Position numbers and translations under genes: made by a program. From positions 3,956-53,544 of the forward strand of contig CAZCXF010000005.1 of assembly GCA_964502615.1 (NCBI GenBank): a DNA stretch of 49,589 nt, given 5' to 3'. Under the pieces are notes generated by a model. That model was not told the origin of the DNA. It was given only the letters and a program-made list of their open reading frames with translations, and did not search any database. The DNA is from an uncultured Candidatus Saccharibacteria bacterium. GTDB taxonomy: Bacteria > Patescibacteriota > Minisyncoccia > Phycocordibacterales > UBA9973. The first letter of the stretch is position 1. Every line of letters begins with the position of its first letter. This document shows positions 1-49,589 of the stretch, piece by piece.

Positions 1-1001
1 CCCTATATGCTGTTGCTATAGAGTTTCTGATTATGTGGATAGCAATTGGGGATTGGAAGATAGGGTTAATATCTTTGCCCCTAGTTGTTTTACTTCAAAG
101 CTATGTTATTAGATTAGTAGAAAATCTTTGGAATTTTGCAAGCATAGTTCGTACTTTTTATGATGGGTTTGCAGATGCTCAAGAGATGGCTGTTATCCTA
201 GATAAGCCATATAGTGTTTCTGACAATCCGACCGTATCCCTGTCTACAACTAAAGGGGATCTTGAATTCAAAGATGTCACTTACATATATGATAAAAACA
301 ATACAAAAGTATTTGATAATTTTTCCCTAACTATACCAGCCGGTCAGAAAGTAGCTATCATAGGTTCTTCTGGGGCCGGGAAATCAACTTTTGTAAAATT
401 AATCATGAGACTTTTCGATGTAACACAAGGAAGTATTTGTATTGATGGTGTTGATATTAGAAATATTTCTCAAGAGAATTTACGCTCACAAATATCTTTT
501 GTGCCACAAGAACCTGTTTTGTTTCACCGAACTCTAATGGAAAACATTAGATACGGTAGAAGGGATGCTACTGAAGAAGAAGTAAAAAAGGCAGCCGAAC
601 TTGCACACTGTACTGAATTTATAGAAAATCTGCCTTACAAATATGAGACTTATGTAGGTGAAAGAGGCGTAAAACTCTCAGGAGGTGAGCGCCAGAGAGT
701 AGCTATTGCGCGAGCTATACTAAAAGATGCACCGATACTTGTGCTTGATGAAGCAACTTCATCGCTCGATTCTCAATCAGAAGTTTTAATTCAAGATGCA
801 CTACACAACCTCATAAAAGGCAAAACTACTATTGTTATAGCCCACAGACTATCTACCATCCGAGAAATGGATCGCATTGTAGTAATTGCAAACGGAAAAA
901 TTGTAGAAGAAGGCAAGCACGAAGAGTTAATCAAAAAGATTGATGGAGAATATAAAAAACTCTGGGATCTTCAAGCTGGAGGTTTTAGAACCGATTTATA
1001 A
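1..1001 (+). CDS. ABC exporter (fused TMD-NBD, MsbA/MdlB-like), 3' part; 5' end lies outside the window
   Basis: Frame is open from position 3 to the TAA at 999-1001. Tail of a TM domain is followed by an NBD with Walker [11 protein letters not shown]-loop VPQEP, signature LSGGERQR, Walker [10 protein letters not shown] and H-loop IAHRLST. Confidence 0.9.
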
Positions 1002-2117
1002 TTATTTAATATCTAAAATAACTATCTCTGGAGTTGTGCCTATTCTTATCGGTATAGTTGCTGTACCTATACCATAGGTTATTACTCCAATTGTGTCTTT
1101 TGTGTAATTTACTCCATGGCTAAATGATCCATATAGTAACTCAATTATAAAATTGATAGGTATAAATTGTCCCCCGTGAGTATGACCTGATAAAACCAAT
1201 GAAACATTTAAATCAGCCAAAGCTGCGCTATTTCTTGGGTCATGAAGCAACACAATAGAAGAGGTATTTTTATCATAACCCAATCTTTCTAAGCGCTCCC
1301 TAGTATTTTCTTTACTCTCATTTCCTTTGTAGGATAGACCTATTATCTGAGTCTCATTAACAATTATTTTTTTATCTGTAACATCTGTAATATTCTTTGG
1401 AAATATGCTTCTAAATGTGTCGTATTCCAAACTGTATCTTTCATGATTACCTTCTACATATATTAATCCAAGTGGAGGTAATAAGGACTCTACGTGTTTA
1501 AAACTATCCTTGTATGGAAAGGAAGGCCCATCAATAATATCACCAGCGTGGAATACTAGATCTGGGTTTTCTTCCTTAATAATTTTTGTTATTTTTTTAG
1601 CAAAACCCTCATTTCTTGTTTGTCCAAAGTGAGTATCAGATATCAGAATAATTTTTTTATCTGACCACTTGCTACTAAGCGTTTTTGATTTAATATTCCA
1701 CTTTACTATTTTAGGTCTAGATGCATTGTATACACCATATATTATTGAAAAAATGGCCAGCATGAAAAAGGAAATTTCTAATGAATAGATGGAAATGTTA
1801 AATTTACCAAAAACACCCAAACTAGTTATTCCCGCTATAATAAATTGGCCAATAAAAAGGTAGATTACAAACCCAAACCAAACTGCACTAATTGTATATA
1901 AATAAGATCCGATTTTTGTGTAATATTTAAATCCAATGAATGTAGTAAATATAAATACTACAGGTAATATCATTAATCCATAAAACATTAATTGGTAAAA
2001 CAAATGATTTTTTTCAAAGAAAAGATCTTTAATCAGAGAGAAAGTACTTTTCTCTATTAAGAAAATCATCATTCCAAATATCAAAACAAATACTATCCTG
2101 TTATATTTACTTTTCAT
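1002..2117 (-). CDS. Membrane-anchored metallophosphoesterase (calcineurin-like, YkuE/YaeI type)
   Basis: About 4 N-terminal TM helices, then motifs DTHFG, GDIIDG, GNHE, LLHDP, GHTHGGQ. The start overlaps the upstream stop (ATGA). Confidence 0.85.
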   Translation of the reverse strand: MKSKYNRIVFVLIFGMMIFLIEKSTFSLIKDLFFEKNHLFYQLMFYGLMILPVVFIFTTFIGFKYYTKIGSYLYTISAVWFGFVIYLFIGQFIIAGITSLGVFGKFNISIYSLEISFFMLAIFSIIYGVYNASRPKIVKWNIKSKTLSSKWSDKKIILISDTHFGQTRNEGFAKKITKIIKEENPDLVFHAGDIIDGPSFPYKDSFKHVESLLPPLGLIYVEGNHERYSLEYDTFRSIFPKNITDVTDKKIIVNETQIIGLSYKGNESKENTRERLERLGYDKNTSSIVLLHDPRNSAALADLNVSLVLSGHTHGGQFIPINFIIELLYGSFSHGVNYTKDTIGVITYGIGTATIPIRIGTTPEIVILDIK

Positions 2118-3034
2118 TTTGTTCTATTTTCTTTTATAGATTTATATAAGAAGTAACCGATAATTAAAAATGTTACAAGGGGAGAGACGTATTGTGGTAT
2201 GTGAACCCCAAATGCGTCACTTGTCATTATTATTCCTAGAGCAAGTATTGAATACATAGCTCCATTTTTTAAATATTTATATTTTTTGATCCGATCAATA
2301 TTTCCAATTGTAAGCTTCCTTAGTACAAACGCACCTATTCCATTTCCTAAAAGAATTAGTGGAATTGATAAAGTAAAAGCAAATGCACCAAGCACTCCAT
2401 CTATTGAAAAAGTAGCATCAATTATTTCTAGATATAGTATTTTTGAAAGGTCGCTCATACCTGATTTACCAGAAAGCAATTCTTTTTCACCCTTCTCAGC
2501 ATTTTCTTTGAACCCATGTGTTATGAAAAATGCAGTTGAACCAATAACTGCTCCAAAAGCAATCATTGGTGAGATTTTCATTGCATACCACACTATAACT
2601 GCAAGGATTATTGAAACGGTTGCGAAAAACCAAACCCCATGACGATGAAAGAATTTTTCACCACGTAGACCAAAATTTTTTGGCTCTAAAAATAGCCAGT
2701 GAAAAAATAAGAATATTAAAAATACTCCACCTCCCATAAGCAGAACTGGAGCGGCGCTATCTATCGCTTGATGTATAGAAGGATCATTTGAAAATGTAGC
2801 AGTAAGTGCTCCTATTGGTCCAAGGCTTGGGATTGTTGCCCAAACTATAACCCACGGTAATAATCCTCTAATTAAAAAAACAGCAATTAAAAGTCCCCAA
2901 AATAGGAACCATTTTCGAGCTTTATTGCTCATTGTTCCTAGGACTTCTGCATTTATAACTGCGTTATCAATACTAGATATTATTTCGAAAAGACATAATC
3001 CTAGAACTGTAATAATCATCGAGCTTATCGTCAT
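2114..3034 (-). CDS. DUF475/TerC-like integral membrane protein
   Basis: Polytopic membrane protein with N-terminal EIISSIDNAVINA-type motif and a central amphipathic loop, as in DUF475/TerC-type proteins. The family call is from memory. Confidence 0.55.
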   Translation of the reverse strand: MTISSMIITVLGLCLFEIISSIDNAVINAEVLGTMSNKARKWFLFWGLLIAVFLIRGLLPWVIVWATIPSLGPIGALTATFSNDPSIHQAIDSAAPVLLMGGGVFLIFLFFHWLFLEPKNFGLRGEKFFHRHGVWFFATVSIILAVIVWYAMKISPMIAFGAVIGSTAFFITHGFKENAEKGEKELLSGKSGMSDLSKILYLEIIDATFSIDGVLGAFAFTLSIPLILLGNGIGAFVLRKLTIGNIDRIKKYKYLKNGAMYSILALGIIMTSDAFGVHIPQYVSPLVTFLIIGYFLYKSIKENRTK

Positions 3035-3086
3035 TTATATAGTATAGCTATTTTTTATCTTTTGTCATTTATGGTAAATTAAAATA

Positions 3087-4313
3087 ATGTTTAAGAATAA
3101 AATATTAATCACAATATTTCTGACTGTATTTATCGATCTATTAGGGATCGGTATTTTGATACCTGTTATACCTCAACTATTTGCAAATCCTCTGTCTTCT
3201 GAATATATGCTCCCTTTAGGTACATCTATAAACCAAGGATACTTACTATTAGGTCTTTTGATTGCGGTATATCCAATAGGTCAGTTTTTAGCTACACCAA
3301 TACTAGGTCAGTTATCAGACAAATATGGAAGAAAGAAAATATTGGGAGTATCACTTTTTGGGACAGCCATATCATATGTTTTATTTGCTTTAGCTATCGT
3401 AACAAAAAATATCCCACTCCTATTTTTTTCAAGATTCTTTGACGGAGTAACTGGTGGAAATATTTCAATTGCTCAAGCAATGATAGGGGATGTATCAAAA
3501 CCAGAAAATAGAGCAAAGAATTTCGGTATGCTAGGTGCTGCTTTTGGTCTTGGTTTTATATTTGGACCTTTTATAGGAGGCAAACTATCTGATCCATCTC
3601 TTGTATCATGGTTTAACTCCGCTACACCTTTTTATTTTGCAGCAATACTTGCTTTTATAAATATGCTATCGGTCTTATTTTTAGTTCCTGAGACAAACAA
3701 AAATTTATGGAAAGAGAAGTTAACTATAGGTAAATCTTTTTCTAATATAAAGAAGGCCATGGAGATGAAAGGGGTAAGTACTATATTTGTTACAAACTTT
3801 CTTTTCTTTGGAGGTTTTACTTTTTTCACGACATTCTTTGGAGTTTTTCTCATAGATAGATTTGGATTTAGCCAAGGTAATATTGGTGACTTTTTTGCTT
3901 ATGTTGGAATCTGGAGCGTATTTACTCAAGCAGTGATGACTAGGATTTTTGCAAGACATTTTACTGAGCCACAAATTATTCGCTACACATTAATTGGAGC
4001 TGGTATATTAATCCTTGCGTATTTCTTGCCTACTAAATCTTGGGAGCTGTTTTTGATACCCCCATTTTTCTCTATATGTACAGGACTTACAATGGCCAAT
4101 ATTAATAGTCTACTTTCTAAAGCCTCTCCACCAGATCAAAGAGGGGAAATCATGGGTATAAGCTCTTCAGTCCAAGCTCTTGCTCAAGCAATACCTGCGA
4201 TACTCTCTGGATTTATTGCTGCAAGTCTTGCCCCCACAACTCCACTAATAGTAGCTTCAATATTGGTAATATTCTCAGGATTGGCTTTTAGATTCTTGTA
4301 TAAAAAGGGCTAA
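3087..4313 (+). CDS. MFS transporter (TetA/TCR-like efflux family)
   Basis: 12-TM profile. MFS motif A-like [13 protein letters not shown] and TetA-type [22 protein letters not shown]. Confidence 0.8.
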
Positions 4314-4333
4314 AATGTATACTTAATGTATAT

Positions 4334-6118
4334 ATGAATACGGAAGTCCGAAACTGCCAGAATTGCAAAAATAACTTCACTATCGAACCTGATGATTTTT
4401 CTTTCTATGAGAAGATGAAAGTACCGGCTCCTACTTTTTGCCCAGCATGTCGTACTCAAAGACGCTGGGCATTTCGCAATGAACGAGGATTATATAAAAG
4501 AAAGTGTGATTATTCAGGAAAAGAAATTTTCTCTATGTATGCCCCAGATTCTCCAGTTAAAGTATATGATCGCGATATATGGATATCAGATGTATGGGAC
4601 CCACTAGACTATGGACGTGAGATTGATTGGTCAAAACCGTTTTTAACTCAATTACATGAGCTCATGCTTGATGTACCATTTAAATCAAATAATGTAATTC
4701 GCGGGGTAAACAGTGATTACTCTAACAATGCAACTGATCCAAAGAATTGTTACTTAGTTTTTAATACTACTGTTCCAGAAGATTGCATGTATTCAAATGG
4801 ATTAAACTATTCGAGAGAATGTGTTGATGTTTCTCATGTATCTAAATGTGAGACTTGTTATCAAAGTTTCTGGTTGGGTTCATGTTATAGAGCAAATTAC
4901 TGTTCTCAATGTGTGGATTCAAGTGACCTATGGTTTTGTAAGGATTGTCAGGGGTGTATGAACTGTTTCGGTTCAGTTAATCTTAGAAATAAAAATTATC
5001 ATTTCTTTAATGAACAACTTTCAAAAGAGGATTATGAAAAAAGAGTAGAAGAATATAATTTACATACTCGTGAAGGAGTAGAGAGAGCTTTTAAAGATAC
5101 CCATGAATTTTGGAAAAAATTTCCTAACAAAAACCATCAAGGAATCAAAAACGTAGATTGTACAGGTTCCTATGTCAGTAACTCAAAAAATGTTAAAGAC
5201 TCTTTTCTTGTGCGAGAGAGTGAAAATATGCGCTACTGCCAATACATACAAGAGACTCCTGGGTCAAAAGATTGTTATGACTACTCAAACTGGGGCTGTG
5301 GAGCAGAACTAGTATATGAATCTATATCTTGTGGTAATGGAGTACAGAATCTTAAATTTACTTGGCTTACTCAAGAGAGTGCTCACGATGCTGAATATAC
5401 AATTGCTTGTTTTGGTTCGAGCTATCTTTTTGGGTGTGTAGGTATACGTAAAAAAGAATACTGTATTTTGAATAAACAATATACCAAAGAAGAATATTTT
5501 GAACTTGTAGAAAAAATTAAAAAACATATGGACGAAATGCCATACGTAGATAAAGTCGGACATATTTATAGATACGGAGAATTTCTTCCATCTGAGATGA
5601 GTCCATGGGCTTATAATGAAACAATTGCGCAAGAATATTTCCCTCTAACAAAAGAACAAGCTATTGCAAAAGGTTATCGATGGAGAGACCCAGATGTAAA
5701 AGATTATAAGCCAACATTACCATCAGATAATATTCCAAATGATATTACTCAAGTTGATGAATCAATAACAAAAGAAATAATAGAGTGTGCACACAAAGGG
5801 GAGTGTAATCAAGGGTGCACAAAGGCATTCCGAATTATTCCTGATGAGTTAGCTTTTTATAAAAAGATTGGTGTGCCACTTCCAACTTTATGTCCGGCAT
5901 GTCGTACTATCGAGAGATTAAAACTAAGATTAGGAGTTGAATTATACGATAGTACTTGTATGTGCAATGGAACTCAATCAAAGGATAGTATTTATAAAAA
6001 CCAGGTTGCACATCCGCATGGAGATGTTTCTTGTGAGAATAAATTTAAAACAGGATTTAAACCAGATCACGGAGATCTAGTATACTGCGAGAGTTGTTAT
6101 CAGCAAGAAGTAGATTAA
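4334..6118 (+). CDS. Cysteine-rich protein with terminal zinc-ribbons, paralog A (uncharacterised family)
   Basis: 594 aa ORF. N-terminal CQNCKNNFTIEPDDFSFYEKMKVPAPTFCPACRTQRR, Cys-dense centre, C-terminal AFRIIPDELAFYKKIGVPLPTLCPACR and YCESCYQQEV. Clear paralog of the next two ORFs and of 16988-18724. Confidence 0.85.
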   Translation: MNTEVRNCQNCKNNFTIEPDDFSFYEKMKVPAPTFCPACRTQRRWAFRNERGLYKRKCDYSGKEIFSMYAPDSPVKVYDRDIWISDVWDPLDYGREIDWSKPFLTQLHELMLDVPFKSNNVIRGVNSDYSNNATDPKNCYLVFNTTVPEDCMYSNGLNYSRECVDVSHVSKCETCYQSFWLGSCYRANYCSQCVDSSDLWFCKDCQGCMNCFGSVNLRNKNYHFFNEQLSKEDYEKRVEEYNLHTREGVERAFKDTHEFWKKFPNKNHQGIKNVDCTGSYVSNSKNVKDSFLVRESENMRYCQYIQETPGSKDCYDYSNWGCGAELVYESISCGNGVQNLKFTWLTQESAHDAEYTIACFGSSYLFGCVGIRKKEYCILNKQYTKEEYFELVEKIKKHMDEMPYVDKVGHIYRYGEFLPSEMSPWAYNETIAQEYFPLTKEQAIAKGYRWRDPDVKDYKPTLPSDNIPNDITQVDESITKEIIECAHKGECNQGCTKAFRIIPDELAFYKKIGVPLPTLCPACRTIERLKLRLGVELYDSTCMCNGTQSKDSIYKNQVAHPHGDVSCENKFKTGFKPDHGDLVYCESCYQQEVD

Positions 6119-6120
6119 TC

Positions 6121-7812
6121 ATGGAAACAAGAAACTGCCAAAACTGCAAAAATGATTTCACCATCGAGCTAGATGACATTTCTTTCTATGAGAAGATGAA
6201 AATACCATTACCAACATGGTGTTTTGAATGTAGACAACAACGTAGATATGCTTGGCGAAACGAACGAACTTTATACAGAAGAACTTGTGATCTTTGTCAA
6301 AAAAGTATGGTTACAATATATTCACCCAATAAACCTTTCAAGGTTTATTGTAACGAGTGTTGGTGGAGTGATAATTGGGATTCATCCTCGTATGGGAAAG
6401 ATTTTGATTTCTCGAGACCATTTTTTGAACAGTTTTCTGAATTACAGCATGAGGTACCTCGTATGGCGCTTTTGAATAAAAATAGTACCAACTCCGAGTA
6501 CACTAATCATTCTGGAAATAATAAGAATGTTTACATGTCATTTTGTTCTTTCGACGGAGAAAATATTATGTATAGCACTTGGACAATGAAAAATTGTCGA
6601 GACCTGATGGATTGCGGTTTTATTGCTGAAAAAGGGGAGAGACTATATGAAGTTATCGATTCGCGCACCTCATACCAATGTCAGTATGGTATTTTCTTGA
6701 AAGATTGCTCCTCTTGTTATTATTGCTACGACTGCAAAGGTTGTACAGATTGTTTCATGTCTTCAAATTTACGTAATAAAAGTTATGTATTTAAAAATGA
6801 ACAATATACTAGAGAAGAGTATTTAGAGAAAATAAAAGAGTTTGATCTATCTTCTTACCAAACTCGTGAAAACTTAAATAAAGACTTTGAAGATTTGCTT
6901 AAAAATCACTCAATACATCGATATGTCATTAGTGAAAGAAATATAAATTCTACTGGATCTCTACTTTTTGATTGTAAAAATATTATTAATTCTTTTGAAG
7001 TAGATAAAGGAGAAAATTGTAAATATATTTATGGAGGTATTGATATAAAAGATTCTATGGATATTTACCACGTAGGATACAATATTGAGCTATGTTATGA
7101 GTGCCAAGGGTGTACAAGAATTCCTAACTGCCAGTTTTGCCATCTTTGTTACGACGATATGAATGTAATGTATTCTGACACGTGTCAGAATAGTCAGAAT
7201 CTTTTTGGTTGCGTTTCGGTTAAGAAAGGAGAATATATGATTTTTAATAAAAAATATACCAAAGAAGAGTATAGTTCTCTAAAAGAAAAAATTATTGAAC
7301 ATATGAGACAAACAAAAGAATATGGAGAATTTTTTCCACCTTCAATAGCGCCAGTTTATTATAATGAAACTCAAGGAAATCTTTATGACCCACTAACAAA
7401 AGAAGAAGTTTTAGCAAAAGGTTGGCAATGGGAAGATAACCTTCCTGGAACTTTTGGAAAAGAAACAATTTCCCATATGAATATTCCAGATAGAATTGAA
7501 GATATATCTGATGAATACTTAAAAGAAATTTTTGCATGTTTATTATGTTCAAAAAATTATAATATCACACGCGATGAAATTACTTTTTATCGAAAAGAAA
7601 ATATTCCACTACCAAGGAAGTGTCCTAATTGTCGATACAAAAGGAGGTTTGATCTCCGTCCGCTTAGGAAACTTTGGCACAGATCATGTATGTGTGAAAA
7701 ATCTAGTCATAACCATGAAGGAAAATGTCCAATTGAATTTGAAACTAGTTATGCCCCTGATCGGTCGGAGGTAATATATTGTGAGCAATGTTATCAACAA
7801 GAAGTTTTATAA
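6121..7812 (+). CDS. Cysteine-rich protein with terminal zinc-ribbons, paralog B
   Basis: ATG at 6121 gives METRNCQNCKNDF, matching the paralog N-termini, 2 nt after the stop of paralog A. I count 37 Cys. The ORF-track start at 6094 lies inside paralog A and is rejected. Confidence 0.85.
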   Translation: METRNCQNCKNDFTIELDDISFYEKMKIPLPTWCFECRQQRRYAWRNERTLYRRTCDLCQKSMVTIYSPNKPFKVYCNECWWSDNWDSSSYGKDFDFSRPFFEQFSELQHEVPRMALLNKNSTNSEYTNHSGNNKNVYMSFCSFDGENIMYSTWTMKNCRDLMDCGFIAEKGERLYEVIDSRTSYQCQYGIFLKDCSSCYYCYDCKGCTDCFMSSNLRNKSYVFKNEQYTREEYLEKIKEFDLSSYQTRENLNKDFEDLLKNHSIHRYVISERNINSTGSLLFDCKNIINSFEVDKGENCKYIYGGIDIKDSMDIYHVGYNIELCYECQGCTRIPNCQFCHLCYDDMNVMYSDTCQNSQNLFGCVSVKKGEYMIFNKKYTKEEYSSLKEKIIEHMRQTKEYGEFFPPSIAPVYYNETQGNLYDPLTKEEVLAKGWQWEDNLPGTFGKETISHMNIPDRIEDISDEYLKEIFACLLCSKNYNITRDEITFYRKENIPLPRKCPNCRYKRRFDLRPLRKLWHRSCMCEKSSHNHEGKCPIEFETSYAPDRSEVIYCEQCYQQEVL

Positions 7813-7815
7813 TCT

Positions 7816-9519
7816 ATGGAAACAAGAAATTGCCAAAATTGTAAAAATGATTTCAACATCGAACCAGATGATTTTTCGTTCTATGAGAAGATCAAAGTTC
7901 CTCCACCAACGTTTTGTGTAGAATGCAGGATGAAAAGGCGTATGGTTTGGCGCAATGTACGTTCTCTTCATAGAAGGGAATGTGGTATGTGTAATAAGTC
8001 TATTATATCTATGTATAAAGACGATGGGGTACCTGTATATTGTACAGAATGCTGGTTTGGGGGGAATTATGATTTATTTAAATACGGCAGGGAATATGAT
8101 TTCTCAAGGTTATTCTTTACACAGTTAAAAGAACTTTTCAATAAAGTTCCAAGATATTTTGCGTATAAAGCTGGAACATTAGTAAATTCTGATTACACTA
8201 ATTTTACTGTTGATAATAAAAATGCTTACTTGTCTTTTTCCATAGTTGGGTGTGAAGATATATCCTATAGTGAAGTAATTGATAAATCAAAAAATAGCAT
8301 GGATTGCTATGCTGTAGTAAAAATGGATGGATGTTATCAAAACATAGATTGTGAAGGAAATTATAATACTTACTATGCTGTTAAATCTCAATCATGTATT
8401 GACTCATCTTTTGTTTACGATTGTGTAAATTGTCAGAATTGTTGCTTGTCATCAAATCTAAGAAATAAGCAATATTATTTTAATAATCAAAAATTAAGCA
8501 AAGAAGAATATCAAAAAGCAGTTGCTGATTTACAACTAAGAACAAATACTGGGATACAAAATACTAAAAAATATTTTGATGAAGAAATTTTAAAAAATGC
8601 AATTCATAAATTTTCATATTCTTATGCTAATGTGGATGCCACAGGGGACTACTTGAATCATTGTAAAAATACAAAATTTTGTTTTGATGCTTATGATGCA
8701 GAAAATATAAAATATGCTTGTCGAACTTTTGATTCGAAAGACTGTATGGATTTGCAAGGTGTTGGTGGTGGAGAATTAATTTACGATACTGTTGCTGCAA
8801 GTTGGGGAACTTACAAAGATTATTTTTGCTACATAACACTTGGTTGTAAAGAATGCGAATATTCTTTGAATTTAAAAAACTGCTCTAATTGTTTTGGATG
8901 TGTAGGATTAATGAATGCAAAATATTGTATTTTTAATAAACAATACGAAAAAGAAAAATATTTTGAAATTGTTAAGAAAATTAAACAACATATGAAAGAT
9001 ATGCCATATATAGATAGTATGGGACGTATATTTTCTTATGGTGAATATTTCCCATTTGATATGTGTCCTTTTGGTTACAATGAAGGAAATTCAAATGACG
9101 GATTTCCAATCTCAAAAGATGAAGCTATTAGTATGGGATACCCATGGTATGAGAGAGAAAAAAGAGATTATCAAATTACGATAAATTCACAAGATTTACC
9201 CGATAGTATTGATGATATATCAGATAATATCACTCAAGAAGTCATTAGTTGCCCCAATGGCGGCTATGCAGAGTTTCAATGTACAGTAGCCTTTCGCATA
9301 ACCCCTGAAGAATTATCTTTTTATCGTCAAAAAGGACTTCCTTTGCCTAGATATTGTCCAAATTGTCGTCACTATGAGCGTCTTAAATACAGAAATCCTA
9401 TGAAATTATATAAAAGAACTTGTAGTAATGGTTGTGGAAGAGAATTTGAGACTACTTATGCTCCAGATAGGCCTGAGAGAGTCTATTGTGAGCAGTGTTA
9501 TCAGGCTGAGGTTCTCTAA
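7816..9519 (+). CDS. Cysteine-rich protein with terminal zinc-ribbons, paralog C
   Basis: Starts METRNCQNCKNDFNIEPDDFSFYEKIKVPPPTFCVECR, 3 nt after the stop of paralog B. Same architecture, ends YCEQCYQAEVL. Confidence 0.85.
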   Translation: METRNCQNCKNDFNIEPDDFSFYEKIKVPPPTFCVECRMKRRMVWRNVRSLHRRECGMCNKSIISMYKDDGVPVYCTECWFGGNYDLFKYGREYDFSRLFFTQLKELFNKVPRYFAYKAGTLVNSDYTNFTVDNKNAYLSFSIVGCEDISYSEVIDKSKNSMDCYAVVKMDGCYQNIDCEGNYNTYYAVKSQSCIDSSFVYDCVNCQNCCLSSNLRNKQYYFNNQKLSKEEYQKAVADLQLRTNTGIQNTKKYFDEEILKNAIHKFSYSYANVDATGDYLNHCKNTKFCFDAYDAENIKYACRTFDSKDCMDLQGVGGGELIYDTVAASWGTYKDYFCYITLGCKECEYSLNLKNCSNCFGCVGLMNAKYCIFNKQYEKEKYFEIVKKIKQHMKDMPYIDSMGRIFSYGEYFPFDMCPFGYNEGNSNDGFPISKDEAISMGYPWYEREKRDYQITINSQDLPDSIDDISDNITQEVISCPNGGYAEFQCTVAFRITPEELSFYRQKGLPLPRYCPNCRHYERLKYRNPMKLYKRTCSNGCGREFETTYAPDRPERVYCEQCYQAEVL

Positions 9520-9706
9520 AGGGGAAATATTTTCTCTAAAATTACACAAAAATTTTAGAATATTTTTATAATTTTTAAACTGCGAATTTTTATCAAATTT
9601 TGTCTGAAAATAGACTTAAGTTTGAACGATTTTTAGACCTAGAGTCAAACAGTTATTGACGTGGGTCAAACATTTAGACATAGTTTTGTATTTTATAGTT
9701 ATTCAC

Positions 9707-9736
9707 TTGTGGATGGACTCGGCTCGAGAGTATAAT
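9707..9736 (+). promoter_or_regulatory. Candidate sigma70-type promoter of the RNR gene
   Basis: TTGTGG (9707-9712), 18 nt spacer, TATAAT (9731-9736), about 50 nt upstream of the ATG. Hexamer matching only, in AT-rich DNA. Confidence 0.25.
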
Positions 9737-9786
9737 GTAATTCCAAAACTTTTGGGATAACATTATTAGCTAAAATTTTACAAAAC

Positions 9787-12120
9787 ATGCCTTCAAAAAA
9801 GACTGTGTCAAACAAGAAAAAGGTCGCGAGTGTTAAAGTTCTTTCTGTTCCAGAAAAAACATCAAACAAGAATAATTTTATTAAAAGTGTTCAAAAAAGA
9901 GACGGTGTCATTGTCCCTTTTGATATAGAAAAGATAGTGAATGCTATTAATAAAGCTATGCTTGCTTCAGATGAAGGCTCTATGAAGGAGGCAGAGATGG
10001 TAGCTAATAGAGTTGTTATGGAATTAGTCAAAATAACTAAGCGCCACAAGAACTTTATACCAACAGTTGAAGGTGTACAGAACACAGTCGAACAAGAATT
10101 GATGCTTGCTGACTATGTAAAAACTTCTAAAAATTATATTCTCTACCGTGAAGAACGTGCACGCCTACGCGCACACAGTATTGTAGTACCAGAGCGTGTG
10201 AAAAAACTTGCAGATGAGAGTAAAAAATATTTCCGCAATCCACTTTCTGAATTTGTTTACTACAGAAGTTATGCGAAATGGATTGAAGAAGAGGGAAGAC
10301 GTGAGACATGGATCGAGACAATCGATCGCTACATTGGTTTCATGAAAAAAAATCTTGGCAACAAACTAAAAGAATCTGAATACAAAGAAATTCGTGAAGC
10401 AATTCTAAAACAAGAAGCTATGCCATCAATGCGATTATTGCAATTTGCTGGTCCTGCGGCTGAGAAGACAAATGTTTGTGCATACAACTGTTCATTCATC
10501 GCACCTTCACGTTTTGAAGACTTCGGAGAAATAATTTACATCTCAATGTGTGGAACAGGAGTAGGATTCTCAGTTGAGAGTAAAAATATTCAAGCACTTC
10601 CTCAAATAAAAAACCAAACAGGAAAAAAACTTCCAACTTTTGTTGTACCAGATACAAAAGAAGGTTGGGCTGATGCTTTTGTTCTAGGTATGAAGACATG
10701 GTTTAACGGTGAAGATATAAATTTTGATTTCTCTCAATTGAGGCCTGCAGGTGCTCGTCTTAAAATAATGGGTGGTAAGAGTTCAGGACCTAAGCCGCTT
10801 ATCGACTTACTTGGGTTTACTCGCGAAAGAATCTTGAAGCGCCAAGGGCGCCATCTTCGAAATATCGATGCACATGACATAATCTGTAAGATTGGTGAAT
10901 GTGTGGTTTCTGGAGGAGTTCGCCGTAGTGCCCTTATTTCACTATCTGATTTAGATGATCAGGATATGCGTGATGCTAAAAATGGCCAATTCTGGCTAAA
11001 TGAAGGTCAGAGAATGCTAGCTAATAACTCAGCAGTCTATAATACAAAACCTACAGAGACAGAATTCCTGAAAGAATGGATTGCCCTTATGGAATCAGGC
11101 TCTGGGGAGAGAGGAATATTTAATCGTGGTGCACTTACTACATCACTACCAAAACGTCGTCTAGAGGTTTCTAAAAATTATATTGGTGAGATGGGAACAA
11201 ACCCTTGCGGGGAAATAATCTTGCGCTCAAGACAATTTTGTAACCTATCAGAAGTTGTTGCACGTTCTGAAGATACAGAAGCAACACTTATGAAGAAAAT
11301 TCGTATCGCTACAATACTTGGAACTTACCAATCAACTCTTACAAAATTCGGCTATCTTTCAAAAGAATGGAAGGACAATTGTGAAGCAGAAAGATTGCTC
11401 GGAGTTTCTGTTACAGGGCAATGGGATTCAACAGTTGCAAGAAATGGTGATATGTTGAAAAAATTAAGAAACGAAGCAATTCGTGTTAATAAAATTTATG
11501 CAAAACGTTTTGGTATAAATGAATCAACATGCATAACTTGCGTTAAGCCATCAGGAACAGTTTCTCAGACAGTAGATTGTGCATCAGGTATGCATCCAAG
11601 ACATGCACCATACTACATTCGTCGTGTTCGTATCTCTGCAACAGATTCACTATTTAAAATGATGAAAGACCAAGGTGTACCTTACTATCCAGAAGTAGGT
11701 CAATCAGTGGATAGTGCAAATACTTTTGTTTTAGAGTTTCCAATGAAAGCACCAGACGGAGCAATATGTAAGGATGATATTTCTGCAATTGACCAGCTTG
11801 AACACTGGAAAGTTGTAAAAGTAAATTACACTGAACACAATCCTTCAGTTACAGTGTCTGTAGGAGAGAATGAATGGATTCAAGTTGCACATTGGCTTTA
11901 TCAAAACTGGGAAATAGTAGGAGGACTTTCATTTTTGCCACGCTCAGACCATGTTTATCAACTTGCTCCGTATGAAGCCATTGATGAGAAAACGTATAAA
12001 GCATTAACAAGTAAAATGCCGGAGTTTGATTTCTCAAAAATTGTCACTTATGAACTTCGTGACGAAACTGAAGTTAAAAAGGAACTTGCGTGTGTTGCTG
12101 GAGTTTGTGATATAGTCTAA
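9787..12120 (+). CDS. nrdJ: Class II (adenosylcobalamin-dependent) ribonucleotide reductase, RTPR-like, with N-terminal ATP-cone
   Basis: Lys-rich tail, then ATP-cone (VQKRDGVIVPFDIEKIVNAINKA). Core has the thiyl-radical loop GTNPCGEI and FCNLSEV. C-terminal redox pair CVAGVC has the C-x4-C spacing of Lactobacillus leichmannii RTPR. Confidence 0.85.
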   Translation: MPSKKTVSNKKKVASVKVLSVPEKTSNKNNFIKSVQKRDGVIVPFDIEKIVNAINKAMLASDEGSMKEAEMVANRVVMELVKITKRHKNFIPTVEGVQNTVEQELMLADYVKTSKNYILYREERARLRAHSIVVPERVKKLADESKKYFRNPLSEFVYYRSYAKWIEEEGRRETWIETIDRYIGFMKKNLGNKLKESEYKEIREAILKQEAMPSMRLLQFAGPAAEKTNVCAYNCSFIAPSRFEDFGEIIYISMCGTGVGFSVESKNIQALPQIKNQTGKKLPTFVVPDTKEGWADAFVLGMKTWFNGEDINFDFSQLRPAGARLKIMGGKSSGPKPLIDLLGFTRERILKRQGRHLRNIDAHDIICKIGECVVSGGVRRSALISLSDLDDQDMRDAKNGQFWLNEGQRMLANNSAVYNTKPTETEFLKEWIALMESGSGERGIFNRGALTTSLPKRRLEVSKNYIGEMGTNPCGEIILRSRQFCNLSEVVARSEDTEATLMKKIRIATILGTYQSTLTKFGYLSKEWKDNCEAERLLGVSVTGQWDSTVARNGDMLKKLRNEAIRVNKIYAKRFGINESTCITCVKPSGTVSQTVDCASGMHPRHAPYYIRRVRISATDSLFKMMKDQGVPYYPEVGQSVDSANTFVLEFPMKAPDGAICKDDISAIDQLEHWKVVKVNYTEHNPSVTVSVGENEWIQVAHWLYQNWEIVGGLSFLPRSDHVYQLAPYEAIDEKTYKALTSKMPEFDFSKIVTYELRDETEVKKELACVAGVCDIV

Positions 12121-12130
12121 TATCAAATAT

Positions 12131-12658
12131 ATGAATAAAAATTGGTCAAAGTACATACTCGGTTTTATAGGGGTGCTATTTATTCGCCTAATACCTTTTC
12201 GTGCCCCAAATATTGAGCCAATATTAGCAGCTCAAATGCCTTTTGCTAGAAAATACGGTGTTTTTTCATCATTTCTATTTGGATTCTTAAGTATTACTAT
12301 ATATGACCTATTTACCTCTGGAATTGGTGTTTGGACTTTGGTCACAGCTATCGCTTATGGATTGTTAGGTATTGGAGCATCATACTTCTTAAAAAATAGG
12401 TCTGGTTGGAAGAATTATGCTATATACGCTATTATTGGAACTATTTTATATGATGCTGTTACTGGACTTACTATTGGACCAATATTCTTCGATCAACCAT
12501 TCATAGCATCTTTGATCGGCCAAATACCTTTTACAGCTCTCCACTTGCTTGGTAACGTATCATTTGCTATTATTCTCTCACCTGTTATTGAAATGTGGAT
12601 TAGCAAGGAAACAAAATCAGTTATGTCTGTTAACGGGAAAGTAGTTTTAAACAGTTAG
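12131..12658 (+). CDS. Small polytopic membrane protein, ECF S-component/DUF6580-like; candidate vitamin (cobalamin?) transporter
   Basis: 175 aa with about 6 TM helices. The RLIPFRAPNIEPI motif before TM2 resembles solitary S-component-type vitamin carriers. Starts 10 nt after the nrdJ stop. Confidence 0.4.
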   Translation: MNKNWSKYILGFIGVLFIRLIPFRAPNIEPILAAQMPFARKYGVFSSFLFGFLSITIYDLFTSGIGVWTLVTAIAYGLLGIGASYFLKNRSGWKNYAIYAIIGTILYDAVTGLTIGPIFFDQPFIASLIGQIPFTALHLLGNVSFAIILSPVIEMWISKETKSVMSVNGKVVLNS

Positions 12659-12679
12659 TGTCTTTAAAAATTTAACCTA

Positions 12680-12762
12680 TTGTGTTTGGAAGTGAGGTGA
12701 AATTCCTCCACTGTGCCGCAACGGTAAAGCTCTAAATGAGACGAGTCCGATCTTAACACTCT
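12680..12762 (+). promoter_or_regulatory. Cobalamin riboswitch aptamer (compact form)
   Basis: GGAAGUGAGGUGAAAUUCCUCCACUGUGCCGCAACGGUAA core, short CUCUAAAUGAG hairpin, and a B12-box-like GAGUCCGAUCUUAACAC whose AACAC pairs with the upstream GUGUU (P1). Confidence 0.75.
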
Positions 12763-12806
12763 AGTGTGCATCCCGAGCAGGAACAGATTTTTTGTAAACT
12801 CTTTAT

Positions 12807-12846
12807 AAAAACTCCTCTGATTTCTATTCGGAGGAGTTTTTATTTT
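12807..12846 (+). terminator. Riboswitch expression platform: intrinsic terminator
   Basis: AAAAACTCCTC (12807-12817) pairs with GAGGAGTTTTT (12831-12841), followed by ATTTT. The 3' arm contains GGAGGAG about 12 nt before the ATG at 12847. Confidence 0.7.
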
Positions 12847-13257
12847 ATGAAAAAGAAAATATCAAAAATAATAATATCGACAATCATAGCACTAACTTTT
12901 TTTATTAGTGGGGAATTTGCTCTAGCTAAGACTGCGCATTCAATAAAAAAAGTTTCAGTGAAAGAAAATTTTATAACTATACAGGTTCTTGATAATACTT
13001 ATCAGGCTTCATATAAAGATGGTCAATCTTTATATGAAGTCATGAAAAATCTTGCAGATAAAAAAAATAGTAATTTTTCTTTTCATTCAAAAAATTACTC
13101 AGGACTAGGTAACTTTATAGATGAGATAAATGGAATAAAAGGAACTAAGGGGCGTTATTGGATTTATTATATTAATAACAAAAAGGCATCGGTAGGCGTA
13201 TCAAAATATTTTGTTAAGAATGGAGATATTATCAAATGGAGTCAAGAAGGAATTTAA
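12847..13257 (+). CDS. Secreted DUF4430 (transcobalamin-like C-terminal domain) protein
   Basis: Start taken at MKKKISKIIISTIIALTFFISG (signal/anchor), because the ORF-track start at 12766 would run through the riboswitch. The GLGNFIDEINGIKGTKGRYWIYYINNKKASVGVSKYFVKNGDIIKW pattern is typical of DUF4430. Confidence 0.75.
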   Translation: MKKKISKIIISTIIALTFFISGEFALAKTAHSIKKVSVKENFITIQVLDNTYQASYKDGQSLYEVMKNLADKKNSNFSFHSKNYSGLGNFIDEINGIKGTKGRYWIYYINNKKASVGVSKYFVKNGDIIKWSQEGI

Positions 13258-13261
13258 TACC

Positions 13262-15376
13262 ATGAAAACACAAAAAATTTTAGTAGCTATAGTTTTAATT
13301 TTTACTTTTATATCTTTTTCACAAATATCTTATGCTGATATTGTAGATACAAATCCGCCAGTGATTACTCTAATTGGTTCACCTACAGTAAATATAAATG
13401 TAGGGGATACATACAATGACGAAGGTGCAACTGCTCTTGATGATGTAGATGGAGATATAACAGTAAATATTGTAAAAACTGGATCTGTTGATACCACTTT
13501 AGCTGGTAGTTATACTATAAATTTTGATGTATCTGACAGTGCTCATAACAACGCTACTACTGTAAGTAGGACAATTATTGTAAACGAAGTACAACAAACT
13601 CCAAAAGAAACTATCTTTATAAGAAACGGTGACAGTGTTGTATATAGTGGAAATATAGATTTACCTGTACAAGGTAATGTAGATATAACAGACAATTCTG
13701 GTGTTGTTCACCAAGTGAATAATAGAAGTGTACTTGGTTTTTTGTATGCTCTTGACCAAACGTCTGATTCTTTTTCACTTTCTAATCTCCAATACTATGA
13801 TTCTTTTTCTTCATTTTATATAAAATGTATTACTCCAAGTGGGACAAGTGAACTCTGTGATAGTTGGCAATATGTAGTAGGAGGAACAAGTCCATGGACT
13901 AGTGTCGATAGCACTTTTCTTACTGGAGGAGAAACTATAGCATTATATTTTGGCAATCCTTATCGTGTTAATCTAAGTAGTACCAATATAACTACATCTG
14001 ATACTATCACTGCGAAATCAGAATCTTACAACTATACAGATAATACATGGAGTGTTCGCACTGGAGTAACAATAGGAGTAACAGTTCCAAACCCGAACGA
14101 TCCCTGGAACCCTAATGTTGTTTCAACTTATCCAGTAGATACGAATGGAGAAGCAATCCTTTCTTTTACCACAGAAGGTACTTATACGGTTGGAATCTCA
14201 GAAGATTACTATTTTCCTTCATATACAGTAATAGTAAGCAAAACTTCCGGGGGCGGCGGCGGGGGCGGCGGAACTCCAACTTCTATATCAATACCCCAAG
14301 CCCTAGCTTTCTTGGCTAGTAACCAAAAACCTAATGGTTCGTTTGGTGATATGCTCTATACAGATTGGGCAGCTATAGCGATATCAGGAGCTGGAAGCCA
14401 AGCACAAAGTTTAAGGGGTAAAATATTTGATTATCTAAAAAATAATCCTTATCAATCAAATACTTTAACTGACAACGAAAGACACGCAATGGCTCTAATG
14501 TCTTTAGGGATTAATCCTTATTCTGATACTGGTACAGATTATATAAAAAAAATTACTAATTCCTTTGATGGAACTCAGTTTGGTGACTCTTCACTTTATA
14601 ACGATGACATATTTGCGATAATTGTTTTATCTAAAGCAGGGTTTACTTCAAATGATGAAATTATAAAAAAAGATGTGAGTTTTATAATTTCTAAACAACA
14701 AGGAGATGGATCTTGGGGAAGTGTAGATATGACAGGGGCAGGAATTCAAGCTCTACGTTCATTTTCAGATCTATCAGGTGTATCTCAATCTATAACTTTA
14801 GCCGAGAGTTATTTGGTAAATTCTCAGGATGGAGGAGGTGGATTTGGTAATTCTTCATCAACAAGTTGGGCAATGCAAGCTCTGTCTATGAATGGAGGTC
14901 TTAGTTCTAAAGTTACAAGTGCAGATAAATATTTAGCTCAACTTCAAGACAAAGATGGAGGACTCGATTCTACAGGTTCACTTGAAAATAGAATTTGGTC
15001 AACGTCTTATGCAATACCAGCATCACTACATGTTTCTTGGAATAGTATTTTGCAATCTTTTTTAAAACAAAGTAATTCAAATGGAGATATCAATAATAAT
15101 CCAACCCCAGCACCTATTCCAGTAATTACTCAGATAAAGACTGAAGATCCTATTAAAAAAGTTACTGACGATGTAAAGCCAGTTATAAAAAAGAAAAAGA
15201 AGTTAAAAAATACTGATAAGAAAGAAGCACTCCAAGCCTCTGAAAAAAATAACCCATTAACTGCATCTGCAGCAGATGCTCTATCTAGCGAGAGTCCATC
15301 CCCATCAGTTTTTAGGAGGATTATAAACGCTATCGAATCTCCATTTGTCTGGCTTTTCGTTAAACTTGGATTTTGA
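13262..15376 (+). CDS. Large surface protein: signal peptide, DUF5011 Ig-like domain, DUF4430-like domain, Ig-like spacer, Gly8 linker, prenyltransferase/terpene-cyclase-like alpha/alpha repeats, Lys-rich tail and C-terminal hydrophobic anchor
   Basis: Start at MKTQKILVAIVLIFTFISFSQISYA. DTNPPVITLIGS...GATALDDVDGDIT...GSYTINFDVSDSAHN matches DUF5011. CDSWQYVVGG...LTGGETIALYFG is DUF4430-like. Repeats LASNQKPNGSFGD, IISKQQGDGSWGS, LVNSQDGGGGFGN and LAQLQDKDGGLDS are of the squalene-cyclase/prenyltransferase type. Ends ...FVWLFVKLGF. Confidence 0.7.
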   Translation: MKTQKILVAIVLIFTFISFSQISYADIVDTNPPVITLIGSPTVNINVGDTYNDEGATALDDVDGDITVNIVKTGSVDTTLAGSYTINFDVSDSAHNNATTVSRTIIVNEVQQTPKETIFIRNGDSVVYSGNIDLPVQGNVDITDNSGVVHQVNNRSVLGFLYALDQTSDSFSLSNLQYYDSFSSFYIKCITPSGTSELCDSWQYVVGGTSPWTSVDSTFLTGGETIALYFGNPYRVNLSSTNITTSDTITAKSESYNYTDNTWSVRTGVTIGVTVPNPNDPWNPNVVSTYPVDTNGEAILSFTTEGTYTVGISEDYYFPSYTVIVSKTSGGGGGGGGTPTSISIPQALAFLASNQKPNGSFGDMLYTDWAAIAISGAGSQAQSLRGKIFDYLKNNPYQSNTLTDNERHAMALMSLGINPYSDTGTDYIKKITNSFDGTQFGDSSLYNDDIFAIIVLSKAGFTSNDEIIKKDVSFIISKQQGDGSWGSVDMTGAGIQALRSFSDLSGVSQSITLAESYLVNSQDGGGGFGNSSSTSWAMQALSMNGGLSSKVTSADKYLAQLQDKDGGLDSTGSLENRIWSTSYAIPASLHVSWNSILQSFLKQSNSNGDINNNPTPAPIPVITQIKTEDPIKKVTDDVKPVIKKKKKLKNTDKKEALQASEKNNPLTASAADALSSESPSPSVFRRIINAIESPFVWLFVKLGF

Positions 15377-15388
15377 TATAATAGCTAT

Positions 15389-15952
15389 ATGAAACTAAAA
15401 TTTATAGGACTTGTAGTAGTTGTAATATTATTTGTAATTGGTTTGGGGGTTTTTATGAACAAGCAATCATCCGCTCCTAGTAAGTATGATGACTTTGCTA
15501 AAGCTCTAAAAACAGAAGAGGCTCAATTTTATGGAGCTTTTTGGTGTCCACATTGTAAAGCAGTGAAAGAATTATTTGGTAATGCTAAAAGATATTTACC
15601 TTATATTGAATGTTCTAACCCAGATCAAACAGTAACTAAAGTATGTGTAGATAATAAAATTGAAAGTTACCCAACTTGGAAATTTAAAAATGGTATAACA
15701 ATAGCCTCAAAAGGCGATCCACTTATATGTCCTATCAGATCTGAGAAACCATACAAAGATGCAATTTGTGATCAAACTGGATCTCAATTTTATCGAACAT
15801 GGATTTTCCCAGAATATAAGTTTTCTATAAAAAGTCCTACCGATCCAATAAGTAAAGATGGCGTTTGGAAATTTGCACCTGAGGCAGAAGTAACAGGGGA
15901 GACACCACTTGAATTCTTAGCCGCACAAATTGGATTTAATCTTCCTAAATAA
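15389..15952 (+). CDS. Membrane-anchored thioredoxin-like oxidoreductase (VKOR-associated Trx type)
   Basis: N-terminal TM helix. FYGAFWCPHCKAVKELFGNAKRYLPYIECS...SYPTW closely resembles the Trx-like domain fused to bacterial VKOR. Confidence 0.75.
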   Translation: MKLKFIGLVVVVILFVIGLGVFMNKQSSAPSKYDDFAKALKTEEAQFYGAFWCPHCKAVKELFGNAKRYLPYIECSNPDQTVTKVCVDNKIESYPTWKFKNGITIASKGDPLICPIRSEKPYKDAICDQTGSQFYRTWIFPEYKFSIKSPTDPISKDGVWKFAPEAEVTGETPLEFLAAQIGFNLPK

Positions 15953-15953
15953 T

Positions 15954-16505
15954 ATGCCATCATATATTGAAAATTTTAACCAACTGCTGTCTGTAGGAAC
16001 AGTAATTCTACACGTGGTGATATTATTGATTGTAATAAATCTAGCTTTTCTTAGATCACACAATAATAAAGTTCTAATTTTCTTTAAAAAATATACTTTC
16101 TATTTTGGGTTTGCTACAGCTCTTGCATCTGTAGCTCTGTCGCTGTTTTATTCCGAAATAATTGGTTTTCCTCCTTGTGAGCTTTGTTGGATTCAAAGAA
16201 TTTTCCTATATCCACAAGTAATACTTTTTGGAATGGAACTTTATAAACGTGAGAGAGTAATAGTTGATTATAGTATGGTTATGGCAACCTTCGGGATGAT
16301 TGTCTCGCTATTCCATATGTATATTGAACGTGGAGGATCATCCTCCCTTGCTTGCGCTGTTGGAGGAAAAGCTGCTATATCTTGTGCAAAAATATATGTT
16401 GAAGAATTCTCATACGTGACTATACCGGTCATGGCGCTAACAGCATCTGTTTTTATATTTATACTCCTACTCAATTACAAATACATGACTCGTAACAAGA
16501 TTTAG
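15954..16505 (+). CDS. dsbB: Disulfide bond formation protein B (BdbC/DsbB family)
   Basis: Four TM helices. FYSEIIGFPPCELCWIQRIFLYPQ is near-identical in pattern to Bacillus BdbC. A second Cys pair (CAVGGKAAISC) sits in loop 2. Start at MPSYIENF, 1 nt after the upstream stop. Confidence 0.8.
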   Translation: MPSYIENFNQLLSVGTVILHVVILLIVINLAFLRSHNNKVLIFFKKYTFYFGFATALASVALSLFYSEIIGFPPCELCWIQRIFLYPQVILFGMELYKRERVIVDYSMVMATFGMIVSLFHMYIERGGSSSLACAVGGKAAISCAKIYVEEFSYVTIPVMALTASVFIFILLLNYKYMTRNKI

Positions 16506-16557
16506 TATATTTTTCTATACTATTGTCAATATTATTCTTAGGGTGTAGCATAATAAT

Positions 16558-16986
16558 ATGCTTACAGAAAAAATAGAAAAAGGAGCAAAAGACATAGTTT
16601 TTGTATATACAACTTGCCCTACTATAGAAGAAGCTAGAGCTTTGATCCTTTCTTCTATAAAGGAAAAACTCGCAGTATGTGGTGATTTTTGGGAAATAAA
16701 CTCTGTATATCCTTGGCAAGGAGTAATCCAAGATGTTTTCCAATATATGATTATGCTTACAACAGAAAAGGAAACAAGCGACAGACTTGTAAAATTTGTT
16801 GAAGGAATGCATTCATATAATGTACCTATGGTTGCAAAGCTAGATACTAATTTTATGAATTCCAACTATAAATTTTGGGTTGATAATATTTTGAATCATA
16901 AAGGTGACTATATTTCAGAACATGACAAAAAAGTCCAAGATCAAAACGACGAAGGCAATGGTTATCATTACGGTAAACTAAAATAG
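16558..16986 (+). CDS. cutA: CutA-like divalent-cation tolerance protein with C-terminal extension
   Basis: VFVYTTCPTIEEARALILSSIKEKLAVCGDFW.INSVYPWQGVIQD..EYMIMLTT....RLVKFVEGMHSYNVPMV follows the CutA1 pattern. About 40 extra C-terminal residues. Confidence 0.7.
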   Translation: MLTEKIEKGAKDIVFVYTTCPTIEEARALILSSIKEKLAVCGDFWEINSVYPWQGVIQDVFQYMIMLTTEKETSDRLVKFVEGMHSYNVPMVAKLDTNFMNSNYKFWVDNILNHKGDYISEHDKKVQDQNDEGNGYHYGKLK

Positions 16987-16987
16987 G

Positions 16988-18724
16988 ATGGAATCACAAA
17001 ATAAAATATGCCAAAACTGCAAACAAAACTTCATCATAGAATCCGAAGATTTTTCTTTCTATGAAAAAATAAAAGTTCCTCCACCTACATTTTGTTCAAA
17101 TTGTTCTCATCAACGTAGATTTGCTTGGCGAAATACGCACTCCCTGTATCATAGACCAGACTCAATAACAGGGAAAGATTTAATTTCTATCTATCATCCT
17201 GAAACGAAGATGAATATTGTCGATCAAAAGTACTGGTGGAGTGACAAATGGGATCCATTTGAATATGGCAAAAAGTATGATTTCTCTAAAGATTTTTTTA
17301 CTCAATGGAAAGAACTTAGAGATAAGGTTCCATTTCAAGCATTATCTAATTCAAAAGCTGTGAATAGTGAATATTGCAACGTAGCTGAAGAAAGCTATGA
17401 TTGCTATCTTATTTCAGCTTGCTGGAAAAATGAGCGGGTTATGTATGCTGATTCGTTAGTTAAAGTAAAAGACTCTATGGATCTTTATATTGTAGAAGAA
17501 AGTGAGTTTTGCTATGAGGATATTTATTGCAAGGAATCTTATAGGTTGTTTTATAGCCAAGAATGTAATTCGTGCACAGATTCTTATTTTTTATATGATT
17601 GCAGAGGTTGTGTAGATTGTTTTATGTCTTCAAATTTAAGGAATAAGAGTTATGTTTTTAACAACATCCAACTCTCAAAAGAAGAATACTTTGAAAAAAT
17701 TAAACAATATGATTTAGGAAGTTTTTCTGTAATTAAAAGATTGAAAGGGGATTTTGAAGAATTAAAAAACAATTCAATAAGAAAATTCGCCACCATTACT
17801 AATAGTCAAGAAGTAACTGGCGATCATATTTATAATACTTATAACTCTAAAAATGTTTTCGATGTTTCTGATAATGTTAAAAACTCAAAACATTTATTCT
17901 GGTCAGTAAACAATATTTTTGACTGCTATTATTCCAATGCTGTTGGTGCGATTGAAAATAGTTTTGAAATGAATGATGCTGGTGTTGGCGGGTTATTATG
18001 CAGATTTTCTAGCGTAGTGTACTCTTCAACTGAAGTTGATTATTCTTTCAATTGTTATAACTGTCATAATATTTTCGGTTGCATAGGACTTCAAAATAAA
18101 TCTTATTGTATTTTAAACACACAATATACAAAAGAGGAGTATATGGATTTACTGCCAAAAATAAAAGAACAAATGATAAATATTCCGTACATAGATCAAA
18201 AGGGTAGATCTTATAAATATGGAGAATTTTTTCCAATAGAACTATCTCCTTTTTCATATAATGAAACTGTAGCAAATGATTTCTTTCCTTTAACAAAAGA
18301 GGAAATATACAACTTAGGATATAAGTATAGAGAAAAAGAGAGTAGAGATTATAAACCCACACTACTATCTTCTAACATTCCAGATAGTGTTTTGGAAATA
18401 AACGAAAGTATTATAAATGAAGTTATAAGTTGTGATACATTACCTGGTTCAGATAGATGTACAATAGCATTTAAAATTAGACCAGATGAATTGATTTTTT
18501 ATAAGCGTTTTAATATACCCATACCTAGAAGATGTTATCAGTGCAGACACAAGCAACGTTTTTTACAAAGAAACCCTTTAAAACTATGGCATAGGTCATG
18601 TATGTGTGAAAAAGAGGGACATAAACATGCTGGGAAGTGCCAGATAGAGTTTGAGACAAGCTATAGTCCTGAACGTCCAGAGATTATCTACTGTGAAAAG
18701 TGCTATCAACAAGAGGTGATATGA
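16988..18724 (+). CDS. Cysteine-rich protein with terminal zinc-ribbons, paralog D
   Basis: Starts 1 nt after the cutA stop. CQNCKQNFIIESEDFSFYEKIKVPPPTFCSNC at the N-terminus, CVDCFMSSNLRNKSYVF in the centre, LWHRSCMCEKEGHKHAGKCQIEFETSYSPERPEIIYCEKCYQQEVI at the C-terminus (closest to paralog B). Confidence 0.85.
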   Translation: MESQNKICQNCKQNFIIESEDFSFYEKIKVPPPTFCSNCSHQRRFAWRNTHSLYHRPDSITGKDLISIYHPETKMNIVDQKYWWSDKWDPFEYGKKYDFSKDFFTQWKELRDKVPFQALSNSKAVNSEYCNVAEESYDCYLISACWKNERVMYADSLVKVKDSMDLYIVEESEFCYEDIYCKESYRLFYSQECNSCTDSYFLYDCRGCVDCFMSSNLRNKSYVFNNIQLSKEEYFEKIKQYDLGSFSVIKRLKGDFEELKNNSIRKFATITNSQEVTGDHIYNTYNSKNVFDVSDNVKNSKHLFWSVNNIFDCYYSNAVGAIENSFEMNDAGVGGLLCRFSSVVYSSTEVDYSFNCYNCHNIFGCIGLQNKSYCILNTQYTKEEYMDLLPKIKEQMINIPYIDQKGRSYKYGEFFPIELSPFSYNETVANDFFPLTKEEIYNLGYKYREKESRDYKPTLLSSNIPDSVLEINESIINEVISCDTLPGSDRCTIAFKIRPDELIFYKRFNIPIPRRCYQCRHKQRFLQRNPLKLWHRSCMCEKEGHKHAGKCQIEFETSYSPERPEIIYCEKCYQQEVI

Positions 18725-18738
18725 TATAATAAGTTCAT

Positions 18739-20496
18739 ATGCATGTTGATGAAAAATCAATCGTAGACTTATTAAACAGTTCAGGCCTTGTAAGTAAGAC
18801 TGACGTAGCTGTCGCTCTGAAGAAATCTAAAGAAACCAATCAATCAATTGGTGATATTTTGATGTCTGAGGGAAAACTTACTGAAAAAGACTGGAATAGT
18901 ATGCAAGCAGTTTCACTAGGCATTCCCTTTGTGAGTCTTAAGGGAGAAAAAATAGATCCGGAAGTTCTCAGTCTTATACCTGAGCCAATTGCGCGTACAA
19001 ATAATATTATTGCATACAAGAAAACTAAAGCAGGGCTTGAAGTTGCCATGCTCGACGTCGACAACTTATCAGTTATAGACTTCATAAAGAAAAAAGTTGG
19101 GCTAAAAATTTTACCTCGTATGACAAGCTCAGACTCTATAAAAGAAGTCTTAACTCAGTACAAAAAAACACTCCAAGCAGACTTTGAAGATATCATCAAA
19201 AAAGAAAGTTCATCAATTAAAGCAGTATCAGAGAACGGTAAACCTGGAGAAGAAAAATCTGAAAAAGAACTAAAAGAATTAGCAGAAGATTTACCGATTG
19301 TTAAAATTGTCGATACTCTTATTTCTCATGCAATCATACAAGGTGCTTCTGATATTCACATAGAACCAGGGGAGACTTCATTAATCGTTCGTTATCGTAT
19401 TGATGGAATACTCCATGACGCCATGGTTCTGCCAAAAGATACTGCGCCTGGAATCGTTGCACGTATTAAAGTTCTATCAAATCTAAAGCTCGACGAGAAA
19501 CGACTCCCTCAAGATGGAAGATTTAAAATAGTTGGCGATGATGGTAATGTTTCTTTCCGTGTTTCAACTTTGCCTACGTATTTTGGAGAGAAAACTGTCA
19601 TTCGTATTTTGCGTGAAAATGCAAAAGGTTTTTCGCTAGAGACGCTAGGTTTTCATGGGGAAGCACTTGAGCGAATTCATGAAGGTATGAAGCAAAGAAA
19701 TGGAATGCTTGTTTGTGCTGGACCTACTGGATCTGGTAAGACAACTACTCTATATACAATGTTAGATATCTTAAATACTCCAGAAGTTAATATTTCTACA
19801 GTTGAAGATCCGATTGAGTACCAGATGGCTCGTATTAATCAAACTCAAACCAAGGCTGAAATTGGTCTTACTTTCGCAAATGGTTTAAGAACACTACTTC
19901 GTCAGGACCCAGATATTATAATGGTGGGAGAGATTCGTGATGGAGAGACAGCATCCCTTGCGGTCAATGCTTCTCTTACTGGGCACTTAGTGCTTTCAAC
20001 TATACACACCAACTCTGCCGCCGGTGCAATCCCTCGTATGATAGACATGGGAGTGGAGCCATTTTTGATTGTATCCACTGTGCGTACAATCATTGCTCAG
20101 CGTCTAGTTCGTGTTCTTGATGAGAACAAGCAACAATACTTTTTAACTGATGCTGAAAAGGCTGCACTAGATAAAATCATAAACACAGACAGGATGCTTG
20201 AAATTCTAAAAAAAGAAAAGGTTGTACCAGAGGATGCAACTTGGCAGACTATACCGCTTTACAAGCCAAAACCATCTGATGAATCCACTAGCGGATTTAA
20301 AGGACGACTTGGAATACACGAAGTATTAAAGGTTACACCGACAATTAAAGAAATGATTCTAAAAGGTGCATCAACTGACGAAGTTGAAAAAAGAGCAAAA
20401 GAAGAAGGAATGATGACAATGCTTGAAGATGGAATATTCTTAGCAGTTCAAGGACGAACTTCAACAGAAGAAGTCTTGCGTGTGGTTTCTGAGTAG
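18739..20496 (+). CDS. pilB: Type IV pilus / type II secretion assembly ATPase (PilB/GspE)
   Basis: GSPII_E N-terminal domain, Walker A GPTGSGKTTT, Walker B/Asp box DPDIIMVGEIRD, His box LTGHLVLSTIHTN. Confidence 0.9.
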   Translation: MHVDEKSIVDLLNSSGLVSKTDVAVALKKSKETNQSIGDILMSEGKLTEKDWNSMQAVSLGIPFVSLKGEKIDPEVLSLIPEPIARTNNIIAYKKTKAGLEVAMLDVDNLSVIDFIKKKVGLKILPRMTSSDSIKEVLTQYKKTLQADFEDIIKKESSSIKAVSENGKPGEEKSEKELKELAEDLPIVKIVDTLISHAIIQGASDIHIEPGETSLIVRYRIDGILHDAMVLPKDTAPGIVARIKVLSNLKLDEKRLPQDGRFKIVGDDGNVSFRVSTLPTYFGEKTVIRILRENAKGFSLETLGFHGEALERIHEGMKQRNGMLVCAGPTGSGKTTTLYTMLDILNTPEVNISTVEDPIEYQMARINQTQTKAEIGLTFANGLRTLLRQDPDIIMVGEIRDGETASLAVNASLTGHLVLSTIHTNSAAGAIPRMIDMGVEPFLIVSTVRTIIAQRLVRVLDENKQQYFLTDAEKAALDKIINTDRMLEILKKEKVVPEDATWQTIPLYKPKPSDESTSGFKGRLGIHEVLKVTPTIKEMILKGASTDEVEKRAKEEGMMTMLEDGIFLAVQGRTSTEEVLRVVSE

Positions 20497-20501
20497 TTAC
20501 A

Positions 20502-21719
20502 ATGAAATTTAGCTATAAAATACAAAATAAAGTTGGTGGAGTGATTGAAGGAGTAAAAGAAGCTCCTGATAAATTTACTCTTGCTCGTGAACTCAGGGAG
20601 AGCGGTAATATTCCTCTGTCTATTGAAGAATACACAGATAAAGGACAAAAGGGTAGTTTCTTAAAATTTGAATTGTTCAACAGTGTATCTTTATCTGAGA
20701 AGATAATTTTTACGAATAATTTAGGGGGAATGTTATCCGCAGGACTTTCACTTACTCGTGCACTCAATATTCTTGAGAAGCAAACAAAAAATAACTTACT
20801 AAAAAGAATACTGGGAAGCATAATTGAAGGAATAAATGGTGGTAGTACAATGTCAGACTCAATGAAGAAATTTCCAAAAGTTTTCTCACCATTGTTTATA
20901 TCTATGGTTCACTCAGGAGAGGAGTCTGGAGGTTTACCGAAAGCTTTAGCTGAAGTTGGGATGAATCTAAAAAAATCTTACGATTTAAACAAAAAAATCA
21001 AAGGGGCTTTAATGTATCCAAGTATAATTCTCTGTGCAATATTTATTATTGGAGTTCTAATGATGGTTTTTGTGGTGCCAACACTTACCAAAACTTTCAA
21101 AGAATTAGGAGGAGACTTACCTAGTTCTACCAAATTTGTTATATGGTTATCGGATACTTTAAGTCAGCACACCCTAATGTTTTTAGGTATAACATTTTTA
21201 GTTGTTGGTTCTTTTGTTATGTTTGCAAGATCAAAATTTACTCAAAAATATTTTGATTCATTTGTTTTAAAGTTACCAGTCATTGGTAATATCGCAAAAG
21301 AAGTAAATACTGCCCGTACTGCTAGAACTTTATCTTCATTACTCACTTCTGGAGTAGATATGTCTCGCGCATTAGCTATTACCGAAGAAGTACTACAAAA
21401 TATTCATTACAAAAAATTAGTACAAGATGCAATTGTATCAATTGAAAAAGGTGGAGTACTCTCGGCATCTTTTAAAAACGCAACTCACCTGTATCCTATT
21501 ATGATGGGAGAAATGATTGAAGTTGGTGAGGAGACTGGGAATCTCTCAAAAATGCTTATAGATATTGCTAATTTCTATGAAAGTGAAGTTGATAATAAAA
21601 CTAAAGACTTGTCTGTAATTATTGAACCAATACTCATGGTCTTTATTGGAGGTGCGGTAGGATTTTTTGCAGTCTCGATGATCACACCTATGTACTCTGT
21701 GATGAGTAACATAAAATAA
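20502..21719 (+). CDS. pilC: Type IV pilus platform protein (PilC/GspF)
   Basis: Two T2SSF-type repeats, each followed by TM segments. 405 aa, 5 nt after pilB. Confidence 0.85.
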   Translation: MKFSYKIQNKVGGVIEGVKEAPDKFTLARELRESGNIPLSIEEYTDKGQKGSFLKFELFNSVSLSEKIIFTNNLGGMLSAGLSLTRALNILEKQTKNNLLKRILGSIIEGINGGSTMSDSMKKFPKVFSPLFISMVHSGEESGGLPKALAEVGMNLKKSYDLNKKIKGALMYPSIILCAIFIIGVLMMVFVVPTLTKTFKELGGDLPSSTKFVIWLSDTLSQHTLMFLGITFLVVGSFVMFARSKFTQKYFDSFVLKLPVIGNIAKEVNTARTARTLSSLLTSGVDMSRALAITEEVLQNIHYKKLVQDAIVSIEKGGVLSASFKNATHLYPIMMGEMIEVGEETGNLSKMLIDIANFYESEVDNKTKDLSVIIEPILMVFIGGAVGFFAVSMITPMYSVMSNIK

Positions 21720-21721
21720 AT

Positions 21722-22081
21722 TTATTTCCTGTCTTTATAATATAGAATAAGTAAAAGTACTAGAACCGCTAAACCAATAATTGACCATAAAAAGTAATTT
21801 GGGGAATTAGAATTATCTTTATTTACTACAGCCTTATTTGTACTTGTAATATCACCTACTTTTGTGATCTCTTTTGGTGTTTCAACAGTAGAAGAGCCAA
21901 CTTCAGAATTTATATTTCCCGATAAATTAGCATAACTATCTTTAGGTAAAGGTTGGAGGCTCTTACTATCAGGGAATATTGACCTTTTAGCTGCTTCAAC
22001 ATTCTGGCTGAGACCACTAAATAGTATTAGTAATATTATTAACGTAAGTATTGTGTTTTTTTTAAAAAAATTATTTTTCAT
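21722..22081 (-). CDS. Hypothetical exported protein with C-terminal TM anchor, last gene of the pilin operon
   Basis: N-terminal signal-like helix (ILTLIILLILFSGLSQNVEA) and C-terminal TM plus KDRK. 3 nt downstream of the preceding gene. Confidence 0.5.
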   Translation of the reverse strand: MKNNFFKKNTILTLIILLILFSGLSQNVEAAKRSIFPDSKSLQPLPKDSYANLSGNINSEVGSSTVETPKEITKVGDITSTNKAVVNKDNSNSPNYFLWSIIGLAVLVLLLILYYKDRK

Positions 22082-22084
22082 ATT

Positions 22085-23479
22085 TTAATTACTTATCCAG
22101 CTTAATTGTTTGTACCCAGCAGAGGAAAGAGGAAAACTTGGTGGGGGTGAGTAAAGCAAATTGTTATCATAAGTACTTGTTGTATTCGTGAATCCAGAGA
22201 CATTATTCCCAGATCCATTTACCCATGTCCAGGTCCATTGGCCAAAGCTCATTATTGATCCATATATAGTTATACTATTTTTTATTCTGGGGGTTGAATA
22301 AAGGAAAAACTGCGCACTACCATTTTGTGATACAAGAGCTGCATCTACTTCTAAATTGGTAGGTGCATTATATGTCACAATTACATTTTTTTGAGATAAC
22401 AATCCCAAAACACTTGATCCATCTTTCGCCTGGTAGATTATATTGTTGGGTATATAAATACTTGGAGCAGTATTTGCAACATACGGTAGTTTTGCTGCTG
22501 CAAGCATAACTCTACCATTAACTGTACCTTCTACCCAAGTATTATCTTCTATATAGATTATTCCATTTGTTGGGATCGCTACTGTATATTGATGAGACCT
22601 TGCATTGTAATCTATATCTTCATTGTGGGCATTACCATTTACATCCCATCCTGTTGGAGTACTAGTTAATGATGTAACTTTATAAACCGATACAGTTCCA
22701 TTACTATTAAAAACAATCGAATAGCCATTTGTATTTGATGGAGGCAGATAAATACCAGCTGATTGTGCAGAACTTTTCATTGTAGCAAGATTTGAAGTGA
22801 GTGCTGAAAAATCGACAACAGGTACTGGGAATTGCCAGAAGTTTTTTATTGCTTGACTTGCAGCACCCCATACTCCATTTTTCGTTGTGGGACACGGGCT
22901 ACCTTGGCTAGATGGACATGTGTATGTTGATTTTGCTGAACTAATAGGAGCATTACCTACACCGTCGAATCTTATACCATTATTTGACTGCATCTGGCCA
23001 TTTACTGTTTCACTCGAACCTATCCATATTACGTCGTTGCTTAGAAATGAATATAAAGCAAGCGAGGGTATCCCGTATTTTGCAGTTATTGTTCTTTTTA
23101 TTTGTGGATTTTCAGATGTCCAACCAGTAGAAGCAATTGTTACAATCGTCGATCCAGTTGCTGGTGCTGTTATAGATAGGCTGTACTGACCTATAACTGT
23201 TTCATTGTCTAAATCAGTATAATTGTGTAGATATGGTCCAGTTGTTCCTGTTCCATCTTGATAATCAGTTGGGAAGTGTGCCAAATGCCATTGATAATAA
23301 TTTATCCCAGCTTCAGCTATTTGAAGAGCTTGTTCTCCAGCTATGTTTGATTTTATTACTTTACTTTGAGTTACTGCCCAGTTTATTATAGGGAACATAG
23401 TTATAGAAAATATAAAAATAACAAAGAGTAGTAACAATAAGATGCTTCCATTATTTGTTTTTTTCTTTATTTTATTCAT
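22085..23479 (-). CDS. PilX-like pilus-associated protein (large minor-pilin/tip candidate)
   Basis: N-terminal TM helix followed by the PilX_N-like EQALQIAEAGINYYQWHL motif. Body is Ser/Thr/Asn/Gly-rich and beta-type. The start overlaps the upstream stop by 1 nt (TAATG). Confidence 0.55.
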   Translation of the reverse strand: MNKIKKKTNNGSILLLLLFVIFIFSITMFPIINWAVTQSKVIKSNIAGEQALQIAEAGINYYQWHLAHFPTDYQDGTGTTGPYLHNYTDLDNETVIGQYSLSITAPATGSTIVTIASTGWTSENPQIKRTITAKYGIPSLALYSFLSNDVIWIGSSETVNGQMQSNNGIRFDGVGNAPISSAKSTYTCPSSQGSPCPTTKNGVWGAASQAIKNFWQFPVPVVDFSALTSNLATMKSSAQSAGIYLPPSNTNGYSIVFNSNGTVSVYKVTSLTSTPTGWDVNGNAHNEDIDYNARSHQYTVAIPTNGIIYIEDNTWVEGTVNGRVMLAAAKLPYVANTAPSIYIPNNIIYQAKDGSSVLGLLSQKNVIVTYNAPTNLEVDAALVSQNGSAQFFLYSTPRIKNSITIYGSIMSFGQWTWTWVNGSGNNVSGFTNTTSTYDNNLLYSPPPSFPLSSAGYKQLSWISN

Positions 23480-24111
23480 TAGTTTCCAAGGTTAGTTTTA
23501 ATATTTCTAATAGCTCCACCAGCATTTACTGTAAAAGTACTATTATTGTTTGGTGATATTTGTTTTAAAACTGTTAGGTTAATTTTAACAAATTTTACTA
23601 AATTAATATTGACTTGCTGAGTTAGTGCATTTCCACTACCACTATAATTACCGTCATAGTAATAAAATAGTGGATTAGATCCCAAAGATAAATTTTTTAA
23701 TACCGTTGTTATTACTTCATTAGCAGTATTGTATGTACCTGGAGTCCCTGTAGGATCTATTATACCTTTTAATAATGTACTACCCGATATGTAATATCTG
23801 ACTCTCGATACTGTTCCGTTGCCCTTAGGTGCAGTTGAAAAGAATATTATTTGCGTATCACCCGCTTGATTTATCGGATAGGCACCATTTGCGCCATAAG
23901 AAGCATTTCTCATTTCATTCACAAAGTTATTTGCTGCTTTTCTAGCAAGATCCACATTGTCCATACTCATACTCTGCTGTCTTACATTTACAAATATATT
24001 TTTCAACATAAGTGTTGTTCCTGAGGCTACTATACCAAACACAAAAATAACTACCATCGTTTCTACTAGTGTAAACCCCTTTTCTAAATTATTATTGAAT
24101 AGTTTTTTCAT
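23479..24111 (-). CDS. Type IV pilin-like protein (prepilin-type N-terminal cleavage/methylation domain)
   Basis: Class III signal KG-FTLVETMVVIFVFGIVA with Glu at +5. Confidence 0.8.
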   Translation of the reverse strand: MKKLFNNNLEKGFTLVETMVVIFVFGIVASGTTLMLKNIFVNVRQQSMSMDNVDLARKAANNFVNEMRNASYGANGAYPINQAGDTQIIFFSTAPKGNGTVSRVRYYISGSTLLKGIIDPTGTPGTYNTANEVITTVLKNLSLGSNPLFYYYDGNYSGSGNALTQQVNINLVKFVKINLTVLKQISPNNNSTFTVNAGGAIRNIKTNLGN

Positions 24112-24113
24112 TT

Positions 24114-25934
24114 CTAATTTGGTGTTAGTAGAACTTGAAGTGTTTGGTACCCAGAGATATTTAAATCGCTAATTGTTTTAGTGGTATATCCTGACATACT
24201 TACTACTACATTGTATTCCTCTGCTTGTGAAAGCCCTGGGAATATAACTTGGCCTGGAGTAAAACAACCGGATACATAATTTACCCCCACACTTGTTAAG
24301 GTTGGGTTTTTGGTAGTATCTGTTGTCGATAGATATGCTTTGTATCTTACGTACCTATTATTGTTATTTGCTGTACCTATTGTTGTACCTGGAGTTGTGT
24401 AATAGGTGCTACTTGTACCATCTGGCCCTACAAAGTTCCAAGTTTCATTATCATTGTTCGTAGCTATTTGGAACTTTACAGTTACGCTTGGGTCTTGGGA
24501 AGTTGGTTGCCAGTTAAGTGTTGTATATGAAGTTGAGTCTGTCCCTGTGTCAAAAGTTGATGATATTAGTGAACCAGAGCTAGTCAAAGTAACACCACCA
24601 CTATTTATTAACCTCATTGCTAATGGTGTGTCAGTTGTATTTATATTACCATCATCTGAAAAATATCTAGTATTATTTGACCAATTACCTTGACCCGAAC
24701 CCCCGTTCCAAAATTGTTGACTCCATAAACTTCCACCTGTTACATATGTAGTATCAACTGAAGAGTCTTCGTTTGTAAGGTGCACACTTGCTCCTTCGAT
24801 AGGATCTCCAGTTGACCCATCTTTTACTATCACAAGTAAACTATTTGCTGTTTTATTTCCTAGTATTAAATTAAACATTTGTGTCGTATTTGGTAGTAGA
24901 TTTATCTGTTGAATAGGGGATGAACCATAAATCATATATGAATCACCGGTTAGAGCTGGAGTATAGTTATCCCATTCAGTATTATTGAGTACAACTTGTC
25001 CACTGCCGTTTGAGGTGTAAGTGTTATTAAATTTCAGGACACTAGGTGTTCCAATTAATTTTGCACCAGCTACACCTAGACCAATTCCAGATATTGCTCC
25101 ACAGCTTTGATTAAGGGTGTTGAATGTTAGATTGCTAGTAAGATCAATTGCAAAAGTTATCTGGGTTACTTGACCGTCAGCAATAGTTGAATCTGGCTTT
25201 ATTGGGTCCGGGTTTCCTACAGTTATAGGATAGGTTTGATCTGAAGAGTAATTATTCTTCGTTACTATTATATGGTAACTATTTACGCTATTCGGAAGTC
25301 CAACCTCAACCCAGGAGCCACTAGCATTGCTCATTCTGGTAAGATTTATACTGGGGCTAATTGTATTATTTGTGATATTTATTGTAGCACCTGGTACTGG
25401 TTGTCCTACTGCATCTATAACACTTATCATCAATGCGCCACCTGAAGTCATATTTTCAAGACCAGTTGGGACTATATTTGTAATAAAGTTTTTTATTGAA
25501 TTTGTACTTAAATTTTTTACAGACAACTTGACCTGTTTGTAGTCATTAGGAGCTGGATCCGTTCCTTGTATAAAAGTACCATCAGCAGTGTCATCTATAT
25601 ATGTAACCTCATAGTATGTTTGATAAGTTATCCCACCTATTGTCACACTTGTTGCATTTGGTAGGTCCGGTAAGTTACCATGAGGGTTACCTTGAATTGT
25701 TCCTATTTGTGAGTACGGAAGGTTTCTAGCTGTTTCTAAATACTGTTTTGCTAGACTCGATACTATAACACTATCACTATTTAGAGATGATTGTTTGGAA
25801 ATAACCACGAAGGTTTGGTATACCGTAGCGGCTAATAACACAAAGATACCAACACCTATCATGCTTTCAACCAATGTAAATCCACTATTTTTACTAATAC
25901 TAACAGCTGAAAGATTTTTTATTATCTTAACCAT
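24114..25934 (-). CDS. Giant type IV pilin-like protein (606 aa) with CarboxypepD_reg-like/Ig-like modules
   Basis: Prepilin signal SG-FTLVESMIGVGIFVLLA. Repeated GQPVPGATINIT.../GDPIEGASVHLT... beta-sandwich-type segments. Confidence 0.75.
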   Translation of the reverse strand: MVKIIKNLSAVSISKNSGFTLVESMIGVGIFVLLAATVYQTFVVISKQSSLNSDSVIVSSLAKQYLETARNLPYSQIGTIQGNPHGNLPDLPNATSVTIGGITYQTYYEVTYIDDTADGTFIQGTDPAPNDYKQVKLSVKNLSTNSIKNFITNIVPTGLENMTSGGALMISVIDAVGQPVPGATINITNNTISPSINLTRMSNASGSWVEVGLPNSVNSYHIIVTKNNYSSDQTYPITVGNPDPIKPDSTIADGQVTQITFAIDLTSNLTFNTLNQSCGAISGIGLGVAGAKLIGTPSVLKFNNTYTSNGSGQVVLNNTEWDNYTPALTGDSYMIYGSSPIQQINLLPNTTQMFNLILGNKTANSLLVIVKDGSTGDPIEGASVHLTNEDSSVDTTYVTGGSLWSQQFWNGGSGQGNWSNNTRYFSDDGNINTTDTPLAMRLINSGGVTLTSSGSLISSTFDTGTDSTSYTTLNWQPTSQDPSVTVKFQIATNNDNETWNFVGPDGTSSTYYTTPGTTIGTANNNNRYVRYKAYLSTTDTTKNPTLTSVGVNYVSGCFTPGQVIFPGLSQAEEYNVVVSMSGYTTKTISDLNISGYQTLQVLLTPN

Positions 25935-25978
25935 ATTATCTTAGTAAATTCTATCATATTTTATGTTATACTTACTAT

Positions 25979-26740
25979 ATGAAGAAGCTGATAGTTGGTA
26001 ACTGGAAAATGAATCCGCAATCTCAAAAAGAGGCGGCTATTCTTTTTAAAAATATCTCACAAGCTACAAAAAATATAAAAAACACCGAAATAGTTGTTTG
26101 TGTACCATCAGTTTACTTTACATATATTAAACAACTAAAGAATAAAAAAATTTCAATAGGAGCTCAAAATGTTTTCTTCGAACCAAATGGAGCTTTTACT
26201 GGTGAAATATCTGCAAAAATGCTCAGTGATGCTGGGATAAAATACGTAATTGTAGGTCACTCAGAAAGAAGAGCGATGGGGGAGACAAATGAAATTATAA
26301 ATAAAAAATTAATCGCAGTATTAAAAGCTAAACTAACACCAATTTTATGCGTAGGGGAGTCGGTGCGTAGCCACGATGGTTTTTATTTAGCAAAAGTTCG
26401 AGAGCAACTCTCAATGTGTCTAAGTGGAATCCCTAAAAATCAAATTAAGCAAATAGTCATTGCATATGAGCCAGTATGGGCACTTTCATCAACCGAGAAT
26501 CGTCATGATGCAACACCCCACGATTTTGAAGAGATGAAAATATATATCAAAAAAATTCTTACAGATATGTTTGGCCAAACTATCACTTCGTCAGTTCGTA
26601 TTATATATGGAGGATCGGCAAATAAAGATAATGCACAATCATTCCTTGAGATTGGTGCAGATGGTTTACTTCCAGGCAAAGCGAGTCTCGACTACAAGAA
26701 TTTTTCAAAAATTATAGAGATCGCAAGCAATATAAAATGA
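25979..26740 (+). CDS. tpiA: Triosephosphate isomerase (divergent loops 6 and 8)
   Basis: NWKMN, GAFTGEIS, VGHSERR, AYEPVWA, YGGS. The stop overlaps the pgk start (ATGA). Confidence 0.85.
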   Translation: MKKLIVGNWKMNPQSQKEAAILFKNISQATKNIKNTEIVVCVPSVYFTYIKQLKNKKISIGAQNVFFEPNGAFTGEISAKMLSDAGIKYVIVGHSERRAMGETNEIINKKLIAVLKAKLTPILCVGESVRSHDGFYLAKVREQLSMCLSGIPKNQIKQIVIAYEPVWALSSTENRHDATPHDFEEMKIYIKKILTDMFGQTITSSVRIIYGGSANKDNAQSFLEIGADGLLPGKASLDYKNFSKIIEIASNIK

Positions 26741-27858
26741 AAACAATAAAAGACATAGAAAAACTTTCTGGTAAACGTGTACTTGTACGTGTTGATTTCA
26801 ATGTTCCTATAAAAGATGGAAAAGTTTTAGATGATTTTAGAATAAAAAAAGCTTTACCAACAATTGAGTATCTTACCCAAAAAGGAGCAATTGTTATACT
26901 AATGGCTCATTTAGGAGATGATGGAAAAGAGAGTCTTAAGGCCGTAGCACTAAAGCTAAAGAAATATTTACCCAAAATTATATTCATAGATGGGCCTATA
27001 TTTTCTGACGAAACTGAAAATACAATTAAAAAAGCAAAGAAAAAAGACGTTATTTTGCTTCAAAATATGCGAAGTGAGACTGGTGAAAAAAATAATTCGC
27101 CTTCATTTGCAAGAGCACTTTCAAGGTATGGAGAAGTTTATGTAAATGATGCCTTTTCAGTAAGTCACAGAGCGCATGCTTCTATCATAGGCATTACAAA
27201 ATATTTACCAGGATACGCAGGATTTCAACTTGAAAAGGAAATAAATAATCTATCAAAATCTTTTTCACCCGAACATCCATTTTTATTTATACTTGGGGGA
27301 GCAAAGTTTAGTACTAAAATGCCATTAATTAAAAAATTCCTCCGTGAAGCCGACAATGTTTTTATTGGGGGAGCACTCGCTAATGACTTCTTCCGAGCTC
27401 GTGGATATGAAGTAGGAACTTCTCTTGTTGAAGATGGTAATTATGAAATAAAGAATTTAATGAAGAGCAAAAATCTAATTTTACCTACTGACGTAGAAGC
27501 TGCTCTGGGCAAAAAAAATAGATTTATAAAACCTGATGAAGTAAATAAAGATGAATGTATTGTTGATATGGGGACAAAGAGCATTGAGCAATTAAAAGAT
27601 TTAATCAAGAAGTCAAAATTTGTCCTTTGGAATGGACCACTTGGTAAATACGAGACAGGTTTTGGTGGAGCAACAGAAGAAGTTCTAAAATTCTTAGCAA
27701 AATCCAATGTCCATAGCATAATTGGTGGGGGAGATACAGTAGAACTTATATCTAAATTAAAACTTGAAAACAAACTCGGCTTTGTATCTACAGGTGGTGG
27801 CGCAACACTCGAATTTCTAACTAAAGGTACACTTCCGGGAATTAAAGTTTTGAAATAA
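26737..27858 (+). CDS. pgk: Phosphoglycerate kinase
   Basis: RVDFNVP, MAHLG, NDAFSVSHRAHAS, GGAKFSTK, STGGGA. Confidence 0.9.
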   Translation: MKTIKDIEKLSGKRVLVRVDFNVPIKDGKVLDDFRIKKALPTIEYLTQKGAIVILMAHLGDDGKESLKAVALKLKKYLPKIIFIDGPIFSDETENTIKKAKKKDVILLQNMRSETGEKNNSPSFARALSRYGEVYVNDAFSVSHRAHASIIGITKYLPGYAGFQLEKEINNLSKSFSPEHPFLFILGGAKFSTKMPLIKKFLREADNVFIGGALANDFFRARGYEVGTSLVEDGNYEIKNLMKSKNLILPTDVEAALGKKNRFIKPDEVNKDECIVDMGTKSIEQLKDLIKKSKFVLWNGPLGKYETGFGGATEEVLKFLAKSNVHSIIGGGDTVELISKLKLENKLGFVSTGGGATLEFLTKGTLPGIKVLK

Positions 27859-27886
27859 GATTTCTTGTTTGTGCTACAATCATAAA

Positions 27887-29539
27887 ATGCCAAACCATAC
27901 TGAACTACTTGAATTATTGCTTAAAAATCGTGGAATAAAGGAAGAAGATAGGGACAAGTTTTTAAATCCATTATACGAGCACCTATATGATCCATATCTA
28001 TTAAAAGATATGGAAAAATCTTGCGTGCGGATTTTTGAGGCAATTGAGGGAAATGAAAAAATAGTTATTTATAGCGATTATGATTGTGACGGAATTCCAG
28101 CAGCAGTCATAATGTATGATTTTTTAAAAAAGATTGGATACAATAATTTTTCTGTTTATATTCCACATAGGCACGATGAAGGATATGGACTTCACCTTGA
28201 TGCTATAAATGAATTTATCAAAGACCAAATTAATCTACTAATCACTTTTGATCTTGGTATAACTGCAGTTAATGAGGTTGCACAGGCACAAGCCTCTGGA
28301 ATTGATGTTATTATTACAGACCACCATTTACCACAGGAAAGTATACCTAATGCATTTGCGATAATAAATCCAAAACAAAGTGGATGTGAGTATTCCGATA
28401 AAATGCTCTGTGGTGGAGGACTTTCTTTTAAACTCGTCCAGGCTTTGGTTAAAAAGTATGGCGAGTATTGGAAGGTAAATGAAGGTTGGGAAAAATGGCT
28501 TCTTGATATGGCTGGTGTTGCAACTCTCGCTGATCAGGTACCACTAGTAGATGAAAATAGGATTTTGGCATATTACGGATTAAAAGTTTTACAAAAAGGC
28601 AGACGCCCAGGGTTGATTGAACTTTTTCGTGAGGCTAAGGTTGATATAAAAAATATTAGCGAAGAAGATGTAACCTTTACTCTTGCTCCCAGGTTAAATG
28701 CAGCTTCTCGGATGGGGGACCCAATGCGAGCTTTTGAATTGCTTGCAACAGAGAATTTTGTAGAAGCTAAAACTCTCGCCTCACATTTGGCAGATATAAA
28801 CAACGAAAGGAAACTCTCAGTTGCGCATATAATGAAAGATGTTAAAAAACTACTCTCAAAAAGAGAAGAGAAATCTATAATAGTAATTGGTAATCCTTCT
28901 TGGAGAGTTGGTGTACTTGGACTTGTTGCCTCAAAAATAGTTGAAGAGTATAAAAAGCCAGCGTTTGTATGGGGAAGTGAAGGGAGCGATATCATTCGTG
29001 GGTCTTGTCGCGGATGGGGAAGTATAAATCTAGTTGAGCAGATGACCAATCTGCCAGAAAATACTTTTCTTGATTTTGGAGGTCATGCTATGGCTGGAGG
29101 ATTTTCAGTTTCGCATGAGGAGATTCATTTCTTAGAAGAGAGATTGCTTAAAGTCTTTGATGGGATTACAGATCAAAAGGAAATTAAAACTGATCAACCA
29201 ATTGATGCAAAAATAAACATTAATGATGTAACAATGGAAAATTATAATGTAATCGAAAAACTTGCCCCATATGGAGCAGGGAATCCAAAACCCACATTTC
29301 TATTTGAAGATCTCGCTATAACTGAAATAAAAGAATTTGGTAAAGATAAAAACCACTTAGAATTGATGTTTTTGAATAGTAAAGGTAGACCAGTCAAAGC
29401 TATTTCATTCTTTAAAACACGAGAGAGTTTCGGTAGGTCACTCACAGCTGGAGAAAAGATAAATCTAATAGCAACATTTGAAAAAAGTACATTTGCTGGT
29501 CGAACCGAGCTACGACTTAGAATTGTTGATATACTATAG
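27887..29539 (+). CDS. recJ: Single-stranded-DNA-specific exonuclease RecJ
   Basis: DHH family motifs DYDCDGI, HRHDEGYG, ITDHHLP and the DHHA1 motif GGHAMAGG. Start taken at MPNHTELL (alternative ATG at 27869). Confidence 0.85.
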   Translation: MPNHTELLELLLKNRGIKEEDRDKFLNPLYEHLYDPYLLKDMEKSCVRIFEAIEGNEKIVIYSDYDCDGIPAAVIMYDFLKKIGYNNFSVYIPHRHDEGYGLHLDAINEFIKDQINLLITFDLGITAVNEVAQAQASGIDVIITDHHLPQESIPNAFAIINPKQSGCEYSDKMLCGGGLSFKLVQALVKKYGEYWKVNEGWEKWLLDMAGVATLADQVPLVDENRILAYYGLKVLQKGRRPGLIELFREAKVDIKNISEEDVTFTLAPRLNAASRMGDPMRAFELLATENFVEAKTLASHLADINNERKLSVAHIMKDVKKLLSKREEKSIIVIGNPSWRVGVLGLVASKIVEEYKKPAFVWGSEGSDIIRGSCRGWGSINLVEQMTNLPENTFLDFGGHAMAGGFSVSHEEIHFLEERLLKVFDGITDQKEIKTDQPIDAKININDVTMENYNVIEKLAPYGAGNPKPTFLFEDLAITEIKEFGKDKNHLELMFLNSKGRPVKAISFFKTRESFGRSLTAGEKINLIATFEKSTFAGRTELRLRIVDIL

Positions 29540-29544
29540 AATAT

Positions 29545-30012
29545 ATGAGTAAAGAAATAGAAATATATACAGATGGTTCATCACTAGGCAATCCGGGTCC
29601 TGGAGGCTACGGTGTGGTTGTAGTAGAAAATGAAAAAGTTATTAAAGAATTTGGTGGATACGAAAAAGATACTACCAATAATCGTATGGAGCTTACTGGA
29701 GCAATAGAGGCACTTGAATATATAAATAAAAATCATAAGGGTGATAATGTCACTATATATTCCGATTCCACTTATGTATTAGGTGGAGTGACTACTTGGA
29801 TACACGGTTGGGAGAAAAATGGCTGGAAAACTGCAAACAAGAAACCAGTTCTAAATCAAGATCTTTGGCAAGCACTAATTACGCTCGTGAGAGTTTTTGA
29901 AGGAAGTCTAAAATGGGAAAAAGTAAAAGGTCACAACGGACACATCCACAACGAACGCGCAGATGAAATAGCGAAACAACATTCAGCCGTCCAGAAGAAT
30001 AAGTTTCGGTAA
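29545..30012 (+). CDS. rnhA: Ribonuclease HI
   Basis: IYTDGSSLGNPGPGGYG, NNRMELTGAIEAL, IYSDSTYV, HNERADEIA. Confidence 0.9.
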   Translation: MSKEIEIYTDGSSLGNPGPGGYGVVVVENEKVIKEFGGYEKDTTNNRMELTGAIEALEYINKNHKGDNVTIYSDSTYVLGGVTTWIHGWEKNGWKTANKKPVLNQDLWQALITLVRVFEGSLKWEKVKGHNGHIHNERADEIAKQHSAVQKNKFR

Positions 30013-30089
30013 TATATAATTTTATTCGCGCTTTACCCTCTCTACGGGGGCTCCGACACGACTCATAAAATCATATATTACCTTCACAT

Positions 30090-31385
30090 ATGATTTTGAA
30101 GAAAGAAATTTTTGTAATAGTAGTTTTAATTTTTATTGCAATTGTGCGATTTTTCTTTTTTCTACCAAAGCCTATGTCTTATGGTAGTGCTATAGGGAAA
30201 AAAGTATTTGTTGAGGGGATAGTGGTTAATGCTCCAGACATACGGCTAAATAATCAGCGCCTTACAATTAGACCTACCAATCAAGATTCAAACATTCTCG
30301 TTGTAACTTCTAAAGATATAAAATTATCTTATGGAGATAAGATAAAAGCTATTGGGATTCTTGAAACTCCTGAGAATTTTGTCACCGCATCTGGCAAAGA
30401 GTTCAATTATGAGAGGTATCTAGCAAACCAAGACATATATTTTATTATTAAAAATGCTGAAGTAGAAATAATTTCACACAACAATGACTCTAAAATAATT
30501 TCTCTGCTATATCGATTTCGCAATGCTTTTATGGAAAATATTGAAAGGGTTATAAATCCACCTAAAAGCGATCTTGCCAATGGATTAGTCCTTGGATCTC
30601 GTGGGGGATTTGATAATAATACTAAAAACGAATTTATAAATACTGGAACTATCCATATAATTGCACTCTCTGGTTACAATGTCACCATTGTTGCTGAAAA
30701 TGTTATGAAGATTTTCGGATTAGTTTTTGCTCAAACCATTTCTATAATATTGGGAATATTTGTAATAATTTTATTTATACTACTTGCTGGAGCATCATCT
30801 ACTGCAATACGAGCGGGAATTATGGCATCCATTGCTCTTTTTGCACGGATGACTGGGCGCAAATACGATGCAGGGCGTGGACTTGTGACCGCAGGTTTTC
30901 TAATGATTGCCTATGATCCTAGGGTTGTTACTGATATATCATTCCAACTTTCTTTTATCGCCACATTTGGTGTCCTTTTTATAACTCCTAAGGTGATTGG
31001 TTGGGTAAAATTTATACCGATGCGTTTTGGATTTCGAGAACTTGTAGCAACGACACTAGGTGCAACTATTGCAGTACTACCAATACTATTATATTCGACT
31101 GGAATACTGTCTATCGTATCAATACCTGCAAATATTTTAATCCTACCACTCATACCTCTAACAATGTTCTTTGTATTCATTACGGGTGTATTGGGATTTG
31201 TTTCAACGCTACTTTCTATTCCATTTGCATACATTGCTCACCTACTCCTTTCGTATATTTTAGGAATGATTCACTTTTTTGCATCGTTGCCATTTGCAAG
31301 TATTACAATTTTCTATTTTCCACTAATAATTACCATAGTTCTATATGCTTTTATAGCTTGGTGGGTCTTCATAAAAAAGCCTTGA
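30090..31385 (+). CDS. comEC: ComEC/Rec2 DNA-uptake channel, N-terminal OB (DUF4131) plus competence domain only (no MBL domain)
   Basis: OB-fold region (VFVEGIVVNAPDIRLNNQRLTI...LSYGDKIKAIGILETPENF...FNYERYL), then the polytopic competence domain with FINTGTIHIIALSGYNV. The ORF ends after the last TM helix. Confidence 0.8.
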   Translation: MILKKEIFVIVVLIFIAIVRFFFFLPKPMSYGSAIGKKVFVEGIVVNAPDIRLNNQRLTIRPTNQDSNILVVTSKDIKLSYGDKIKAIGILETPENFVTASGKEFNYERYLANQDIYFIIKNAEVEIISHNNDSKIISLLYRFRNAFMENIERVINPPKSDLANGLVLGSRGGFDNNTKNEFINTGTIHIIALSGYNVTIVAENVMKIFGLVFAQTISIILGIFVIILFILLAGASSTAIRAGIMASIALFARMTGRKYDAGRGLVTAGFLMIAYDPRVVTDISFQLSFIATFGVLFITPKVIGWVKFIPMRFGFRELVATTLGATIAVLPILLYSTGILSIVSIPANILILPLIPLTMFFVFITGVLGFVSTLLSIPFAYIAHLLLSYILGMIHFFASLPFASITIFYFPLIITIVLYAFIAWWVFIKKP

Positions 31386-31409
31386 CATGTTTTTATATAA
31401 GAGTAATAT
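31382..31409 (+). promoter_or_regulatory. Near-consensus promoter immediately after comEC
   Basis: TTGACA (31382-31387, overlapping the comEC stop), 16 nt spacer, TAATAT (31404-31409). No credible CDS follows. Confidence 0.4.
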
Positions 31410-31415
31410 ATCACG

Positions 31416-31727
31416 CATATACATTGTACCTACCCAGTTATCGTTCCCAAGCTAGGGTAGTTGTTCGAAGGGAACAAAACCAATTTTCAACTTCCAATTA
31501 TGAAGAAACAAAAATTCATTTGGATGAAAGCTGCTGCTGTTTTTGCACTATTCGCAAGGCCACCTGGCTGCTGAAATTTATTGGTTTTAAGTGTACAGTT
31601 TCCAGATCCATGTTGCTTATATCCCTCAACTAGGCATGAGTCCACTATGGGATTACATGGAGCAATCCAGGAAACACGCACATCATTCAGGGCCTTCCTT
31701 TACAGGGAGGCCTTTGTTTTTTTATTT
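31416..31727 (+). ncRNA. Candidate ~310-nt structured RNA of unknown class
   Basis: Bounded by the promoter above and a strong + strand intrinsic terminator. Visibly more G+C-rich than the flanks. Has H-type pseudoknot potential near the 5' end and a long imperfect hairpin at 31594-31671. Only a 24-codon SD-less sORF is present. Confidence 0.4.
31691..31727 (+). terminator. Intrinsic terminator, + strand orientation
   Basis: GGCCTTCC (31691-31698) pairs with GGGAGGCC (31705-31712), loop TTTACA, then TTTGTTTTTTTATTTT. On the minus strand (sod) the hairpin has no following U-tract. Confidence 0.6.
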
Positions 31728-32309
31728 TGCTTTATTAAAGTTTTCTTCTATTACACTCCAGTTTAAATTCTCAAAAAAAGTTTCAATATATTTTTTCTTC
31801 TCACTAGTAGGGTAGTCGTAGACATATGCATGTTCCCACATATCAAGAGCAAGTATCATACTACAACCGTTTAGCTGGCCTAAATGTTGCTCGTCTACCC
31901 ATGAAGCAAGAAATCTATTATCTTTTTTGTCATACCAAAGTACAGCCCAGCCGACTCCTCGTGTAAGTGCAAGCCCGGTAAATTCTTTTACAAATTTTTC
32001 ATATGTACCGAAAAGTCCTAGTAATTTTTTCCCTAATTCACTCTCGGGGTTAAACGCTTTTGCACCATCTGAAAGAGAAGAAAAGTAGATCTCGTGGTTG
32101 CGCATACCGTTATACTCAAAACTAAATCTACGAAAGAGTTCTCCCACGATATAAGGATCTTTTTCAGTATCAAGGGTTGCCATTTTTTCCATAATTAAAT
32201 TAACATTTTTTACATATCCAGAATAAAGCTTCAAATGCTCCTCGATATTTTTTGCTGAAATACCTTTTAATTCACCAATATTAAATTTCTTTTCTTCAAA
32301 TTTTTCCAT
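31722..32309 (-). CDS. sod: Fe/Mn superoxide dismutase
   Basis: C-terminal LDMWEHAYVYDY metal-ligand motif, NHEIYF, and an N-terminal helical hairpin with His. Start taken at MEKFEEKKF (the ORF-track start at 32339 adds 10 implausible residues). Confidence 0.8.
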   Translation of the reverse strand: MEKFEEKKFNIGELKGISAKNIEEHLKLYSGYVKNVNLIMEKMATLDTEKDPYIVGELFRRFSFEYNGMRNHEIYFSSLSDGAKAFNPESELGKKLLGLFGTYEKFVKEFTGLALTRGVGWAVLWYDKKDNRFLASWVDEQHLGQLNGCSMILALDMWEHAYVYDYPTSEKKKYIETFFENLNWSVIEENFNKAK

Positions 32310-32348
32310 ATAAAAAATAATCCAAGCAAAGCTTTTCAAGAAAAAATG

Positions 32349-32398
32349 TCTGGCCTGCCGGCGCGTAAGCGCGGACAGGAGATCCGAGGACTTTTTTA
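32349..32398. other. Isolated GC-rich hairpin flanked by an A-run and a T-run
   Basis: CCTGCCGGCGCGTAAGCGCGGACAGG (CCTG/CAGG and GCGC/GCGC stems), preceded by AAAAAA and followed by CTTTTTT. Lies between the divergent sod and MBL genes. Confidence 0.35.
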
Positions 32399-32427
32399 TT
32401 GATAAGGTTTGCGTTTAATACTAATAT
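32399..32427 (+). promoter_or_regulatory. Candidate promoter of the MBL gene
   Basis: TTGATA, 17 nt spacer, TAATAT. The -10 ends 12 nt before the ATG, so the mRNA would be near-leaderless. Confidence 0.35.
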
Positions 32428-32439
32428 AGATAGTATATC

Positions 32440-33306
32440 ATGAAAAATATTCGCAAATATTTACCATATATACTCTTACTTTTTCTAGTTTTATCGGCTA
32501 TTTATATATGCTACTTCCTAGTTGGTTATCGTATTAATAGCAATATATTAAAGGTTGCATTCTTAGATATTGGTCAAGGCGACTCGATATATATCGAAGC
32601 CCCAAACGGGAAACAAATGCTAATTGACGCCGGTCCAAGTCCAGTTGTATTGCAGAAACTCTCAGATGTTATGCCTTTTGGTGACAGGTCAATTGATCTT
32701 GTTTTAGCTACTCATACGGATGCTGATCATATAGGAGGATTTACATCAGTTTTAGATAAATACAAGGTTGATCAGATAATTGAAAATGGGGCAGATAATA
32801 CAACTAAGACTTATAAAAATCTTGAGGATAAAATAAAAGAGCAAGATATAAAAAAGTTAATTGCTCGTCGCGGTATGAAAATAATTCTCGACAAAGAGCA
32901 CAACGTTTATTTTGATATATTATTTCCCAATCGAGATATTTCAAATTTTGAATCAAACGATGGATCGATAGTAGGGAAGCTGGTTTATGGCAATGAGTCT
33001 TTTATGTTTACCGGTGATGCCACCAAATATACTGAGAGCTTGATTATGGATAACGAGAGTAAAAAAACTCTACATTCGCAAGTTTTAAAACTTGGTCACC
33101 ATGGATCAAAACATTCTTCTAGCGAGTCTTGGCTTAAAGAAGTTAAGCCTGATATTGCAATAATCTCAGCAGGTTTGAAAAATAGGTACGGTCATCCACA
33201 TCAAGAAGTTTTAGATCTATTAAGTAGTTTACATATTCCATATTTAGGTACTTATCAACATGGGACGATTGTTTTTAAAACTGATGGTCTAAAACTTTCA
33301 TACTAA
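32440..33306 (+). CDS. Stand-alone ComEC-type metallo-beta-lactamase domain protein with N-terminal TM anchor
   Basis: LDIGQGDSIYIE..MLIDAGP, ATHTDADHIGG, LGHHGSKHSSS, AIISAGLKNRYGHPHQEVL. This is the pattern of the ComEC C-terminal MBL nuclease domain. Confidence 0.8.
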   Translation: MKNIRKYLPYILLLFLVLSAIYICYFLVGYRINSNILKVAFLDIGQGDSIYIEAPNGKQMLIDAGPSPVVLQKLSDVMPFGDRSIDLVLATHTDADHIGGFTSVLDKYKVDQIIENGADNTTKTYKNLEDKIKEQDIKKLIARRGMKIILDKEHNVYFDILFPNRDISNFESNDGSIVGKLVYGNESFMFTGDATKYTESLIMDNESKKTLHSQVLKLGHHGSKHSSSESWLKEVKPDIAIISAGLKNRYGHPHQEVLDLLSSLHIPYLGTYQHGTIVFKTDGLKLSY

Positions 33307-33518
33307 AAAATTACCTCCCGAAGAGTCGGGAGGTTGCCTAAGGCTAATTATGTGAGATACGTAACTGTGCACGATTTTAGTTGCGCGCTTACGTGCATAC
33401 TACTATCTTTTGGTTTACCTGAATATATTTCAGATCTAACAAGCGTTCCGAGCAAACGTTATCCCTTCGGAACTCTCGGAGCTAGTAGTCAGGGGCAGTT
33501 ACCAAAGGAAATCAACTT
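33304..33518 (-). ncRNA. Candidate ~200-nt structured RNA of unknown class (or structured rpmB 3' UTR)
   Basis: An extended -10-like TGGTAAAAT (minus strand, 33525-33533) lies upstream. Several 6-7 bp hairpins: TCCGAG/CTCGGA, ATCTGAA/TTCAGGT, TGCACG/CGTGCA. Ends in a minus-oriented intrinsic terminator (33313-33334 plus U-tract at 33304-33312). G+C-enriched, with no ORF. Confidence 0.4.
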
Positions 33519-33556
33519 GTTTTAATTTTACCACTAATATGTATTCAAACAAAATA

Positions 33557-33582
33557 AAATCCTCACTAGTTTGTGAGGATTT
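33557..33582. terminator. Bidirectional-type hairpin terminator after rpmB
   Basis: AAATCCTCAC pairs with GTGAGGATTT, with A/T runs on both sides. Confidence 0.6.
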
Positions 33583-33827
33583 TATTTTATAACTCCGGCT
33601 TTCTTGAGGACATTGTATGCACCTCTTTTATTTATTGTTTTAATTGCATGAGTTGATAAGACGAGAGGGAAGTACTTTTTTAGTTCAGGAACATAGACGC
33701 GCTTCTTCTGAAGGTTTACATATTTGCGAACCTTGCCAGTTGGGTTGAATTTTGTAGCACGAACAACGTTGGAGTATCCTCCACCCATGATTGAACCCTT
33801 TTTAGTTATTGCACAAACTTTTGCCAT
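33582..33827 (-). CDS. rpmB: 50S ribosomal protein L28
   Basis: MAKVCAITKKGSIMGGGYSNVVRATKFNPTGKVRKYVNLQKKR. Start at the internal Met, because the ORF-track N-terminal extension overlaps the divergent gene. Confidence 0.85.
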   Translation of the reverse strand: MAKVCAITKKGSIMGGGYSNVVRATKFNPTGKVRKYVNLQKKRVYVPELKKYFPLVLSTHAIKTINKRGAYNVLKKAGVIK

Positions 33828-33861
33828 ATGTGAGCCCCATGCTATCATATAAACCATAGCT

Positions 33862-34491
33862 ATGCAAGCCATCGACGGAATATTTTATGTAATAGTGCTA
33901 ATTATGTCTGTAGTAGTTCATGAATTCGCTCATGGTTATAGTGCGTACTTACTTGGGGATAATACAGCACGTCTTAGCGGAAGGCTAACCCTAAATCCAC
34001 TAAAACACCTAGATCCTTTTGGGTCTGTTATACTGCCGCTCCTTTTAATACTTTCTCAAGCAGGGTTTGTGATAGGTTGGGCAAGACCTGTACCATACAA
34101 TCCTGAAAATTTACGCAATCTTAGAAAAGGTACATTCATCGTAGCTTTTGCTGGTATTTTCGCAAATATCATACTTGCAGTTATTTTTGGACTTCTAATT
34201 AGATTTGCTCCAGGTCTTGGTTTTGATGCATCACAATATAGCGCATTTTATAAAATCACGAGTATCATAGTTCTGACTAATTTAGTTTTGGCTATTTTTA
34301 ATCTAATACCTATTCCACCCCTTGATGGATCAAAAATTTTATTTTCGATTCTACCAACAAGATTTAGATATATCGAGAACTTCCTTGAGAAATGGGGGAT
34401 GTTTCTACTCTTGTTTTTCATAATATTCCTTTGGGGTAAAGTAGCCCCTATTATATTTATTGCCTTCTCTTTTATAACTGGTATTCACTAG
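33862..34491 (+). CDS. Site-2 protease family (peptidase M50) membrane metalloprotease
   Basis: HEFAHG zinc motif in TM1 and NLIPIPPLDGSKIL (LDG motif). About 6 TM helices. Confidence 0.8.
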   Translation: MQAIDGIFYVIVLIMSVVVHEFAHGYSAYLLGDNTARLSGRLTLNPLKHLDPFGSVILPLLLILSQAGFVIGWARPVPYNPENLRNLRKGTFIVAFAGIFANIILAVIFGLLIRFAPGLGFDASQYSAFYKITSIIVLTNLVLAIFNLIPIPPLDGSKILFSILPTRFRYIENFLEKWGMFLLLFFIIFLWGKVAPIIFIAFSFITGIH

Positions 34492-34528
34492 GCTGTAACC
34501 CTTCAAAATATACTTATTTGAGGTGGCC

Positions 34529-34557
34529 TTGCATTTTTAGAACCTATATAGTAAAGT
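34529..34557 (+). promoter_or_regulatory. Candidate promoter of rpsL-rpsG
   Basis: TTGCAT, 17 nt spacer, TAAAGT, about 50 nt upstream of rpsL. Confidence 0.35.
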
Positions 34558-34608
34558 ATTCTGACTAGTCCAAAACGCGACTATTTTTGTTTTAAGCTAA
34601 ATTCATAA

Positions 34609-35031
34609 ATGCCTACAATCAATCAATTGGTTCGAAAGAGCCGAAAAATTACAAAAAGAAAATCAAAGGCCGTAGCTCTTGCTCGCGGTTTTAATTCTAT
34701 TAAAAATAAGCCAGTATTTTACCCTGCGCCTTTTAAGCGTGGTGTATGTACAAAGGTTTCAACAACAACTCCAAAGAAGCCTAACTCAGCTCTCCGAAAA
34801 ATTGCTCGTGTTCGTCTTACAAATGGAATGGAAGTTACTGCTTATATCCCAGGCGAAGGACACAATCTGCAAGAGCACTCTGTTGTTATGATCCGTGGGG
34901 GACGTGTTAAAGACTTGATCGGAGTACGTTATCACGTAGTTCGTGGACGTTTGGATGCAACAGGTGTTGAAAAACGTCGTCAATCTAGAAGTCTATATGG
35001 TAACAAGCGACCAAAAGAAGCTAAGAAATAA
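34609..35031 (+). CDS. rpsL: 30S ribosomal protein S12
   Basis: [47 protein letters not shown]. Confidence 0.95.
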
Positions 35032-35038
35032 TTAATAT

Positions 35039-35509
35039 ATGCGAAGAAAAATAAAAAATCGAAATATAGTTGAACCAGATATTGTTTACAATTCTCCAAA
35101 GCTTGCAAAATTCATAAACAACATCATGCTTCATGGAAAAAAGGAGACTGCTCGCAAAGCTGTTTACTTGGCATTTGATATCATCAAAGAAAAAACAGGT
35201 AACCCAAACCCACTTGAAGTTTTCGATACTGCTATTAAAAACGCTGGTCCTCAAGTTGAGGTTCGCTCACGACGTATCGGTGGTGCAAACTACCAAGTTC
35301 CTCGTGAAGTTCGTCCTGAACGACGCCAAGCTCTAGCAATGCGATGGATAATCCTTGCTGCTCGCGGAAAGAAAGGTGCTCCAATTCATGAAAAACTTGC
35401 TGAAGAATTAATCCTTGCTTCAAAAAACGAAGGTTCTGCAGTTAAGAAACGCGATGATACTCACAAGATGGCAGAGTCCAACAAAGCATTCGCTCACTTC
35501 GCTTGGTAA
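35039..35509 (+). CDS. rpsG: 30S ribosomal protein S7
   Basis: FINNIMLHGKKETARK, VEVRSRRIGGANYQVP, AFAHFAW C-terminus. Confidence 0.95.
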   Translation: MRRKIKNRNIVEPDIVYNSPKLAKFINNIMLHGKKETARKAVYLAFDIIKEKTGNPNPLEVFDTAIKNAGPQVEVRSRRIGGANYQVPREVRPERRQALAMRWIILAARGKKGAPIHEKLAEELILASKNEGSAVKKRDDTHKMAESNKAFAHFAW

Positions 35510-35530
35510 TCAAATTTTACACACATTTAC

Positions 35531-35560
35531 AAAAACTCCCCTAATAGGGAGTTTTTGTTT
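35531..35560 (+). terminator. Intrinsic terminator after rpsG
   Basis: AAAAACTCCC, loop CTAATA, GGGAGTTTTTGTTT. Confidence 0.65.
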
Positions 35561-35572
35561 AGCTAATCTGTA

Positions 35573-35601
35573 TTTACAATTTTATTTTTTTATGTTATAA
35601 G
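35573..35601 (+). promoter_or_regulatory. Candidate promoter of the orphan ORF
   Basis: TTTACA, 17 nt spacer, TATAAG. Confidence 0.3.
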
Positions 35602-35618
35602 TTGGTAAATTCATATAG

Positions 35619-35658
35619 TCGGGCTACAAGAGTGAAAGTAGGCATTCTTGTAACCCGA
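35619..35658 (+). promoter_or_regulatory. 12-bp leader hairpin upstream of the orphan ORF
   Basis: TCGGG-c-TACAAGA (13-nt loop) TCTTGTA-a-CCCGA, about 30 nt before the start codon. Confidence 0.45.
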
Positions 35659-35686
35659 TTATAAAAAACCTTTAAAAGTGTATAAA

Positions 35687-36574
35687 ATGAAAAGCAAGTA
35701 CTCAAAAAATCCAGAAATAAATGGAAAAACTTCTAAACAACTTATTGAATTAGGTAAGAGAAGGGCTTCCACCCCTTTTTGGAGAAGCATTATCTTATCA
35801 AACAAGTTGTCAAAAGGACAACTGGAAAGATTGCTCCCTTTAATCCGTGGAGTTTTAAATGTGAGCCTGGTGTTGGAGAAGATTGGCTATCCTAAATACA
35901 CAAGTAATGCCTTACTTGAAGGCATTGTAAAAGCAATAAAAAATACGAGCCACTCTGAAAAAAATAGAGTCATAAGGAGAGTGTTTGAAAAAGATATGCT
36001 AATCAATGATGGAAAAAGGCTGGCCGAGAAAATTGGAACACTTGAAGCCTGGAAACGTTTTATCCAGGCAAAAGGCTCAATTTTAAATTCCAACGACTTG
36101 ATGAAAATCGGCTCTCAATTCAACGAATCTTCGTTGTGGATAAATATTGTAAGACACTCCTGCAATCTGAAGATTGAGCAAATCAAACACATTCTAAATA
36201 AGGATTGCTTCACCAACAACAGCTATGATAAAAGACTTCTTTTAAATGATATCCTTATTAAATATCTTTACGGGCGTCCACTATTCTGTGTTGATGTGTT
36301 CATTGATTTTATGGATTTGCTGAGCAAACAAGATCTTATTACAAGTCACAGCAGAGAAATTGAACGCTGCAAGGAAGTAATTTTCGAAAATGTTGATTTA
36401 TGTGATCTAGGGTTGGATCAACTGGTCCGACTGTATTTCAGAGTAAGGGAAAAAATTGTGTTAGAAGCACTCTTTCTTAAGTGTGTTTCCTTTTCAAAAG
36501 AAGACCTCTCTGGTTTACTACAAAATGGGCACGAAAAAACCAAGGATTTCATACTTTCGCATTTTAAAATTTAG
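35687..36574 (+). CDS. Hypothetical alpha-helical repeat protein inserted between rpsG and fusA
   Basis: Long ORF with its own promoter-like element, leader hairpin and terminator. ATG at 35687 (GTG at 35678 is also possible). Recurring ...[SN]xx[LS][SK]xxQLxxLL... segments are reminiscent of LRV/HEAT-like repeats. I recognise no family. Confidence 0.55.
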   Translation: MKSKYSKNPEINGKTSKQLIELGKRRASTPFWRSIILSNKLSKGQLERLLPLIRGVLNVSLVLEKIGYPKYTSNALLEGIVKAIKNTSHSEKNRVIRRVFEKDMLINDGKRLAEKIGTLEAWKRFIQAKGSILNSNDLMKIGSQFNESSLWINIVRHSCNLKIEQIKHILNKDCFTNNSYDKRLLLNDILIKYLYGRPLFCVDVFIDFMDLLSKQDLITSHSREIERCKEVIFENVDLCDLGLDQLVRLYFRVREKIVLEALFLKCVSFSKEDLSGLLQNGHEKTKDFILSHFKI

Positions 36575-36595
36575 CATAAAATTGTATTTTCTTTT

Positions 36596-36626
36596 AAAAA
36601 CCGGCTCCCAGAGCCGGCCTTTTTTA
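36596..36626 (+). terminator. Intrinsic terminator after the orphan ORF
   Basis: AAAAA-CCGGCTC-cca-GAGCCGG-CCTTTTTT. Confidence 0.65.
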
Positions 36627-36627
36627 T

Positions 36628-36656
36628 TTGCAAAAATAGGGCATTTATTGTATATT
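36628..36656 (+). promoter_or_regulatory. Candidate promoter of fusA
   Basis: TTGCAA, 17 nt spacer, TATATT. Confidence 0.35.
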
Positions 36657-36709
36657 CTAGGGACATAGACACTCGTGTCTTTTTATTTTTATCAAGTAAT
36701 TATATACAT

Positions 36710-38851
36710 ATGGAAAGAGATTATCCTTTAGAGAAAGTTAGAAATATTGGAATTATAGCGCACATTGATGCGGGAAAGACTACGACAACAGAGCGTGTTC
36801 TTTTCTACACTGGTGTATCACACAAAATCGGTGAAGTTCACGACGGCGAGACAACAACAGACTGGATGGAACAAGAGCGTGAACGTGGTATCACTATCAC
36901 ATCTGCGGCTGTTACATGTTTCTGGACTCCTACATATGCACCTGGTGATAAATCTAAAAAACACCGTTTCAATATTATCGATACCCCTGGACACATCGAC
37001 TTCACAGTGGAAGTTAAAAGATCTCTCCGTGTGCTAGACGGTGCAGTTGTAGTATTTGATGGTGTTGCTGGGGTAGAGCCTCAATCAGAAACAAACTGGC
37101 GCTATGCTGATGAAGCAAGTGTTCCTCGTATTTGTTTTATAAACAAACTTGATCGTACAGGTGCTTCATTTGAGCACTCATATAAAACAATCCTAGATCG
37201 TCTTACAAAGAAAGCTATTCGTATGCAGATTCCTATTGGTCTTGAAGATTCTCACGAAGGAGTTGTAGATCTTTTAAAGATGAAGGCATATTACTTTGAA
37301 GGGGAAATGGGTAACAAAGTTATTGAAAAAGAAATCCCTGAAAATCTAAAAGCTGATGCAGAAAAATTCCATGCAGAACTTATTGAAAAAATAGTTGAGC
37401 AAGACGATGCTGTTATGACTGCATATCTTGAAGGAAAAGTTCCAGATCTTGATACCTTAAAAAAATTGATGAGAAAGGGAGTTATCGCAAACGAAATCTT
37501 TCCAGTGTTTGCAGGTAGTGCTCTAAAAAACAAAGGAGTACAACTTGTCCTCGATGCTGTTGTTGATTACTTGCCAGCTCCAACAGACATTCCTCCAATC
37601 CCAGGTATTGATCCAAATACTGATGAGCCAACAGTCCGTAATGCTTCAGATGCAGAACCATTCGCAGCGCTTGCTTTCAAAGTTGCAACTGATCCATTCG
37701 TAGGACAGCTTATTTTCTTCCGCGTTTATTCAGGAAGTATATCTGCAGGAAGTTATGTTTATAACCCTAGAACTCGCAACAAAGAACGCCTAGGCCGAAT
37801 ACTTCGTATGCATGCAAACGAACGTGAAGAAGTGAAAAAAGTTTTCGCAGGAGAAATTGCAGCAGCAGTAGGACTTAAAGATACAATCACTTCAGATACT
37901 ATCTGTGATGAAGAACACCCAGTTGAGCTTAACCGTATTATTTTCCCAGAACCAGTTATCAATCTCCGTGTTGAACCGAAGACTAAAGCTGATCAAGAGA
38001 AAATGGGTATGGCATTAAATCGTCTTGCACAAGAAGACCCTACATTTAAAGTATCAACTGATTCTGAAACAAATGAAACAATTATCGCAGGAATGGGAGA
38101 GCTCCATCTTGAAATTATTGTTGATCGTATGAAAAGAGAGTTTTCTGTTGAGACAAATGTAGGTAAACCACAGGTTGCATACCGCGAGACTATTACAGGA
38201 ACTGCTGATGTTGAAGGTAAATACATCAAACAGTCTGGAGGTAGAGGTAACTACGGACACGTTCGTATCAAAGTTAAGCCTATGGATCAAGCTGTTGATG
38301 AAGATGATCTTCCAAAGAACGTAAAGCGTGAAAAAGGTTTTGAATTTATAAACAACATTAAAGGAGGTGTTATTCCTCAGGAATATATTCCGGCTTGTGA
38401 AAAAGGATTCAAAGAAGGTCTTGACCGTGGAGTTCTTGCAGGATTCAAACTCGAGAATGTTTCTGTTGATCTATACGACGGAAGTTACCACGATGTTGAC
38501 TCAAACGAAATGGCTTTCAAAATTGCAGCTTCTATGGCAGTACAAGATGCTTGTAAAATAGCAAAACCAGTTATTCTTGAACCAATGATGAAAGTTGAAG
38601 TTATTACTCCAGATAAATTCATGGGAGATGTTACAGGAAGTCTTTCTTCAAAGCGTGGAATTATCGAAGGAATGGAAGCTCGTGGCATGAACCAAGTAGT
38701 TAAAGCTGTTGTTCCTCTATCTGAAATGTTCGGATACATGACTTCACTTCGTTCAATGACTGAAGGACGTGCAGGATTCACTATGGAATTCCTACGTTAC
38801 GATATAGTCCCTACAAACGTAGCTACTGCTATCATTGAGTCTCGAAAATAA
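36710..38851 (+). CDS. fusA: Elongation factor G
   Basis: [25 protein letters not shown], and full five-domain length (713 aa). Confidence 0.95.
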
Positions 38852-38920
38852 AACTAAAGCCAATTTTGAATAATCATTTTAAATGATATAATCGTTTTAT
38901 ATCAGTTAAAATTTTTAAGT

Positions 38921-39496
38921 ATGCAAAATCAAAAAGGCAATATTAGTGTCATCGTTACTTTTATTATCGTCGCTTGTATTATAGGCTTTGTTGTTTATGG
39001 GTTACTAAATAAAACATCAGATACTTCAAAAACTGATGAATCAAACAAAATCACAACAACACCTGATACATCTAGTAAAACAGAAGTTAAAGAAGAAAAT
39101 AAAACTTCTACAAAAAATATGGATCAAACAAAAAGATTATTACCAAATTTCAAACCAGTCGCTAAAGTATCTTCTCTTGAGAAAATAGATACAGTTGTAG
39201 GTACAGGCGATGAAGTAAAACCTGGTGCAACTGTAAGTGTTCACTATACTGGAGCAATCGCTTCAACTGGAGAAGTATTCCAATCTTCAAAAGATTTTGG
39301 AACAAATCCGATAACATTTCCTCTTTCTGGAGTTATAAAAGGTTGGACTGATGGAATTCCAGGTATGAAGATAGGTGGTACACGAAGATTGATTATTCCA
39401 GCAGCTCAAGCTTATGGAGCAAATCCTCCACAAGGTTCAGGTATTCCAGCTAATGCAGATTTAGTTTTCGATGTTGAACTAATTGCGATCAAATAG
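38921..39496 (+). CDS. Membrane-anchored FKBP-type peptidyl-prolyl isomerase
   Basis: N-terminal TM helix, Ser/Thr/Lys-rich linker, and an FKBP_C domain (VHYTGAIASTGEVFQSS, GWTDGIPGMKIGGTRRLIIP, ADLVFDVELIAI). Confidence 0.85.
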   Translation: MQNQKGNISVIVTFIIVACIIGFVVYGLLNKTSDTSKTDESNKITTTPDTSSKTEVKEENKTSTKNMDQTKRLLPNFKPVAKVSSLEKIDTVVGTGDEVKPGATVSVHYTGAIASTGEVFQSSKDFGTNPITFPLSGVIKGWTDGIPGMKIGGTRRLIIPAAQAYGANPPQGSGIPANADLVFDVELIAIK

Positions 39497-39506
39497 TTTT
39501 TAATTT

Positions 39507-40997
39507 ATGAAAGAAAAAAAAGAGTTAATAATAAACTTTGTAAAGAAGTATTACAAAAAGAAGCGTTTTTGGGCGATAATTATTATCGTTATTATTTTCC
39601 TCTTCTTTTTCTTAAAACCAGCTAAACCAGTTGTAAATATCAGTATAGATACTGCAAAATATGTAGACCTGAAGCAGACAGTTTTAGCTACTGGCCAAGT
39701 TACTTCAAATACGGATTTAAACTTATCTTTTAACTCTACTGGCATTGTAAAGTCACTCAAAGTAAAAGTTGGAGATGTTGTAAAGAAAGGTGATGTCCTA
39801 GCTACAATCGACCAAAGTACCGCTCTAGCTTCTCTTACGCAAGCACGTGGAGCCTTACTTTCTGCTCAAGCTAAATACAAAAAGTTGATAGAAGGTGGAG
39901 ATGTAGCACTTGCTCAAGTTGTACTCGATCAGACTAAAAAAACTCAAGATACTATCGTAAAAAATGCATACAAGAAATTACTTAACTCAACTCCAGAAGC
40001 TTTTCCAGATAATGGTACAGACAATTATGAAGCGCCTATAATTAGTGGAACCTATAATGGCGATAAAGAGGGAGTTATTAATGTGAATATTTACAGGACT
40101 AGTGGTGGAATAGGTTTTAATCTCTCTGGACTTGTGTCTGGTAGTGGTCTCGGTAACAATATAACACCACAACCTTTAGGGAATAGTGGGCTTTATATAA
40201 GATTTCCTTCAACTAATGATTTCGTTAACTGGGTAATTCAGATTCCTAATAAAAAAGCCCCAGACTATCTTTCTAACTACAATGCTTATCAATCCGCAGT
40301 ATCTCAAGCTGAATCTTCAATTGAACAAGCTACAAAAGATCTAGAACTAAAAAAAACAAGATCTCAAGGTTCTGATACTGATTTGGCTCGAGCAGAGATT
40401 ATTTCAGCAGAAGGGCAAGTTCAATCAGCCCAAGCTAAATTTGAAGATACTATCTTGCGTGCACCTGCTGATGGGACTATAACAAGTGTTGATTTGAAAC
40501 TAGGAGAATTATCTGAAGCTCAGAAGCCTATAATAACTCTTCAAGATGTTTCAAACTTATATGTTGAAGCAAAAATAAATGAATCAAATATTGCAAATGT
40601 AAAACTTGGACAAAGTGTAACTATGACTTTCGATGCATTTGGAACATCAAGAATCTTTAATGGAACAGTTGTTCATATTGATCCGGGCGCTACTACTACA
40701 GATGGAATTGTAAATTACAAGATAAAGGCATCAATTTTAAACCTAGATCAGGCAATAAGAACTGGGATGAATGCAGATATATCTATTCTTACAGCGGAAA
40801 AAGATCACGCCCTTGTTATACCTAAAGCTGCTGTAATTAGCCGTGATGATAAAACCTATGTAAATGTAATAACAAAAAAAGATTCTCAAGAATATAAGGA
40901 AAAAGAAATAAAGACAGGATTGACTGGTGACGGTAATCGCATAGAAATCACAAATGGCCTTTCAGATGGGGAGGAAATAGCTATTGTATCTAAATAA
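39507..40997 (+). CDS. HlyD/MacA-family periplasmic adaptor with an inserted domain at the hairpin tip
   Basis: TM anchor, lipoyl-like VKVGDVVKKGDVLATID ... ILRAPADGTITSV, coiled-coil helices, beta-barrel and MP domains. At 496 aa it is longer than usual. Confidence 0.8.
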   Translation: MKEKKELIINFVKKYYKKKRFWAIIIIVIIFLFFFLKPAKPVVNISIDTAKYVDLKQTVLATGQVTSNTDLNLSFNSTGIVKSLKVKVGDVVKKGDVLATIDQSTALASLTQARGALLSAQAKYKKLIEGGDVALAQVVLDQTKKTQDTIVKNAYKKLLNSTPEAFPDNGTDNYEAPIISGTYNGDKEGVINVNIYRTSGGIGFNLSGLVSGSGLGNNITPQPLGNSGLYIRFPSTNDFVNWVIQIPNKKAPDYLSNYNAYQSAVSQAESSIEQATKDLELKKTRSQGSDTDLARAEIISAEGQVQSAQAKFEDTILRAPADGTITSVDLKLGELSEAQKPIITLQDVSNLYVEAKINESNIANVKLGQSVTMTFDAFGTSRIFNGTVVHIDPGATTTDGIVNYKIKASILNLDQAIRTGMNADISILTAEKDHALVIPKAAVISRDDKTYVNVITKKDSQEYKEKEIKTGLTGDGNRIEITNGLSDGEEIAIVSK

Positions 40998-42274
40998 TGA
41001 AAGATGTAATAAAAATGGAAGGTTCGTTCTCTAGGAACGTTAAAGTCGGTTGGTTTTTAGCCCGCCGTGATATTGAGCGTGCCAATATTTGGACTACTGG
41101 ACTCATTGTCATGGTCATGACTCTAACCTTCTTAAATCTAATAGTAGTTTCTGGTATTTTAGTTGGGCTTATTCAAGGTTCAGAAGACGCTCAAAAGAAG
41201 TATGCAATAGGTGATATCGTTATATCTCCATTTTTAAAGAAAGATGTAATTGAACAAACTCCGATGGTTGTTGATATAGTAAAAACTATCCCAGGGTATC
41301 GAAACCATACAGTCAGATACACTGGATCAGCAAGAGTAGAATCAAATTATAGAGAAACAATTGCACCTGGAGATAAACGTGATGGAGCCGGAGGATCATT
41401 GCTTGGTATTGATCCTCAAGAAGAAGAGAAGTTCTCTGGGATTTCTAAGTTTATTATTCGTGGTTCTTATTTAAATACTCTTGATCAGGACAGTGTTTTG
41501 ATTGGTAAAAATTTACTTTATGAATTTACTCCAATAGAAGCTCCAGGATTTCAAACTCTTAAAAATGTTTCTGTTGGTTCTCGTATAAAAGTAACTGTTG
41601 GAGATGCTTCTAAAGAGTATTTTGTAAAAGGTATATTGAAAAGCAAAGTAGATACATTTGATACTTCAATTGTCGCTCTTGATTCAGAAGTCAGAAAACT
41701 TGTTGGAAGAAATGATCTAGATGCCGGTTCAATTGCAATACAATTGCAACCAGGCACAGATCCGATGCAAGCTAAGAATTTCCTCCTAGCATCGGGAGTT
41801 GGGGATCATGCACGTATTCAGACTGCCGAGGAGGCCTTCCCAAAATTCTTAAAAGATATTAAAGCAACTTTTGCAATTCTAGGTTCTGTTATTTCAGGGA
41901 TCGGTCTTGTTGTAGCTTCGATTACAATATTTATTGTTATTTTCGTAAACGCTATCACTCGCAGACGTTTTATTGGAATATTAAAAGGTATTGGTATAAA
42001 TAAGAGAGCAATCTTATACTCATATATGTATCAAGCTTGTATATATGCAGGTTGTGGGATCATCATAGGTATGACTCTTATATTTGTCGTTATTAAGCCA
42101 TATTTTGCTACACACCCACTCGATTTCCCATTTTCTGATGGTATCTTAGTTGCAACATTATCTGGTACTCTTATAAGAGCAGGTATCTTGCTTGTCGCAA
42201 CAATTATTGCCGGATATATACCAGCTAAAATAGTTATTAAACAAAATACTCTAAGTGCAATACTTGGAAGATAA
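40997..42274 (+). CDS. ABC transporter permease (MacB/FtsX type)
   Basis: TM1, a large extracytoplasmic domain, and a C-terminal FtsX-like 3-TM bundle. 1-nt overlap (TAATG) with the adaptor gene. Confidence 0.8.
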   Translation: MKDVIKMEGSFSRNVKVGWFLARRDIERANIWTTGLIVMVMTLTFLNLIVVSGILVGLIQGSEDAQKKYAIGDIVISPFLKKDVIEQTPMVVDIVKTIPGYRNHTVRYTGSARVESNYRETIAPGDKRDGAGGSLLGIDPQEEEKFSGISKFIIRGSYLNTLDQDSVLIGKNLLYEFTPIEAPGFQTLKNVSVGSRIKVTVGDASKEYFVKGILKSKVDTFDTSIVALDSEVRKLVGRNDLDAGSIAIQLQPGTDPMQAKNFLLASGVGDHARIQTAEEAFPKFLKDIKATFAILGSVISGIGLVVASITIFIVIFVNAITRRRFIGILKGIGINKRAILYSYMYQACIYAGCGIIIGMTLIFVVIKPYFATHPLDFPFSDGILVATLSGTLIRAGILLVATIIAGYIPAKIVIKQNTLSAILGR

Positions 42275-42277
42275 TTT

Positions 42278-42961
42278 ATGATAGAAGCAAAAAATCTTAC
42301 AAAAATATTTCAAAGTGGGGATCAAAAAATTATTGCACTCAATAAAGTTTCATTTACTGTACCTCAAGGACAGTTTCTAACTATTACAGGTAAATCAGGC
42401 TCTGGTAAATCAACACTACTTTATCAACTTGGCCTTTTAGATATTCCAACCTCAGGGGAGGCTATTATTGACGGTAGAGATTTCGTAGTAGCAAATGAAA
42501 AAGAACGCACTCACGCAAGACTAAATGATCTTGGTTATATCTTCCAAGACTACGCTATCTTGCCATCACTCTCAACGCTAGAAAATACAATGCTACCGCT
42601 TTTGATGCAGGGCTATACTACTAGCCAAGCCACTAAAAAAGCAAAAGCAGCACTTGAAAAAGTTGGGCTGCTTGATCGTATGAACAATCTACCTAGTCAA
42701 TTATCTGGAGGTCAGCAACAACGCGTTTCTATTGCTCGTGCTATTGCGCATGCTCCAAAAGTTATTTTTGCGGATGAGCCAACAGCTAACCTCGACTCAG
42801 AAACTTCTGAGCAAGTGATAAAAACTTTTATTGATCTAAACAAAGAAGGGCAAACAATAGTAATGGTGACTCACGAACCAGAATACGCAAAACTAGCTCA
42901 CCGTACCATCACAATGGCTGACGGGGTTATTACAAGTGATGTAATGAATAAGCATAAATAA
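42278..42961 (+). CDS. ABC transporter ATP-binding protein (MacB/LolD-like)
   Basis: Walker [18 protein letters not shown], Walker [17 protein letters not shown]. Confidence 0.9.
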
Positions 42962-43000
42962 AAAACCCCATCCCTTTTAAACTAGGGATGGGTGAAAATT
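42961..43000. terminator. Hairpin terminator shared by convergent genes
   Basis: CCCATCCC pairs with GGGATGGG. The T-run follows on the minus strand (GGGGTTTTT), and there is a weaker T-run on the plus strand. Confidence 0.55.
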
Positions 43001-43016
43001 TTCATGTCCGGTAAAG

Positions 43017-43313
43017 CTATATTGCCATTTCCTTGTTCTTATAAACGTAGATGGACCATAAGCCCATCGCGGTTAATAAAAGCAGGAAAATTATCCAGAT
43101 AAAGTTGCTGAGGTCATGGTTTTTGAAGGTGTCAGAAGTGCAAAGGCATCCTAACCCCAACGAAGCCGTTGACAACACAAATTTTACCGCCTGGGCGCAG
43201 CCTCTCTCGAAGCTAGTCCCGCTGGCATTTCCCCACTTAAAAAAATAAAAAACAACAGCGCTAAAACCGAAAAAAGTAGTAAGCGCTAAACCGAAAAATT
43301 GATTCGCTTCCAT
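43017..43313 (-). CDS. Small hypothetical membrane protein (98 aa)
   Basis: 3 hydrophobic segments. More G+C-rich than its surroundings. No recognisable family. Confidence 0.45.
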   Translation of the reverse strand: MEANQFFGLALTTFFGFSAVVFYFFKWGNASGTSFERGCAQAVKFVLSTASLGLGCLCTSDTFKNHDLSNFIWIIFLLLLTAMGLWSIYVYKNKEMAI

Positions 43314-43411
43314 AATATTGATTTAAACGTTTTGAAATAAAAGAACTAAAAATAATTCTATCATTATAATCATATTTGTCAAGCCATTTTGTGGTGTGCT
43401 ACAATGGACTA

Positions 43412-44203
43412 ATGGAAACACTTTTAACAAACAAAAAATTTATCAAGGCCTCAACTGGTCTTGTGGGCATGTTATCAATATTTTTAATAGTTCTTGTAAT
43501 CAATGAGATAAGGTCTAGCCAGTATATTGGTCATGGCAATCAGCAACCTGCATCTATAACAGTGTCGGGCAAAGGGGAAGTTATGGCTGTATCTGATATA
43601 GCTACACTTTCTGTAAACCTTTCAAAAGATGGTGTAACTTCCAAAGAAGCCCAGAGTCTTTTAAATGAACAAATAACCAAAACAGTTGATTATTTAAAGA
43701 AGCAAAAAATAGAAGATAAGGATATAAAATCAGAATACGGAGGACTTAATCCAAAATATTCTTATGAATCTGTAGCTTGTTTTACTTACCCATGTCCGCA
43801 AAAAGATCCTAAAATTGTTGGTTATACAGCAACTCAATCTATAACAATAAAAGTGCGCGAAGTTGATAATGCAAATGAAGTTCGTACAGGTCTTGCTACA
43901 CTTGGTCTTACAAATATAAGTGGCCCTACTTTTTCTATAGACAACCAAGATGCACTAAATGATCAGGCTCGCGAAAAGGCTATTATTGATGCAAAAGAAA
44001 AAGCAAAGGTACTAGCAAAACAGCTTCATGTTAGGCTTGGTGATATCATAAGTTTTTCCGAAAACGGAGGTGGGTACCCAATGATGTACGCTAAAGGAGC
44101 AATGATGGACTCTGCTTCAGTATCTTCCGCTCCAGCACCAGAACTTCCAAAAGGGGAAAACAAAATAACCTCAAATGTAAACATTGTTTACGAAATACGT
44201 TAA
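43412..44203 (+). CDS. SIMPL/DUF541 domain protein with N-terminal anchor
   Basis: ATG at 43412 (METLLTNKKF). ITVSGKGEV...PD.A.LSV...ERDKAIIDAKEKA-type pattern and a C-terminal I.V.YEI-like end, typical of the 26-kDa periplasmic immunogenic protein family. Confidence 0.7.
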   Translation: METLLTNKKFIKASTGLVGMLSIFLIVLVINEIRSSQYIGHGNQQPASITVSGKGEVMAVSDIATLSVNLSKDGVTSKEAQSLLNEQITKTVDYLKKQKIEDKDIKSEYGGLNPKYSYESVACFTYPCPQKDPKIVGYTATQSITIKVREVDNANEVRTGLATLGLTNISGPTFSIDNQDALNDQAREKAIIDAKEKAKVLAKQLHVRLGDIISFSENGGGYPMMYAKGAMMDSASVSSAPAPELPKGENKITSNVNIVYEIR

Positions 44204-44210
44204 AAATCCA

Positions 44211-44237
44211 AAAAAGCCCCTAAATAGGGGCTTTTTT
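44211..44237 (+). terminator. Intrinsic terminator
   Basis: AAAAAGCCCC, loop TAAATA, GGGGCTTTTTT. Confidence 0.7.
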
Positions 44238-44243
44238 GATGGA

Positions 44244-44272
44244 TTGACTTTATGGACTTAAAAGGGTAATAT
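44244..44272 (+). promoter_or_regulatory. Candidate promoter of secE-nusG-rplK
   Basis: TTGACT, 17 nt spacer, TAATAT. Confidence 0.4.
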
Positions 44273-44319
44273 ATTTGCATAAGCCCTTCGGGGTGATTTT
44301 TAATAAGAGGGAAATTTAT

Positions 44320-44505
44320 ATGAATAAAACTGTTGAATATTTAAAAGAGGTAAGAGCAGAAGCAAAGAATGTAACTTGGCCAACACGCAAAGAGACTTTT
44401 TACTTTACACTGGCTGTTTTAATCGTATCTGCTTTTATTGCTTACTACTTAGGTCTTTTTGATAAATTGTTCGCATTTGGACTTCAGTATTTACTTAGTA
44501 GATAA
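44320..44505 (+). CDS. secE: Preprotein translocase subunit SecE
   Basis: 61 aa. YLKEVRAEAKNVTWPTRKET followed by a single TM helix. Located immediately upstream of nusG. Confidence 0.85.
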   Translation: MNKTVEYLKEVRAEAKNVTWPTRKETFYFTLAVLIVSAFIAYYLGLFDKLFAFGLQYLLSR

Positions 44506-44534
44506 TCTACTTGCTCTAAGCAAGTTTCTAAAAT

Positions 44535-45089
44535 ATGGCTAAACAAGAATTAAGGGGAGAGAGAAATTGGTACGCGATACATACTTACGCAGGTTATGAA
44601 AATGCCGTCATGCGTAATTTGAAGCAGCGTATCGATTCACTAGGTATGAATGACAAGATTTTTAATGTCATCGTTCCAACAGAAAAGAAAATAAAAATAA
44701 AAGCAGGTAAACGTGTAGAAGTTGAAGAAAAAGTTTACCCAGGTTATGTACTTGTTGATATGATAGTAGATGACAACTCTTGGTATGTTGTTCGTAATAC
44801 TCCCCGTGTTACAGGATTCGTAGGTGCAGGAGTAAATCCAGTTCCATTAAACAAACAAGAAGTAAACGATCTCTTTGGTAGAATGGATAAAGCAGAAGGC
44901 GGTGGAAGTAAACACCAGATTGATGTTGAGATCGAAGAAATTGTCAGAATTGCTGATGGTCCATTTAAAGACCTTGAAGGCAAGGTAAATGATGTTGATC
45001 GTGAAAGAGGCAAGGTTAAAGTGTTGGTCTCAATGTTCGGTCGTGAGACACCAGTTGAACTTGATTTCTTGCAGATTAAGAAGTTATAA
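44535..45089 (+). CDS. nusG: Transcription termination/antitermination factor NusG
   Basis: NGN domain (WYAIHTYAGYENAV) and C-terminal KOW (GPFKDLEGKVNDVD...KVKVLVSMFGRETPVEL). Confidence 0.9.
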   Translation: MAKQELRGERNWYAIHTYAGYENAVMRNLKQRIDSLGMNDKIFNVIVPTEKKIKIKAGKRVEVEEKVYPGYVLVDMIVDDNSWYVVRNTPRVTGFVGAGVNPVPLNKQEVNDLFGRMDKAEGGGSKHQIDVEIEEIVRIADGPFKDLEGKVNDVDRERGKVKVLVSMFGRETPVELDFLQIKKL

Positions 45090-45155
45090 GTATAATAGAT
45101 GGGTCCGTGTTCGGCCTTGTGCCGTGCTTCTCACGAGATTAATCAAATAAAATAT

Positions 45156-45584
45156 ATGGCAGCTAAAAAAATAACAAAGAAAGTAAAATTACAAATACCA
45201 GCCGCAAAGGCAACACCAGCTCCTCCTCTTGGACCAGCGCTCGGTCAAGCTGGAGTAAACATTGCAGAGTTCTGTCAAAAGTTCAATGCGATGACACAAG
45301 CTATGGCAGGGGAAACTGTAGGATGTGTTATATCAGTATACGAAGATCGTACTTATGATATTCAAGTTAAAACTCCTCCAGTTGCAGGTCTAATATTCAA
45401 AGCAGCAGGAATTGAAAAAGGTTCTGGTAAGCCAAACACTTCAAAAGCAGGAAAGATTACCAAAGCTCAAGTTAAAGAAATTGCTATGAAGAAAATGCCT
45501 GACCTAAATGCTAAAGATATAGAAGGTGCAATGAAAATAGTAGAAGGAAGTGCACGTTCTGCAGGAATTACAGTTGTTGAATAA
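45156..45584 (+). CDS. rplK: 50S ribosomal protein L11
   Basis: [26 protein letters not shown]. Start at MAAKK, because the ORF-track start at 45099 adds a Cys-rich non-homologous leader. Confidence 0.9.
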
Positions 45585-45596
45585 TTTACAAAGAAT

Positions 45597-45624
45597 ATCT
45601 CCCTACGCGGGGGATTTTCTTTTG
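45597..45624 (+). terminator. Intrinsic terminator after rplK
   Basis: ATCTCCC, loop TACGC, GGGGGAT, then TTTTCTTTT. Confidence 0.55.
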
Positions 45625-45629
45625 TATAT

Positions 45630-46634
45630 ATGAGTAAAAAACCTGAAAAAATTTTCTTAGAAAAAATAATTAGAAAAGTTGCCCCAAAAATCGGTGCGAG
45701 TGTTTTGTCTGAACCAAAGTGGGGAATAGTATTTCAAGTAACATTTAAAAACGGAAAACGTAAATATTCAAGATTTAATAGTGTTGACCTAAATCCCTTA
45801 GGCTCATCAGAAGTGGCTCGTGATAAAGACTATGCAAATTTCTTTATGAAAGGCATGGGTTATCCCACCATAGAAGGGAAAGCTTTTTGTTCACCAGTAT
45901 GGGCAAAAACTATAAAGTCAAAGGATGATATAAATGCGGCGTTTAAATATGCAAAGTCGCTTGGATTTCCAGTTATTGTAAAACCAAATAGTGGGAGTCA
46001 GGGTGTAGATGTTGCTTTGGTTTATAGCCGAGAAACTTTCTTTAAAGCTATGAATAAGATTTTCAAAAATGATCGCATGGCCCTAGTTCAAAGAAAAGTA
46101 ACAGGTAAAGATTACCGTATGGTGGTTTTAGATAATAAAATAATTTCTGCTTATGAAAGAATACCACTATCTGTAGTGGGGGATGGAAAGTTATCTATAA
46201 AGAAACTCCTAGAAAAAAAGAAAAAATATTTCAAAAAAATAAAAAGAGATATAAATATAGATGTAAGTGATCCTCGTATAAAATCAAAACTAAAATTTTT
46301 AGGTAAAAACATAAACTCAATTCCTAAAAAAGATGAAAAAGTTTTTCTTTTAGATAATGCGAACCTCTCCAGCGGAGGGGACTCAGTTGATGTTACAAAT
46401 AGTATTCATAAAGATTTTAAAAAAATTGCTACAAAGCTTACAAAGGATATGGGCCTTAGAATATGTGGAGTAGACCTTATGATAGATGGTGATATAGCCG
46501 ATAAACCCAAAAAATACTGGGTTATAGAAGTAAATTCTGCTCCAGGGCTTGATCACTATGTGACCACCGGCAAAGCTCAAGAGAAAATTGTCGAAGATAT
46601 GTACTTGGAAGTTCTAAAAAGTATGCAAAAATAA
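45630..46634 (+). CDS. ATP-grasp ligase of unknown substrate (CphA/GshF-C/RimK-like)
   Basis: ARDKDYANFFMKGMGYPTIEG, GFPVIVKPNSGSQGVDV, DYRMVVLDNK, NLSSGGD, WVIEVNSAPG. Confidence 0.75.
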   Translation: MSKKPEKIFLEKIIRKVAPKIGASVLSEPKWGIVFQVTFKNGKRKYSRFNSVDLNPLGSSEVARDKDYANFFMKGMGYPTIEGKAFCSPVWAKTIKSKDDINAAFKYAKSLGFPVIVKPNSGSQGVDVALVYSRETFFKAMNKIFKNDRMALVQRKVTGKDYRMVVLDNKIISAYERIPLSVVGDGKLSIKKLLEKKKKYFKKIKRDINIDVSDPRIKSKLKFLGKNINSIPKKDEKVFLLDNANLSSGGDSVDVTNSIHKDFKKIATKLTKDMGLRICGVDLMIDGDIADKPKKYWVIEVNSAPGLDHYVTTGKAQEKIVEDMYLEVLKSMQK

Positions 46635-46651
46635 ACCCGCTTTGCGGGTTT
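46633..46651. terminator. Bidirectional hairpin between the convergent ATP-grasp gene and efp
   Basis: AAACCCGC, loop TTT, GCGGGTTT. Confidence 0.6.
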
Positions 46652-46659
46652 ATTTAATC

Positions 46660-47235
46660 TTAAGAAACTCTTTCAACATATTCTCCGGTTTCAGTATTTA
46701 CTCGTATAGTATCTCCAACTTCTACGAAAAATGGGACACTTAGTTTTATACCACCTTCGAGGGTCACAATTTTTCCTCCACCGTTGGCAGTGTTGCCTTT
46801 GATAGATGGGGGAGCTTCTTTGACTACGAACTCCATTTTTACTGGGACTTTTACACTAATGATTTGCTCCTCGCCGTCATTGTCCCAGACCAGCGCAGTT
46901 GCATTTTCATTTGCTTTTAAATATTTTGCAGAATCACCCAGAACCTTTTCATCTAGTTTAAATCTATCTTTTGGATTCTCTGGATCTGAGAACCAGTATT
47001 CACCTTTATTTGTATAAAGAAATTTTACATCTTTTTTGTTTATTTCTGCCTCATCTGCTTTATCAGAAGCATGGAAAACTGTGTTCCAAGTACGACCAGA
47101 GAGCAAACTCTTTAGTTTGACTTGGTTTTGAGGTTTACGTTGCTGAGTACGTGCAACATGAGCTTCCATTACCTCGCATGGCTCATCTTCGAATATAATA
47201 ATTTTTCTTTCTCTTATTTCGCTGTATTCTAACAT
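46660..47235 (-). CDS. efp: Elongation factor P with a non-canonical beta3-beta4 loop
   Basis: Three-domain EF-P pattern over 191 aa: ...VKLKSLLSGR..., GGGKIVTLEGGIKLSVPFFVEVGDTIRVNTETGEYVERV. Confidence 0.85.
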   Translation of the reverse strand: MLEYSEIRERKIIIFEDEPCEVMEAHVARTQQRKPQNQVKLKSLLSGRTWNTVFHASDKADEAEINKKDVKFLYTNKGEYWFSDPENPKDRFKLDEKVLGDSAKYLKANENATALVWDNDGEEQIISVKVPVKMEFVVKEAPPSIKGNTANGGGKIVTLEGGIKLSVPFFVEVGDTIRVNTETGEYVERVS

Positions 47236-47326
47236 TTTGCTATTCTAGCTTATTAAATAGGCTTTTTCAAGCCATTGACAATCTGAAAAAAAGTTATAGA
47301 ATGAGCGTAAATCAAAAACTACCACC

Positions 47327-47713
47327 ATGAAAGGGATTAATAAATTAATAGTATTGATACTTCTGACAATATTGTCTGTAATCTATATCTACAAAGAAAT
47401 TACTGGGGTAAATGTTCCGTATCTTTTTTTAGGAACACTATTGATTGGTTTTTATGTAATTTGTTTCATAACATATTTATATTCAAACCTAAACAATGTA
47501 AAGCCAGTTCCTAAATTAGAAAGAGAAGATTTGCCTTGGGCTGTGTTGTCAGTTTATACGATATCTTTCCTCGTTTCTTTTCAAGGATTCCGATTGAATA
47601 ATTTTACAATTCCTGGTTCCTTTGGATGTGCTTTGCTAACTGCAGTACTAGGCATAGCACTATGTATGTTTGCATGTTCACAAAGTGAGAAATGGAAAAG
47701 AAAAGGATATTAA
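47327..47713 (+). CDS. Small 4-TM membrane protein (128 aa), hypothetical
   Basis: Four hydrophobic segments and a basic C-terminal tail, KWKRKGY. Confidence 0.5.
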   Translation: MKGINKLIVLILLTILSVIYIYKEITGVNVPYLFLGTLLIGFYVICFITYLYSNLNNVKPVPKLEREDLPWAVLSVYTISFLVSFQGFRLNNFTIPGSFGCALLTAVLGIALCMFACSQSEKWKRKGY

Positions 47714-47737
47714 TTAACTCTTTTAAAACTATTTTCT

Positions 47738-48085
47738 ATGAACTTGAAAGCAAACTTATTTATTTTGGTCTTTATGACCACTGTATGCTTGCTCCTTTCT
47801 GTAATGGAAGGGAAGGGATTAGTATTTGTATTACTTAGTTTTGCAGTAGCAAGGCTATCAATGTATTACCAAATGCATTACTCTGAATGGTTGGATTCAA
47901 CAATTCTAATTGTAATCTCGTACGCCAACATCTCACTCGCATGCTTTGTGTTTGTGAAGGTGGTGACCGATTCAATTTTTGGTATAACTCCATATTCATT
48001 GATTCCAGCTACAATAGCTTTGATCTATGGATTAAGTTATCCAATTTTTTCCCTTACGATTGGTCGTGCATATCGTAGCAAATGA
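47738..48085 (+). CDS. Small 4-TM membrane protein (115 aa), hypothetical
   Basis: Four hydrophobic segments and a basic C-terminal tail, GRAYRSK. Confidence 0.5.
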   Translation: MNLKANLFILVFMTTVCLLLSVMEGKGLVFVLLSFAVARLSMYYQMHYSEWLDSTILIVISYANISLACFVFVKVVTDSIFGITPYSLIPATIALIYGLSYPIFSLTIGRAYRSK

Positions 48086-48109
48086 ATTTACCTTTTTATG
48101 AAAAAGGGG

Positions 48110-48134
48110 ACGTGCCGGAAGGTGCGTTTTTTTA
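48110..48134 (+). terminator. Intrinsic terminator
   Basis: ACGTGCC, loop GGAA, GGTGCGT, then TTTTTTT. Preceded by a second hairpin, CCTTTTT-atg-AAAAAGG. Confidence 0.6.
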
Positions 48135-48162
48135 TTGACAATTAACAAAAAAAGTAGATAAT
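48135..48162 (+). promoter_or_regulatory. Candidate promoter
   Basis: TTGACA, 16 nt spacer, GATAAT. Confidence 0.35.
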
Positions 48163-48217
48163 AAATTCCAATTTACATTGATCATCAAATATTTGTCTCA
48201 CTATAAAAAAACCCACC

Positions 48218-48595
48218 ATGACACGAATTTTTATTGTGCTACTTAGCATGCTGATTACCGTACTGTACTTCCTACTGTATGGGCACGACAACACACTAAG
48301 CCTCCCGCTTCTCCATTCAAAGCTTGAATGGACTATTCCTGGATGGTCAATTAAAGTAGCCATCTGGATCACAGCCATCGGCTGGCTGGTTTTGATCATG
48401 CAGAAATTCGCAGAAGTTCAAGGTACCATCTGGGCTGTGATAACAGTTCTGGCTGGAGCCTTCTCCACATGGTTTGCATGGTCTATAGTATGGGGTTCCA
48501 TTGAGTGCCCCATTACTAAATTTCTTGCAATCCTATCCTGCGCAATCTGTTCCTTTGGAATTTCCCTTTCCTTAGGATACAGAAGGATAAAATAA
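48218..48595 (+). CDS. Small 4-TM membrane protein (125 aa), hypothetical
   Basis: Four hydrophobic Trp-rich segments and a basic tail, GYRRIK. More G+C-rich than its neighbours. Confidence 0.5.
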   Translation: MTRIFIVLLSMLITVLYFLLYGHDNTLSLPLLHSKLEWTIPGWSIKVAIWITAIGWLVLIMQKFAEVQGTIWAVITVLAGAFSTWFAWSIVWGSIECPITKFLAILSCAICSFGISLSLGYRRIK

Positions 48596-48605
48596 TTAAC
48601 TGCTA

Positions 48606-48645
48606 AAAAGGGAATGCCACCTCGGTTGAGGTGGCATTTTTATTT
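48606..48645. terminator. Bidirectional terminator shared with recA
   Basis: ATGCCACCTC, loop GGTT, GAGGTGGCAT, with T-runs downstream on both strands. Confidence 0.65.
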
Positions 48646-48651
48646 GATATA

Positions 48652-49589
48652 TTATTCCGCTGCACTAGTTACTTGAATCTCGTCAAAGCGTCCACGGACT
48701 TCTTTTAGTATTTCTTCAGATAGTTTTTTATTGTCACGTAGGAATGTGCGAGCAGCATCGTATCCGCGTCCTAGTTTTACTTCCTCAACTGGTCCCTTCT
48801 CTCGAGCTTTTGCAGTACCTAAATATGTAAATACAGCACCGCTTGATTTGGAAATAATTCCAAGCTTTTCACCAAGAGCCATGATTTCACCTTCACGTGA
48901 AATTCCTTCGCCATACAAAATATCAAACTCTGTTTGTTTAAATGGTGCTGCTACTTTATTTTTCACAACCTTCACACGAGTGCGTGAACCCACAACTTCT
49001 TCTCCTTTTTTGATTTGAGCAATACGACGAATATCTAAACGGATAGATGTATAAAATTTAAGTGCTTTACCTCCTGGGGTAGTCTCGGGATTTCCAAACA
49101 TTATTCCTATCTGCATACGAATCTGATTTATAAATATAACTACAGTTTTTGATCTTGCAACTATAGCTGTAAGTTTGCGAAGTGCTTGAGACATAAGACG
49201 AGCCTGTTTACCAACATGAGATTGACCCATGTCTCCTTCGATTTCATCGCGAGGGGTGAGTGCTGCGACTGAGTCAACAACAATCACATCAATCTTTCCA
49301 GAACGAATAAGACTCTCTGTTATCTCAAGTGCTTGCTCTCCGTTGTCTGGCTGAGATATCAAAAGATCTTTTATATTTACTCCAAGCTTCTTTGTATATT
49401 CTGGATCCATAGCATGCTCTGCATCGATATAAGCACACACTCCACCTTTTCTTTGAGCTTCTGCAACTATATGAAGTGCAAGAGTAGTCTTACCAGAGCT
49501 TTCTGGTCCAAATATTTCAATCATACGTCCTCGAGGAACACCTCCAATACCAAGCGCCATATCAAGACCAATAGATCCAGTAGGGATGA
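48652..49589 (-). CDS. recA: Recombinase RecA (N-terminus outside the window)
   Basis: The frame continues open to the window edge ([21 protein letters not shown]). Walker [25 protein letters not shown]. Confidence 0.95.

Follow-up and report, generated by a model that had tools for sequence, protein, structure and literature searches.

The described systems that come closest to this locus are the zinc-finger domains PF13451 zf_Tbcl (formerly zf-trcl) and PF23477 zf_Tbcl_2/TIGR04272, the right-handed beta-helix of TmAFP from Tenebrio molitor (PDB 1EZG), and a soluble VirD4/TrwB/HerA-like ATPase. To our knowledge, no function has been assigned to the finger domains themselves. ICP-MS measurements on small Methanosarcina proteins of the CxxC-x17-CxxC type showed that they bind Zn (PMC12704099), and TmAFP displays on a 12-residue coil the same in-out-out pattern that we describe below (PMC8038014). 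The ATPase carries a bona fide zf_Tbcl_2 finger (43–48 bits; CSxCxKExTVPFKPEPGRxVYCKxCI) and has the same taxonomic range (Paceibacteria) and chromosomal neighbourhood as the proteins studied here; unlike them, it is a P-loop ATPase, lacks solenoid domains and has a disordered tail whose end is EVPEDVLRKILE.

The window, by which we mean the whole 49,589-nt stretch of DNA analysed, contains four cysteine-rich genes on the same strand:

4334..6118, + strand: copy A, 594 aa, 35 Cys (5.9%); finger 2 of the N-terminal module gone, long His-containing insert in the last finger
6121..7812, + strand: copy B, ATG start, 563 aa, 37 Cys (6.6%); all four predicted terminal Zn sites intact
7816..9519, + strand: copy C, 567 aa, 37 Cys (6.5%); best-conserved subtype
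16988..18724, + strand: copy D, 578 aa, 29 Cys (5.0%); finger 2 of the N-terminal module gone

The coordinates, the strand, the 2- and 3-nt gaps within the A-B-C triplet and the 37 Cys of copy B agree with the first-pass annotation, as does its estimate of about 7 kb and about 14% of the window (6,918 nt, 13.95%). The Cys content of 5.0–6.6% compares with a mean of 0.61% across 31 other genes of the window. A four-way alignment gave 41–44% pairwise identity to copy A and contained all five of the sequence elements that had been proposed as shared, and BLASTP of copy A against copy D gave 40% identity with E = 3e-154; judged from sequence, copies A–D are paralogs, with similarity far above chance. 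The maximal 19-residue Kyte-Doolittle mean was ≤1.14 in every copy and a zinc finger begins at residue 6–8, which argues, as had been claimed, against a transmembrane segment or signal peptide; the hydropathy profile is consistent with proteins that are probably cytoplasmic.

By sequence, each protein is built of five parts in the order Z-M1-M2-L-Z, namely an N-terminal double-finger module, two homologous central domains, an aromatic linker and a C-terminal double-finger module. Residues are numbered after copy C, which was also the sequence used for both structure models; its parts are as follows:

7816..8070, + strand: N-terminal double zinc-finger module; finger 1 C6, C9, C34, C37; finger 2 C56, C59, C76, C79 (+ strand equivalents A 4334–4594, B 6121–6375, D 16988–17248)
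8152..8535, + strand: putative solenoid domain M1, residues ~113–240, ~8–9 rungs of 12 residues; C203-x2-C206-x2-C209 in the last turn, then an NLRN...KEEY helix
8602..9000, + strand: putative solenoid domain M2, residues ~263–395, homolog of M1; ends FGC(362)VGL...YC(371)IFNKQYxKEEY plus a helix
9001..9243, + strand: aromatic linker domain, residues 396–476, PYxD..YGEFFP..SPFxYNET..FPxxKEE..GYxW
9244..9516, + strand: C-terminal double zinc-finger module; sites C479, C489, C514, C517 and C536, C540, C558, C561 (+ strand equivalents A 5780–6115, B 7528–7809, D 18422–18721)

Analysis of the terminal modules revealed two four-Cys fingers in ~85 residues at each end, in place of the single ribbon per end that the first-pass annotation had described, and hhalign shows the N- and C-terminal modules to be homologs (probability 99.2, E = 1e-19). 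Finger 2 (C56-x2-C59-x16-C76-x2-C79) is present in copies B and C and has been lost from A and D; its cysteines covary with r = 1.0, so that they are retained or lost together as a unit. The C-terminal ribbon of copy B, previously called degenerate, keeps all four Cys in a CxxC...CxxC arrangement, and finger 4 reads C536-x3-C540-x17-C558-x2-C561. Across 95 sequences, C6-x2-C9, F13, I15, F22, Y23, P29, P31 and C34-x2-C37-R are invariant or near-invariant, and the finger cysteines are kept in 98–99% of sequences (91% for C489, C514 and C517). The four terminal fingers are predicted to bind structural zinc.

The first finger of each module resembles PF13451 (CxxC...F.I...FY...P.P..CxxCR), and the second resembles PF23477/TIGR04272 (CxxC-x16/17-CxxC with [FY]xP..R.VYCxxC). 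In agreement with the earlier recognition of generic zinc fingers at the ends, PF13451 matched the N-terminal finger of copy C over profile positions 4–44 of 48 (41 of 48 aligned) with 15.8 bits and E = 0.014, and it found no match in the C-terminal counterpart; the best scores of PF23477 (18.7 bits) and TIGR04272 (16.7 bits) both fell on the last finger. All of these scores, 15.8–18.7 bits for the window copies, lie below the curated cutoffs of 24, 27 and 36 bits for PF13451, PF23477 and TIGR04272, respectively. Some orthologs elsewhere have precomputed PF13451 or PF23477 matches, several of them to PF13451, and the family therefore straddles the PF13451 cutoff; NCBI labels two orthologs 'zinc-ribbon domain containing protein'. 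These curated finger domains cover only ~30% of the protein. Over the body (the central ~380 residues), Pfam, NCBIfam, PADLOC, PDB-sequence and Foldseek searches gave no match, which bears out the earlier statement that the full-length architecture was not recognisable; a search for any characterised family that matches confidently over the full length found none. By sequence comparison, then, the family is without a characterised relative among the curated families searched.

The centre, which had been described as one Cys-dense region, is indeed Cys-rich but comprises two homologous domains (M1 versus M2, probability 99, E = 2e-18) with strict 3- and 12-residue periodicity. Cys-frequency autocorrelation peaked at lags of 3, 6, 9 and 12 residues (0.63, 0.41, 0.45 and 0.45, respectively) and was negative in between, and 97% of Cys occupancy in M1 falls on a single mod-3 register. 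Within the solenoid domains, small residues occupy 66% of in-register and 14–16% of off-register positions; every third residue of a rung is small (Cys, Ser or aliphatic), Asn/Asp are enriched at +2, and rungs follow the consensus [C/S]-x-[Y/F]-[s/c]-x-x-[C/s]-x-x-[C/S]-x-[D/N]. Two AlphaFold models were obtained (best pLDDT 85.5, pTM 0.87); the AF2 model contains beta-bridges spaced 12 residues apart, at 137/149/161/185/197/209 and 336/348/360/372, the solenoid cores being the region of lowest confidence (pLDDT 59–76) and the linker among the best-conserved and most confidently modelled. We infer from these models and periodicities that M1 and M2 may be narrow beta-solenoids of four sides, each turn having 12 residues, 3 to a side, with a Cys/Ser ladder facing the core. 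The last-turn clusters (C203/C206/C209 in M1, C353/C362/C371 in M2) are predicted to bind structural zinc. A Foldseek search of the PDB with both models revealed no neighbour.

The predicted solenoid resembles TmAFP in its 12-residue tandem units with every third residue small and, from register statistics and AF2 bridges, inward-facing, in its ~8 turns per domain, and in a core lined with Cys and Ser. The two differ in most other respects. Neither the profile search nor Foldseek against the PDB detected similarity to TmAFP, and the family lacks its TCT or TxT ice-binding face and its TCTxSxNCxxAx consensus; its Cys positions are just partly occupied, and its solenoid occurs twice inside a ~570-aa multidomain protein with zinc-finger caps. 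TmAFP is secreted and has a disulfide-bonded core, whereas the family has no N-terminal hydrophobic segment, and since the proteins lack a signal peptide and are probably cytoplasmic, disulfides are unlikely in their solenoids. The relation of the predicted solenoid to TmAFP is one of geometric analogy, not of membership or homology.

Database searches revealed a large family: more than 8,000 clusters at 90% identity, with 7,993 of 8,000 scored candidates significant, at least 563 loci in GTDB species representatives, and 3,234 50%-identity representatives matching the terminal module. Orthologs occur in many genomes at 57–85% identity, those of copy C at 57–80%. Mapping of phyletic range showed that, among named records (Nomurabacteria, Paceibacterota, Liptonbacteria, Giovannonibacteria, Gracilibacteria, Peregrinibacteria, Abawacabacteria), the family is found almost only in Patescibacteria (Paceibacteria plus the Gracilibacteria group); these source names confirm a patescibacterial origin. 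The genes form tightly packed, same-strand tandem arrays. For 148 of 151 array copies, the nearest relative was a copy in another genome and not a locus-mate (62% versus 43% identity), and on this sequence evidence the paralogs are ancient subfamilies. Comparison with a strain 94–97% identical in DNA gave dN/dS of 0.039 for copy B and 0.054 for copy C. Both results strongly favour purifying selection over recent gene conversion, as first proposed, and by these sequence measures copies A–D are real, intact genes under strong purifying selection. Copy A is deleted in a near-identical sister strain, which indicates that individual paralogs are dispensable. Between-subfamily minus within-subfamily entropy was highest in the solenoid bodies (104–193, 239–358), whereas the fingers, caps and linker gave the lowest values. 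Tiny genomes retain ancient multi-copy arrays of proteins whose predicted shape has no match among solved structures.

Arrays often sit between grpE and dnaK, beside ribosomal operons. The order S13-S11-S4-RpoA-L17-L13-S9-GrpE-[array]-PaaX-like-DnaK-VirD4-like ATPase recurred in at least nine loci, some of which contain an additional array beyond the ATPase. Further neighbours include RNR, UvrC, UvrABC, RuvX, a tRNA_bind protein, SpoU and CutA, so the neighbour mapping places arrays in housekeeping surroundings. The lineages that show these associations are related, and inherited gene order may account for them instead of functional linkage.

The best overall explanation, to which we give a probability of roughly 0.4, is a real Patescibacteria family of Z-M1-M2-L-Z proteins that act as zinc-stabilised cytoplasmic binding scaffolds with paralog-specific surfaces. 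Our confidence in the functional assignment, which is drawn from anatomy and context, is low. The proteins would be rigid and non-enzymatic. Their invariant parts (finger 1, solenoid caps, linker, C-terminal fingers) would allow all paralogs to dock in the same way, whether onto one shared partner or, by way of the mildly basic finger modules, onto nucleic acid; the outward faces of the solenoids, variable between paralogs and conserved within orthologs, would give each paralog its own target, and the repertoire would contribute to core cell maintenance (protein or RNA handling) and not to defence or mobility. E147/D163 of M1 and N422/E423 of the linker are invariant and the M2 counterparts E296/D312 near-invariant; these residues could equally form a catalytic or metal site. 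A bolder version of the scaffold reading seems doubtful at present: the proteins might be a new intracellular kind, with paired ultra-narrow beta-solenoids of 12 residues per turn that are clamped between duplicated double zinc fingers and whose cores contain no disulfides but ladders of metal thiolate or Ser. The ancient paralogs, of which a tiny genome has up to ~15, would then make up a housekeeping machine or scaffold peculiar to Patescibacteria, such as a chaperone-linked or a nucleoid/cytoskeletal system. If true, this would be a housekeeping solenoid system without counterpart in other bacteria.

The finger modules themselves raise the possibility, which we regard as unlikely, that the proteins are target-specific nucleic-acid binders, most likely of RNA. 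RNA or DNA would be bound by the four treble-clef/ribbon fingers, with their conserved arginines, and every paralog would recognise its own site in rRNA, tRNA or mRNA or its own processing intermediate. Conserved basic residues (R41, R42, R46, R54, R518, R522) lie in the finger linkers, the terminal modules have a net charge of +2 to +7, the protein ends matched, by fold in BFVD, generic zinc ribbons from nucleic-acid proteins, and ribosomal operons, RuvX, the tRNA_bind protein, SpoU and UvrABC are frequent RNA/DNA housekeeping neighbours. A JGI record also calls one ortholog a 'Zn ribbon nucleic-acid-binding protein', but this name is an automatic label, and Pfam and NCBIfam searches detected no known nucleic-acid-binding domain. 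The proteins are, moreover, acidic as wholes (pI 5.6–5.8, net charge −5 to −13), as are the linker and especially the paralog-specific solenoid surfaces, which argues against nucleic-acid binding by the body.

With 29–37 Cys per protein, a role in metal handling or redox chemistry was also considered, in which the solenoid ladder would bind an Fe-S cluster or multiple ions of Zn, Fe or Cu and so buffer or store metal or transfer electrons. An in-register CxxCxxCxxC run in the solenoid of copy A and six successive in-register Cys (CSSCYYCYDCKGCTDC) closing M1 of copy B would place four thiols in a single turn; C203/C206/C209 are kept in more than 90% of sequences; and copy D is preceded, 1 nt away, by a CutA1-like gene, a type that adjoins arrays in six further cases. 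At the majority of solenoid Cys positions, however, Cys occurs in fewer than 50% of family members (no more than 73% at any position outside the five conserved sites). Ser, Asn, Val or Leu freely take its place, yet many residues other than Cys are invariant, so Cys number is not preserved by selection. Together with the lack of any Fer4-type match or CxxCxxCxxxCP motif, this makes the metal/redox role quite improbable. A ferredoxin-type 4Fe-4S assignment was tried and rejected, since CxxCxxC is followed by [CF]x[SG]SNLRN; Fer4 profiles gave no match to the isolated domains even at E = 10.

We hold similarly little expectation that the proteins self-assemble into a cytoskeleton-like hetero-oligomer or filament, in which solenoids stack, or the N module pairs with the next protein's C module, and the tandem genes encode different subunits. 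The 2–3-nt spacing or overlap of array members suggests coupled translation, certain subtype orders, among them F-E-D/A and E-B, are seen repeatedly across genomes, and each protein has homologous ends. P0336, a 199-aa protein consisting of an N module, a short linker and a C module, also exists, but it is a singleton on a 2.6-kb contig. Copy number varies from 1 to ~15 per locus, and the deletion of a paralog in a near-identical strain is at odds with a fixed-stoichiometry complex.

It is very unlikely that the proteins work with the VirD4/TrwB-like ATPase as its cargo or partners, a reading in which they might be exported to serve the episymbiotic lifestyle as effectors inside host cells. 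The ATPase lies directly upstream of 11–13 of 96 arrays (11 with a zf_Tbcl_2 match) and downstream of 5 of 85, the motif [FY]xP[DE]xxRxVYCxxC is common to its finger and to fingers 2 and 4 of the family, and copy D, which begins 1 nt past the cutA-like gene, stops 14 nt ahead of pilB in pilB-pilC. Coupling proteins have an N-terminal membrane anchor, but the ATPase-domain match, from near residue 30, leaves no space for one. The window contains no such ATPase, the family has no signal sequence, and its evolution is conservative and orthologous, unlike the usual fast diversification of effectors.

Tandem arrays and strain-level gain or loss of one copy superficially recall conflict loci, but a role in anti-phage defence or inter-genomic conflict is largely refuted, as is the alternative that the genes are decaying pseudogenes: PADLOC-DB 2.0 models gave no match to copies A–D at E ≤ 0.01, a phage collection gave no family match and IMG/VR a single 38-residue fragment, the paralogs are ancient and orthologous (dN/dS 0.04–0.05), all four ORFs are intact with family-invariant residues kept, and arrays lie in core housekeeping neighbourhoods.

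The first 75 nt of copies B and C differ at nine sites, six of which are third codon positions, in keeping with the first-pass description of mostly third-position differences; a correction to it is that three of the codon changes are non-synonymous and six synonymous.

ORF listing and translation delimited four Cys-rich genes in the window, of which three (copies A, B and C) form a triplet and the fourth (copy D) lies apart:

Copy A: 4334–6118, + strand, 594 aa, 35 Cys
Copy B: 6121–7812, + strand, 563 aa counted from ATG, 37 Cys
Copy C: 7816–9519, + strand, 567 aa, 37 Cys
Copy D: 16988–18724, + strand, 578 aa, 29 Cys

Within the triplet, neighbouring genes lie 2 and 3 nt apart, and the four genes jointly span 6,918 nt, or 13.95% of the window. 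In a four-way alignment copy A was 41–44% identical to the other three copies, and BLASTP of copy A against copy D gave E = 3e-154. The first-pass annotation had described three same-strand ORFs with gaps of this size and a fourth paralog, together taking up about 7 kb (~14%) of the window, and both statements held. The Cys fraction was 5.0–6.6% in copies A–D, compared with a mean of 0.61% in 31 other genes of the AT-rich (30–38% GC) window. The hydropathy profile (19-residue mean peaking at ≤1.14) agreed with the earlier view that signal peptides and membrane segments are lacking; since this maximum is low and a zinc finger already begins at residue 6–8, nothing suggests either element, and the protein appears to be cytoplasmic. 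Around both loci of the window, as many promoters and terminators were predicted as in shuffled sequence.

Cys conservation, computed over 47 and then 509 non-redundant sequences, revealed four terminal four-Cys sites (residue numbers refer to copy C):

Site 1: C6/C9/C34/C37
Site 2: C56/C59/C76/C79
Site 3: C479/C489/C514/C517
Site 4: C536/C540/C558/C561

Site 2 was found in 58% of family members and was missing in copies A and D; its residues C59, C76 and C79 co-vary (r = 1.0), and the site is therefore kept or lost as a unit. Profile–profile comparison revealed homology of the N-terminal ~85 residues to the C-terminal ~90 (probability 99.2, E = 1e-19), and of residues ~100–240 (M1) to residues ~245–395 (M2; probability 99, E = 2e-18). 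These two internal duplications define the layout Z-M1-M2-L-Z, in which Z is a double zinc-finger module, M1 and M2 are solenoid domains and L is an aromatic linker. Few segments are as conserved, or modelled as confidently, as the linker (residues 396–476; YGEFFP...SPFxYNET...FPxxKEE...GYxW). By analogy with CxxC-x17-CxxC proteins, which bind Zn (PMC12704099), the four terminal fingers would bind zinc. In copies A, B and D, the last finger (window 5780–6115, 7528–7809 and 18422–18721) carries an extra C-x-C...H-x-H segment, e.g. CMCEKSSHNHEGKC, which is absent from copy C and may form an additional metal site.

The central part, previously noted as a "Cys-dense centre", does contain many Cys, and it was resolved here into two homologous domains with a 3/12-residue periodicity. 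A single mod-3 register takes 97% of all Cys occupancy in M1, and the autocorrelation of Cys frequency was positive at multiples of 3 (0.63, 0.41, 0.45, 0.45, onward) and negative between them; the 3-residue Cys pattern was not found in the linker. Small residues occupied 66% and 60% of in-register positions in M1 and M2, respectively (Cys 31% and Ser 24% in M1), the remainder being mainly aliphatic, and 14–22% of off-register positions; Asn/Asp are enriched at position +2, and Tyr, Phe and charged residues at position +1. Stacking of 12-mers gave the consensus rung [C/S]-x-[Y/F]-[s/c]-x-x-[C/s]-x-x-[C/S]-x-[D/N], with ~8–9 rungs per domain. Self-comparison with hhalign for fine-scale repeats was weak, and the periodicity emerged only from column-wise Cys statistics. 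Copy C was modelled twice with AlphaFold2, in model 1 from 47 sequences (pLDDT 79.6, pTM 0.82) and in model 2 from 95 sequences of several subfamilies (pLDDT 85.5, pTM 0.87); model 2 contained isolated beta-bridges exactly 12 residues apart (137/149/161/185/197/209 and 336/348/360/372). Only C203, C206 and C209, which belong to the final M1 turn, and C362 and C371, at the end of M2, were conserved in >88% of sequences, and the remaining solenoid positions are Cys in 8–73% of members, otherwise Ser, Asn or aliphatic. This pattern suggests that the last turn of each solenoid contains a structural metal site, zinc being the simplest candidate, and that Cys/Ser pack the core elsewhere; the M domains would be narrow four-sided solenoids with zinc-stabilised ends. 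The 12-residue coil resembles that of beetle antifreeze proteins in geometry only: the family exhibited no sequence or fold match to them, no TxT face and no signal peptide.

Searches of Pfam and NCBIfam with full-length proteins and isolated domains revealed only sub-threshold matches of the fingers, namely to PF23477 zf_Tbcl_2 (15.8–18.7 bits; cutoff 27), TIGR04272 (15.8–16.7 bits; cutoff 36) and, for the isolated first finger, PF13451 zf_Tbcl (15.8 bits; cutoff 24). The terminal fingers are borderline members of known, functionally uncharacterised zinc-finger families. The isolated central domains and linker had no Pfam or NCBIfam match even at E = 10, and PDB sequence searches with a single protein and with a 95-sequence profile gave nothing meaningful. 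In Foldseek comparisons of both models with the PDB, the best E-values were 4.6 and 7.2; in BFVD, the terminal fingers alone matched generic phage "zinc-ribbon" proteins (best E 9e-3). No full-length match was obtained from any of these resources, consistent with the first-pass annotation, which had not recognised the architecture. Literature searches on the family, its Pfam names and Cys-rich proteins of CPR bacteria (Patescibacteria) found no description. Because ~70% of each protein has no sequence match in Pfam, NCBIfam, PADLOC or the PDB, the predicted model matches no PDB fold and no paper was found, we rate the family as belonging to none of the known kinds of protein.

The family is very large. 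A single-sequence search gave >5,358 clusters at 90% identity, and 7,993 of 8,000 candidates scored with a four-paralog profile were significant. The terminal-module profile had 3,234 matches among 1.84 billion 50%-identity representatives (1,794 at E ≤ 1e-10; 338 at E ≤ 1e-30), and scanning one genome per GTDB species confirmed at least 563 loci. Homologs of copies A–D belong to Patescibacteria, and in named records the family is almost confined to this group: sources were Nomurabacteria, Paceibacterota/Pacebacteria, Liptonbacteria, Giovannonibacteria, Staskawiczbacteria and Minisyncoccia, to which a more divergent query added Gracilibacteria, Peregrinibacteria and Abawacabacteria. Two partial members (P0440 and P0485) carry the NCBI labels Woesearchaeota and Micrarchaeota (DPANN archaea), which could reflect mis-binning or real transfer. 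The only names given to members were "hypothetical protein", "zinc-ribbon domain containing protein" and, once, "Zn ribbon nucleic-acid-binding protein". The proteins look soluble (~65 kDa) and have many natural variants. Among the short ones (P0336, 199 aa; P0300, 185 aa; P0302, P0313, P0353 and P0252, 359–444 aa), some lack a solenoid and consist of N module, linker and C module, and others have one solenoid domain; the two shortest, P0336 and P0300, came only from contigs of 1–2.6 kb and formed clusters of no more than two sequences. Single-M proteins (359–444 aa) were considered as the ancestral form, an idea dropped on evidence from P0302 (391 aa, one M): since its closest relatives are ~547-aa two-M proteins of Peregrinibacteria/Gracilibacteria (80–84% identity), P0302, at least, is a deletion derivative.

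In 79 GTDB loci plus the window, 206 copies were counted, nearly all on one strand and frequently overlapping or separated by a few nucleotides. One 17.7-kb locus held 10 copies, and the largest array seen comprised ~15 head-to-tail copies in 27 kb with one interruption of ~1.5 kb:

Contig JALLOO010000001, 1–26967 (overlapping loci L025 1–9776 and L069 1–17767): ~15-copy array of Patescibacteria bacterium AH-259-L05

For 148 of 151 copies with locus-mates, the nearest copy sits in another genome, and mean best identity was 62% to a copy of another genome versus 43% to a locus-mate; these comparisons indicate that the array paralogs are ancient. Subtype orders such as F-E-D/A and E-B recur; in the window, the triplet reads G-E-B and copy D represents subtype C. 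Divergence between subfamilies was concentrated in the solenoid bodies, and the fingers, solenoid caps and linker are shared. In comparison with a sister strain (L082 1–4108, Logan SRR29870297, set against window 4265–9660; 94–97% identical in DNA), dN/dS was 0.039 (dS 0.33) for copy B and 0.054 (dS 0.16) for copy C, which points to strongly purifying selection on both. Together with the 148 of 151 copies, these ratios upheld the initial proposal of purifying selection as opposed to recent gene conversion. The sister strain has no copy A, so individual paralogs can be lost and copy number is polymorphic between close strains; a dN/dS value for an "A tail" was discarded as meaningless for the same reason. 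Its gene following the MFS transporter joins the first ~27 codons of A to the body of B, a chimera of the kind that unequal recombination within the first zinc finger, which is conserved, leaves behind.

The window triplet lies between genes for an MFS transporter and a B12-dependent class II ribonucleotide reductase (RNR), and copy D follows a CutA1-like gene after 1 nt and precedes pilB-pilC. The arrays occupy housekeeping neighbourhoods, in which the neighbours differ from locus to locus and some recur: GrpE was upstream of 10 of 96 arrays, DnaJ upstream in 4 cases and downstream in 2, and RNR downstream of 7 of 85; a PaaX_M-like gene (7), CutA (3 and 3), SpoU and UvrC also recurred. At least nine loci exhibited the order S13-S11-S4-RpoA-L17-L13-S9-GrpE-[array]-PaaX-like (opposite strand)-DnaK-(x)-VirD4-like ATPase, in some cases with a further array after the ATPase:

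L005, L011, L018, L020, L036, L037, L041, L042, L047 and L070: order S13...GrpE-[array]-PaaX_M-like-DnaK

The arrays thus part grpE from dnaK in the most strongly conserved housekeeping region of the chromosome. As the loci come from related lineages, common descent rather than function may account for part of their synteny.

A VirD4/TrwB/HerA-like soluble ATPase with a genuine zf_Tbcl_2 finger was upstream of 11–13 of 96 arrays (11 with the finger match) and downstream of 5 of 85:

L036 13720–15681; L041 14329–16431; L011 13053–15140; L045 2130–4394; L079 6006–7988: VirD4-like ATPase genes

The protein (~650–750 aa) has an internal finger above threshold (43–48 bits), a long low-complexity tail with a conserved C-terminal EVPEDVLRKILE motif, and a PADLOC mad8/HerA-like match (E = 5e-14). 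Small zinc-finger proteins upstream of arrays were dropped as a separate feature, the neighbouring zf_Tbcl_2 matches belonging to this ATPase. Its finger motif [FY]xP[DE]xxRxVYCxxC also occurs in family fingers 2 and 4.

These data describe a strongly constrained family with strictly 3/12-residue periodic M domains, which we tentatively, and with low confidence, regard as a non-enzymatic scaffold or adaptor: paralog-specific solenoid faces would select targets, and the invariant parts would supply a common docking function. Nucleic-acid-binding factors could be an alternative; the acidity of the proteins (pI 5.6–5.8) argues against binding by the protein body, and the mildly basic finger modules could still bind. 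Metal or redox proteins, self-assembling hetero-polymers and cargo of the VirD4-like ATPase are further rivals to the scaffold or adaptor. Defence or relic genes are essentially refuted; the family had no PADLOC match, was absent from 50,697 phage genomes by tblastn, and appeared in an IMG/VR scan as one 38-residue fragment.

Patescibacteria genomes are among the smallest bacterial ones, yet many devote several kb to conserved paralogs of one unannotated protein, about 26 kb in one genome, often beside ribosomal and Hsp70 genes. Because the family is large (>8,000 clusters), conserved and lineage-specific, it is probably a core, still unknown piece of patescibacterial cell biology. Its predicted central fold, without a PDB neighbour, combines an antifreeze-like 12-residue coil and a Cys/Ser core in an apparently cytoplasmic protein; if confirmed, this combination would represent a novel structural solution and, possibly, a metal site of a new type.

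The window also contains an AdoCbl (B12) riboswitch at 12662–12789 (+; Rfam RF01482, 56.6 bits), with genes around it as follows:

9787–12120; 12131–12658; 12766–13257; 13211–15376: genes around the B12 riboswitch

Just upstream are genes for the B12-dependent class II RNR and an ECF-S-like membrane protein, and directly downstream a DUF4430 gene and a gene for a 721-aa surface protein with Ig-like and prenyltransferase-like domains; the region resembles a B12-scavenging operon that is coupled to the RNR. A thioredoxin-like/DsbB pair (15389–16505) precedes cutA and copy D, and a type IV pilus cluster (18739–25934) follows them. The cluster includes PilB and PilC, and its opposite strand encodes two proteins that bear N-terminal methylation motifs, one of them with CarboxypepD_reg domains. 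ComEC is located at 30090–31385.

Follow-up and report, generated by a model that had tools for sequence, protein, structure and literature searches.

What would a cell do with two adjacent genes for predicted extracytoplasmic proteins that resemble, in several of their modules, the vertebrate carriers of vitamin B12? This is the question raised by positions 12847-15376 of the stretch of DNA analysed here (the window, 49,589 nucleotides; all the features described below lie on its + strand). A preliminary description had proposed a riboswitch-controlled apparatus for the capture of corrinoids, and those of its elements that could be checked were all confirmed. The evidence discussed here leads to the view that the pair probably encodes an inducible module that captures corrinoids (vitamin B12) at the cell surface and forms part of a B12 salvage island in a Paceibacteria-like genome of the Patescibacteria; the binding of the ligand is something that we infer.

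The riboswitch and the neighbouring genes

The aptamer of an adenosylcobalamin (AdoCbl) riboswitch (12662-12794) sits just outside the interval of the pair, on its 5' side, and is identified by Rfam, by a covariance model of our own (R1) and by the orthologous aptamers. The Rfam model RF01482 matches over its full length (model positions 1-149 of 149) at 12662-12789, with 56.6 bits against a gathering score of 50, and R1 gives 134 bits for 12662-12794. RF01482 belongs to the cobalamin riboswitch clan (CL00101), which is the class that had been claimed for this control element. The aptamer is followed by a 15-bp hairpin (-20 kcal/mol) and a run of U (12806-12846), recognised by folding the RNA of 12655-12860, by a hairpin scan and in the sequence itself. 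The GGAGGAG Shine-Dalgarno sequence of gene 1 is contained in the 3' arm of this hairpin, and the element would act as a terminator or as a structure that sequesters the Shine-Dalgarno sequence, that is to say, as a putative OFF-switch.

Gene 2 has 372 relatives in GTDB species-level genomes, and the locus counts given throughout refer to the best 80 of them, whose titles name Patescibacteria, Paceibacteria or Nomurabacteria, or are generic or implausible automatic labels. The preliminary description had suggested a survey of co-occurrence, and with our covariance model the riboswitch is found 5' of the pair in 62 of the 80 loci (approximately 75 were assessable), every time on the + strand and just upstream, while a gene-1-like open reading frame lies 5' of gene 2 in 75 of the 80. 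Rfam cobalamin riboswitches match in 10 of the 11 loci tested, and in ten related loci no riboswitch was detected in upstream DNA of sufficient length. The order riboswitch, gene 1, gene 2 is kept in 58 of 63 riboswitch-bearing sources (the 62 loci and the window). Hundreds of genomes keep the pair, with the riboswitch in the same place, and the arrangement is far beyond chance.

Upstream of the aptamer, the window encodes an adenosylcobalamin-dependent ribonucleotide reductase (nrdJ; class II, RTPR-like; 9787-12120) with an ATP-cone, identified by Pfam (RNR-II_ins_dom, 6e-9, and ATP-cone) and scoring 288 bits, under the cutoff of 340, with the NCBIfam model TIGR02505 for RTPR. The presence of this neighbour fits the proposal that the organism needs B12 for DNA synthesis. 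Next comes the gene for a putative CbrT-like membrane protein of the ECF S-component type (12131-12658), tentatively assigned from its Pfam family and a PDB profile search. All 16 members of its family match PF07155 (ECF-ribofla_trS; best 8e-9), the window member with 22.4 bits against a gathering score of 26.7, and when the family profile was compared with the PDB, the sole S-component that it matched, weakly (E 0.014), was 6FNP_A; this chain of 182 aa carries the label 'Membrane protein' in the ECF-CbrT entry, and on its length we take it to be the B12 S-component CbrT. Over the 80 loci, nrdJ is present in 47, a CbrT-like gene in 45 and a PduO adenosyltransferase in 24, and the CbrT-like gene adjoins nrdJ in 45 of those 47. 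Because its stop codon is located 3 nt before the aptamer, the CbrT-like gene lies outside (upstream of) the control of the riboswitch, which is probably internal to a transcription unit. The 49.6-kb window contains no cob/cbi genes, and neither EcfA/EcfT, CbiQ nor an ECF ATPase was found beside the pair or elsewhere in it.

Downstream of gene 2, after a 12-nt gap with no terminator-like site, the + strand encodes a membrane-anchored thioredoxin-like protein (CPHC) and a DsbB/BdbC-like oxidoreductase (15389-16505; Pfam, NCBIfam). These genes, which are present in 26 (Trx) and 23 (DsbB) of the 80 loci, are possibly co-transcribed with the pair.

Architecture of the two proteins

Gene 1 (12847-13257, 136 aa) is assigned, from Pfam, its homologues and synteny, to a predicted secreted, stand-alone DUF4430 protein (transcobalamin beta-type, SLBB). 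The DUF4430 domain (PF14478) occupies residues 59-133 (nt 13021-13245; E 1.3e-15; 58.1 bits against a cutoff of 23.8; profile positions 1-70 of 72) and is preceded by a predicted signal peptide (residues 1-27), read from the sequence as a hydrophobic N-terminal segment ending in ALA before K; the initial interpretation of gene 1 as a signal peptide plus DUF4430 is thus upheld. DUF4430 is found in all 26 close homologues, and the profile of the gene 1 family did not reach transcobalamin among PDB sequences. In TCN proteins this domain is the C-terminal one (PMC4350170; PMC1796856), isolated beta domains occur naturally in fish (PMC4350170), and according to the title of PDB entry 5NP4 the isolated beta domain binds cobalamin.

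Gene 2 (13262-15376) starts with an ATG 4 nt past the stop codon of gene 1, and its open reading frame translates into a predicted surface protein of 704 aa (AF2 model, pLDDT 82) with the following order: a predicted signal peptide (a signal-like N-terminal segment in the sequence), an Ig-like domain, a transcobalamin-beta-like domain, a beta-sandwich, a Gly hinge, an alpha/alpha toroid, a stalk and a C-terminal hydrophobic helix. The Ig-like domain (residues 35-107; 13364-13582) matches the bacterial surface Ig-like family PF16403 (Pfam E 3.3e-19; PDB 2kpn, 3.4e-7). It had been described as DUF5011, which we take to be the older name of this family (Bact_surface_Ig-like). The domain is missing from many orthologues and can therefore be regarded as accessory.

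Residues 113-235 (13598-13966) are interpreted as a divergent transcobalamin-type beta domain, based on AF2, Foldseek, the Pfam match of an orthologue and hhalign. The AF2 model of this region (pLDDT 94.5, pTM 0.87) is a DUF4430-like beta-grasp with N-terminal hairpins, which carries a WQY...G(G/D)E motif and an invariant pair of cysteines (C189/C199). All of the top 19 Foldseek matches in the PDB are haptocorrin (HC), intrinsic factor (IF), transcobalamin (TC) or the bacterial DUF4430 structure 3u7z (they include 4kki, 2pmv, 3kq4, 5no0, 5np4 and 2bb5; prob 0.90-1.00, TMq 0.47-0.62), and the ranks beneath them are generic ubiquitin-like folds alone (prob <= 0.6). The preliminary description saw here (CDSWQY...GGETIALYFG) a second DUF4430-like domain, a claim that is favoured by the modelled fold and by orthologue P0049, of the same architecture, in which DUF4430 passes the gathering score at residues 160-236 (26.9 bits), whereas Pfam gives no match to PF14478 in this domain of the window protein at E <= 0.01. 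The hhalign alignment of the domain with the gene 1 family is in register and weak. As modelled, the region appears to be a beta-grasp with a TC-type hairpin insert, closest to the beta domains of TC, IF and HC. C189 and C199 are the only cysteines of the protein, the toroid having none, and their invariance is consistent with an extracytoplasmic disulfide.

The beta domain is followed by an all-beta spacer module (residues 236-329; 13967-14248), a beta-sandwich with strands modelled at 234-326 with high confidence. No Pfam family was found for this module, which is duplicated together with the beta domain in two of the loci (L072 and L080). The Gly8 hinge (residues 330-337; 14249-14272; pLDDT < 50) is evident in the translation; it had been correctly recognised as a linker, with its end placed at 14271 instead of 14272, and the Gly run varies in length from 2 to 10 over 80 orthologues.

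Residues 344-596 (14291-15049) are modelled as a 12-helix alpha6/alpha6 toroid (AF2, Foldseek) with QxxDGxxG repeats, and the motifs on which four or more toroid repeats had been proposed (NGSFGD, DGSWGS, GGGFGN and DGGLDS) are all found within it. Foldseek puts the squalene-hopene cyclase (SHC) structure 8pak on top (1.9e-8), with A2M, ECAM, C3 and TEP1 at 6e-8 to 1e-6 and transcobalamin structures at E 8e-7 to 7e-6; the predicted fold would thus resemble SHC, the alpha2-macroglobulin TED and transcobalamin about equally, SHC and TED standing at or above TC. By sequence, the toroid profile is nearer to SHC repeats (squalene-hopene cyclase, 3.8e-13) than to transcobalamin, and the family profile of the toroid matched no TC, IF or HC chain in the PDB. 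The sub-threshold Pfam matches of the window toroid are SQHop_cyclase_C, TED and Cobalamin_bind. PF01122 gives 17.1 bits on the window protein, below the gathering score of 25, and passes it in orthologue P0018 (27.9 bits).

The order beta (113-235), sandwich, Gly hinge and alpha (344-596) is the reverse of the alpha-linker-beta order of TC, IF and HC. With a TC-type beta domain N-terminal to an alpha6/alpha6 toroid, gene 2 contains, as had been claimed, both types of transcobalamin half in the order beta then alpha. Given that the inter-domain arrangement in the full AF2 model is uncertain (pTM 0.45), a clamp formed by the beta domain and the toroid stays a proposal. The protein ends (residues 606-704; 15077-15373; AF2 and comparison of family C-termini) in a disordered, Lys/Pro-rich stalk (606-679; pLDDT < 50) with a conserved L[TS]AS[AV] motif and a C-terminal hydrophobic helix (684-701 in AF2; sequence ...SPFVWLFVKLGF), in line with the Lys-rich stalk and hydrophobic anchor suggested earlier. 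In many orthologues a classical TM segment with a basic tail takes the place of this helix.

The core formed by the beta domain, the sandwich and the toroid is present in 80 of the 80 loci; unlike this core, gene 1 or the Ig domain can be missing from a locus. Natural fusions (P0015, P0069, P0096 and P0107), in which gene-2-like proteins have an additional N-terminal DUF4430, suggest that the products of gene 1 and gene 2 are functionally linked.

Comparison with known systems

A system of this kind is not categorically new, for it was computationally predicted in 2007. Burroughs, Balaji, Iyer and Aravind (Biol Direct 2:4; PMC1796856) described bacterial SLBB plus alpha/alpha-toroid proteins, in both domain orders, which they predicted to be B12 scavengers in non-producers; they also noted fusions to Ig domains and, within the operon, a paralogous gene for an SLBB protein. 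Gene 2 is similar to their Bacillus example in having a signal peptide and an SLBB/DUF4430 domain N-terminal to the toroid, Ig-fold fusions are common to both, and gene 1, 4 nt upstream, is a second extracellular SLBB paralogue as in that class. On the other hand, those proteins come from Firmicutes or archaea and the system of the window from Patescibacteria; gene 2 has a beta-sandwich and a Gly hinge between the beta domain and the toroid, and ends in a disordered stalk and a hydrophobic segment rather than in an anchor of the LPXTG type; the genes beside the pair are nrdJ and the CbrT-like gene (and pduO in relatives) and not CbiO/CbiQ; and control by an AdoCbl riboswitch is explicit here, whereas the word 'riboswitch' occurs 0 times in PMC1796856. 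According to a 2026 review (PMC13616437), the way in which Gram-positive bacteria capture cobamides outside the cell is 'entirely uncharacterized', which agrees with the earlier statement that the domain combination has not been functionally characterised; its novelty, however, was overstated, as the 2007 prediction and the genetics of L. sakei (see below) precede it.

The vertebrate proteins TC, IF and HC (PF01122 + PF14478; 2BB5, 2PMV, 4KKI) likewise combine an alpha6/alpha6 toroid with a beta-grasp domain, and the link between the two is flexible. They differ from gene 2, which has the reversed order, an extra beta module between the domains, a predicted membrane tether, a separate solo beta partner and a presumed affinity for corrinoids; PDB searches at the sequence level gave no matches to TC, IF or HC chains. 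With the nrdJ-cbrS-cbrT-pduO cluster of L. delbrueckii, whose CbrT transports B12 and also cobinamide (Santos et al., 2018, PMC5997447; PDB 6FNP), the locus shares the clustering of an RTPR-type AdoCbl reductase, a (here putative) S-component-type protein and, in relatives, PduO. In contrast, the similarity of the window membrane protein to CbrT is weak, the window has no EcfA/EcfT, and CbrT requires no extracellular binder in vitro.

The ECF operon lsa1836-1840 of L. sakei encodes a secreted TC-beta-like (Lsa1839) and a secreted TC-alpha-like protein (Lsa1840), and genetic work on it led to a claim that it takes up haem (bioRxiv 10.1101/864751). Here too predicted extracytoplasmic TC-like alpha and beta modules adjoin a gene for a putative S-component-type transporter, but in L. 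sakei alpha and beta are separate, the ECF module is full and the phenotype concerns haem, whereas the window has a fused beta-alpha protein, an extra solo beta domain and an AdoCbl riboswitch. Another parallel is the extracellular cobamide relay of Bacteroides thetaiotaomicron, BtuJ/BtuH/BtuG (PMC13616437), which resembles the riboswitch-controlled, multi-protein surface capture ahead of a membrane transporter that is proposed here; its folds are unrelated (the beta-jelly roll DUF4465 and the beta-propeller BtuG), and its components are outer-membrane lipoproteins that feed a TonB-dependent transporter.

Alternative explanations and proposed mechanism

Several observations count against the capture of corrinoids: the toroid is not specifically TC-like, the profile of the gene 1 family does not reach TC in the PDB, the inter-domain arrangement of the model is uncertain, the putative transporter is upstream of the riboswitch, the window has no ECF A/T module, ten related loci gave no riboswitch and the L. 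sakei operon was reported to affect the uptake of haem and not of B12. The first of these invites the notion that the toroid protein works outside the cytoplasm on an isoprenoid, a lipid or a cell-wall ligand, as an enzyme or as a binder, and that the riboswitch links it to a B12-dependent envelope process. Its best sequence-profile matches are squalene-hopene cyclases and cyclases of the drimenyl-diphosphate synthase type, the SHC-like 8pak heads the structural matches, orthologues are publicly annotated as 'terpene cyclase/mutase family protein' and an acidic NDD[IV]F motif is present in the toroid of 77 of the 80. Nevertheless, it is the QW-type repeats alone that match, DxDD is not conserved (16 of 80, without a fixed position), there is one toroid and not the two domains (beta-gamma) of a cyclase, and a protein predicted to be secreted would be kept apart from prenyl-diphosphate substrates. 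If to this are added the TC-type beta domain to which the toroid is fused every time, the usual DUF4430 partner, the cobalamin riboswitch and the adjoining nrdJ and pduO, such a function becomes very improbable. The same toroid, the Ig-like domain and the long stalk could also belong to a surface protein related to alpha2-macroglobulin or complement (Ig plus a TED-like toroid), an adhesin or protease trap of an episymbiotic lifestyle, in keeping with the A2M, ECAM, C3 and TEP1 structures found by Foldseek and with a Pfam match to TED_complement (7e-4). This idea is hardly credible, since none of the 80 orthologues has the CGEQ thioester motif, the toroid is devoid of cysteine and there is neither a macroglobulin domain array nor a bait region, and it leaves the riboswitch, DUF4430 and the nrdJ context unexplained.

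It has also to be considered whether the pair captures a different tetrapyrrole (haem or a corrinoid precursor) and not complete cobamides, as proposed for Lsa1839/Lsa1840, the secreted proteins reported, with docking in support, to affect haem uptake. CbrT takes cobinamide as well, and the ligand foreseen by Burroughs et al. was 'B12 or its precursors'. Against this, the aptamer found in 62 of the 80 loci is of the AdoCbl class, the adjoining genes encode no haem enzymes but an AdoCbl-dependent reductase and an adenosyltransferase, and a precursor would be of little use because no lower-ligand attachment or haem-use genes were found in the window; we consider this ligand unlikely.

The capture of corrinoids, the probable function, could proceed as follows. 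At low intracellular AdoCbl the absence of the hairpin would allow genes 1 and 2, and perhaps the Trx and DsbB genes too, to be expressed. The gene 2 protein would be tethered to the membrane by its C-terminus, the stalk carrying the rest through the wall, and its beta domain and toroid may clasp the corrinoid like the two domains of transcobalamin or intrinsic factor. The free beta domain of gene 1 could be an alternative lid for the toroid, or it could diffuse, bind the ligand first and then hand it over. From there the corrinoid would pass to the CbrT-like membrane protein, be adenosylated by PduO and reach NrdJ. The reductase and the transporter would stay on, and plentiful B12 would turn off the high-affinity trap. 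If this is true, the system is a scavenger that traps B12 at the cell surface and supplies the B12-dependent enzyme with which the cell makes its DNA precursors.

Riboswitch and leader of the gene pair

An AdoCbl riboswitch lies at 12662–12789 (+), where the sequence matches the full length of the Rfam model RF01482 (56.6 bits; gathering score, 50), and its aptamer begins 3 nt past the end of a membrane-protein gene (12131–12658). The aptamer is followed by a leader hairpin of 15 bp and −20 kcal/mol (12806–12842, +), by UUUU, and then immediately by the start codon of gene 1 (ATG, 12847). Within its 3′ arm the hairpin contains GGAGGAG, the sole plausible Shine-Dalgarno sequence of gene 1, so that a single structure is able both to terminate transcription and to mask the ribosome-binding site. 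The hairpin was missed by a simple terminator scanner and detected by our own hairpin scan; when the latter was applied to 63 riboswitch leaders (the window's and 62 from related loci), 17 proved to have a U-run preceded by a hairpin with an energy of −8 kcal/mol or below, and for this reason control in many relatives may be translational rather than by termination.

With Rfam, a cobalamin-clan riboswitch was found 5′ of the gene pair in 10 of the first 11 loci, and the best class was AdoCbl-II (RF01689) rather than AdoCbl (RF01482) in three of the 11 scanned. A covariance model of our own, trained on the Rfam-detected riboswitches of related loci and then run on the best 80 of 372 loci, identified a riboswitch in 62, every time on the coding strand and immediately upstream; in 5 more of the 80, the upstream DNA is too short for a call. 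The order riboswitch, gene 1, gene 2 is kept in 58 of the 63 sources (the 62 loci and the window), while in three the riboswitch stands straight ahead of gene 2. Of the 14 sources that make up the window's clade, 13 have only 2–5 nt between the stop codon of the membrane-protein gene and the aptamer, and the remaining locus, L030, has 24 nt; given so short a gap, the riboswitch probably acts inside a longer transcript. With such an intra-transcript riboswitch, the reductase and the candidate transporter encoded upstream would be constitutive and the putative trap alone B12-repressible.

In 17 loci, gene 2 is directly followed by a small ArsR-family HTH gene (e.g., 7906–8235 in L025 and 7903–8250 in L037), which is present in nine of the ten loci that have ample upstream DNA and no detectable riboswitch. 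In these riboswitch-less loci, memS (the membrane-protein gene), nrdJ, pduO, gene 1 and gene 2 are contiguous. The ArsR-family gene may supply this module with a different, protein-based form of control.

Domain structure of the two proteins

Gene 1 (12847–13257, +) and gene 2 (13262–15376, +) are separated by 4 nt, and the opposite strand beneath them contains no ORF of at least 60 aa. The 136-aa product of gene 1 consists of an N-terminal signal-like segment and DUF4430 (PF14478, E 1.3e-15, Pfam), which is the C-terminal (beta) domain in transcobalamin-family proteins (PMC4350170; PMC1796856). For gene 2, an AlphaFold2 model built from 50 orthologues (pLDDT 82) begins with an N-terminal signal peptide, followed by an Ig-like domain (residues 35–107; PF16403 at 3e-19), a beta-rich domain (113–232), a beta-sandwich (234–326), a disordered Gly8 stretch (330–337; nt 14249–14272), an alpha/alpha toroid of 12 helices (344–596), a disordered Lys/Pro-rich stretch (606–679) and a C-terminal helix (684–701). 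The four QxxDGxxG-type repeats from which the preliminary description had deduced a toroid all fall within the 12-helix domain, which bears that claim out.

The same description had proposed a second DUF4430-like domain inside gene 2. Pfam gives no match for it in the protein of the window; the orthologue P0049, of identical architecture, is above the DUF4430 cutoff at the equivalent residues. When residues 113–235 were modelled separately (pLDDT 94.5, pTM 0.87), the top 19 fold matches in the PDB were solely haptocorrin, intrinsic factor, transcobalamin and the DUF4430 structure 3U7Z of R. gnavus (probability 0.90–1.00), including the isolated beta domain of transcobalamin (5NO0/5NP4); below them, the list falls sharply to generic ubiquitin-like folds. 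The match of P0049 and these fold matches establish that the second domain is real. Its link to the three animal carriers in the PDB comes by fold comparison only; at the sequence level, neither single-sequence nor profile searches of the PDB with genes 1 and 2 returned a transcobalamin, intrinsic factor or haptocorrin match. Comparison with the gene 1 family by hhalign gave a weak alignment in the correct register for residues 113–240 (P 0.014) and nothing for residues 236–330.

The match of the toroid to transcobalamin is less specific than that of the beta domain. Its sequence profile retrieves squalene-hopene cyclases (SHC) from the PDB at 3.8e-13 and no chain of transcobalamin, intrinsic factor or haptocorrin, while Foldseek with the full 704-aa model places an SHC-like protein, the thioester domains (TED) of A2M/C3 and transcobalamin at scores that differ by no more than about two orders of magnitude, and is thus unable to tell transcobalamin apart from SHC or TED toroids. 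The Cobalamin_bind family (PF01122) is sub-threshold in the protein of the window (17 bits) and above threshold in the orthologue P0018 (27.9 bits). One face of the toroid carries invariant residues, namely D368/W369, T403/D404/R407, D436/Q439, N447/D448/D449, W536 and R577/W579/Y583. Two identities were rejected over the 80 orthologues: a thioester (A2M) domain, whose CGEQ motif occurs in none, and a catalytic class II cyclase, whose DxDD motif is not conserved.

A conserved L[TS]AS[AV]x[DG] motif was noticed about 30 residues ahead of the C-terminal hydrophobic segment, both in the window (15230–15373) and in orthologues. In the window's clade the hydrophobic segment terminates in ...PFxWLxxxLGF-COOH; many other orthologues carry a classical TM segment and a basic tail at the C-terminus, sometimes preceded by IPTP. 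To judge by its sequence, the conserved C-terminus looks like a sorting or anchoring signal; a search for L[TS]AS[AV] as a sorting signal in the other proteins of the loci found it confined to the gene 2 family.

Distribution of the family and its B12 neighbourhood

Over 500 close relatives of the gene 2 protein occur in a metagenome protein set, and GTDB genomes, counted one per species, contain 372 relatives. The best 80 of these 372 loci are labelled Paceibacteria, Nomurabacteria, Falkowbacteria, Parcubacteria or Patescibacteria, the others bearing generic or implausible automatic labels. A profile search of 1.84 billion representatives yielded 4606 matches at E ≤ 1e-30; very large proteins rich in PF16403 Ig repeats swell this figure, which is therefore unusable as a family size. 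Of the 80 loci, 75 have a gene-1-like ORF ahead of gene 2. The core of beta domain, sandwich and toroid is universal in the family; the Gly hinge varies from 2 to 10 residues, and the Ig domain is frequently missing or doubled (P0006 has two), and in several orthologues (P0015, P0069, P0096, P0107) an extra N-terminal DUF4430 takes its place. The beta-domain and sandwich unit is tandemly duplicated in the loci L072 (5800–8619) and L080 (5803–8589).

Upstream of the gene pair lies an AdoCbl-dependent, RTPR-like ribonucleotide reductase with an ATP-cone (nrdJ, 9787–12120, +), recognised by the Pfam families RNR-II_ins_dom and ATP-cone and scoring 288 bits against NCBIfam TIGR02505, under the cutoff of that model. 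NrdJ is the only obvious B12 consumer beside the gene pair. It is followed by the polytopic membrane protein of 175 aa (12131–12658, +). Among the 80 loci, nrdJ occurs in 47 and the membrane protein in 45, the pair being invariably adjacent, and in 24 a PduO-type adenosyltransferase (Cob_adeno_trans at 3e-44; also TIGR00636) is encoded after nrdJ and upstream of the gene pair. ECF S-component models are matched by all 16 members of the membrane-protein family (16/16), the member in the window scoring below the Pfam cutoff; the profile of this family finds a single S-component chain in the PDB, and weakly (6FNP_A, E 0.014), a 182-aa chain labelled "Membrane protein" in an ECF-CbrT entry. Its length suggests that this chain is CbrT, the S-component specific for B12 in L. 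delbrueckii. The cluster of that bacterium, nrdJ-cbrS-cbrT-pduO (PMC5997447), makes the present island the same in composition. The rest of the 49-kb window contains no ECF A/T, cob or PduO genes.

A membrane-anchored thioredoxin-like protein (WCPHC; 15389–15952, +) and a DsbB/BdbC-like oxidoreductase (15930–16505, +) start 12 nt past gene 2, with no terminator-like site in the gap, and occur in 26 and 23 of the 80 loci, respectively. Gene 2 encodes exactly two cysteines, C189 and C199, both invariant and both in the beta domain, and the oxidoreductase pair may therefore oxidise its product; the pair's substrates could just as well be the pilin and competence proteins encoded nearby. The regions 23479–25934 (−) and 30090–31385 (+) encode two proteins with prepilin N-methylation motifs and one ComEC-type competence channel, which is the DNA-uptake/pilus equipment expected of a Patescibacteria genome.

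Four paralogous Cys-rich proteins of about 570–590 aa flank the B12 island (4334–6118, 6094–7812, 7816–9519 and 16988–18724, all +), with numerous CxxC pairs, the segment CQNCKxxFxIExxDxxFYEKIKVPPPTFC at the N-terminus and a zinc-ribbon-like C-terminal end. Pfam assigned the two paralogues submitted to it to no family and gave only a weak treble-clef match (E 0.0014); relatives lie close to nrdJ in 12 related loci. The window edge also cuts an MsbA-type ABC exporter-fold protein, present as its C-terminal part (33–1001, +). Exporter-fold ABC proteins such as mycobacterial BacA are able to import cobalamin (PMC10960864); the MsbA-type protein is 9 kb away from the B12 genes, and no link between them was seen.

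Probable corrinoid capture and its alternatives

The firm elements are a cobalamin-class aptamer with a terminator/Shine-Dalgarno hairpin, two transcobalamin-fold proteins with predicted signal peptides, and tight synteny with B12-using and B12-activating genes. The proteins probably form a surface apparatus for corrinoid capture, of which the trap alone would be B12-repressible. At low AdoCbl, the leader would permit expression of genes 1 and 2; the C-terminal hydrophobic segment would hold the gene 2 protein at the membrane, a stalk of about 75 residues would extend it outward, and the beta domain and toroid would close on the corrinoid about the flexible hinge. The gene 1 protein would either bind the ligand first, as a diffusible protein, or serve as an alternative lid, a proposal that follows a precedent reported by Fedosov and colleagues, in which cobalamin reportedly drives intrinsic factor to assemble from its separate alpha and beta fragments. 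The isolated beta domain of transcobalamin binds cobalamin (PDB 5NP4). The ligand would then pass to the CbrT-like protein, on to PduO and finally to NrdJ.

A more elaborate version is tentative, and rather doubtful as a whole: a "reverse-order transcobalamin" of Paceibacteria, in which a tethered clamp of beta domain and toroid and a secreted solo beta domain form a two-step corrinoid relay to a solitary, motor-less (no ECF) CbrT-like recipient, with an intra-operon AdoCbl riboswitch that leaves only the high-affinity trap inducible and the reductase and transporter constitutive. If true, the DNA synthesis of reduced episymbionts would hinge on host or community B12, and the family would be the first bacterial equivalent of the animal B12 carriers amenable to experiment, possibly of the ancestor type.

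Other ligands and functions have to be weighed against corrinoid capture. That the proteins bind another tetrapyrrole or a corrinoid precursor, as has been claimed for the Lsa1839/1840 pair of L. sakei, is unlikely, since the AdoCbl aptamer and the nrdJ/pduO context speak against it. An isoprenoid or envelope ligand or enzyme is more improbable still, and an A2M-like adhesin or protease trap very improbable: in both cases the motifs are missing and the transcobalamin-type beta domain is obligatory. Public annotations of the family as "terpene cyclase/mutase family protein" or "immunoglobulin-like domain-containing protein" are misleading, and would be corrected if capture were confirmed.

To our knowledge, B12 binding has never been demonstrated for the bacterial transcobalamin-like proteins predicted in 2007. 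The transcobalamin-like SLBB clade was defined by Burroughs et al. 2007 (PMC1796856), who described bacterial fusions with an alpha/alpha toroid on either side, fusions to Ig domains, operons encoding a further, paralogous SLBB protein, CbiO/CbiQ neighbours and a lack of B12 synthesis, and who predicted that these proteins scavenge B12 and that the animal carriers originated in bacteria. The architectural novelty implied by the preliminary description thus does not hold, toroid fusions in both orders being already known, and the gene pair would not surprise a specialist. The locus agrees with the 2007 proteins in all but the type of transporter, which makes it a new-phylum member of the predicted kind; beyond them, its protein has a spacer module and a stalk, and its context is marked by explicit riboswitch control and the nrdJ/CbrT-like/PduO neighbourhood. 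The description's statement that the combination is not functionally characterised stands: in the literature on DUF4430, transcobalamin-like proteins, CbrS and Patescibacteria cobalamin riboswitches, no experimental work or other paper on the gene 2 family was found, nor any on B12 riboswitches in Patescibacteria, and a September 2026 review calls extracellular cobamide capture in Gram-positive bacteria "entirely uncharacterised" (PMC13616437). The observation itself is confirmed, and its interpretation as probable B12 capture is supported.

The family offers a clean test case, being large (372 species-level genomes) and compact, with a conserved AdoCbl riboswitch and with NrdJ, a candidate transporter and an adenosyltransferase adjoining. 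Well defined, widespread and accessible to experiment, the gene pair lends itself to the study of how single-membrane bacteria capture extracellular B12. If confirmed, it would provide a mechanism for the B12 dependence of Patescibacteria, which are reduced, host-dependent bacteria, and would allow a direct test of the descent of animal B12 carriers from bacterial beta-grasp and toroid proteins.
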